Source: Candidatus Methanoperedens sp. (GTDB lineage Archaea > Halobacteriota > Methanosarcinia > Methanosarcinales > Methanoperedenaceae). Taken from it: DNA of 32,000 nucleotides. The translations under genes and the position numbers were made by a program. Shown one piece after another: positions 1-32,000 of the stretch (within the stretch, counting starts at the first letter, position 1; each line of letters opens with the position of its first letter). The notes under the pieces are model-generated. The model searched no databases, was not told where the DNA came from, and was given only the letters and a program-made list of their open reading frames with translations. The stretch covers positions 150,001 to 182,000 of the forward strand of contig JAPZAR010000010.1 in assembly GCA_027460535.1 (NCBI GenBank). Direction: 5' to 3'.

Positions 1-332
1 TCTCGAGGAGTTCTCAACCTTTCGAATTTAGATATTTTAATCCAGGTAGAACTTGGATCATGTTTCCCACCATCTGAAAAATATCCATTAAAGCACTGTT
101 GCCTGAAAGGAGGAATAAATTGATGTTCATTTTTCATTTCTTTTAATCTATCCCTGCTTATCACCCACTCCACTTTGCACTTCCACTCGACATTCCCAGA
201 AATGGTGGTATAAACATACCCATCAAAAGGTCCTTTCAACTCTGTTCTTTTTGCCGCAGAATCCCAATAAACAGCGCCCTTTTTTCTTAGGAACCTTAGA
301 TTTTCTTCTACATCAGCCTCTTCACGAGGCAT
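1..332 (-). CDS. hypothetical protein, N-terminal part only (gene runs off the left edge)
   Basis: Absent from the ORF track because no stop is reached. ATG at 332-330 (GAGG 11 nt upstream) opens an uninterrupted minus-strand frame to position 1, about 110 codons (MPREEADVEENLRFLRKKGAVYWDS...STWIKISKFERLRTP). An in-frame TAA lies just upstream of the ATG. No family recognised. Confidence 0.35.
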   Translation of the reverse strand, partial: MPREEADVEENLRFLRKKGAVYWDSAAKRTELKGPFDGYVYTTISGNVEWKCKVEWVISRDRLKEMKNEHQFIPPFRQQCFNGYFSDGGKHDPSSTWIKISKFERLRTPR

Positions 333-407
333 ACCTGGCCCAGCCTCATTTAGATTGGCTGGCCATAAAATCGCATTTGTATATCTTCCCCCTTCAATTT
401 ATGCACA

Positions 408-905
408 TTACGTCATCTCAAACTTTTCGAACCTCTCCTTCTTTGCCCTGCATATCGGACAAAGGTCAGGGGGCTCTTCCCGCGCGCAGAGATATCCGCA
501 TACGGTGCACCTGTAAACTTCGGCCATTTCATTTCCTCCTGCTCCTTCTTGTTCTGCCATAGCCGGATAGCCTTTCTCATAATATTCCTGCGGCCTCCGC
601 TCCGGAATGGGATTGCGCGGCTTCTTACCTGCGATCCAGTCATCGCTCACATAAAGAACGCACAGGCAGCAGCCATACTCCACGATATCGGCATCGCGGT
701 AGTTGCACGGGCAGACGATATCCATATCATCTGCAAGGACACCGCCTGCCATCCTGCAGGGACACGATGGGTATCCGTACCTGTGGATATTCTCCCACAG
801 GCCATCGAGGACATCATCAAGTTCCTGCTGGACAGGGTTGAACTGGTAGCCCTCCTCTTCCGCGATCTTTTTCATTTCATCGAACATGTCATCAATATTT
901 CTCAT
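408..905 (-). CDS. ferredoxin:thioredoxin/disulfide reductase catalytic-subunit-like domain fused to a C-terminal rubredoxin domain
   Basis: FTR-catalytic Cys pattern CPCR...CPC...CCLC (the canonical third element is CHC). The C-terminal YRCTVCGY...CPICRAKKERFEKF is a rubredoxin CxxC...CxxC knuckle pair. Start overlaps the upstream stop by 4 nt (ATGA at 902-905). Confidence 0.8.
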   Translation of the reverse strand: MRNIDDMFDEMKKIAEEEGYQFNPVQQELDDVLDGLWENIHRYGYPSCPCRMAGGVLADDMDIVCPCNYRDADIVEYGCCLCVLYVSDDWIAGKKPRNPIPERRPQEYYEKGYPAMAEQEGAGGNEMAEVYRCTVCGYLCAREEPPDLCPICRAKKERFEKFEMT

Positions 906-1156
906 AACCCGAGTGCCTCTTTCAATTCATCCTCGTAGAACCCCACGATCACTTTTTTCCCGATCACGATCGTAGGAAAACGCAAGCCACCGCTGAGTTT
1001 CATTACCTCTGCACGGATTTCATCCCTCTCTTTGCCATCCAATTTATCCACGTCCACATAGTCATAATCAATCCCGTGTTCTTTCAAAAATCGCTTTGTA
1101 GCCCTGCAATGCATGCAGGTGCTAAGCGTGTAGAGTTTTGCTTTTATCTTTTTCAT
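902..1156 (-). CDS. glutaredoxin-like / small thioredoxin-fold protein
   Basis: 84 aa with an N-terminal beta-strand followed by the active-site-like CMHC (LYTLSTCMHCRATKRFL). The C-terminal FPTIVIGKKVIVGF is typical of the Grx/NrdH fold. ATGA overlaps at both ends. Confidence 0.75.
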   Translation of the reverse strand: MKKIKAKLYTLSTCMHCRATKRFLKEHGIDYDYVDVDKLDGKERDEIRAEVMKLSGGLRFPTIVIGKKVIVGFYEDELKEALGL

Positions 1157-2115
1157 GGTCCGTGCATCTCCTTATGTTCCTCGGTAACAGCATGATGCTC
1201 TTCCGGCAATTCAATTTCGCATACTTCCGGTGCGCCTTTTTCATTATAGTGCAGGTTCCATTTCTTGCAGACCCACATCTGGAGCGTCTTTATGTCTTCC
1301 TCGCTCATGTGCCTGAACCTGCCCTGCATCATGATATAATCTTTAACTGATTTCATTTTCCCTGGTTTATAGGTGATCCTTTTCTCACCGTTCTCAACTT
1401 CGTACAAAGTCCACATCCCGCTCTCAACCGCGCGCTTTGTGACTTCCACGGTCTTGGAAGGGTCCATCTTCCATCCAGGAATGCATGGCGTGAACATGTG
1501 GAGGAAGCGGAAGCCTTTGATATCCTTAGCCTTCTCGACCTTCCTTATGAAATCAAGAGGATGGCCGATGGAAAGCGTTGCATAATATGGTATCTCATGT
1601 GCTACCACGATATCACCAAGGTTTTTCTTGAAACGCCTGTTCCCCTGGATCTTGCTGCCTACCGGGGTGGTCGTGGTCCACGCGCCGAACGGCGTCCCTC
1701 CGCTTCGCTGTATCCCTGTGTTCATGTACGCCTCGTTATCAAGACATATGTAAAGCACATCATCATTGCGCTCCGCCGCTCCTGACATACTCTGCAGGCC
1801 TATGTCATATGTCCCGCCGTCACCGGCAAACCCGACAGTAATGACTTTTTTTCCTTTTTGCTCAAATGCCGCCTGCATGCCCGTCAGGCATGCGCCTGTG
1901 TTCTCAAATGCCGTGTGGAAAAAAGGCACTTTCCATGCACCGTACGGGAATGTGGTACCGAACACAACTGCACAACTTGCGGGGACATACACAGATGTCT
2001 CCTTTCCAAGAACCCGAATTGCATTCCGGATGGACATCGCGACCCCGCATCCGGGACAGGCTGTATGGCCCGCTGTGAACAGGTTTTCATCAGAGAGTGT
2101 CTTGATCGTTATCAA
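1153..2115 (-). CDS. 2-oxoacid:ferredoxin oxidoreductase, beta (TPP-binding) subunit
   Basis: N-terminal GHTACPGCG motif and GDGG TPP-binding motif (GFAGDGGTYDIGLQ). Length is typical of PorB/VorB-type subunits. The start as tracked is TTG, overlapping the alpha stop (TTGA). Substrate (pyruvate, 2-oxoisovalerate or 2-oxoglutarate) is not determinable by eye. Confidence 0.9.
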   Translation of the reverse strand: MITIKTLSDENLFTAGHTACPGCGVAMSIRNAIRVLGKETSVYVPASCAVVFGTTFPYGAWKVPFFHTAFENTGACLTGMQAAFEQKGKKVITVGFAGDGGTYDIGLQSMSGAAERNDDVLYICLDNEAYMNTGIQRSGGTPFGAWTTTTPVGSKIQGNRRFKKNLGDIVVAHEIPYYATLSIGHPLDFIRKVEKAKDIKGFRFLHMFTPCIPGWKMDPSKTVEVTKRAVESGMWTLYEVENGEKRITYKPGKMKSVKDYIMMQGRFRHMSEEDIKTLQMWVCKKWNLHYNEKGAPEVCEIELPEEHHAVTEEHKEMHGP

Positions 2116-3284
2116 AGGCTCTCACCTCGCGTGTTATGCCAGTTCACGGGCTTCACTTTTTCACCCTTCGCCGCTTTCAGGGTTATCTCGAACATATCCC
2201 TTATCTGCTCCTTAGTCACATCCCTTCCTCCGAGGCCCGCAAGATGATTAACGATCGGTATCGACATACCATAAAGAGCAGAGCGCACCTCGTTGCATGC
2301 AGGTCCTCCGCCATGGTATGATATCGAACGATCGAAAACTCCGGCAGCGCTTACGTTTGACAGCGCTTCCCTCAATTCCTCATTTGGAAATGGCCTGAAG
2401 AACCTTAGCTTGATGAGTCCGGCTTTTTTCCCTTCTTTCCTTAACTCATCCACCACTTCGCGCGACGTACTTGTGACAGTGCCCATGGTGATCAATGCTA
2501 CCTCTGCATCATCCATCCGGTATTTTTCGATCATGCCGCCATAATTTCTTCCAAATACTTTCGCAAATTCATCGTTTATCTCCCCGATCACTTTTTTTGC
2601 GGATTCAACAGCACCTGCGGTCTGCCTGCGCAGTTCCATTATGTACTCGGCTGGCATGAACGTCCCTATCATCGCCGGTCTTTTCGGATCAAGGATAATA
2701 TCGGGTGTATAGGCAGGCAAAAATGAATCCACATCCTGCTGCGCCGGGACATCCACGGGTTCGACCGTATGGGTGAGCACAAAACCATCAAGGCAAGGCA
2801 TTACAGGAAGCAGTACGCGTTTATCCTCGGCTATCCTGTAGGACTGGATTACCATGTCCAGAGCCTCCTGGTTATCTTCTACATAAACCTGGAGCCATCC
2901 CGAATCACGCGCCCCCATGGAATCATTATATTCACACCAGATGCCGGGCGGACCGCCAAGAGTGCGGCTGGCATTCGCCATCACGACCGGAAGCCGCAGG
3001 GGCGCTGTAGCATAAAGCATCTCGTGCATGAAGGCAAGCCCCTGGGAAGAAGTTGCCGTGAACACCCTTGCCCCGGCTGCAGAAGCAGCAGCAGCCGCGC
3101 TCATAACGCTGTGCTCGGATTCCATAGTGAGAAATTTTGCGTCCAGTTCCCCATCATTCACAAAATCCGCGATATGTTCGATGATGAGCGTCTGCGGTGT
3201 GATCGGATATGCCGGCACTACCTCTACGCGGCAGAGTTTTGCGCCCAGAGCGACAGCATGGTCGCCCGTGATGACTTTCATCAT
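2112..3284 (-). CDS. 2-oxoacid:ferredoxin oxidoreductase, alpha subunit
   Basis: [31 protein letters not shown]... is a classic PorA/VorA N-terminus. I place the start at ATG 3284 (ATGA overlap with the gamma-delta stop at 3281-3283) rather than at the ORF-track 3323. Confidence 0.9.
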
Positions 3285-4180
3285 ACCCTCGCCCTCACCA
3301 TTTTTATTGCGTCCACCGGGCATTCATTGGCGCACACGCCGCATCCTTTGCAGTAATCATAATTGGTCATGAGGTCTCCCCTGTCGGAGATGCGCACGAT
3401 GGTCCCTTCTGGGCAATAGAACCAGCACAAAAGGCACATGGTGCATTTTTCTTTATCGCGCAGCGGGCGGAACGTTGCCCAGCCCATGACCTTGTTCTCG
3501 ATAAAACTCCCAGGGCCTATAAGCCCGGCGTCTGTTTTTCCCTCAATGAGGGCGCCACCTACAGGGAGATCCTGGTACGCTGGAAGCCATTGCTTTTTCG
3601 GTTCAAGTTTCTTAATCCCCTTGCTTTTCCCTGTAACAGTTCTTTCATACGCTGTCCTTGCTGCAAGGGCGTTCCTCTCCCCGACCTTTTCACCGAGTTT
3701 TTCACCAAACCTTCTCTTGATAGCCTCCTCCAGCGATTCGAGCTTGATAATCCCCGTCACTTTCGCAAATGCACCGAGGATGGCAGTGTTGGTTATAGGG
3801 GCTTTCAGTATCTCAAGCGCCACAGAGGTCGCATTTACCGCCCCCGTTTGAATACTGACACCGAGGTCTATGTCCTCCGGTCTATCCTTCGAATTTATGA
3901 CTACCGAGCCCCCGGGTTTCAGACCCGATACGACATCTATGGTATCAAGAAGGGAATCGTCAAGAACTACGACGCAATCCGGAGAATATACCTGCGTTTT
4001 GCTGAATATCTTTTTGGCGTCTATTCTCGTAAATGCAAGAACAGGCGCGCCCCGTCTTTCCGCTCCGAAAAAAGGAAAAGCTACCGCATAATTCCCTTCG
4101 ATTACGGCTGCCTCAGCAAGCGCCTGGGCAGCCATGACGGCACCCTGCCCTCCCCTGCCGTGAAAGCGCACTTCAAACAT
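3281..4180 (-). CDS. 2-oxoacid:ferredoxin oxidoreductase, fused gamma-delta subunit
   Basis: The N-terminus [19 protein letters not shown] is a gamma-subunit signature. The C-terminal 90 aa carry two ferredoxin motifs ([12 protein letters not shown] and [12 protein letters not shown]), matching the delta subunit. The gamma-delta-alpha-beta gene order is the archaeal por/vor order. Confidence 0.9.
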
Positions 4181-4186
4181 GCACTC

Positions 4187-4417
4187 TTACTCACATGCAC
4201 CCGGCATTAAGATATTGCCGCATTCCTGGCAAACGAATCTTGGCAGACCTTTCTTCAGTACCTTGACTGGCGCCGGGTATCCCCCCTGCCATATCGGCAG
4301 ATCGATCCTGTGAGCATGTTCCATGCAAAGTCCCTTTCCGCACATTATACAAAGGGCAACAGCTTCCTCAGTAGACCCCTGGTCTGCACATTCATAGCAT
4401 TTCAACATAACAATCAC
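4187..4417 (-). CDS. small Cys-rich metal-binding protein (DUF2180-like), paralog B
   Basis: Pattern CYEC-x14-CIMCGKGLCMEH-x(n)-CQEC. Paralogous to the adjacent gene. The tracked start is GTG 4417 (GTGA overlap); the true start may be ATG 4408 (MLKCYEC). Confidence 0.6.
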   Translation of the reverse strand: MIVMLKCYECADQGSTEEAVALCIMCGKGLCMEHAHRIDLPIWQGGYPAPVKVLKKGLPRFVCQECGNILMPGACE

Positions 4418-4665
4418 CAGTTCTCCTTTAAGGCTTCATGACACGGCTGGCAGAGTATCCTTTTCATTTTCTCGATATCCTTTTCAAGTCTCACAGGATA
4501 ATCTCCTTTCCATACAGGCGTTTCTTCGTAGATCGCGTGATCCATGCATACGCCCATTCCGCAAACGATACATGCAGCCACAGCATCAACATCTTTACCC
4601 ATTTTAGCGCACAAATAACATTTCAAATCATTCACTCTCCTCTTCACTTGCCATAAGTCCTTCAC
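4414..4665 (-). CDS. small Cys-rich metal-binding protein (DUF2180-like), paralog A
   Basis: Pattern CYLC-x14-CIVCGMGVCMDH-x(n)-CQPCH. The tracked start (GTG 4665) overlaps the McrC 3' end by 38 nt. A downstream in-frame GTG (VNDLKCYLC) would reduce the overlap to 8 nt, so the start is uncertain. Confidence 0.6.
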   Translation of the reverse strand: MKDLWQVKRRVNDLKCYLCAKMGKDVDAVAACIVCGMGVCMDHAIYEETPVWKGDYPVRLEKDIEKMKRILCQPCHEALKENW

Positions 4666-5317
4666 TTATCAACAGGTCGCTCCTGACAGCATGGGTCTCC
4701 TCAATCCTCTGGCTCAATTCGTAGCGAATCACTTTAGCCAGTTCATTCAGGTTACCCCTCGAACATGTCTCGCCCCTGGTTATGCCGCTTACAATAGCGA
4801 CCACAGTGCCTTCTGTTTCTGGGTTTTTCGGTCTTATGTATTTTGTCTTTATCCCCGCTTTTGCAAAATCCTCATAATCGATAGGATATTCACAGGCTAT
4901 GACGGCAGGTATGTTGACATATTTCAGTATCTTCTTGGTTTTTAATACTATGTGGGAATTAACATTACCCATGTGTATCAGCACAAGTTTGTGCCTGGCT
5001 ATCTGCTCTATCTCCTTCGCCGTCAGCCCGAATGAAGCACCATAACCTTTTGAAGCTGTGGTGCTCCCAACTTCGTCCATGGGAACCCCTGCCCCAGCCT
5101 CGAGCACCAGAACGCTTACCTGGATTCCCTCCCTTCGAAGCCCGTAGGTGATCTCACACACCGGTTTGGTGATATGCCTCCGCCCCGGCGTCATAGCGAT
5201 CGCAACAACATCTGGCCTTGCTGCCTCGGACAGGGTACCGCGCTGGGCAATGCCGCCCCCGCGCCCAAGTCCCATGGCTTCCCTGCAATCGACCAGCTGT
5301 GTATCCCTTCCAATCAT
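4628..5317 (-). CDS. mcrC: methyl-coenzyme M reductase operon protein C family (McrC / methanogenesis-marker-7-like)
   Basis: MIGRDTQLVDCREAMGLGRGGGIAQRGT...MTPGRRHITKPVCEITYGLRREGIQVSVLVLEAG...LIHMGNVNSHIV matches the conserved McrC core as I recall it from methanogen McrC. Start placed at ATG 5317, which forms an ATGA overlap with the upstream stop (5314-5316). The ORF track starts at 5344. Confidence 0.75.
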   Translation of the reverse strand: MIGRDTQLVDCREAMGLGRGGGIAQRGTLSEAARPDVVAIAMTPGRRHITKPVCEITYGLRREGIQVSVLVLEAGAGVPMDEVGSTTASKGYGASFGLTAKEIEQIARHKLVLIHMGNVNSHIVLKTKKILKYVNIPAVIACEYPIDYEDFAKAGIKTKYIRPKNPETEGTVVAIVSGITRGETCSRGNLNELAKVIRYELSQRIEETHAVRSDLLISEGLMASEEESE

Positions 5318-5733
5318 TTCTTTATACCGAGCGTGGTTTCCCACGTATCTGCATGGCCTTCCTCATCAGAGAGGATTTCTTCGAGCATGAGTCTTGTTGT
5401 GGGGTCACCCTCCTGGATCGCAAGCTTGATATGCTCTTTATATTGGTTGATCGCCCCGTTCTCTTTTGCGAGGTCATCCTGGATCATTTTCTTTAGATCC
5501 CCGCCTTCTACGATCGGTGATGGTTTCTTCGTCGGGGTCCCGCCGAGGTACACTATGCGTTCACCCAGCTTTTCAGCGTGCTTCATCTCATCCTTGGCCG
5601 TCGATTTGAATATCTCAAGTATTGCGGCACTCTCCATCCCCTCCCCCTCATAATGGTGCTTCATATACTGTATTATTGCGCTCAACTCATCTTCCCGATC
5701 TTTGTTCAATGCGTCAATTATTTTGTTGCTCAT
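5314..5733 (-). CDS. bacterioferritin-like ferritin-family protein
   Basis: Di-iron ligand pattern E(18)...DEMKHAEKL...SDEEGHADTW. DEMKHA is identical to the E. coli Bfr ferroxidase/haem-Met region. A strong SD (GGGAGGAG) lies 2 nt upstream of the ATG. Confidence 0.75.
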   Translation of the reverse strand: MSNKIIDALNKDREDELSAIIQYMKHHYEGEGMESAAILEIFKSTAKDEMKHAEKLGERIVYLGGTPTKKPSPIVEGGDLKKMIQDDLAKENGAINQYKEHIKLAIQEGDPTTRLMLEEILSDEEGHADTWETTLGIKK

Positions 5734-5752
5734 AACTCCTCCCTGTTGTTAG

Positions 5753-5771
5753 TTCATTGATAATCAATGAA
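5753..5771. promoter_or_regulatory. 19-bp perfect palindrome TTCATTGAT-A-ATCAATGAA (Fur/PerR-box-like core TGATAATCA) downstream of a TATA-like TTAAAATA
   Basis: Directly visible perfect 9+1+9 inverted repeat in the 64-nt gap between the AhpD-like gene and the bfr-like gene. On the coding (minus) strand a TATA-like element (complement of about 5779-5786) sits immediately upstream, so the palindrome would cover the expected transcription start. Confidence 0.35.
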
Positions 5772-5797
5772 TACTAAAGTATTTTAACCTTTTTTAG

Positions 5798-6193
5798 TTA
5801 CCTCGGTCTTCTGCCGGGGGTACAACCATGGCCACCGTGCCCTTCTTTACCCTGCAGCATGTTCAGGGCTTTCCTGCACGATGCCACGCCCGGGGCTCCT
5901 GATGTTATGAAAATGACATTCATCGTTTCCATAATCTCTTCCTTCGTGGCGCCGTGGTTCAAAGCGCTCCTCATCTGTGATTCGCAGCATACATCGCATC
6001 TCTGCGATGCCATAACCGCAAGTGACATCAGAACTTTAACCTTTGCTGGGAGGGCACCATCCTCCTGTATCCCGTCATCGCATTTCTTGTAATGCTCGAA
6101 CAATTCCGGATTCATCTCCTCCATCATGTTCATGATCTCAGGGGTGAATCCCATCTTACCGTCGATGCTTTCGATTACTTTCTTTGGTTCCAT
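5798..6193 (-). CDS. carboxymuconolactone decarboxylase / AhpD-like family protein
   Basis: LPAKVKVLMSLAVMASQRCDVCCESQMRSALNHGATKEEIMETM is an AhpD/CMD-fold helix pair with CxxC. Start placed at ATG 6193 (GGGAG 9 nt upstream); the ORF track starts at 6217. Confidence 0.7.
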   Translation of the reverse strand: MEPKKVIESIDGKMGFTPEIMNMMEEMNPELFEHYKKCDDGIQEDGALPAKVKVLMSLAVMASQRCDVCCESQMRSALNHGATKEEIMETMNVIFITSGAPGVASCRKALNMLQGKEGHGGHGCTPGRRPR

Positions 6194-6223
6194 TATTATT
6201 TTCTCCCATATTATCATTGTTCA

Positions 6224-6610
6224 TTATTGATTTAATCCTTTTCCTAAATTCGAAAGGATCTCACTTATTCCTGTCTTGTGCCTTTTTTCGTCTTGCATCG
6301 ACTGCTCAAAAAAATGGGATGCCTCTTTATTACCCTCTGCCTTCGCAATTATTGCGGCCTCTGCCTTGTCTTTTTCTGCCCTTATTTCACCCGCCAGCAT
6401 CGCCACCAGGTTCGTTCTTGTATCCTTCACCTTGCCAAGAAGGTTTGCAAACTCAGCGGCATGCGCAGCTTCGTCCATTGCCACATCGAATAGATAGGAT
6501 GCTATTTCAAGATGTCCTTCCTGTTCTGCCTTACGGGACATCGCGATATACAGGGCGATATCGTTGGATTCCGAGTCGAAGGTCTTTTCCATTATATCTA
6601 CAGTTTGCAT
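6224..6610 (-). CDS. rubrerythrin-family di-iron protein lacking the rubredoxin domain
   Basis: Two E...ExxH motifs (EQEGH...DEAAHAAEF and EAS...QDEKRH) in a 128-aa four-helix-bundle-sized protein. No C-terminal CxxC pairs. Confidence 0.7.
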   Translation of the reverse strand: MQTVDIMEKTFDSESNDIALYIAMSRKAEQEGHLEIASYLFDVAMDEAAHAAEFANLLGKVKDTRTNLVAMLAGEIRAEKDKAEAAIIAKAEGNKEASHFFEQSMQDEKRHKTGISEILSNLGKGLNQ

Positions 6611-7023
6611 GTTGCCACCTCCACTATCTTTTTTAAGGCATCCTCTGCCTCCACCGCGAGCCCATTCAGTTCATCATAACCCGAAAGAGAACTTGCCGTG
6701 CTCAATGCAACCGTGGGTCTGTACAGCGAGATCTTCGTTTTCCCTTTGTCAGCATATACCACTATCTTGCAGGGAAGGATGAGACCTGCCTGCTTGTTTA
6801 TCGAAAGCCCCCTGTGGGCAAGAACCGGATTGCAGACATCCATTATAATATAATCGTCGTATTCTATTTTGAGTTTCTCTGCCAGGATCTTTCTTACATC
6901 GATCACGCTCAACACTCCCCATTTGTTGTCCATCAGATCTTTTGTAAGCTTTTCCACGGCGGATTTTACACTCAATTTTGATTCTCTTGTGTAATCAATC
7001 ATCACTTCCATCTCCGTATGCAT
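6598..7023 (-). CDS. DUF302 domain protein
   Basis: WGVLSVIDVRKILAEKL...YIIMDVCNPVLAHRGL...AGLILPCKIVVY is the characteristic DUF302 core. The exact start is ambiguous (several Met in the first 8 codons). Confidence 0.65.
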   Translation of the reverse strand: MHTEMEVMIDYTRESKLSVKSAVEKLTKDLMDNKWGVLSVIDVRKILAEKLKIEYDDYIIMDVCNPVLAHRGLSINKQAGLILPCKIVVYADKGKTKISLYRPTVALSTASSLSGYDELNGLAVEAEDALKKIVEVATCKL

Positions 7024-7153
7024 GTATGTGATTCATAGACAATAAACAATATGGTTTTAAGAACAAAATATCGGTCTTACTGAAAACTATTTGAAAAGAG
7101 TAATATACCCTGAACAATAATATAATACTAAGTGCAATCCAGAAAATATTACA

Positions 7154-7927
7154 ATGGAGGGCTTTCCGGTTAAGCGAATAGCCCTTGTCACCGACGAGTT
7201 CCCGGTGTACCACTCGATCATTGAAGAGACACGTTCCCGAAGGCTGAACATACTGGTACTTACCCCTGCGCAATCAATACCGCCCGGTGTGGATGCTATC
7301 ATTACTACCGAAGATGAAGCCCTTTCTATCGATTTCCGCCGTGACAGAATCGTGATCGCTGACGGCAGGCCACAGGCAACAGTCGATAAAGCGGTTTCCC
7401 TGCTGTTCGATGAGGATTTTGAGAGCATTGTGATCGGGATCGACCCCGGGAAATATCCCGGATTAGCAGTGCTCGGGAACAACAAGGCCATCTCGGTCCA
7501 CCATGTATCCGTAGGCGAGGTGTGCCCTCTCATAAAGCAGATAATGCGGGAACACAAAGATAAGAAAATAATTGTCAGGATAGGACACGGCGCAAGGCTT
7601 GTCCGCAGCAGGATCGTTAACGACATACTTGACCTCGGGCTGCATGTCGAAATGGTGGATGAGACCGGAACAACCCCTCACCTCGGCAAAGGTGTGCACG
7701 GTAAGGTTATTTCCGATATAATTGCTGCCATAAATATCGCAAAGATCCAGGGAAAAACTGTAGGGAAACAGTTCATCGAGCCTTCACAGGGTGAAGTGAG
7801 GGTCATTCAGGAACACAGCCGGGAATATTCCAACGGGCGCATGACCATTCCTAGGCTACTCGCCCGGGCTGTCGCAAAAGGGGAAATGACCCTGGACGAA
7901 GCCGTAGAAAAACATAACGGATATTAG
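7154..7927 (+). CDS. conserved hypothetical protein with an RNase-H-fold (YqgF/RuvX- or RuvC-like) central domain
   Basis: IVIGIDPGKYPGLAVLG (Asp-containing first strand) and VEMVDETGTT (the DE...T seen in YqgF-type nucleases). The N-terminal 90 aa form an unassigned alpha/beta domain. Confidence 0.5.
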   Translation: MEGFPVKRIALVTDEFPVYHSIIEETRSRRLNILVLTPAQSIPPGVDAIITTEDEALSIDFRRDRIVIADGRPQATVDKAVSLLFDEDFESIVIGIDPGKYPGLAVLGNNKAISVHHVSVGEVCPLIKQIMREHKDKKIIVRIGHGARLVRSRIVNDILDLGLHVEMVDETGTTPHLGKGVHGKVISDIIAAINIAKIQGKTVGKQFIEPSQGEVRVIQEHSREYSNGRMTIPRLLARAVAKGEMTLDEAVEKHNGY

Positions 7928-8113
7928 TTTACAGATTTTAAGACACGCACCATCAAATTCTTGCTTCAATCTGCATCTGGCGTTATTTTGGTGCCGGCTT
8001 ATGAAAACGGGTATCTGTTGTTGGTACCTGATTCAATAAATCAGGATATGACAAAAAAATTAAAATATTCGAATGAATGGAATGTGTCGGGGGCTATTAT
8101 ACTTCGATAATTC

Positions 8114-9202
8114 CTATTGCGAACTTTCAGCCGATCTTACGGAAAGTTTTGCTCCGATAGTCGCTATGGCTATCGCCCCCACGACTGTTGAAAGCAGGAA
8201 CTGCCGCCCATTACTGATGACAGGATAACTGGCCAGCGCCTCACTGATAACGAGGATATAAGTGCTTCCAGCCCAGAATAAAATCCCGGCTGCGATTATG
8301 AAGAACGGATGAGCCCAGTGTTTCCCGATTGTCTCATTGCTCAATCGCATGTCCACTATCTTCCCGGAACTGATAAGTACCCCTGAAAGGACATACCACC
8401 ATATGGATGCATTGACATAGCCCATGAGCAGTATCAAAATGCCCGACCATATCCCTTGGCTGTAATAAGCCCAGAGTTCAATCGCCCCCTGTATGGTTCC
8501 TATTATAGAGAGTATTATAGCTGCCAGGTACATGACGAACGTGATCTTCGCGCCATTGAGAGAATTCATCATAGATGCATAGAAGTCGCTCACTGCGTCA
8601 TCAAGACCTGTACCCCGGAAAAGCATGTAGACACCAATCGCTCCTGTGATGAAAATGACCGCAGCTTCGGGGTGCCCTGCATATAATGAAATGGCGTATA
8701 TCATGAACGCAAGGCCTATAGGCATGAAAAATGTATGCGAGATCTTCGGGTCGTTAAAAGCCTGTTTGATTATATAATATGTGCTTTCCAGGTTCTCGTG
8801 CTGCTTTACTATGATCCTCCGTACGGAATCCACTTTTATCCTGGACTGGATGATGGGCATGACCGATTCGTCCTCTGCGCCATCAGAAACAAGGATAGCC
8901 CGTTCCGGTTTTAGCTGCTCAAGCACTCTATCAAGTTGTTCGGATATTTTCCTGTCAGCAGCAACTCCAACTTTCTTGTCCCCTGCTATGGAAACTATTT
9001 CCACATCATTTTTTTCAGAAACCAGCCTATCATATACGTTTATCCCGCCGAAAATGGTGTTGGTGTCGGAATCTTCAGGATCGCTCGACCCAAGTTTAAC
9101 GGCAGCCTCAATGTTGGCAGCCCTGCCTATTATAGGGCTTACTACGCCTGCTTTTTCCCCCAGGTCATTGTCCCTGTCAATACAGATGATCAGTATCCTC
9201 AT
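8114..9202 (-). CDS. DUF373 family archaeal membrane protein
   Basis: MRILIICIDRDNDLGEKAG... soluble N-terminal domain of about 150 aa followed by about 7 predicted TM helices. This is the DUF373 architecture as I recall it. Confidence 0.7.
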   Translation of the reverse strand: MRILIICIDRDNDLGEKAGVVSPIIGRAANIEAAVKLGSSDPEDSDTNTIFGGINVYDRLVSEKNDVEIVSIAGDKKVGVAADRKISEQLDRVLEQLKPERAILVSDGAEDESVMPIIQSRIKVDSVRRIIVKQHENLESTYYIIKQAFNDPKISHTFFMPIGLAFMIYAISLYAGHPEAAVIFITGAIGVYMLFRGTGLDDAVSDFYASMMNSLNGAKITFVMYLAAIILSIIGTIQGAIELWAYYSQGIWSGILILLMGYVNASIWWYVLSGVLISSGKIVDMRLSNETIGKHWAHPFFIIAAGILFWAGSTYILVISEALASYPVISNGRQFLLSTVVGAIAIATIGAKLSVRSAESSQ

Positions 9203-9467
9203 TCTATTCTAATATCCTCATATTTCTATAAATAACTTCGGAATCCCCGCATATTAGCCCTCAGTAAGTAATACTTCCAATCCTGTGCATTGATTATCGC
9301 CGCAGCTTTGATGTTTTCAGACATCGTTCTCCATGCATGTACCGGGAATGCAGGAATAACTCTCACAGAAATTATATATCTAATGAGTCCTCATATTTTC
9401 AAGTATATCATATTGAATACGCCAGGGGGTTGAAAATGAGGATCGTTGAAAATATGATTCGGGGCAT

Positions 9468-12400
9468 ATGATAACTAAAAGGGACATTAAATGGATCATT
9501 TCCGTATTGATCCTTCTGGGCATGGTATATGCAGCTGCAGGACACCTGTTTGAAACCCACATCAATGATATCAAAGCAATAGCACTAATGCCCACTGGAA
9601 CCTCAACGAGCACGGCAACATCTATGGCCCCGGCAACTTTTACTGCCATAGCAGTTACGGGAGATTCTACAGCTACTTTTACAGCAACGGCTACCTCTAC
9701 AACCACAGCGACATCCACGGCCACAGCAACTTCTACGGGTACAGCAACTTCCACTGCCACAGGGACTTCCACGGCAACTGCAACTTCCACTGCCACAGGG
9801 ACCTCCACGGCAACTGCAACCTCTACTGCCACAGGGACCTCCACGGCAACTGCAACCTCCACTGCCACAGCAACTTCTACGGGTACAGCGACTTCTACAA
9901 CCACGGCAACATCTACGGCCAATGCAACTGCTACAACCACAGCAAATTCTACCGCCAATGCAACTGCCGCACCATCGCAAACAGGCTCACCTGCCATAAT
10001 TGACTCCACTCCATTTATGCGGCCGGTATCTGATATTGTGGGCGCATCGCGAACCTTCAGTATCACCCTCAACCAGACCGTAAGTGTTACCTGGTACATC
10101 AATGGAAATCAGGTTCAATCCAATGAAGATGTGACAGAGGCAAGCTATACCAACACCAGTGCAGCCGAGGGCACCTGGTTTATAAGAGCTGCAGCAGGCA
10201 ATGATAATGGCACGGTTTCGGAAGAATGGACATGGATCGTAATTACACCGCAGGAGAAAGCACCTGCAATAACGGCATTTGCCCCTGGAGAATCGCCTGT
10301 CCTTGATATCGAGGGAGCCTCAAGATCTTTCAATATTACCTACGACCAGACTGTAAATGTGGCCTGGTACATCAACGGAATTCCGGTTCAATCCAATGAA
10401 GATGTGACCTCTTCAAGCTATACCAACGCCAGCGCAGTTTTCGGCACATGGATTGTGAACGCTACAGCAACCAACGATAACGGTACAGTTTCGAAAGAGT
10501 GGACCTGGGTGGTGAAAGATATAACACCTCCTGCCAATGTTTCCAATTTGACAGCGACAGGCACAGGTCAAACTTATATAAACTGGACGTGGGAAAATCC
10601 CCCGGATATAGATTTTGACGGAACCAGAATTTTAATAGATGGGAACTTCAAAACCGATCTTCCAAGAACATCAAACGATTACAGTGCTACCGGATTGGCG
10701 CCAGGTACTTCTCATAGTATTACCGTGATCGCCTTCGATATTGCGCAAAACAATGCAACACAACCCTGGCCTGAGAATATGAGTACAACATTGCCAAATA
10801 CCATTCCAGGAGACAATGTCATACCTCTGGGATTGCCATCTGGAGTAATTGCAATTTTCAGCAGGGTTACAGATCAGGGTAACACCGTGATATCAACTAC
10901 CCAAACATCGCCATTAGCTCCGGGCTTCCAGCCACTTGGGAATTATGTGGATATAAGTACATCGGCAAATTTCACAGGTAATGTAACAATTACCCTGAAT
11001 TATACGACACCTCCGGAAGGATATAACGGGAGCAATGTACGCCTGTACCATTTGAACAATGCAGTATGGGAAGACATAACTGAAAATCTTGATACAGACC
11101 ATAATACCGTCACCGGGGAAGCTACAAGTCTGTCTCTTTTCGTCGCCGGGATCTATCCACCGCCTAAAATAGACGTGATTCAAGAACCTCCGAGCCTGGA
11201 AATCACGGTAAAAGATTCGTTATCATTCAATATCAGTGTTGACCAGACAACAAATGTGAACTGGACAGTTAATGGGGAGACCTCCCAAGGCCCTTTTTTG
11301 GTCCAGGCAGGAGGAAATTCCAATTTCACTTTCGCTTCAGCTACCAGGGGAAATTATTCAATAATAGTGGAGGCGAGCAATACTAATGGAACTGACACGA
11401 GATCATGGAATGTGACCGTCCATCCTGAATTCTTCTTCAAGGGGAACCGCATCTGGGACGGCAGTAAACCGGATGAGTTCTCACTCACATACACCTGGGA
11501 CCCCATGAGCTTCTCAGGCTTCTACTATGATGTCAATGATGACGTGGGTGATGAGAGTATCACGATGAGCCTGAATGGCTACAGCGATAGAACCATAAAC
11601 ACTGGCAAGCTCGTGTACACCACATCCCCTCAAGAGGTAAGCTTTGGCTACTCAGGTTTTGGCAGCTTTGAGGTCATAGGTTTCATGGCAGAGAAGTATT
11701 TTGCCGCCTATACATCCAACAGCAATCCTCCAAATCCAACTACAGGCATCGGGTTGAAAAGCGTGCTTGCCCAGGGTCACCTCCACAGGGTACTCATCGA
11801 TGACGATACAAGGCGCACCATATCCCTGGGAGGCACACTCACTCTGCAGGACGGTTATGTCCTGAAGGCAAAAGATATTGACATGAGCGCAAGGACCATG
11901 CTTATCTCCCTGTTAAAAGACGGAAATGAGGTGGATTCAACTCCTCTTTCAGCGGGCCAGACCTATGTTTATACAAAGACAGTGGGGGGTGTAACAGACC
12001 TTCCTTTAATACTGGTCAGATTTGACAGTGTATTCTCAGGTACAGAAGTGCAAGCCGCATTCTTGCAGGGATTGTTCCAAATATCCGAAAGCTATGATAC
12101 AGTTAATACCGGAAATGATTTTGGAGTGATGGAAGTCAGAAGTGTAAGCTTTAACAAAATAGAGATGAGAAATAATGCAGATGTAAGTCTAGATCAGGGA
12201 AGCACAGTGGATCTGATGGGAGATATGAAAATAGCAGTGGCGGATAACAGCAATGCGGTCCGATTTGCCCTCTCTGTTGAAAAAACAGGCAGCTTTGAGG
12301 TAAGGAGCAGTATCTATAGAGAGGATGCCCCGATTGATGAATGGACCCCTTACAACTTCGGGTTGAACATAGGTAAGACCAGTGTCGGTTTTTATTATGA

Positions 12401-14078
12401 CCTGGACGAAGGCATAGGTAATGAGAGCCTGCGGCTTGCAGAACCATTGGATGGCAGCCGAACCATAAATGATGCGGGACTGGTATATACAACTACGCCG
12501 GAGGACGTAAGCTTTGGTTACTCCGGTTTTGGAAGCTATGAAGTCATAGGTTTCATGGCAGAGAAGTATTTCGCGGCCTATACCGCCAGCAGCAACCCCC
12601 CTGATCCAACCACAGGAATCGTTGCGAAGAGCGCGCTTTCTCAGGGCCAACTTCACAAGGTACTGATCGATGATGATACCAAGCGCACCATTTCTGTGGG
12701 AGGCACACTTGCTCTGCAGGAGGGTTATGTCTTGAAGGCAAAAGATATTGACATGAGTGCAAGAACTATGCTTATCTCATTATTAAAAGATGGGAACGAG
12801 GTAGATTCCACGCCCCTTTCCGCCGGTCAGACCTATGTGTACGTAAAGAGAGTTGGGGCAGTGTCAGACCTTCCTATAATAATGGCGAGGTTTGACAGCG
12901 TATTCTCAGGTACGGAAGTGCAGGCTGCGTTCTTGCAGGGATTGTTCCAGGTATCCGAAAACTACGCGACCATCAATACTGGCAATGAATTCGGTATGAT
13001 GGAAGTCAGAAGCGTAAGCAATGATAACATAGAGATGAGTAACGTCGGGAGTATCGGCCTGGATAATGGTGCAAATGAAGTGCTCATGGGAAATATTAAC
13101 CTGAGAGTTGGTGATACGACTGATAATTCTCTGCGATTTTACTTTGCTGTTGATGTGACTCCTGAGACGGTGGCAAATCAGCTCGTAATAGACTCCCCGG
13201 CCCAGGCCACTGCAGGCGATACTGTCGGAATAAAGGTCACCGCGGGCGGAGAATTAATTGAGGGCGCATCCCTGACAATTGATTCTTCCGAGATCGGGCA
13301 AACGGACAGTAATGGTGTTCTTAATTATACTTTTTCCAGAAACATGAAAGGCACCTACAACTTAACTGGAACCAAGCTTGGCTACCAGGAAGACATTAAA
13401 AGCATAAACGTGCTGGAGTATATAGAGCGCAGGCTGAGTATAGATGCTCCTGCTACGGCGAATCAGCTTGATACGATAGTCATAAAAGTCACATCCAATA
13501 GCACAGTCATTAGCAATGCGACTGTGCAATATGATAATACAACCATTGGCTCGACCGATGGTAATGGTACCCTGAACTACACACTGGAAACAAGCGGCAC
13601 GCACGCAATAACAGCTTCAAAAAATGGTTATATCACCGTAGAAAAGGAAATTGACGTCAGGGCACCCTTTTCTCAGTATGAGGCCCTTGATATCAATATC
13701 ACTCCCAATACGGTTTTTACAGATGACGAGGCTGTGATCAAATCCAATATCACAAATGCAGGTACCAAAAAAGATACACTTCCTGTGGAGCTTATAGTCA
13801 ATGGAACTGCCGTGGATAACAGGTCTGTTACTCTCGCCCCCGGGGAGATAGAGGAAGTCAATTTCACACTAAAGGAAGCTGTGGCGGCGAACTATACTCT
13901 TGAGATCCTCGGACAAAAAGAGCTATTTCAAGTCAAAGAAAGGCCTTTTACTTCGAACTTGATCCTGATCGCGGCAATAGCTACAATTTTGGGGGTGATT
14001 GCCATCTACCTGTGGACTGCGAAAAATAAGATAACCCTCGAGTTAATAAAAAGGAAATTGAAGTTTGGAAAGGATTGA
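9468..14078 (+). CDS. S-layer / cell-surface glycoprotein (signal anchor, T/S/A-rich stalk, Ig-like repeats, FN3-like domain, tandem DUF1608 S-layer domains, CARDB-like domains, C-terminal TM anchor)
   Basis: N-terminal hydrophobic signal (IKWIISVLILLGMVYAAAG). 125-aa TSTATATSTGT low-complexity region. Two about 90-aa repeats (SRTFSITLNQTVSVTWYINGNQVQSNEDVT...) plus a diverged third. Two 290-aa DUF1608-like repeats (LVYTT.P..VSFGYSGFG..EVIGFMAEKYFAAY...), as in Methanosarcina S-layer proteins. C-terminal LILIAAIATILGVIAIYLW followed by a basic tail. Many N-x-S/T sequons. Confidence 0.85.
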   Translation: MITKRDIKWIISVLILLGMVYAAAGHLFETHINDIKAIALMPTGTSTSTATSMAPATFTAIAVTGDSTATFTATATSTTTATSTATATSTGTATSTATGTSTATATSTATGTSTATATSTATGTSTATATSTATATSTGTATSTTTATSTANATATTTANSTANATAAPSQTGSPAIIDSTPFMRPVSDIVGASRTFSITLNQTVSVTWYINGNQVQSNEDVTEASYTNTSAAEGTWFIRAAAGNDNGTVSEEWTWIVITPQEKAPAITAFAPGESPVLDIEGASRSFNITYDQTVNVAWYINGIPVQSNEDVTSSSYTNASAVFGTWIVNATATNDNGTVSKEWTWVVKDITPPANVSNLTATGTGQTYINWTWENPPDIDFDGTRILIDGNFKTDLPRTSNDYSATGLAPGTSHSITVIAFDIAQNNATQPWPENMSTTLPNTIPGDNVIPLGLPSGVIAIFSRVTDQGNTVISTTQTSPLAPGFQPLGNYVDISTSANFTGNVTITLNYTTPPEGYNGSNVRLYHLNNAVWEDITENLDTDHNTVTGEATSLSLFVAGIYPPPKIDVIQEPPSLEITVKDSLSFNISVDQTTNVNWTVNGETSQGPFLVQAGGNSNFTFASATRGNYSIIVEASNTNGTDTRSWNVTVHPEFFFKGNRIWDGSKPDEFSLTYTWDPMSFSGFYYDVNDDVGDESITMSLNGYSDRTINTGKLVYTTSPQEVSFGYSGFGSFEVIGFMAEKYFAAYTSNSNPPNPTTGIGLKSVLAQGHLHRVLIDDDTRRTISLGGTLTLQDGYVLKAKDIDMSARTMLISLLKDGNEVDSTPLSAGQTYVYTKTVGGVTDLPLILVRFDSVFSGTEVQAAFLQGLFQISESYDTVNTGNDFGVMEVRSVSFNKIEMRNNADVSLDQGSTVDLMGDMKIAVADNSNAVRFALSVEKTGSFEVRSSIYREDAPIDEWTPYNFGLNIGKTSVGFYYDLDEGIGNESLRLAEPLDGSRTINDAGLVYTTTPEDVSFGYSGFGSYEVIGFMAEKYFAAYTASSNPPDPTTGIVAKSALSQGQLHKVLIDDDTKRTISVGGTLALQEGYVLKAKDIDMSARTMLISLLKDGNEVDSTPLSAGQTYVYVKRVGAVSDLPIIMARFDSVFSGTEVQAAFLQGLFQVSENYATINTGNEFGMMEVRSVSNDNIEMSNVGSIGLDNGANEVLMGNINLRVGDTTDNSLRFYFAVDVTPETVANQLVIDSPAQATAGDTVGIKVTAGGELIEGASLTIDSSEIGQTDSNGVLNYTFSRNMKGTYNLTGTKLGYQEDIKSINVLEYIERRLSIDAPATANQLDTIVIKVTSNSTVISNATVQYDNTTIGSTDGNGTLNYTLETSGTHAITASKNGYITVEKEIDVRAPFSQYEALDINITPNTVFTDDEAVIKSNITNAGTKKDTLPVELIVNGTAVDNRSVTLAPGEIEEVNFTLKEAVAANYTLEILGQKELFQVKERPFTSNLILIAAIATILGVIAIYLWTAKNKITLELIKRKLKFGKD
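9744..9870 (+). repeat. 36-bp tandem repeat, about 3.5 copies, encoding (ATSTATGTSTAT)n inside the surface-protein gene
   Basis: Units start at 9744, 9780, 9816 and 9852 (gcaacttccactgccacagggacttccacggcaact), with 1-3 substitutions between copies. They are embedded in a broader degenerate ACN/GCN/TCN repeat region, 9594-9970. Confidence 0.85.
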
Positions 14079-14140
14079 GTCACATCGCTTGAAGTCCGGC
14101 GGTGTGTCCTGGTTCCTCCAGATCGCCTTCTCTTTTTCAG

Positions 14141-15529
14141 CTACCTTAACCAGCCCCGCCTGTAGAAAACATATAATGCCAGGAGCATTATGGAAAGCTC
14201 AAGGAAGAATATCTCTGATAGCCTGACCGGATATGGACTGTCTATCAGGTTCTCCCCAAAGAGCCCGCTTATGATTGAAGGTATGAGTCCGAGGCTTGTT
14301 ATCACCGCTAGTATCCTCATTACCCTGTTTAACCCGACGGATACTGTATTTATGCGAAGATCGATCAACGATATCAGATTGTCCCTGATGGTGTCAGATG
14401 TCTCAGAAAGGTAAACTGATTCATCAAAGAGAATGCCGAAGAGGGAAGGATATTCATCCTTCAAGCCGGGCAACATTTTTCTCGTTCTAACAGCCCCCAG
14501 CACCTGCCTAAAATGCAAGAGGTTGCTGTGGATTTTCTGGATCTCCCTCTTAAAGTAGAACGATCTCTCAAGGAACGGATGCATCTGACCTACGGGTAGT
14601 TCTTCCAGTGCCGTTATGTCTTGCTCCATTGACCGCACGATCTCTTCATAATCACTGATTTTTCTGCTGAAGATCGAGTATAGAATTCTGACAATAAAAT
14701 CCTCATCCTTCACCGACAGGCCATCATTTATCAGATCAAATAGCTCGCTTTTGTTATTGGAAATGGTGACGATGTAGTTGTCGGCCCATGCAATGAGCAT
14801 ATTATTTCTCAGGATTTGTACGGTTTTGGTATCCGCATCTTCTGATCGCAGTTTATAGTCCCTGATGAAGATAGTGGTGAGGTTCTTGAAGAAATCGATC
14901 TTTGGGTAGGATTCCTTGATTATTTTGCTTTCCAGCACAACCCCTGGGATTTTGAGCGTGTCACTCAAAAAACCAATATCGAGCTCCGAAACCTCCTGAA
15001 GGTCGATCCAGATATGCCCCGGGGCAGCAATATAACGGGCAATATCTTCCTTTGCTGCACCTTTTATGATCCTGCCATCCTCGAGGATGTTGATTTTCAT
15101 CTGTGAGACAAGCGGAGTAACCTTCTCCATTGGTCTTACCGGGATCGCCCTTTTGACTGTCCTGCCAGCAACAGCAAATATCCTAGCAACCCGCAACAAC
15201 GGAAAGATCCTTCCTATTCCTCCCAGCGGTATCCGCGGAATGAAATTCGTGGCAGCAAGGATAGCGATCAGAAGGTCTATGATGTGCCACGGCTCAGTAG
15301 CATATGCCTTCCTCGAATCTGCTACGTACAGCTTTAAGAAGTACTCCAGAATGAATATCACAAGGATAGCATCTCTAACTGCCCTGAACAAAGCCAGCAT
15401 GAACTGCGAGAAAGTAAATAAGGCGGGCAAAAAAATAACCGGGATCAGTATCAGTGCAAGCACTATCATCAGGTGATCGGTCAGTATCTGATAAACCGGT
15501 TCCCTAAGTTTGGCACGCAGGGATTGCAT
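14141..15529 (-). CDS. chimeric membrane protein: N-terminal voltage-sensor-like domain (S1-S4) fused to a CorA-family divalent-cation channel
   Basis: S2 FILEYFLKLY, S3 PWHIIDLLIAILA and S4 GRIFPLLRVARIFAVAGRTVKR match ion-transport-family voltage-sensor hallmarks. Next comes a CorA-like cytoplasmic domain (HIWIDLQEVSELDIGFLSDTLKIP...). The C-terminal two TMs read LAVITSLGLIPSIISGLFGENL, with GEN where GMN is canonical. Start placed at ATG 15529 (MQSLRAKL); the ORF track extends to 15646. Confidence 0.75.
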   Translation of the reverse strand: MQSLRAKLREPVYQILTDHLMIVLALILIPVIFLPALFTFSQFMLALFRAVRDAILVIFILEYFLKLYVADSRKAYATEPWHIIDLLIAILAATNFIPRIPLGGIGRIFPLLRVARIFAVAGRTVKRAIPVRPMEKVTPLVSQMKINILEDGRIIKGAAKEDIARYIAAPGHIWIDLQEVSELDIGFLSDTLKIPGVVLESKIIKESYPKIDFFKNLTTIFIRDYKLRSEDADTKTVQILRNNMLIAWADNYIVTISNNKSELFDLINDGLSVKDEDFIVRILYSIFSRKISDYEEIVRSMEQDITALEELPVGQMHPFLERSFYFKREIQKIHSNLLHFRQVLGAVRTRKMLPGLKDEYPSLFGILFDESVYLSETSDTIRDNLISLIDLRINTVSVGLNRVMRILAVITSLGLIPSIISGLFGENLIDSPYPVRLSEIFFLELSIMLLALYVFYRRGWLR

Positions 15530-15751
15530 AATGTTTGTTTTATATGTCTTATAAGAAATACTCTTGGTAAGGAAATGATAGATCAAAGGTCTATAGCCAT
15601 TTCTCATGACGGTAAATCCTATTCTAGGCAGCCTTGAACAAGTCACAAGCTAATTTGTGTTAAACTGAAATGCTTTAATCCCTCCATACCCGGGATGTTT
15701 ATTTAAGCGAAGCTGCCAATATGGGGATAGGAGTAAGACGGAGTAGAATTT

Positions 15752-16150
15752 ATGGGTTTTCTTGGAACCAGGGCAAGTTCGTTCTCGGATATGGTTCTGA
15801 TTGCCCAGACAGCAGCTTTCCTGATACTTTTTTCAGGTCTTGTATATGTAAGAAAGAAAAATTTTTCAAATCATGATAAAATGGCCAAGATTGCGGTCCT
15901 TATAAGCAGCCTATCTTTCGTATGGATGGGCTATTCTCTCATTTCCAATTTTCTGACACTTGCATCTATGACTTTTATGGGTTTGCTTATTGTTTCCCAT
16001 GTGATCATAGGGTTATTAGCGCTATTCATGGGCATATTCCTGATATTGGATGAGATAAAAAAGACAGAAGCCTCCATGAGAATTATTTTTGTTTCATGGA
16101 CTGCAGCAGTTCTTTTAGGTGTTATATTGTATATTATGTATCTAGCTTAA
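15752..16150 (+). CDS. small integral membrane protein (about 4 TM), possibly DUF420-like
   Basis: 132 aa, four hydrophobic segments, with a NHDKMAK motif after TM1. The family assignment is tentative. Confidence 0.45.
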   Translation: MGFLGTRASSFSDMVLIAQTAAFLILFSGLVYVRKKNFSNHDKMAKIAVLISSLSFVWMGYSLISNFLTLASMTFMGLLIVSHVIIGLLALFMGIFLILDEIKKTEASMRIIFVSWTAAVLLGVILYIMYLA

Positions 16151-16236
16151 GCCTGCTATAGATATTTAAAATCCAATCAAATGGCAAGAATTAAATACGA
16201 TGCTATCGAATTTATTATATTAAGAGTGGAGGGAAT

Positions 16237-16686
16237 ATGGCAATAGGTGATTTGAACAAGAAGTTTGGCTGGATATGGCTATTGATAGGCCCATTAATGG
16301 GCTTGTATATTACCAGCCGTATGGTCGGCCTGGGAGCGGCATATTCAGCTGCGACAAAAGAAGTAATGATCGCCGGGCAAAATGTGACGCTGTACATGGG
16401 AGAACCGGGTATGAGAGTAGTAAATCGACTTCTTCATGTTCATAGCGGCCTTCTGGCTATCCTGAACATAGTTTATGGACTCAGTATTGACAATGTCAAC
16501 CTGTCGGATAAAACCAAGAGGCTGGGCAGCATACTTGCAGTTGCGGGGGCAATTCTTGTAACTCTTGCGTTCTACTTCCTCCTGATTACATCGTTGAGGG
16601 CTCTTGCGGTTCCTTTCAGAACATTGGGGGGTATAAGCCTAGTAATTGCAGTCGTGATAATAGCCGTGGGGCAGCTTAAAAAATAG
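16237..16686 (+). CDS. small integral membrane protein (about 4 TM), unknown family
   Basis: 149 aa with four hydrophobic segments. A good SD (GGAGGGAAT) lies immediately upstream of the ATG. Confidence 0.5.
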   Translation: MAIGDLNKKFGWIWLLIGPLMGLYITSRMVGLGAAYSAATKEVMIAGQNVTLYMGEPGMRVVNRLLHVHSGLLAILNIVYGLSIDNVNLSDKTKRLGSILAVAGAILVTLAFYFLLITSLRALAVPFRTLGGISLVIAVVIIAVGQLKK

Positions 16687-16765
16687 ATTCCTGAAGTCAC
16701 CGCTGGCACTCAGGTGATGATGACCAGGGTTGATCTGTTGCAGGCTTTTTACAAGGGTAGCACAC

Positions 16766-17230
16766 CTATCTTATGAATAGCCTCCACCAGTGGATCCCTC
16801 TCATCAATAGCAATACAACGCCGACGCTCTTGATAATCTTCGCCGCTGAGATCACTATCATGAACTTCTTTGATTCATAATTTTCAATTCCTGCGACCAT
16901 GGGGGCAAGATCACCCACAAAAGGGATCCAGGGGGAAACGAGAAGCAGCGTCACCCCGTATTTGCGAAAGTGCATCTGCATTTTTTCTTCCCGTTCTTTG
17001 TTATGAAACGGGATTATTTTCTGAAGCTCATATTTTCCCAGGAGATAACCCAGTAATGCTCCTGTTATCGATCCTACAATTAATGTAACTATAATTATTG
17101 CCGGATTTATCCCTACACGAAGTAACTCCACTATGACAAATTCTGTGGGTATCGGGATGATGGAAGAAATAATGCTGACCGCTAAAAGTCCCATCGTTCC
17201 GTAGGCGGCGAATAATTCGAATAGTACCAT
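16766..17230 (-). CDS. DedA/YqaA (VTT-domain) family membrane protein
   Basis: IIPIPTEFVIVELL...GSITGALLGYLLGKY...KYGVTLLLVSPWIPFVGDLAPMVAGI matches the YqaA/DedA re-entrant-loop pattern. Confidence 0.65.
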   Translation of the reverse strand: MVLFELFAAYGTMGLLAVSIISSIIPIPTEFVIVELLRVGINPAIIIVTLIVGSITGALLGYLLGKYELQKIIPFHNKEREEKMQMHFRKYGVTLLLVSPWIPFVGDLAPMVAGIENYESKKFMIVISAAKIIKSVGVVLLLMRGIHWWRLFIR

Positions 17231-17386
17231 TCTTGACCCCTATTTTGTTTTCTGAACTATAAACATAATCGTACAACGCCAAATTCACTGCTTTTAAATA
17301 GATCTCGGGCCGAAGTTCCACTTCACGGCGCTCCTGATGCACAGTATAGAAGTGTCCCTCAGGCTGATATTTGAACTTTACGGGCG

Positions 17387-17974
17387 TTAAGACCTTCCCA
17401 GTATAGTCCTGAAATGGTTCATCCTTTTTTCCCACCTCTCGCTCGTGCCCACCTCAGCATGGCATTTCGTGCACTCGTCCGTGTGGCAGGAACTGCATGT
17501 TACCCCCCTTGGTATATGGATAGTTATGAGATTTCCTTTGCTTGGCAAGAGCGGATCGGGATAATCATGGCAATTGTTGCAGGATATGTTCCCATTGATA
17601 TAGACGGGTTTTGTAGGACTTGTTCCGTGGCATTTCTCGCATGTAACGTTCTTATTAATGGGGTGCACCTCATGCGATATCTTATGGCAGATAAGGCAGT
17701 AAGCACCACCGTTTACGTGGGGCGTTACTGTCAATGCCTGGGGGATGGATGGTTTTCCCGACATATGGCAGCCCTCGCAGACACCTTTGGATACCAATAC
17801 GGTGAAGTTGCCGCCCTGCTGCATATCTTTTCTCTGGGCGCTGCCATTTGTTGTTTCCGGTTGAACCGATATGCGCCTTTCCTGGTTTACACGACCTTCC
17901 TGGATTATGAATAACAATATCAACAGGAAGGCAGCCGTGAATATTATCAGCAATAGCCTATACCTTGTTTTCAT
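17387..17974 (-). CDS. hexahaem c-type cytochrome with N-terminal signal/anchor
   Basis: Six CxxCH motifs (CEGCH, CLICH, CEKCH, CNNCH, CSSCH, CTKCH) in about 130 aa after a hydrophobic N-terminus (YRLLLIIFTAAFLLILLFII). Start placed at ATG 17974; the ORF track uses GTG 17980. Confidence 0.85.
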   Translation of the reverse strand: MKTRYRLLLIIFTAAFLLILLFIIQEGRVNQERRISVQPETTNGSAQRKDMQQGGNFTVLVSKGVCEGCHMSGKPSIPQALTVTPHVNGGAYCLICHKISHEVHPINKNVTCEKCHGTSPTKPVYINGNISCNNCHDYPDPLLPSKGNLITIHIPRGVTCSSCHTDECTKCHAEVGTSERWEKRMNHFRTILGRS

Positions 17975-17976
17975 TG

Positions 17977-18174
17977 TCACGACCTGTTCAGCAAATGTAG
18001 ATTAGAGTCCGCTACTGCTCCCTGGATATCATGCGGCAGTCCGGGGGTGCCGAAGATGAAATGAGCCATCTCAAGGGCCGTGGTGGGAATAAAATAATGT
18101 CCCGTTGCCCCCAGGGCCGGCATATCACCCGGAGAAAAGCGGGATGTCTTCAATTCACTGTTCGGTTGTTCCAT
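17977..18174 (-). CDS. hypothetical 65-aa ORF immediately upstream of the cytochrome gene
   Basis: ATG with AGAGGAA 12-13 nt upstream. The stop abuts the cytochrome start. No motifs and no TM, so coding status is uncertain. Confidence 0.25.
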   Translation of the reverse strand: MEQPNSELKTSRFSPGDMPALGATGHYFIPTTALEMAHFIFGTPGLPHDIQGAVADSNLHLLNRS

Positions 18175-18410
18175 CAGTAGCTAATTCCTCTAAGCATGTA
18201 TAAGAAAAATATGATTTTTGATCTGTTAATAATATGCGGTTGTAGTCTGCTCCTGGATTACTCATCCTGCTATTATCATTTTATGACTTATTATTAATGT
18301 AATTATCGGTTCAGGCTGCCAGGGCTCTAACAGAGGGCTTAACCAGAATTTTAAGTGTTAACATATACTTAGTGAGTAGATAAAGAAAAGATATTTTAAG
18401 CCTGAAGGTT

Positions 18411-19559
18411 ATGCTTATCACAATGAACCCGCCCCTTGTATCCATCATAATCCCCTGTATGAACGAGGAGATGACCATAGGAACCTGCATCCGGAAAGCA
18501 TGGTCAAGCCTGAAGCAGGAGGGACTGGAAGGAGAAATAATAGTATCGGACAATTCCACAGATAATTCCGGTGAGATCGCGAAAAAATCGGGTGCCAGAG
18601 TCGTAACTCCCGCTAATAAAGGGTATGGGAATGCATTTTTGGTGGGTTTCAGGCACGCAAGGGGTAAATATTTTCTGTTAGCGGATGCCGATGATACTTA
18701 TGACCTGATGGAAATGGCTAAGTTCCTGAAACCACTCCTATCCGGCGAAGCGGATTTCGTAATGGGGAACAGATTGAAGGGAGAGATCAAAAAGAACTCC
18801 ATGCCCTGGCTTCACAGGTACATAGGCAATCCCGTACTTACAAGAGTCCTGAACATGCTCTTCAAGACACAATTGAGCGATGCCCATTGCGGTATGAGGG
18901 CAATTACAAAAGATGCGCTGGAAAAGCTGGATCTAAAGAGCGAGGGGATGGAATTCGCAAGCGAGATGATAATTGAAGCCGCGCGGAAAAAACTTCGGAT
19001 AACCGAGGTGCCTATCAATTATTATCCGAGGAAGACACCTTCCAAGCTTCACTCGTGGGGTGACGGATGGCGGCATCTGCGGTTCATGATGCTTTACAAT
19101 CCGACACCATTTCTTTCCATCCCGGGCTCGCTCCTATTTCTACTCGGCGGCTTTATGACATTCACTCTGGAATTGCGCGGGAACGTAGAAACAACAAGTT
19201 TGCATTCATTCATCCTGGGAAGCATGCTTGCAATTATCGGTACCCAGATGATAGCCACGGGCACCTATTTGAAAGTCTATGGGATAATTCATAACAAAAT
19301 AGACAGGACGGGTCTGACCGCAATGCTCCTGGACTACCATTCTCTTGAGGTAGGGCTATTTATCGGTATAATCTTGTTCTTCGGGGGCATGGTTTCCGGT
19401 TCAAGTGTTCTTTTCAAATGGATATCTTCAGGTTACGGCTCGCTTTCGGAAGTGGGGAACGCGGTCATATCCATGGTGCTCGCGGCCCTTGGCATCCAGA
19501 TAATCTTTTCCGCGCTCATAATCAGTATTTTTTTGCTGGATAATAAGGAAAACCAATGA
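18411..19559 (+). CDS. family 2 glycosyltransferase with C-terminal membrane domain (dolichyl-phosphate hexosyltransferase-like)
   Basis: VSIIIPCMNEE...VSDNSTDNSGEIA...GYGNAF...LADADDTYD (GT-A fold with DxD), followed by about 4 TM helices. Confidence 0.85.
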   Translation: MLITMNPPLVSIIIPCMNEEMTIGTCIRKAWSSLKQEGLEGEIIVSDNSTDNSGEIAKKSGARVVTPANKGYGNAFLVGFRHARGKYFLLADADDTYDLMEMAKFLKPLLSGEADFVMGNRLKGEIKKNSMPWLHRYIGNPVLTRVLNMLFKTQLSDAHCGMRAITKDALEKLDLKSEGMEFASEMIIEAARKKLRITEVPINYYPRKTPSKLHSWGDGWRHLRFMMLYNPTPFLSIPGSLLFLLGGFMTFTLELRGNVETTSLHSFILGSMLAIIGTQMIATGTYLKVYGIIHNKIDRTGLTAMLLDYHSLEVGLFIGIILFFGGMVSGSSVLFKWISSGYGSLSEVGNAVISMVLAALGIQIIFSALIISIFLLDNKENQ

Positions 19560-20695
19560 AGATCGCCTTTGTATATGATGCTGTCTACCCATGGGTGAAA
19601 GGAGGGGCGGAAAAAAGGATATTCGAGATAGGCAAACGATGCGCCAAGCGGGGGAATGAAGTCCATGTCTTCGGGATAAAATGGTGGCAGGGCCCTTCTG
19701 TTATCAGGTACGAGAACATGATGCTGCACGGGGTATGCAGCCCGATGGAATTATACGTTAATGGCAGGCGGGATATTTCAGAGGCATTGATCTTCTCCCT
19801 GAAACTCTTGCCACACCTTATCATGGAGAAATTCGATGTGATCGATGTGAGCGCCTTCCCGTATTTTCCATGCTTTTCTGCAAAGCTTGTGTCCTTTGCC
19901 AGGAGAACTCCCATGACTGTAACCTGGCATGAGGTCTGGGGGGAATATTGGTATGAATACCTCGGACCCGGGGGTTTTTTCGGGAAGCTTGTTGAGAATA
20001 TGGTTGCAAAATTGGCTGCCAGACCTATCGCTGTATCGGCATTGACCGGAAAGGGGCTTGAGTCGCTTGGAGTGAGAGGGAGAAAAATCCATATCGTGCC
20101 GAACGGCATCGACCTGAAAAGGATAAAAGAAATCATGCCTTCTCCTGATAAATGTGATCTGATATTTGTGGGGCGGCTTATCAGGGAGAAGAATGTGGAT
20201 TTGATGCTTGAAGCAGTGGATCATCTGAGGATAACACTGCCGCACGTGCAGTGCCACGTTATTGGCGGGGGACCTGAGAAAGAGAGGCTTACAGGACTTG
20301 CAGCGAAGCTCGGGCTCCTTGATAATGTGAAATTCTTCGGGTTCATGGAGTATGATGAGTTAATCGCCAGGATAAAGTCCTCCGGGGTATTGGCGCTACC
20401 CTCCAGCCGCGAAGGATTCGGGATGGCAGTACTTGAGGCCTTTGCATGCGGAGTACCCGTTGTTACGGTGAAAGGTGAGAAGAACGCTGCATCTTCGCTT
20501 GTCGATGACGGTACTGGTTTTGTGGTGGACCTTGATGCAAGGGAGATCAGTGAGGCTGTTGCCAGGTTGATCAAAGACCCCATGCTACATGAAAGAATGG
20601 CTGCCTCTGCCATGGCGAGAGTGCAGGAATACGATTGGGACAGGATAGTCGAGCGGCTGACTTGCATTTATGATGATCTACTGCAATACCATTAA
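19556..20695 (+). CDS. family 4 (GT-B) glycosyltransferase
   Basis: MKIAFVYDAVYPWVKGGAEKR N-terminus and the C-terminal EGFGMAVLEAFACGVPVV (EX7E region). ATGA overlap with the GT2 gene. Confidence 0.85.
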   Translation: MKIAFVYDAVYPWVKGGAEKRIFEIGKRCAKRGNEVHVFGIKWWQGPSVIRYENMMLHGVCSPMELYVNGRRDISEALIFSLKLLPHLIMEKFDVIDVSAFPYFPCFSAKLVSFARRTPMTVTWHEVWGEYWYEYLGPGGFFGKLVENMVAKLAARPIAVSALTGKGLESLGVRGRKIHIVPNGIDLKRIKEIMPSPDKCDLIFVGRLIREKNVDLMLEAVDHLRITLPHVQCHVIGGGPEKERLTGLAAKLGLLDNVKFFGFMEYDELIARIKSSGVLALPSSREGFGMAVLEAFACGVPVVTVKGEKNAASSLVDDGTGFVVDLDAREISEAVARLIKDPMLHERMAASAMARVQEYDWDRIVERLTCIYDDLLQYH

Positions 20696-22499
20696 GGACA
20701 TCAAGGATAATAAAATCAGGCAACCCTTATCAGATATGTTCAAGAAACTCCCCAATAGAATCACCGATCTGCTCGCTTCCAACAAAATCCCCTTACTGGT
20801 ATTTTTAAGCTCCTTGTTCATACTTATCACTTTTGCGAGCACACGATTACTTTTTTCGGATGAAGGGGTGATACTGGACCAGTTTTATAATTTGATCCAT
20901 GGCTCTATAGCCCTGAAAATCGCCAAAATAAATGTGACAAAAGGAGTTTTCATATCAGTAGGGGGCAGCCTCTACGGGAAATTTAGCTATTCGCTTATGA
21001 TCTTATCTCTCCCTGCATACTATTTTCTAAAAGCAGTCAACTCGATCTATGGTGCGCATCTTTTCATATTGCAGCTTTGGGCTTTGAGCGGCGGATCCAT
21101 TGTTTATCTTATTGCGAAAAACCACAAGTATGCGAGCGGAATAATGGCGTATTTCGTCCTGATATCTGCCAATCTGTATATCTTTAAGCCCATTTACTTC
21201 CCGAAATGGGGGGAAGTCCTCTCGATCGAATTCACCAATATCCTTATCACATCTTTTCTGGTCCTGATCGTTTATCTTTTATTCAGGGAACTTTTCAACA
21301 ATAAAATTGCTCTTTTTGCCTCTTTTTTTGTATTAGTTGCAACACCGGTTCCTTTTTATGCCATCACGTTGAAACATCACAATCTGGCTGTTCTTCTCAC
21401 TTTGCTGACCTTCATCCTTTTTTACCGATATTCTGAAAAAAAGGATAATAGATTCATGTACGCTGCATATTTATCGGCAGGACTTTGCGTCTGGACACGA
21501 ATTCTGGATGGTGCAGTGTTACTGGCATCTCTTCTGATAATGGACTTCGTTTTTTTTAAACGGACCTTTAAATATGCCGTTACGATCTCATTCATAATTT
21601 TGATATCTCTGATCCCTTTTTTTAGTTTCAATCAATTTATTCTTGGAAATCCTTTCTCGATCATTGAAGTTACCCCTCTGGCCAGCACCCAGATGACAAT
21701 GGCCAACGCAAACGATTTTATTTCACTCAACGAAAGTCCGGCAAGTGCCAATCAATTTGCGCTTTTAGATAAACTTGGATTTACATGGAATCCGGACATA
21801 AGTGGAAATTGGCTGAGGGTTTTGTCGGATGTCCTATTTCTCAAGGTAGGAAATACATTTGGTATTTTATTAATAAGTCCCTTTCTGGTGCTGGCCATTG
21901 CCTTTGTGATAGAAAGGATTAAGAATAGAGTTAAATTGAATACAATGGATAGTATTTTTGGGTTGTATACTATTCTGCTATTTGGCGCGTATTCCATATT
22001 ATATATTTTATTTAATATAAATTCTCTAATTTCAATAATTACGGATACTCCCATAGTTCTTGAATACAGGTACCTTCTGGTGGGGTATATCATCCTTCTT
22101 TATTTTGCCCTCAGGACCGATAAAGTCCGGGAGCTGATCGAAACTAACTTTAAAAATATAGGCCGGATGTATGCTATATCATTGCCACTGATGTTAATCG
22201 TTTTCATTGAATTATTTCCTTCGCCTTTCATGGATAGTTACTACTATGTATCGCTGATCACTTCTGCCGCCCTTTTGATCCCAGTATCCGCATATCTTTT
22301 ATTTTCCAAAAAGAAATCCCTTCCCGCATTGGATTCCTGGGTAACTTTCTTTATTGCACTGTCCCTTGTTGAAGCTTCCCTGTTATTGCTTTTTTATTAC
22401 TGGGTTGTCAGCATGACCTACGTGTCACCAACACAAAACTATAGTATCCTGCCAACTTTAGAGAATACATTGAAATGGATGTATCAGATCTTTTTGTAA
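20670..22499 (+). CDS. large polytopic membrane protein, GT-C-like (putative lipid-linked-sugar glycosyltransferase or polymerase)
   Basis: More than 12 hydrophobic segments. There is an acidic DE pair just after TM1 (TRLLFSDEGVILDQ), as in the first loop of PMT/ArnT-type GT-C enzymes. No WWDYG motif. The start may be the Met at 20736. Confidence 0.55.
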   Translation: MMIYCNTIKDIKDNKIRQPLSDMFKKLPNRITDLLASNKIPLLVFLSSLFILITFASTRLLFSDEGVILDQFYNLIHGSIALKIAKINVTKGVFISVGGSLYGKFSYSLMILSLPAYYFLKAVNSIYGAHLFILQLWALSGGSIVYLIAKNHKYASGIMAYFVLISANLYIFKPIYFPKWGEVLSIEFTNILITSFLVLIVYLLFRELFNNKIALFASFFVLVATPVPFYAITLKHHNLAVLLTLLTFILFYRYSEKKDNRFMYAAYLSAGLCVWTRILDGAVLLASLLIMDFVFFKRTFKYAVTISFIILISLIPFFSFNQFILGNPFSIIEVTPLASTQMTMANANDFISLNESPASANQFALLDKLGFTWNPDISGNWLRVLSDVLFLKVGNTFGILLISPFLVLAIAFVIERIKNRVKLNTMDSIFGLYTILLFGAYSILYILFNINSLISIITDTPIVLEYRYLLVGYIILLYFALRTDKVRELIETNFKNIGRMYAISLPLMLIVFIELFPSPFMDSYYYVSLITSAALLIPVSAYLLFSKKKSLPALDSWVTFFIALSLVEASLLLLFYYWVVSMTYVSPTQNYSILPTLENTLKWMYQIFL

Positions 22500-22792
22500 A
22501 GATGCACACAGAAAGTCCCATCTTAGTCCGGGAAAATCCTGGGTCATGAATTAACATGGGAAAAATTGCATCGGGCCATTATTGCCTGGTATTCCTGACC
22601 AGCATCAGTCTATTTATTATAAAAATAATTCTTTTTGTAATGCTTAAATAGTAGTTAATGTATAGCTCCAGTGCTTTGCAGAGATTAAAAAAAAATTCAA
22701 AATATTCTGATTTCTCATGACCACACCTTCTTGAATCTAATTGTCTTAATCGGTTTCATTGTTACCGGAAATGGTATTTTTCCCCCCTTTTC

Positions 22793-23837
22793 ATGGCCGT
22801 GATGATGTTCTTTTTGCTCATGGATTTGGTCATCCCATCCTTTTATGAAAGCCTGACGCACGGCATTGGATATCTGATCACGGACGCGCCCGTGTTGAAG
22901 CAGATAATTGAAGCCCAGCCTCTCTTCTATACTTTTGAGGGCACGTTCCTTGGATGGCAAATATTAAGCAACCCGGTGTGGTATTCATTCACTTTCAGCT
23001 TTTATGCAGGAATTATAGGGTTCGCATGGTTATTCTACTCCCATCGGAACGGGATGGATAAGGCGCAAATATTTTTTATTGTCTGGACCCTGATAGTCCT
23101 GGCCCTTGCTCTATACCAGAGGCGCTTTAGCTATACGCTTGCGATAAATATCGCGATACTTTCCGGATATTTCATAGACAGGATCAAATCCCTTTCTCTA
23201 AGACCGTATTATGTTATTTTCCTCCTCTTCCTTTTTATCCCGAATATGGCTGTGGCGTATGATCTTTCCCAGGTCCCGCCCAAGCCATCGGATGACTGGT
23301 ATGATCCTTTGCTGTGGCTGAAGGAGAATACACCCGCTGGAGGGCAGTATGGCATAATGACATGGTGCGGATAAGGACCTTGCAATGTATTTTGACCAGA
23401 GCAACCTGCCCAATGAGAATTACTTCCACACCATGTATGCAAGACTGCATGTATTCGACGGCAGTGGGCTTGAGAATTACAGGATGGTATATGAATCGAA
23501 TGAGACGCATTATGACATCTTCGGCAAGCCTGCAAGGAATATCAAGATATTTGAATATGTGAAAGGGGCAAAGATAGCCGGGAAGGTGTCACCTAAGGAG
23601 ACTGTGTCCCTTTCGGGGACTATTATTACCAATCAGAGGCGGATGTTCGAGTATGCTCAACAGGTGAAAGCGGATGAAAAAGGGGATTTTGAATTTACAG
23701 TCCCATATTCGATTGATGACCCCTATGAGACCAGATTATTAAAAAGCTATGAATTAATATATGGTAATTCAAGCCGTTCTGTACCCGTTTCGGAGAATGA
23801 TATCCTGAATGGATATAAAATCTTGGCGGAGAGATGA
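22793..23837 (+). pseudogene. aglB: decayed AglB/STT3 oligosaccharyltransferase (N-terminally truncated, frameshifted, internally shortened)
   Basis: ORF 22793-23374 ends ...DDWYDPLLWLKENTPAGGQYGIMTWCG*. This is the region that in intact AglB leads into WWDYG. ORF 23385-23837 (YFHTMYARLHVFDG...YRMVYES...IKIFEYVKGAKIAG...) is the AglB C-terminal globular region in the +1 frame. Confidence 0.7.
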
Positions 23838-23958
23838 GTCATATCCACATCTTTCATTTGAAACTGCGCAAGCCCCAGACCCGCCGCCTTCGGCGGAGGT
23901 GCCTGACTTGCCCCCGTCCGGGAAGATTTATTAAGCAGAATCCCCCTATTTATTTAAA

Positions 23959-24087
23959 ATGCTATCTTCTGAAAAATTTGAAATACAAAATGCTATGAGA
24001 ATTATAAAAGGGTTCGATCCAAAGTTCGCCGGATTCGAGACCCAGATAGAGAAATATCTGCAAAAAACAGTTCCCGATAACAAATGA
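23959..24087 (+). CDS. possible 42-aa ORF translationally coupled to the downstream GT4 gene
   Basis: [42 protein letters not shown]. Its TGA overlaps the ATG of the 24084 gene (ATGA). Too short for the ORF track, and no family recognised. Confidence 0.25.
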
Positions 24088-25178
24088 AAATCGCCATCTT
24101 CCACGACTATATAGGAGCGATCGGGGGCGGGGAGAAGCTGATCCTGACACTTGCCCGGGGGCTTGATGCTGATGTGATAACCACGGACGTGGATGGGGAT
24201 TCCGTCAGGAAGATGGGATTTGAGGACGTAAATATCATAAGCGTCGGAAGGATGATCCAGCTTGCCCCGATCAAGCAGATCCATGCATCGTTGCGGTTTG
24301 CATTGTGCGATTTTTCGGACAGGTATGATTTCTTCATCTTTTCGGGCAATTGGGCGCATTTCGCCGCCCGGAAGCATAAACCCAATATGTGGTATTGTTT
24401 TACTCCAACCAGGATTTTTTATGACCTGCATGATGATTTTATGGGAAGATTATCTTTCATCGCAAGGCCATTCTTCATGCTATGGATAGCTCTTCACGAA
24501 CCGATGAGCAGGCGTTTTGCAGGTCATATTGAACATGTCATCGCAATATCGAAAAATGTCCAGAAAAGGATCAAGAAGTATTATGGGCGGGATTCGATGG
24601 TTGTGTATCCTGCCATTGATATATCAAAATACAGATTCGAAAAGTATGGAGATTTCTGGCTTTCTGTTAACAGGCTCTACCCTGAAAAACGCATCGAATT
24701 GCAGATCAATGCATTCAGGCAAATGACCGACGAGAAACTGGTTATCGTTGGAGGTTATGCTAAAGGAGACCATGCATCGAAATACGCATCCTGGATAATC
24801 AGGGACCTGCCGCCGAATGTGGAATTACTGGGGAGCGTCACCGAAAAGGAATTGATCGATTTATATGCGACCTGCAGAGGGCACATCACCACCGCAATCG
24901 ATGAAGATTTCGGAATGACCCCTGTAGAAGCGATGGCCTCGGGAAAAGCTACTGTTGCTGTCAATGAGGGCGGTTATCTTGAGACGGTGATCGATGGTTC
25001 AACCGGGATACTTGTTGCTGCTGATGAGAAAGCCATCATTAATGCTGTTAAAATAGTTTCAAAAAGCCCGGAAAAGTATCAAACGGATTGCAAAAACAGG
25101 GCAAAAGAGTTTGATACGAATGAATTTATTAAAAGGATGTCTGCTATTATGCAGTCATTTCAAAAAAATATTGCATAG
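24084..25178 (+). CDS. family 4 (GT-B) glycosyltransferase
   Basis: [20 protein letters not shown]-terminus and the C-terminal [29 protein letters not shown]. Confidence 0.85.
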
Positions 25179-25182
25179 AAAC

Positions 25183-26205
25183 ATGGAATCGCTGAATATC
25201 GGGATCATAACGTATCATCTGGATAAAGGCAATGGAATCGACTCTGCGGTGGTCAGGTTTGCAGAGGGGCTTTCAAAAAGGAATAATGTAACGCTGATAG
25301 CATCAAGGAACAATTTCGAAACAGACGTTCCCTTCTTACAAATAAACCAGGATAATTCAAAAATCCCCGGTGCCCACAAAATATTGAATAAAATGGATCT
25401 CGATGTTTTGTCGTCTCATTTTGTCCCTTCAAATTTCATTGCTTCCAGAACGAAATTTTTCCATGTGATGCATGATGCTGGATTGCCTGATTTTTATTTA
25501 ATGAATGGTCTGAGGGAAAGACTGTTTTGGCTAAAGAGTCACCTTTTGAATTCTCTCTCATTGAAAAGAGTAGATATAGTATTTTCAATTTCGGAATATT
25601 TGAAACGAGAACTCATTCGAAGATATAAGTATAAAGGAGAGGTGCATGTTCTCCCCTACGGGCTGAACGTTCCAGGACCGCAAAGAAAGATCGATGGTAA
25701 CTTTATCCTGTACGTGGGGAGGCATATGAGATATAAAAATATCCACACCCTCTTTAAAATATTCGATGCTTTTTCAAAGGATCACCCTGATGTCTATCTC
25801 TATACGATCGGGATACAGCCGGATCCAGATTATTATGAGGAACTCCTCTGCTTATCAAAAAATAAAAAAATAAAAATGATGGGCTATGTGGAAAACGTGT
25901 ATGATTATATTTATACCTGCAGAGCGTATGTAAATGCATCTCTCTGGGAAGGACAGGACCTCCCGGTGATCGAATCACAAATGCTGGGAAGGCCCGCAAT
26001 AACTTATAATAACTGCAGCCATCCGGAGACCAATTTTTCCGGATACCTGGCAAAAAATGAGAATCATTTCGCAGAACTCATCGCCAGTGCACTGGATACA
26101 AAAGTAGATCCGCGTCCTGTTATAGAGAAATTTTCTATGGATAGCATGGTCAATAATTTTGAAAAGCTCATTTCCAGGAAATTGAACGAAGGTGTTAAGG
26201 AATAA
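25183..26205 (+). CDS. family 4-like (GT-B) glycosyltransferase
   Basis: LNIGIITYHLDKGNGIDSAV N-terminus, then FILYVGRHMRYKN and ASLWEGQDLPVIESQMLGRPAI (a degenerate EX7E region). Start placed at the Met at 25183, just after the upstream stop; the ORF track starts at 25111. Confidence 0.75.
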   Translation: MESLNIGIITYHLDKGNGIDSAVVRFAEGLSKRNNVTLIASRNNFETDVPFLQINQDNSKIPGAHKILNKMDLDVLSSHFVPSNFIASRTKFFHVMHDAGLPDFYLMNGLRERLFWLKSHLLNSLSLKRVDIVFSISEYLKRELIRRYKYKGEVHVLPYGLNVPGPQRKIDGNFILYVGRHMRYKNIHTLFKIFDAFSKDHPDVYLYTIGIQPDPDYYEELLCLSKNKKIKMMGYVENVYDYIYTCRAYVNASLWEGQDLPVIESQMLGRPAITYNNCSHPETNFSGYLAKNENHFAELIASALDTKVDPRPVIEKFSMDSMVNNFEKLISRKLNEGVKE

Positions 26206-26240
26206 TAAAGTATCAAATTATAAAGCTAAAACCGCAGATA

Positions 26241-26477
26241 AAGGTCCAGAGTCACGGACCTCCCGCGCCTCTGGAGGACGTCAAATGTCACGTCAGTTGA
26301 CGCCGTGCACACGTATGCCAGCGTACGGCATACGTGGACGCGTCCTCATGGGCCGCAACCCTTGACTTATGGCTCCGCCATACATGGATATCGCTGCGCG
26401 ATACCCGCAAGGCATAGGTGTTGTGTGGGAGTCCGGAACCGTCAGGTTTCGATGCAGAACCCGCAGGGCATGATGAA
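26241..26477. other. GC-rich, hairpin-dense non-coding element (candidate structured RNA or inserted element)
   Basis: Visibly GC-richer than the flanking AT-rich sequence. Contains a 10-bp perfect stem (26310-26319/26327-26336, 7-nt loop), further 5-6-bp stems (26243-47/26256-60, 26259-63/26273-77, 26279-84/26297-302, 26389-94/26398-403, 26435-40/26445-50) and the palindrome GGACGCGTCC (26336-45). Flanked by the direct repeat CGCAGATA (26233-40 and 26478-85). ORFs on both strands look non-coding. Confidence 0.3.
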
Positions 26478-26540
26478 CGCAGATATATTGAAGTTTTGGA
26501 AGAGCCAATTTAGCTATGTTATTTCCCAAGGATACACAAA

Positions 26541-27314
26541 TTGACATTTACTACCAATATCTGGAACTACAGACATCTCATCAAAAAAATCGCTATAAGT
26601 GATTTCAAACTCAGGTACAAGAATTCAGTCCTGGGGTTTTTCTGGTCGCTGCTTGAGCCATTGCTGATGCTGCTCGTTCTCTACGTGGTCTTCACGAACT
26701 TCATGAGGGTCACGATAGAGCACTACCAGCTTTTCCTGCTGATGGGCATTATTTCCTGGAACATGCTAAGCAGAGGAACAACCATGAGCCTGAACAGCAT
26801 CCTGGGCAAGCCGAGCCTTGTGAAAAAGGTGTATTTCCCGCGAGAAGTGCTGGTGATCAGCTCAAGCATCACCGCGCTTTTGATGACTTTACTGGAATTC
26901 ATCGTGTTCGGGATATTCATGGCAGTTTTCGCAGTTATCCCGGGTACAACATTGATTTACTTCCCTGCCATTCTTTTTGTTGAATTCCTGCTCGTCCTGG
27001 GTCTATCCTTCGGCCTTGCCGCACTGAACGTATTTTATCGCGACATCCAATATATATGGGCGGTTATCCTGCAGGCAGGGTTCTTTGCGGCCCCGATCAT
27101 ATACCCCCTTTCCGTGATTCCTGAGAAATATGCATTGATCATCAAGCTGAATCCCATGACAAGCATTATCGATATGCTGAGGGGAAGTGTGATATATTCA
27201 ACATGGCCGGCTCCCGGGGATGCGATGTTCGTCGTAGCATCGGCTATTTTTATACTTGCCCTTGGCTATTTTATTTTCTTGAAGCTTGAATCCAGGTTCG
27301 CGGAGGAGCTATGA
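26541..27314 (+). CDS. wzm: ABC-2 type polysaccharide/glycan exporter permease (Wzm/TagG-like)
   Basis: FKLRYKNSVLGFFWSLLEPLLMLLV is the hallmark ABC-2 N-terminal motif. Six TM segments. TTG start as tracked. Confidence 0.85.
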   Translation: MTFTTNIWNYRHLIKKIAISDFKLRYKNSVLGFFWSLLEPLLMLLVLYVVFTNFMRVTIEHYQLFLLMGIISWNMLSRGTTMSLNSILGKPSLVKKVYFPREVLVISSSITALLMTLLEFIVFGIFMAVFAVIPGTTLIYFPAILFVEFLLVLGLSFGLAALNVFYRDIQYIWAVILQAGFFAAPIIYPLSVIPEKYALIIKLNPMTSIIDMLRGSVIYSTWPAPGDAMFVVASAIFILALGYFIFLKLESRFAEEL

Positions 27315-28543
27315 CGACTGAGGACGCGATAATCGTCTCCGAGCTCTCCAAGGTGTTCAGGCTCCCCCATGAAAAGAGAAATACCCTTTTTGAATCACTT
27401 ACCGGTATTCTCAAAGGCCGCAAAGGATACGAGGACTTCATAGCGCTGCGGAACATTAATTTCACGGTAAAGAAAGGTGAAGCCGTGGGCATCATAGGGG
27501 AGAACGGCAGCGGAAAGAGCACGCTCCTCAAGATCATCGCCAACATCCTTCGCCCGAGCAGCGGGTCAGTCGAAATTAACGGCAAGATCACCCCATTCCT
27601 TGAACTGGGCGTGGGATTCCAGCCCGACCTTACTGCAAAAGAAAATATATACATATACGGCGCGATCATGGGTTTATCCGACCGGGAGATCGATGCCAGG
27701 CTCGCAGAGATACTTGAGTTCTCAGAGCTCAAGCAATTCCAGGACGCAAAATTGAAGAACCTTTCCTCTGGCATGCAGGTCAGGCTCGCTTTCGCGACCG
27801 CGGTCCAGACCGATCCAGAGATACTGCTTATGGACGAGGTGCTGGCGGTTGGGGATATGGAGTTCCAGCAGAAGTGCATGGATGTTTTCCAGCAGTATAT
27901 TAAAGAGCGGAAAACCATCGTGTTCGTGTCGCATGACCTGAATTCCATAAGGAGATTCTGCGGCAGGGCTCTGCTTTTAAAACACGGTGAGCAAATAGCA
28001 TTTGGGGAGACAAATGAGATAATCGATAAATATGTATACAGTGTTGGAGACTTTGAAATCAAGAAAGCTGATGGAGTTGAACCCTGGAAAGAAGACTTAA
28101 CCGGACTGAAAGAAAAGATAGCAGAAATACGGGGCGCAAGATTCATAGATAAGAACGGCAAGCCGAGTAAAACATTTAAATCAGGAGATCCCCTGACAAT
28201 TGAGATCACATATTACTCCTATATTGAGCTGAAGGAACCTCTTGTGGGTATCGGGATATTTGATGAAAAGGGGAACCATTGTTACGGAACGAGCAGTTAT
28301 ACCAATCCATATACTATCAAGAAAAAAATTGGAGAGGTCAGGATATCCCTGCATTTAAAGCAGATCCCTTTTTTGAACGGGCGGTATTTCATACAGGTAG
28401 CACTTGCCGAAAAGGTACCTCACAAGATATACAAATATTTAGATTTCCATGATAAGACCTATACCTTCAACGTAATTAACGGGACAGAGGACATAGGCAC
28501 GTATTACATCAATTATGAGTGGGAAGAAGACGGAGGAAAATAG
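27311..28543 (+). CDS. wzt: ABC exporter ATPase with C-terminal glycan-binding-type extension (Wzt/TagH-like)
   Basis: Walker A GENGSGKST, signature LSSGMQVRL and Walker B ILLMDEVLAVGD. A C-terminal beta-rich domain of about 160 aa (IRGARFIDKNGKPSKTFKSGDPLTIEITY...) is positioned like the Wzt carbohydrate-binding domain. ATGA overlap with the permease gene. Confidence 0.85.
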   Translation: MTTEDAIIVSELSKVFRLPHEKRNTLFESLTGILKGRKGYEDFIALRNINFTVKKGEAVGIIGENGSGKSTLLKIIANILRPSSGSVEINGKITPFLELGVGFQPDLTAKENIYIYGAIMGLSDREIDARLAEILEFSELKQFQDAKLKNLSSGMQVRLAFATAVQTDPEILLMDEVLAVGDMEFQQKCMDVFQQYIKERKTIVFVSHDLNSIRRFCGRALLLKHGEQIAFGETNEIIDKYVYSVGDFEIKKADGVEPWKEDLTGLKEKIAEIRGARFIDKNGKPSKTFKSGDPLTIEITYYSYIELKEPLVGIGIFDEKGNHCYGTSSYTNPYTIKKKIGEVRISLHLKQIPFLNGRYFIQVALAEKVPHKIYKYLDFHDKTYTFNVINGTEDIGTYYINYEWEEDGGK

Positions 28544-30089
28544 TATTAAAATAGTGTTCATAAACCCGAATACCCGATATCTGGGCGGCCTCTTCACGGT
28601 ATATCCTCCCATGGGTTTGCTTTATATCTCATCGATCTTGTTGGAAAATAAATACAATGTTTCAATCATCGATGCTGATATCGATGACCTATCACTGGAA
28701 GACATCAAAGAAAAACTCAGAATCGAGCGGCCTCAAATCGTCGGGATAACGATGAACACGTTCCAGACAAAATCCACTTTTGAAACTGCAAAGGCTGTTA
28801 AAGATGTCAATCCAGAGATAATAGTTGTCGTGGGCGGCCCCCATCCAACGATAGTTGAAAAAGAGGTGCTTGAAGCCTGCGGATCGATTGACGTATCGGT
28901 TATGGGCGAAGGTGAATTCACGATGCTTGAACTGGCCAAGAGAATCGAAAATGGGGGAAATCTTGGCGAAGTAGACGGCATCTGTTATCGAGATGATGGC
29001 ATCATAAAAATGACAGCTCCGAGGAAATTCATAGAAGATCTGGATACGCTACCGCTACCTGCAATTGAGCTGGTCCAACCGATTGAACGATACCGAGGTC
29101 CTTTTCCTACGGGTGCCAGACCCTCAATACAGGTGATGGCTTCACGGGGGTGCCCTTTTAAATGCACCTTTTGCAGTAATCCTGTATGGGGAAAAAAGGT
29201 TAGATTTAGAAGCCCCGAATCAATATTGAGTGAAGTAGAACATCTATATAAAGATTTTGGTATTAAAGAGATCTTTTTTCAGGATGATACTTTCAATCTA
29301 AATGGAGAATGGTTCGAAAAAATATGCAATGGAATTATAGACAGAGGTTTGAATGATAAAATTATTTTTAAAACGCCTTTCAGAGTAAATAAAAACCATG
29401 TCGATGTGGATCTACTGAATTTAGCTAAAAAAGCAGGGTTCTGGATGATATTCTATGGAGTAGAAAGCGGGAACCAGAAAATACTGAACATCACACGGAA
29501 AGGCACAACTCTGGAAGAAATAGAAAGGGCATTCAAACTAACACGGAAGGCAGGAATAAAAACATACGGCTCATTTATGATAGGGAATATCGATGAAACC
29601 CCCGAAACCATTAAAGATGCTATTGAATTTGCAAAGAAAATTGATCCTGATTATTACGGTTTCGCAATTGCAACGCCATACCCTGGGAGCGAATTCTATG
29701 AGACCGCAAAAAGCCGCGGATACCTGCTGATAACGGATTTTACAAAATATGATTTTAGAAAATGTATTCTCAGAACAGAACATCTTAAGGAGACGGATGT
29801 GGAAAAATTTTATTCATTTGCACCATTAGCTGTTAAAAAATATAAGAGATCTCTTACACGCAAAATAAAAAGATTTATAGAATTATTTCCTGAAATTGGA
29901 TTAAAGAGAGCTGTATGGGAAATTCAAGATACTGGTATAGAAGATATTGATCATTTACCCGTCCATAAAGATGATGTAAATTTGGCTACAGTTACAAATA
30001 ATGTCAATGTGGGGGTTAATGACACAGGAGTCCTCGGGAAAGGCTGGCATCAGGCTGAATACCAACCGCAGCCCAACAATGAAATTTAA
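28515..30089 (+). CDS. B12-binding-domain radical SAM enzyme (class B), C-terminal tail apparently frameshifted
   Basis: IKIVFINPN...GLLYISSIL...VVVGGPHPT (cobalamin-binding Rossmann-like N-domain) followed by MASRGCPFKCTFCSNP (Cx3Cx2C). Confidence 0.85.
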   Translation: MSGKKTEENSIKIVFINPNTRYLGGLFTVYPPMGLLYISSILLENKYNVSIIDADIDDLSLEDIKEKLRIERPQIVGITMNTFQTKSTFETAKAVKDVNPEIIVVVGGPHPTIVEKEVLEACGSIDVSVMGEGEFTMLELAKRIENGGNLGEVDGICYRDDGIIKMTAPRKFIEDLDTLPLPAIELVQPIERYRGPFPTGARPSIQVMASRGCPFKCTFCSNPVWGKKVRFRSPESILSEVEHLYKDFGIKEIFFQDDTFNLNGEWFEKICNGIIDRGLNDKIIFKTPFRVNKNHVDVDLLNLAKKAGFWMIFYGVESGNQKILNITRKGTTLEEIERAFKLTRKAGIKTYGSFMIGNIDETPETIKDAIEFAKKIDPDYYGFAIATPYPGSEFYETAKSRGYLLITDFTKYDFRKCILRTEHLKETDVEKFYSFAPLAVKKYKRSLTRKIKRFIELFPEIGLKRAVWEIQDTGIEDIDHLPVHKDDVNLATVTNNVNVGVNDTGVLGKGWHQAEYQPQPNNEI

Positions 30090-30222
30090 ATTACCACGAT
30101 TATATGGAAATATTTCCGAGGTTACAATTAAAATTGACAAAACATGGGTTCCAAATGATACAATAAAAAATGGCGATACCCGTGAATTGGGTATAGCAAT
30201 ACAGAAGATATGGACAGAATAA
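30001..30222 (+). pseudogene. +1-frame continuation of the radical-SAM C-terminal domain (split by a 1-nt indel near 30080)
   Basis: The rSAM frame ends ...LGKGWHQAEYQPQPNNEI*. The +1 frame continues KFKLPRLYGNISEVTIKIDKTWVPNDTIKNGDTRELGIAIQKIWTE*. Removing one A from GAAATTT (about 30080) fuses them in frame. Confidence 0.4.
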
Positions 30223-30237
30223 TAAAAAATGCAATAA

Positions 30238-30247
30238 TTTATAAATA
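30238..30247 (+). promoter_or_regulatory. TATA-box-like element TTTATAAATA upstream of gmd
   Basis: AT-rich archaeal TATA-like sequence 37-46 nt upstream of the gmd ATG (30284). A second candidate, AATATAAAAA, lies at 30261-70. No experimental support. Confidence 0.3.
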
Positions 30248-30280
30248 GAAAGCTGTTTACAATATAAAAAAAGGACATGA

Positions 30281-31249
<969 letters not shown>

Positions 31250-31258
31250 ACCGCAAAA

Positions 31259-32000
31259 ATGGATACTATTGAGATAAAGGACGGCGACATTGACGTCGAG
31301 GATATCATGCGCCAGATAAGGGAGAATATTAAAAAAAGAAAAGAAAGCGGCGCATATACAAAAGAACTGGAAGCGATGATCAACGAACCTCTGCAACCAC
31401 CTCTCGCAGGCGCCAGGTGTCGCGATCTCAAGTCTGATCTCAATTATGTCGACTCCAACTGGGATATAAATGCTGAATATGTTATAAGTTCCCACCGAAA
31501 GATCATTGGCAAACCCCTTGTCTGGGGAAGGCGGTTGATAAATTCCGAAATGAGAAGATATGTGGATTTGATCAATGGGAAACAGATAGAATTCAATGCT
31601 CATGTTGCCGGGGCGCTCAAAGGTCTTGATAATAAGATAAACGAAGCTGTGGCTGATATCAGGAAAGGGACTGATAGTAAGATCAATGAGGCTATGGCTG
31701 CCCTCAGTAAAGACATTGACCTAACACAATTGCCCGGCGCGCCGACTGACGACGTGATGAACTACTTCCTGTTCGAGGAAAAATTCCGCGGCAGCACCGA
31801 GGATATCAGGAAGCGTCAATCGGTCTATCTCGAATATTTCAAAAACTGCAAGAACGTCCTTGATATAGGATGCGGGAGGGGTGAGTTCCTGTCGTTGCTG
31901 AAAGAGAACGGCATAGGCGCCAGGGGTATCGATATGAATGAAGATATGGTGCTGTACTGCCAGAAGAATGGTCTTGAAGTAAGTCAAAATAATGCCCTGA
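31259..32000 (+). CDS. class I SAM-dependent methyltransferase with long N-terminal helical region (3' end beyond the window)
   Basis: Absent from the ORF track (no stop reached). ATG 31259 opens a stop-free frame to the window end. FLFEEKFRGSTEDIRKRQSVYLEYFKNCKNVLDIGCGRGEFLSLLKENGIGARGIDMNEDMV contains the VLDIGCGxG SAM motif I. Confidence 0.8.
   Translation, partial: MDTIEIKDGDIDVEDIMRQIRENIKKRKESGAYTKELEAMINEPLQPPLAGARCRDLKSDLNYVDSNWDINAEYVISSHRKIIGKPLVWGRRLINSEMRRYVDLINGKQIEFNAHVAGALKGLDNKINEAVADIRKGTDSKINEAMAALSKDIDLTQLPGAPTDDVMNYFLFEEKFRGSTEDIRKRQSVYLEYFKNCKNVLDIGCGRGEFLSLLKENGIGARGIDMNEDMVLYCQKNGLEVSQNNAL

Follow-up and report, generated by a model that had tools for sequence, protein, structure and literature searches.

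The sole mcrC gene of Methanoperedenaceae lies in a conserved redox operon outside the mcr operon

[quoted passage not shown] The window (the whole stretch of DNA analysed, 32,000 nucleotides) comes from a Candidatus Methanoperedens MAG; the Methanoperedenaceae are nitrate- and metal-respiring methane-oxidising archaea.

Layout of the gene cluster

The first-pass annotation had claimed a run of nine genes on the minus strand, and this run was recovered in full: nine tightly packed genes occupy positions 408–5733, all of the ORFs were confirmed, and their junctions can be read directly from the sequence. The features, from upstream to downstream, are as follows.

5798–7023, minus strand: variable upstream accessory genes (the next three lines)
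6598–7023, minus strand: DUF302 protein (PF03625)
6224–6610, minus strand: rubredoxin-less rubrerythrin (PF02915)
5798–6217, minus strand: CMD/AhpD-like protein (PF02627)
5780–5795, minus strand: BRE/TATA-like element AAAAAAGG TTAAAATA, read in the sequence upstream of the ferritin gene
5753–5771: perfect palindrome TTCATTGAT-T-ATCAATGAA, which overlaps the expected start of transcription and is a putative operator
5314–5733, minus strand: mini-bacterioferritin, 139 aa, first gene (PF00210, 105.9 bits)
4628–5317, minus strand: McrC, MCR activation complex subunit, 229 aa (TIGR03264, 295.6 bits, cutoff 213.5)
4414–4635, minus strand: DUF2180a, Cys/His-rich, ~70–83 aa (PF09947, 108 bits; start at 4626, 4635, or 4665)
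4187–4417, minus strand: DUF2180b, tandem paralogue of DUF2180a, 76 aa (PF09947, 100 bits)
3281–4180, minus strand: POR-type OFOR gamma–delta fusion, 299 aa (PF01558 and two 4Fe-4S motifs, Fer4)
2112–3284, minus strand: OFOR alpha, 390 aa (PF01855 and PF17147)
1153–2115, minus strand: OFOR beta, TPP-binding, 320 aa (PF02775; GDG...N TPP motif read)
902–1156, minus strand: glutaredoxin (Grx)-like redoxin, 84 aa, active site CMHC (PF00462, 62.6 bits)
408–905, minus strand: ferredoxin:disulfide reductase (FDR), FTRc with a C-terminal rubredoxin-like domain, 165 aa (PF02943 and PF21349)

The ferritin stop and the McrC start share ATGA (5314–5317). The further junctions are GTGA between the two DUF2180 genes (4414–4417), a 6-nt gap before gamma–delta (4181–4186), ATGA between gamma–delta and alpha (3281–3284), TTGA between alpha and beta (2112–2115), and ATGA both between beta and the redoxin (1153–1156) and between the redoxin and FDR (902–905). 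These seven were as first annotated, but the McrC/DUF2180a overlap of 4628–4665 listed with them needs an unlikely upstream GTG. Because the spacing of these two genes across species is −8 to +8 nt, a DUF2180a start at the GTG near 4635 or the TTG near 4626 is favoured.

The same-strand block extends upstream of the ferritin gene through the CMD/AhpD-like, rubrerythrin, and DUF302 genes, from which the ferritin gene is set apart by a 64-nt gap carrying the BRE/TATA-like element, the presumed promoter. Most Methanoperedens species retain the block AAAAAGTTAAAATAC ahead of the ferritin gene. The palindrome is unique in the window and was matched in none of 100 shuffles. Fifteen other species carry it 35–43 nt ahead of the ferritin ATG, and it is virtually absent from the rest of the fetched loci. 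From these elements and the tight junctions, we infer a single regulated transcription unit running from the promoter and putative operator through FDR. It is equally possible that its regulon is iron-responsive and not redox-responsive.

McrC and its setting across the family

The identification of the 229-aa protein as McrC was borne out by its TIGR03264 score; it matches PDB 8S7V chain I (E = 6.6e-69), and it fails the Mmp7 model TIGR03274 (24.5 versus 349). Throughout the 30 Methanoperedenaceae species, mcrC is single-copy, with one locus per genome, and never adjoins mcrB, mcrD, mcrG, or mcrA; in BLZ2 and ANME2D, the mcr operon is mcrBDGA, without mcrC. The sole mcrC of the family has departed the mcr operon for a conserved redox operon. 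In Methanotrichaceae, McrC encoded apart from the mcr operon stands alone among unrelated neighbours, none of them redox genes.

The gene adjacency is not peculiar to one genome. In 26 of the 28 informative loci from the 30 species, mcrC is followed by the DUF2180 pair and OFOR, and the redoxin and FDR genes lie downstream of McrC and the DUF2180 pair wherever the contig permits. A divergent lineage (L096) with different flanks retains McrC, both DUF2180 genes, OFOR, the redoxin, and FDR. McrC, the redoxin, and FDR are also united in the Methanoperedens nitroreducens-lineage genomes without OFOR, which is absent from both, and in one lineage (L027) without DUF2180; both DUF2180 copies occur in 28 of the 30 species, and two species have none. 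Nearly every junction in the 31 loci is a 4-nt overlap or a gap of ≤15 nt, the spacing from McrC to DUF2180a is ≤8 nt in 30/30, and the junction from OFOR beta to the redoxin, the tightest, is −4 nt in 25/25. The locus has none of its 10 flanking genes in common with any of the 30 species, and the cluster order is kept. Since order and tight junctions recur in 30 other species-level genomes without shared flanks, the clustering is far beyond chance; mcrC is never parted from the module in 31 lineages with 70–94% protein identity. The upstream accessory genes occur in subsets of the species (CMD in 23, rubrerythrin in 17, and DUF302 in 11; n = 30).

This McrC is a clear orthologue of the McrC in component A3a, the MCR activation complex of Methanococcus maripaludis and Methanothermobacter marburgensis (McrC-Mmp7-Mmp17-Mmp3-A2-DUF2098; PMC12176620; also described by Prakash et al. 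2014, as cited in PMC9081873), and presumably works in the same ATP-driven machine that takes Ni(II) to Ni(I). It differs in lying outside mcrBDCGA, in a redox operon, and in bearing an acidic C-terminal extension of ~26 aa, and no Mmp or A2 gene adjoins it: mmp7, mmp17, mmp3, and A2 were absent from the window and from among the genes called at the annotated loci. In M. maripaludis, McrC has a further small partner, a DUF2098 protein of unknown function (PMC12176620), whereas the small neighbours here are DUF2180 proteins, without detectable sequence or fold similarity to it.

The redox genes and the second POR

The first gene had been called bfr-like; the iron-storage family assignment stands, and the protein can now be refined to a mini-bacterioferritin, as it shares 88% identity along its entire length with PDB 9QQ4, the mini-bacterioferritin of Candidatus Methanoperedens species BLZ2. 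At the other end of the operon, the redoxin matches PDB 3NZN, 3IC4, and 5CAX, as well as the N-terminal half of a natural Grx–FTRc fusion (7PWE); the existence of this fusion supports a direct Grx/FTRc partnership (Rosetta-stone evidence). FDR aligns with PDB 4TPU over its full length (E = 2.5e-42), including the CPC...CPC...CxC and CxxC...CxxC motifs. Together, the two are a credible ferredoxin-to-dithiol relay. The class III RNR operon of Methanosarcina barkeri, as described by Wei et al. 2015 (cited in PMC11846895), has the same relay, in which a [4Fe-4S] FTR-type domain fused to a rubredoxin-like domain neighbours a small Grx-fold CxxC protein, NrdH/Grx-like (FDR systems are reviewed in PMC7278568). 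The genomic client there is nrdDG, whereas here the neighbours are McrC, POR2, DUF2180, and bacterioferritin, and the redoxin here has a CMHC active site.

DUF2180a has eight invariant or near-invariant ligands (seven Cys and one His), enough for two metal sites. No DUF2180 relative was found in the PDB by sequence or fold; the AlphaFold model of DUF2180b has a pLDDT of 82. In other archaea, the DUF2180 pair adjoins FTRc–rubredoxin and OsmC genes at 12 loci and CMD at 8, in one case followed by superoxide reductase, with no McrC nearby at either set. OFOR genes follow the DUF2180 pair on one fragmentary metagenome contig.

The best HMM and PDB matches of the 2-oxoacid:ferredoxin oxidoreductase (OFOR) are to pyruvate:ferredoxin oxidoreductase (POR): gamma–delta scores 231.7 bits against PRK08534 PorC (cutoff 225), alpha 503.8 against PorA_Arch (below the cutoff of 550) with PFOR alpha 9BT4_B as its best PDB match (E = 1e-104), and beta 386 against PorB (below 405). 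The beta subunit ends in a His/Glu-rich, lineage-specific tail that contains a Cys. The order gamma, delta, alpha, beta and the TPP and Fe-S motifs are common to the operon's OFOR, the four-subunit archaeal porCDAB (PFOR structure 9BT4), and the gamma–delta-fused three-gene OFORs of Thermoplasmata and other archaea; unlike in porCDAB, gamma and delta are fused here, and the PorA, PorB, and PorD equivalog cutoffs are just missed. The fused orthologues in Thermoplasmata and other archaea stand alone, with no Grx or FDR, whereas this one is embedded in an McrC/thiol-redox operon. Nor is it the only POR: in strain BLZ2, a canonical por_1 of four genes is accompanied by a three-gene por_2 matching the fused type, which we equate with the operon's OFOR on the basis of its gene order and its lack of porD. 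When BLZ2 was under CO/CO2, por_2 transcripts rose and mcrBDGA fell ~60-fold (the expression tables cover por_2 but none of the neighbouring tags). This pattern is easier to reconcile with stress or starvation than with a service to MCR, but could equally reflect an anabolic role.

Possible roles of the operon

Our preferred reading, which we hold tentatively and at slightly less than an even chance, is that an ancestral archaeal ferredoxin/thiol antioxidant module took in mcrC and a second POR to become a redox-recovery operon, probably including MCR reactivation. The ancestral core would be FDR, the redoxin, and the DUF2180 pair, joined by iron sequestration and by the AhpD-like and rubrerythrin genes lying upstream; this ancestry is supported by the McrC-free adjacency of the DUF2180 pair to FTRc–rubredoxin, OsmC, and CMD elsewhere, and both the ferritin and the upstream genes suggest a link to oxidative or iron stress. 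The reading also accords with the promotion of MCR inactivation by heterodisulfide and with the discussion of ferredoxin and DTT-like donors for the activation complex. The operon would be derepressed on redox disturbance, whether by oxidants, nitrite, or metal oxides or by a shortage of reducing power from methane. POR2 would then use pyruvate to reduce ferredoxin independently of MCR, and FDR would spend this ferredoxin on the redoxin, with the DUF2180 metal fingers as possible carriers or partners. The redoxin would re-reduce protein and cofactor disulfides and feed thiol peroxidases, the mini-bacterioferritin would take up iron, and additional McrC would allow the ATP-driven activation complex to return MCR from Ni(II) to Ni(I). 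The gene identities, the operon layout, its conservation across the family, the single-copy status of mcrC, the OFOR as a second POR, and the conserved operator-like site are observations. In this scheme, we infer which way the electrons flow, which targets they reach, what signal induces the operon, and any physical contact of McrC with the neighbouring gene products. The same logic is seen in the oxidative-stress clusters of archaea and anaerobes (rubrerythrin, AhpD/CMD, OsmC, superoxide reductase, Dps/Bfr), which the rubrerythrin, CMD, and ferritin genes here resemble, and in the FTRc–rubredoxin–DUF2180–OsmC and DUF2180–CMD–superoxide reductase clusters of other archaea; none of the antioxidant clusters sampled outside Methanoperedenaceae has McrC. 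Counting against this reading are the location of the other activation genes outside the cluster, the Methanotrichaceae McrC without redox neighbours, and the two species lacking DUF2180 and two lacking OFOR.

Some of this evidence would also suit a generic operon for oxidative stress or iron homeostasis that carries mcrC as a mere passenger, its product not interacting biochemically with those of the adjacent genes; mcrC would have landed there on leaving the mcr operon and have been kept by translational coupling or by iron-supply co-expression suiting an Fe-S-rich protein. The module parts are antioxidant and iron genes found elsewhere without McrC, the putative operator precedes the leading gene, that of an abundant mini-bacterioferritin, and the solitary McrC of Methanotrichaceae makes its position seem free. 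We nevertheless consider this rather unlikely: mcrC remains unseparated in 31 lineages although the flanks are wholly reshuffled, the junctions stay ≤8 nt, and a functional rationale is at hand in the sensitivity of MCR to oxidants and its need for reactivation by reduction.

Somewhat less probable still is the strict reading, in which all of the genes serve MCR through a linear chain from 2-oxoacid oxidation by OFOR via ferredoxin and FDR to a Grx-like dithiol, and from there to the McrC complex or MCR-bound disulfides. For activation of MCR in vitro, DTT works as the donor; the Grx-like dithiol would be the physiological counterpart of DTT. The family-wide translational coupling of the sole mcrC to redox genes, and the persistence of McrC, the redoxin, and FDR without OFOR or without DUF2180, are consistent with such a chain. 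However, the single chain first proposed was not upheld as stated. OFOR is dispensable, being absent from the M. nitroreducens lineage, and other archaea have modules of DUF2180, FTRc, CMD, and OsmC genes with no McrC. Expression of por_2 runs counter to that of mcrBDGA, the nearby genes for ferritin, AhpD-like protein, and rubrerythrin belong to the general stress repertoire, and mmp7, mmp17, mmp3, and A2 lie outside the cluster. Of the two roles first proposed for the module, post-oxidative repair of MCR is a better fit than a dedicated activation chain.

Disulfide-based protection is known from the Desulfovibrio PFOR, and the tightness of the beta–redoxin junction, the Cys in the beta tail, and the tracking of por_2 with carbon and electron supply rather than mcr could suggest that the redoxin and FDR (with DUF2180) are thiol-switch activators or protectors of an oxygen-sensitive, anabolic pyruvate synthase, POR2, with McrC incidental, but this is improbable, as the redoxin and FDR remain with McrC and DUF2180 where OFOR is absent, the same fused OFOR type occurs without them in Thermoplasmata and other archaea, and FTRc and DUF2180 associate elsewhere without OFOR.

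The unit is a new combination of known parts. Read as a redox-recovery operon, it offers a testable idea of how Methanoperedenaceae may keep or restore active MCR.

Gene order and conservation of the mcrC cluster

ORF calling on the window returned nine successive minus-strand ORFs at 408–5733, as the first-pass annotation had described, and HMM scans upheld its family assignments for all nine genes. The ATGA overlaps at 5314–5317, 3281–3284, 1153–1156, and 902–905, the GTGA at 4414–4417, the TTGA at 2112–2115, and the 6-nt gap at 4181–4186 were all read on the reverse strand. An overlap at 4628–4665 had also been proposed; the two genes concerned are neighbours, but the GTG at 4665 is a less likely start for DUF2180a than the GTG at ~4635 or the TTG at ~4626. 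The cluster and its upstream region comprise the following features.

5798–7023, minus strand: same-strand block upstream of the cluster, encoding a CMD/AhpD-like protein, a rubredoxin-less rubrerythrin, and DUF302
5780–5795: BRE/TATA-like element AAAAAAGGTTAAAATA, in the 64-nt gap 5′ of the ferritin gene
5753–5771: perfect palindrome TTCATTGAT-T-ATCAATGAA, ~21 nt past the TATA-like element
408–5733, minus strand: genes for ferritin, McrC, DUF2180a, DUF2180b, the gamma-delta, alpha, and beta subunits of a 2-oxoacid:ferredoxin oxidoreductase (OFOR), a glutaredoxin (Grx)-like protein, and a ferredoxin:disulfide reductase (FDR)

An identical McrC sequence occurs in GCA_027460495.1 and in several independent assemblies, each with the same 12-gene block. 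To survey conservation more widely, one genome per GTDB species was taken, giving 30 Methanoperedenaceae loci, and the window proteins were compared with all loci by tblastn. The adjacency of McrC, OFOR, and FDR recurred across the family and was not unique to one genome. The DUF2180a–DUF2180b pair directly followed McrC in 28 of the 30 species, and the three OFOR genes came next in 26 of the 28 informative loci, a count restricted to contigs reaching far enough (two further contigs stop too early). Both DUF2180 genes were missing from two species, and the OFOR genes from two loci, both of the M. nitroreducens lineage, in which the Grx–FDR genes start 6 nt past DUF2180b; as the surveyed genomes are MAGs, such absences could reflect assembly artefacts. 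The Grx–FDR genes were present downstream in all 23 loci with >1 kb of downstream sequence, and the ferritin gene lay 5′ of McrC in 25 loci. The idea, taken from the M. nitroreducens locus, that the OFOR is a sporadic insertion was overturned by these counts.

Spacing was equally constant: ≤8 nt between McrC and DUF2180a (30/30 loci), ≤1 nt between OFOR alpha and beta (28/28), and a 4-nt overlap between OFOR beta and the Grx-like gene (25/25). None of the other species surveyed has, in the vicinity of McrC, any of the 10 genes that flank the cluster in the window. Because order and spacing are conserved while the flanking genes are unshared, the cluster is kept by selection, and residual synteny is ruled out as the cause. 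The divergent lineage L096, whose OFOR gamma-delta subunit is 70% identical, has the order DUF1858–McrC–DUF2180×2–OFOR–Grx–FDR in wholly different surroundings.

All of the downstream gaps in the window are ≤6 nt, so transcription of mcrC and the OFOR genes must begin either at the ferritin promoter or at promoters within coding regions. The palindrome in this promoter, with the general form TTCATTGA-N-TCAATGAA and a ribosome-binding site (GGGAGGAG) downstream, is unique within the window (0 of 100 shuffles gave a match). It recurs in 15 other species (at least 16 in all), 35–43 nt 5′ of the ferritin start codon, and has virtually no other occurrence in the loci that were fetched. The BRE/TATA-like element is conserved as well. 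In some species, an extra half-site lies beside it, and the M. nitroreducens-lineage loci carry one. The palindrome probably acts as an operator for a repressor, placed across the start of transcription. It also loosely resembles AT-rich palindromes of the Fur/PerR type.

Several other features of the loci were recorded. Between the Grx-like and FDR genes, which otherwise overlap by 4 nt, 151–723 nt are inserted in four species (L020, L026, L027, and L038). In the divergent lineage (L096:165–3254), FixS, a cupredoxin, and an 879-aa fused COX1/FixO/cytochrome-cbb3-like gene lie a few kb from the cluster; such haem–copper oxidase or NO-reductase-like genes are unexpected in an ANME relative. In the window, a partial minus-strand ORF at 1–330, 3′ of FDR, runs off the end (MPREEADVEENLRFLRKKGAVYWDS...); its counterpart in locus L001 is a 136-aa gene that matches no Pfam family. 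Past it, the source contig carries a MazE/PIN toxin–antitoxin pair and a stand-alone 65-aa rubredoxin-like gene. On the other side of the cluster are an S-layer-type protein of 1536 aa (9468–14078), a fused ion-transport/CorA protein (14141–15646), and, within 9468–31249, a surface-glycosylation cluster (GT2, GT4, PMT-like, a Wzt-type ABC ATPase, and a B12-radical SAM enzyme). Low-GC patches in the glycosylation cluster (0.37–0.39 at ~21–23, 25–26, and 29–30 kb, vs ~0.46 elsewhere) suggest horizontally acquired cassettes.

McrC and the putative pyruvate:ferredoxin oxidoreductase

The assignment of the second gene to McrC was borne out by profile scores: the 238-aa ORF matched TIGR03264 with 295.6 bits (cutoff, 213.5; residues 12–208), whereas the Mmp7 model TIGR03274 gave only 24.5 bits (cutoff, 349.15), so the protein is McrC and not Mmp7. 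It could be aligned along its full length with McrC in the cryo-EM structure of the activation complex (chain 8S7V_I; E = 6.6e-69; query 2–199, chain 39–231), and its nearest named relatives are Candidatus Methanoperedens McrC proteins (e.g., M. nitroreducens, 88% identity). As a member of the McrC family, it would be predicted to assemble with Mmp7, Mmp17, Mmp3, and A2 and to carry the complex Fe–S cluster.

The cluster's McrC is not encoded in an mcrBDCGA operon, which is the typical, though not obligatory, place for mcrC. Each of the 30 Methanoperedenaceae genomes has one mcrC locus per assembly, and in none of them does mcrB, mcrD, mcrG, or mcrA lie within 10 kb of it. The mcr genes of strain BLZ2 have consecutive tags in the order mcrB-D-G-A, and the M. 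nitroreducens mcr operon has been reported to lack mcrC, the gene (ANME2D_00875) being elsewhere in the genome (review PMC9081873). Since there is one mcrC per genome and the mcr operon lacks it, the cluster McrC is the housekeeping McrC. Among the outgroups, mcrBDCGA is retained in ANME-2a/b/c and Methanocellaceae, and the mcrC of Methanotrichaceae stands alone beside unrelated genes. The Methanoperedens McrC also has an acidic C-terminal extension of ~26 residues (...ELSQRIEETHAVRSDLLISEGLMASEEESE; window 4628–4710). It is absent from the McrC of ANME-2a/b/c, Methanothrix, and Methanocella, where matches end near residue 203, and is probably missing from the L096 McrC (210 aa). This tail could be a docking site for lineage-specific partners.

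The POR models gave the OFOR much higher scores than did the VOR, KOR, IOR, and oxalate models: its gamma-delta subunit exceeded the PorC cutoff (PRK08534, 231.7 vs 225), and the PorA_Arch (503.8 vs 550), PorB (386.4 vs 405), and PorD_Arch (101.2 vs 120) scores fell slightly under theirs. The translations show the TPP motif GFAGDGG...NEAYMN in the beta subunit and two CxxCxxCxxxCP motifs in the delta part. The best PDB match of the alpha subunit was PFOR alpha (9BT4_B; E = 1e-104), with oxalate oxidoreductase behind (E = 7e-86). With PFOR as the nearest solved relative, pyruvate is the predicted substrate, and this fused-type enzyme is called POR2 below. Fused gamma-delta orthologues with 60–66% identity occur as lone three-gene units in Thermoplasmata and other archaea, and no Grx, FDR, or McrC accompanies those units. 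At its C-terminus (window 1153–1240), the beta subunit runs past the PorB profile in a His/Glu-rich tail (…CEIELPEEHHAVTEEHKEMHGP), which may be a metal-binding or regulatory extension.

The BLZ2 genome carries the full cluster (locus L030), and supplementary expression tables for this strain (PMC13079737) list two sets of por genes: por_1, with four genes (porA/B/C/D, PADDDONK_03372-75), and por_2, with three (porC-porA-porB, no porD, PADDDONK_03897-99). We infer that por_2 is the cluster OFOR, as a gamma-delta fusion would give this three-gene layout. That the cluster OFOR might be the sole housekeeping POR, a prospect raised in the first-pass annotation, is ruled out for BLZ2, which has por_1 besides por_2. 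Under CH4/nitrate, CO/nitrate, and CO/CO2, the mean TPM of porC_2 was 132, 328, and 1209, and that of mcrA was 59,539, 108,329, and 5,906 (PMC13079737), in tables that leave out the tags adjoining por_2, where mcrC should lie. These patterns indicate that the expression of por_2 is not tied to that of the mcr structural genes and runs counter to it.

Putative thiol-reducing partners, ferritin, and the DUF2180 pair

FDR combines a catalytic FTRc domain (PF02943, 67.9 bits) and a rubredoxin-like domain (PF21349, 50.5 bits) in one polypeptide. It matched 4TPU_A from end to end (E = 2.5e-42), and both the CPC/CPC/CxC motifs and the rubredoxin CxxC pairs coincide in the alignment; we take 4TPU to be the ferredoxin:disulfide reductase of Methanosarcina acetivorans. 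The Grx-like protein (PF00462, 62.6 bits; active site CMHC, residues 14–17) fell below the cutoff for all NCBIfam equivalogs (YruB, NrdH, and Grx3) and matched the PDB entries 3NZN, 3IC4, and 5CAX (presumably methanoredoxin) with E-values of 6e-20 to 1e-15. In the PDB chain 7PWE, residues 5–84 match the Grx-like protein and residues 87–194 match FTRc; this natural fusion supports a direct redox partnership between the two. Together with gene adjacency and the 4-nt gene overlap, it suggests that FDR could reduce the redoxin disulfide in a ferredoxin-dependent manner. A review (PMC7278568) includes a list of M. acetivorans FDR enzymes. The rubredoxin domain of FDR (408–520) is of the rubrerythrin type (PF21349), and the upstream rubrerythrin (6224–6610; 128 aa) ends without the C-terminal rubredoxin domain typical of such proteins; the FDR domain might also be an electron donor to this truncated rubrerythrin.

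The first gene, earlier labelled bfr-like, does encode a ferritin-fold protein, but one that falls short of the classical bfr model: it scored 73.5 bits with TIGR00754, against a cutoff of 125.55, and has 139 aa vs ~158 aa for bacterioferritin. It is 88% identical over residues 1–139 of both sequences (E = 1.4e-75) to 9QQ4, a 1.07 Å structure released in April 2026 under the title 'Mini-bacterioferritin from Candidatus Methanoperedens species BLZ2'. Single-sequence AlphaFold modelling of this protein gave low confidence (pLDDT 54).

Both DUF2180 proteins matched PF09947 strongly (100 and 108 bits; cutoff, 22.2). C7, C10, C23, C26, C31, H34, and C63 are invariant and C66 is nearly so, and these seven Cys and one His are enough for two metal sites. 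The AlphaFold model was confident (pLDDT 82), no significant PDB relative was detected by sequence or fold, and the family name returned no papers in a full-text search of the open-access literature. A metagenome scan with the DUF2180 alignment recovered further Methanoperedens clusters and many other archaeal loci. In 12 non-Methanoperedens archaeal loci, a tandem DUF2180 a–b pair lies directly 3′ of an FTRc-like gene, as in L133 (FTRc of 91 aa–rubredoxin–DUF2180a–DUF2180b–OsmC), and L128 has an additional divergent Grx–FDR pair. In eight archaeal loci, the pair lies directly 5′ of a CMD/AhpD-like gene, as in L148 (DUF2180a–b–CMD–desulfoferrodoxin–multihaem cytochrome–FMN reductase). No McrC was found near the tandem pairs in these 12 and eight loci. 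In an unbiased Pfam census, 60 ORFs neighbouring DUF2180 in the 45 distinct non-Methanoperedens loci yielded FeThRed_B eight times, OsmC five times, CMD three times, and desulfoferrodoxin and rubrerythrin once each. A separate class (L150–L179 and L093–L095), unrelated to the antioxidant setting of the tandem pairs, has single-copy DUF2180 between DUF2193 (~500 aa; 16/60) and a MIP channel (10/60), and a bacterial member lies beside a MIP/dihydroxyacetone-kinase cluster.

These neighbour data place the tandem pair with ferredoxin/thiol antioxidant genes and not with McrC as such. A purely antioxidant role is qualified by the single-copy genes between DUF2193 and the MIP channel. An McrC-specific partner, analogous to DUF2098, was also considered; the proteins have no sequence or fold likeness to any 8S7V chain, no DUF2180 occurs near McrC in 50 outgroup loci, and elsewhere the pair adjoins FTRc, OsmC, and CMD. 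We therefore retain this role at low probability only.

Proposed history and function of the operon

The data fit an ancestral antioxidant/thiol-reduction module in which Bfr, CMD, and Rbr (rubrerythrin) accompanied FDR, the Grx-like redoxin, and the DUF2180 pair. This module would have gained mcrC and a second POR in the Methanoperedenaceae ancestor, the M. nitroreducens lineage later losing the POR. The likeliest function of the cluster is redox recovery. POR2 would use pyruvate to generate reduced ferredoxin, with which FDR would reduce the Grx-like dithiol; the redoxin would in turn re-reduce disulfides and feed thiol peroxidases. The mini-bacterioferritin would limit iron-driven damage, and co-induced McrC would support the ATP-dependent re-reduction of MCR Ni(II). 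This function fits a methanotroph because its low-potential electrons normally all come from methane through MCR. Heterodisulfide favours MCR inactivation (PMC9081873), DTT is supportive of MCR activation in vitro (PMC9081873, PMC12176620), and the activation donor in cells is still undefined, ferredoxin having been suggested (PMC12176620).

Two less likely alternatives to redox recovery are that McrC simply rides along in a regulon for iron or stress, and that the Grx-like protein and FDR form a thiol switch for POR2. A further reading, which we consider improbable, is that the operon is an MCR-independent 'jump-start' kit. Oxidised MCR cannot be reactivated from its own electrons, because the reducing power of ANME all passes via methane and MCR; pyruvate from storage polymers would instead yield reduced ferredoxin through POR2, bypassing MCR. 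The part played by DTT in activation assays would fall, in the cell, to the DUF2180 metal fingers together with FDR and the Grx-like dithiol, which would clear inhibitory disulfides and/or feed electrons to the McrC–Mmp complex, and DUF2180 would dock on McrC as lineage-specific small subunits (cf. DUF2098 in Methanococcus). Of the dedicated ferredoxin-driven chain for MCR activation or repair put forward in the first-pass annotation, the gene combination stands, but four points weigh against a strict chain: the OFOR is dispensable, McrC-free versions of the module exist, por_2 runs opposite to mcrBDGA, and the mmp and A2 genes lie outside the cluster.

All of the components belong to known families, and the position of mcrC outside the M. 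nitroreducens mcr operon is already published. In the open-access literature, we found no description of the McrC–DUF2180×2–POR2–Grx–FDR operon with a bfr promoter/operator, of its restriction to Methanoperedenaceae, or of the association of DUF2180 with FTRc, OsmC, and CMD, and a search there for Methanoperedens stress transcriptomes gave nothing relevant. The electron supply and the thiol/disulfide state for MCR activation are still unsettled despite the 2025 activation-complex structure, and the answer sets a limit on producing active MCR in foreign hosts for methane bioconversion. Here, a family-wide operon joins the sole mcrC with a ferredoxin generator and an FDR/redoxin pair, offering concrete candidate proteins to replace DTT or Ti(III) when MCR is activated in vitro. 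The operon also provides the first functional context for DUF2180 and a genomic context for the newly solved Methanoperedens mini-bacterioferritin, and the conserved operator could help to identify which regulator governs the redox- or iron-stress response of ANME-2d.

Follow-up and report, generated by a model that had tools for sequence, protein, structure and literature searches.

Voltage-sensor domains (VSDs) are known to act on tetrameric pore domains, on a phosphatase, on a proton path within the sensor itself and on the eukaryotic transporter SLC9C1. The proton channel Hv1 carries an acidic selectivity residue, an aspartate, in the middle of its S1 helix. Both in SLC9C1 and in VSP, a cytoplasmic module receives the signal from S4 through its cytoplasmic end (PMC10620092, PMC13095418). 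Yeo et al. 2023 termed SLC9C1 the only known transporter regulated by VSDs, and a 2024 voltage-sensor review covers channels, Hv1, TMEM266, SLC9C1 and VSPs, leaving magnesium and pentamers unmentioned.

CorA proteins, which are Mg2+/Co2+ channels and include those of Thermotoga maritima (TmCorA) and Methanocaldococcus jannaschii (MjCorA), belong to the 2-TM-GxN/MIT superfamily and are built from an alpha/beta domain followed by stalk helices, TM1, the GxN loop, TM2 and a basic C-terminus. In classical CorA, a rigid-body movement of the N-terminal domain controls pore opening, and in ZntB a residue other than methionine is found in the GxN motif. Classical CorA is closed when cytosolic Mg2+ binds between the N-terminal domains of adjacent subunits (PMC12933068, PMC6927688). 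The membrane potential drives CorA flux, while ZntB transport is stimulated by the proton gradient and not by the membrane potential; in liposomes, GMN CorAs and a ZntB all carried Mg2+, Co2+, Ni2+ and Zn2+ (PMC6972854).

Here we describe a protein in which these two modules are joined in one chain. It is encoded on the reverse strand of the window, a stretch of 32,000 nucleotides from Candidatus Methanoperedens sp. The sequence-only reading had proposed a VSD fused to a CorA-type channel and had supposed that such an architecture was uncharacterised; consistently, a search of the full-text literature found no paper describing a VSD-CorA protein. The coordinates given in that reading, as well as the motifs ILEYFLK, W..IDLL, RIFPLLRVARIFAVAGRTVKR and SGLFGENL, were all recovered in the translation. 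The protein begins with a VSD comprising S0 to S4 (aa 1-127), continues through a linker of 15 residues into a complete CorA cytoplasmic domain and ends with the two CorA membrane helices.

The coding sequence occupies positions 14141..15529 (minus strand), with the ATG at 15529 and the stop codon at 14141-14143; it encodes 462 aa plus the stop codon and its reading frame is open from end to end. A longer mechanical ORF of 501 aa is possible from a GTG at 15646. We favour 14141-15529 (462 aa) as the best gene model on sequence grounds, since the N-termini of homologues fall within a few residues of the ATG and since an A/T-rich, TATA-like stretch (tttcttataagacatataaaa, 15538..15558, minus strand), recognised by reading the sequence, lies 9-29 nt upstream of it. 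This stretch is possibly an archaeal promoter, in which case the mRNA would be leaderless or would carry a short leader. One database protein, from a Ca. Methanoperedens MAG, is 100% identical to the window protein and is annotated as an "ion transporter"; fusion sequences are labelled in public databases either in this way or as "CorA family divalent cation transporter". Clustering of the ORFs within 3 kb on each side, at 29 further loci and in the window, revealed no conserved neighbour gene or operon partner. Apart from the fusion gene and its antisense shadow ORF, the resulting clusters contained only ABC ATPases, which are unrelated and sit at variable positions.

The N-terminal residues 1-127 form a VSD, as confirmed by profile, fold and functional residues. 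Pfam Ion_trans (PF00520) matched aa 21-124 with 40.1 bits (cut-off 25). As this match ends at position 112 of the 241 profile positions, having begun at position 6, it covers S1-S4 and the pore half is missing. In agreement with the earlier proposal that no S5-P-S6 pore follows S4, TM helices appear again only with CorA TM1 and TM2, some 270 residues further on. According to the AF2 secondary structure, an amphipathic S0 helix (aa 2-15, 15485..15526, minus strand, as are all features below) precedes the S1 TM helix (aa 18-37, DHLMIVLALILIPVIFLPAL, 15419..15478), which the sequence also indicates. S1 contains no acidic residue after D18, which is located at its cytoplasmic end.

Functional residues of the sensor were found in the three following helices. 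S2 (aa 42-69, 15323..15406) has an aromatic and an acidic residue in the charge-transfer-centre motif F59-x-x-E62, after which come Y63 and K66. S3 (aa 80-94, 15248..15292), recognised by its sequence motif and its conservation, contains W81 and the acidic countercharge D85. F59-x-x-E62 of S2 together with D85 of S3 match the charge-transfer centre that classical sensors possess. A review of voltage sensors describes the S2 and S3 residues equivalent to these (PMC13095418). The S4 segment (aa 107-127, RIFPLLRVARIFAVAGRTVKR, 15149..15211) was delimited by alignment to NavMs and by conservation in the family. In the NavMs register, R107 takes the place of R1, R113 of R3 and R116 of R4, with P110 at R2, so that basic residues recur at every third position with a proline in place of the second. 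The S4 of the window protein lacks three residues (LLR) that are present in most relatives and has one arginine fewer; this deletion occurs in 8 distinct sequences including the window protein. The predicted S4 helix of the window protein contains just R113 and R116, R107 being in the loop before the helix.

Comparison with known structures gave the same assignment. A single-sequence VSD query against PDB sequences returned marginal matches, every one of them a VSD. A profile built from an alignment of 18 family VSDs matched Cav3, Nav and Cav1 at E-values from 3e-27 to 1e-12, the value of 3e-27 being a summed E for four-repeat channels, and the single-VSD bacterial channels NavAb, NavMs and NavRh at about 1e-8 to 1e-9. 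The AF2 model of residues 1-140 (pLDDT 80) showed the S0 helix and four TM helices. In the S4 and linker regions the AF2 modelling was of low confidence (pLDDT 46-67). When the model of residues 1-140 was compared with the PDB by Foldseek, the best 50 matches were all VSDs, among them NavPaS, NavMs, Kv2.1, Kv4, NavAb and Ci-VSP, with TM-scores of 0.55-0.66 and a probability of about 1, but with weak E-values (at least 0.02). Like the VSDs of NavAb, NavMs, Cav3, Nav and Kv channels, the domain combines an S1-S4 bundle, F-x-x-E in S2, W-x-x-x-D in S3 and S4 arginines at every third residue; unlike those of Nav, Cav and Kv, it has a proline at R2 and an S4 helix with no more than two or three charges in it.

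S4 is connected to the CorA part by a linker (aa 128-142, 15104..15148) with a pLDDT below 50. With an entropy of 3.2 bits, this linker is the most variable stretch of the protein in sequence, while its length is constrained: 98 of the 134 fusions of our collected set, described below, have exactly 15 aa here, and when clusters at 50% identity are considered, 39 of their 44 representatives have 15-17 aa. The CorA cytoplasmic domain (aa 143-398, 14336..15103), supported by Pfam, Foldseek and PDB sequence matches, consists of an alpha/beta N-domain and then long stalk helices. It is followed by the pore-lining helix TM1 (aa 399-424, 14258..14335), placed by alignment to TM1 of TmCorA and MjCorA, by the GxN signature and by the outer helix TM2 (aa 437-457, 14159..14221), assigned from the AF2 secondary structure and the alignment to MjCorA. 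The protein ends with the basic stretch RRGWLR (aa 457-462, 14144..14161), in which W460 is present in 133 and G459 in 129 of the 134 fusions; we take this end to resemble the basic C-terminal end of TmCorA.

That a complete CorA follows the VSD, as had been suggested, was borne out by three concordant lines of evidence. Pfam CorA (PF01544) matched aa 171-455 with 115.8 bits (cut-off 27); the domain boundaries asked of the profile searches were hence obtained with Ion_trans at aa 21-124 and CorA at aa 171-455, each above its cut-off. The full-length AF2 model (pLDDT 73.5) matched TmCorA and MjCorA in Foldseek at E-values of about 1e-15 with a probability of 1.0 and displayed the cytoplasmic alpha/beta domain, the long stalk helix and the two C-terminal TM helices of the CorA fold. 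Residues 141-462 retrieved only CorA entries (4cy4, 4ev6, 3jcf) from the PDB sequences, at about 1e-17, and no ZntB sequence in the PDB was matched at E <=0.01. The topology is self-consistent as well, as a positive-inside reading puts the N-terminus, the S2-S3 loop, the linker and the C-terminus inside the cell.

The window protein therefore shares with CorA the whole series of elements from the alpha/beta domain to the basic C-terminus, and differs from it by about 140 extra N-terminal residues that form the VSD. It also departs from CorA proper in three features of the CorA part. The score against the NCBIfam corA equivalog (TIGR00383) is 92.1 bits, below the cut-off of 200.75. In the alignment, S201 and I366 stand where TmCorA has its Mg2+-sensor residues D89 and D253, and most family members likewise carry S at the first position and I/L/V at the second. 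One helical turn from the D253 position sits a conserved acidic pair, D369/E370, through which Mg2+ sensing may persist in another form. The third feature is GEN in place of GMN.

The GxN signature (G425-E426-N427, 14249..14257) is found at the end of TM1, where SGLFGENL of the window protein aligns to TGIYGMNF of MjCorA and AGIYGMNF of TmCorA. The protein thus has the superfamily signature G-x-N and not the GMN of the GMN subgroup. The sequence-only reading had called GMN universally conserved, which is contradicted both by the superfamily signature, GxN (PMC6972854), and by the fusions themselves, in which G (133/134) and N (132/134) are kept and the middle residue is variable. In the 134 fusions, a set biased towards Methanoperedens, the middle residue is E in 57, M in 26, Q in 16, T in 13, V in 11, S in 5, I and A in 2 each and D in 1. 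In the 44 cluster representatives it is M in 21, E in 8, V in 5, Q and S in 3 each, I in 2 and T in 1, so GMN is the commonest form after removal of redundancy. Moreover, within Methanoperedens the position switches between E, Q and V, and GQN or GVN is found in proteins that share more than 80% identity with the window protein. Covariation of the middle residue with other alignment columns gave a phylogenetic signal only. Because the middle residue varies within the fusion family, the earlier idea that GEN implies altered selectivity does not hold well: GEN seems to be one state of a loosely constrained position and is weak evidence for a new selectivity.

We also looked for the same architecture in other organisms. 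When 5.8 billion proteins were searched, 80 relatives were retrieved, of which nearly all have both Pfam domains, and an exhaustive HMM search with the VSD profile yielded 51 clusters (50% identity) at E <=1e-30. According to HMMs that we built ourselves, most of the prokaryote-sized ones among the best 150 of these matches were full-length VSD-CorA proteins and the other prokaryote-sized ones were fragments. The collected set comprises 134 distinct full-length fusions from independent assemblies. In addition, a scan of species-representative genomes, one genome per species, with a 7-sequence VSD alignment found an intact fusion ORF at 26 of 29 loci. The hosts are Methanoperedens, Methanocellales/Methanocella, Methanoregulaceae, Methanothrix, the Planctomycetota/PVC group, "Bacterium UASB14" and Dehalococcoidia/Chloroflexi, and the architecture is hence present in several archaeal and bacterial lineages. 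No stand-alone relatives of the fusion VSD were found, the close matches with Ion_trans only or CorA only being fragments or split genes of the same fusion. A few database relatives of the fusion are incomplete or split, for example P0103 and P0057, for both of which the records state a longest contig of 9253 bp.

Conservation was counted in the 134 distinct full-length fusions and again in the 44 representatives of the 50%-identity clusters, which showed the same residue pattern. In the sensor, F59 is invariant (134/134), E62 is found in 133 fusions with D in the remaining one, W81 in 129 and D85 in 133. R113 is present in 133 fusions, plus one K, R116 in 126 and R123 in 127, plus five K. In the CorA part, P417 of TM1 is present in all 134 sequences, and the loop proline P432, TM1 and W460 are conserved in the family. 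The lowest column entropies were those of TM1 (0.83 bits), which is the most conserved segment of the protein, S3 (1.19), S2 (1.23) and the GxN loop, and the conservation of S2, S3 and S4 is about equal to that of the pore helix. Between Methanoperedens and Methanocellales orthologues, dN/dS was 0.07-0.26 in the VSD versus 0.04-0.27 in the CorA domains. The range includes the pair formed by the window sequence and L001, both with the S4 deletion. These similar values indicate that the sensor is under the same purifying selection as the pore, also in the subclade with the deletion.

We think it probable that the protein forms a pentameric divalent-cation channel of the CorA type, in which the membrane potential biases gating. 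By analogy with CorA, five subunits should surround a single central cation pore that is lined by TM1, and the five voltage sensors should lie at the periphery. A change of membrane potential would move the S4 arginines across the charge-transfer centre formed by F59, E62 and D85; the cytoplasmic end of S4 would shift, and the tether, being of fixed length, would displace the CorA N-terminal domain. The membrane potential would then bias the opening of the divalent-cation pathway whose flux it also drives, and this voltage control would supplement, or take the place of, the feedback sensor by which classical CorA responds to cytosolic Mg2+. We infer that the subunits form a pentamer and that opening depends on voltage, as well as the polarity of this dependence, the route of coupling and the ion carried; what the comparisons establish is the architecture, the fold, the conserved sensor residues and pore, the repeated occurrence of the fusion and the purifying selection. 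Coupling from S4 to the tether would be the simplest reading because the canonical Mg2+-sensor residues are absent and the length of the linker is constrained (15-17), while the variable linker sequence argues against a specific docking interface. As the membrane potential drives CorA flux (PMC6972854), a voltage sensor would have a physiological rationale. The short S4, with two or three charges in the helix and a proline at R2, suggests that the voltage dependence would perhaps be shallow. A further-reaching proposal, to which we give slightly less than an even chance, is that this is the first voltage-gated pentameric channel, in which five sensors pull a fixed-length tether on the cytoplasmic regulatory domain without an S4-S5 lever, and a sensor of membrane potential replaces the Mg2+ feedback sensor in energy-limited anaerobes.

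Other explanations have to be considered. The VSD-like bundle might have ceased to sense voltage and serve as a membrane anchor or as a module for lipid interaction or assembly, attached to an ordinary CorA regulated by cytosolic divalent cations. The loss of one S4 arginine in the window subclade, P110 in place of R2, the variable and poorly modelled linker and the conserved D369/E370 pair, which could still bind Mg2+, would all fit such a role. On the contrary, residues that serve only charge transfer (F59, E62, D85 and R113) are essentially invariant in the 134 sequences and the 44 representatives, dN/dS of the VSD is as low as that of the pore, and buried charges are not expected to persist in a mere anchor. 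The canonical Mg2+-sensor residues D89 and D253 are, moreover, not conserved, and we regard this explanation as unlikely. About as unlikely is that the selectivity filter is re-tuned by having GEN in place of GMN, making the protein chiefly a channel for an ion other than Mg2+, with the VSD secondary. E426 would bring five carboxylates close to the mouth of the pore, the raw census has E more often than any other residue (57/134) and the NCBIfam corA equivalog threshold is not reached. However, the flips between E, Q and V above 80% identity and the M in 21 of the 44 representatives look like relaxed constraint, whereas the pore-facing elements G and N are near-invariant (133/134 and 132/134). 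The PDB matches at E <=0.01 are CorA only, with no ZntB, and the same divalent cations were carried by GMN CorAs and a ZntB in liposomes (PMC6972854).

It is very improbable that the VSD itself conducts, through an Hv1-like proton path or an omega-type leak, with the CorA part as a scaffold for regulation or assembly. Channels that consist of a VSD alone, such as Hv1, do exist (PMC13095418), but S1 of the window protein has no acidic counterpart of the Hv1 selectivity aspartate, the hydrophobic plug residue F59 is invariant, and CorA TM1 is the most conserved segment, which fits a working central pore. The least credible explanation, to which we give practically no weight, is an assembly chimera, a frameshift read-through or a pseudogene. 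Nothing in the window gene speaks for it, and one could only point to the few incomplete or split relatives (P0103, P0057). It was rejected on the recurrence of the fusion (134 proteins from independent assemblies, 26/29 intact loci), on the frame being open throughout and on the purifying selection acting on both halves. The possibility of a chimera had already been raised in the sequence-only reading, and the independent assemblies and intact loci dispose of it.

The voltage-biased channel that we prefer can be placed among the known systems. It would resemble SLC9C1, Ci-VSP, Hv1 and TMEM266 in having a VSD whose partner is not a tetrameric pore domain. It would differ from them in that the effector is expected to be a pentameric CorA channel, that the VSD lies N-terminal to the cytoplasmic domain of its effector and that the family is prokaryotic; from Hv1 it differs also in an S1 without an acidic selectivity residue. 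Compared with Nav, Cav and Kv channels, it has neither an S4-S5 linker nor S5-P-S6, and a pentamer is expected instead of a tetramer. Like ZntB (PMC6972854), the window protein is of CorA fold and lacks the methionine of the GxN motif, unlike ZntB it carries a VSD, and ZntB was absent from its PDB matches at E <=0.01.

In conclusion, the fusion is an undescribed combination of two known modules, and the five-fold arrangement of voltage sensors expected from it is unprecedented. If the proposed mechanism is true, the S1-S4 module would be more portable than present examples indicate, working on a five-fold channel of an unrelated fold, and electromechanical coupling would have a new route, in which a tether connects the end of S4 with a cytoplasmic gating ring. 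As a small prokaryotic family of about 460 aa, these proteins are tractable for cryo-EM, liposome flux assays and protein engineering. For the organisms themselves, a true voltage-biased CorA would give the homeostasis of Mg2+ and other metals in prokaryotes a new level of control, in which the membrane potential directly controls an electrophoretic uptake path. That the family is confined to methanogens, methane-oxidising archaea and bacteria that are anaerobic hints at a connection with life at low and fluctuating energisation of the membrane.

The gene of the VSD-CorA fusion is convergent with that of an S-layer protein of 1536 aa on the plus strand (window 9468-14078), in which Pfam recognised two copies of the S-layer domain (520 bits) and which has near its N-terminus a tandem repeat rich in Thr, Ala and Ser, with a period of 18/36/72 nt (window 9703-9965). 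Small membrane proteins are among the upstream neighbours of the fusion gene (window 15752-17980): one that matches DUF420 weakly, scoring under the Pfam cut-off (15752-16150), one of 149 aa to which no family was given (16237-16686) and one of VTT/DedA type (16766-17230), together with a small multihaem cytochrome c (17387-17980). None of these upstream neighbours is kept adjoining the fusion in other genomes. A glycosyltransferase gene cluster was also found (window 18411-22499 and 21000-30000), with GT2, GT4 and a PMT_2-type mannosyltransferase, and G+C falls markedly, to 0.37-0.39 (versus about 0.46), in three stretches of the window (21-23 kb, 25-26 kb and 29-30 kb). This may be a surface-glycan region gained horizontally.

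Within the fusion gene itself, we noticed an antisense ORF of 136 aa on the plus strand (window 15066-15476). Similar antisense ORFs were seen again at 22 related loci, and we read this one as the shadow of a conserved coding frame and not as a gene.

Some relatives depart from the usual architecture. In P0138 (367 aa) and P0196 (649 aa), the CorA transmembrane hairpin follows the VSD almost directly and the cytoplasmic funnel is largely absent; P0196 additionally has about 370 residues at its C-terminus, for which a Pfam search gave no match, while P0193 (518 aa) is without the last CorA segment. All three may be either genuine short forms or products of faulty assembly. Another relative apparently has the fusion in two pieces, a VSD fragment of 89 aa and a CorA part of 376 aa starting in the S3-S4 loop (P0103 and P0057). 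Both records give 9253 bp as the length of the longest contig, suggesting that the two lie on one contig. The split is likely due to a frameshift or sequencing error. In a Methanobacteriota MAG (L019:1960-4419), the stop-to-stop frame of the fusion continues for 338 codons upstream of the VSD, a candidate N-terminal extension. Among the nearest non-CorA relatives of the fusion's VSD, P0166, P0169, P0190, P0194 and P0206 (527-675 aa) have two VSD matches each, P0166 also showing Ion_trans and Ion_trans_2 pore matches in Pfam, and all five may be two-repeat channels.

Finally, S4 of the window protein (window 15149-15211) has an in-frame deletion of three residues (LLR), which recurs in seven further distinct sequences from Methanoperedens (P0003, P0006, P0007, P0008, P0010, P0011/L001 and P0012). 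The deletion removes one S4 arginine that most relatives keep. The proteins sharing it form a natural "charge-deletion" subclade within the fusion family.
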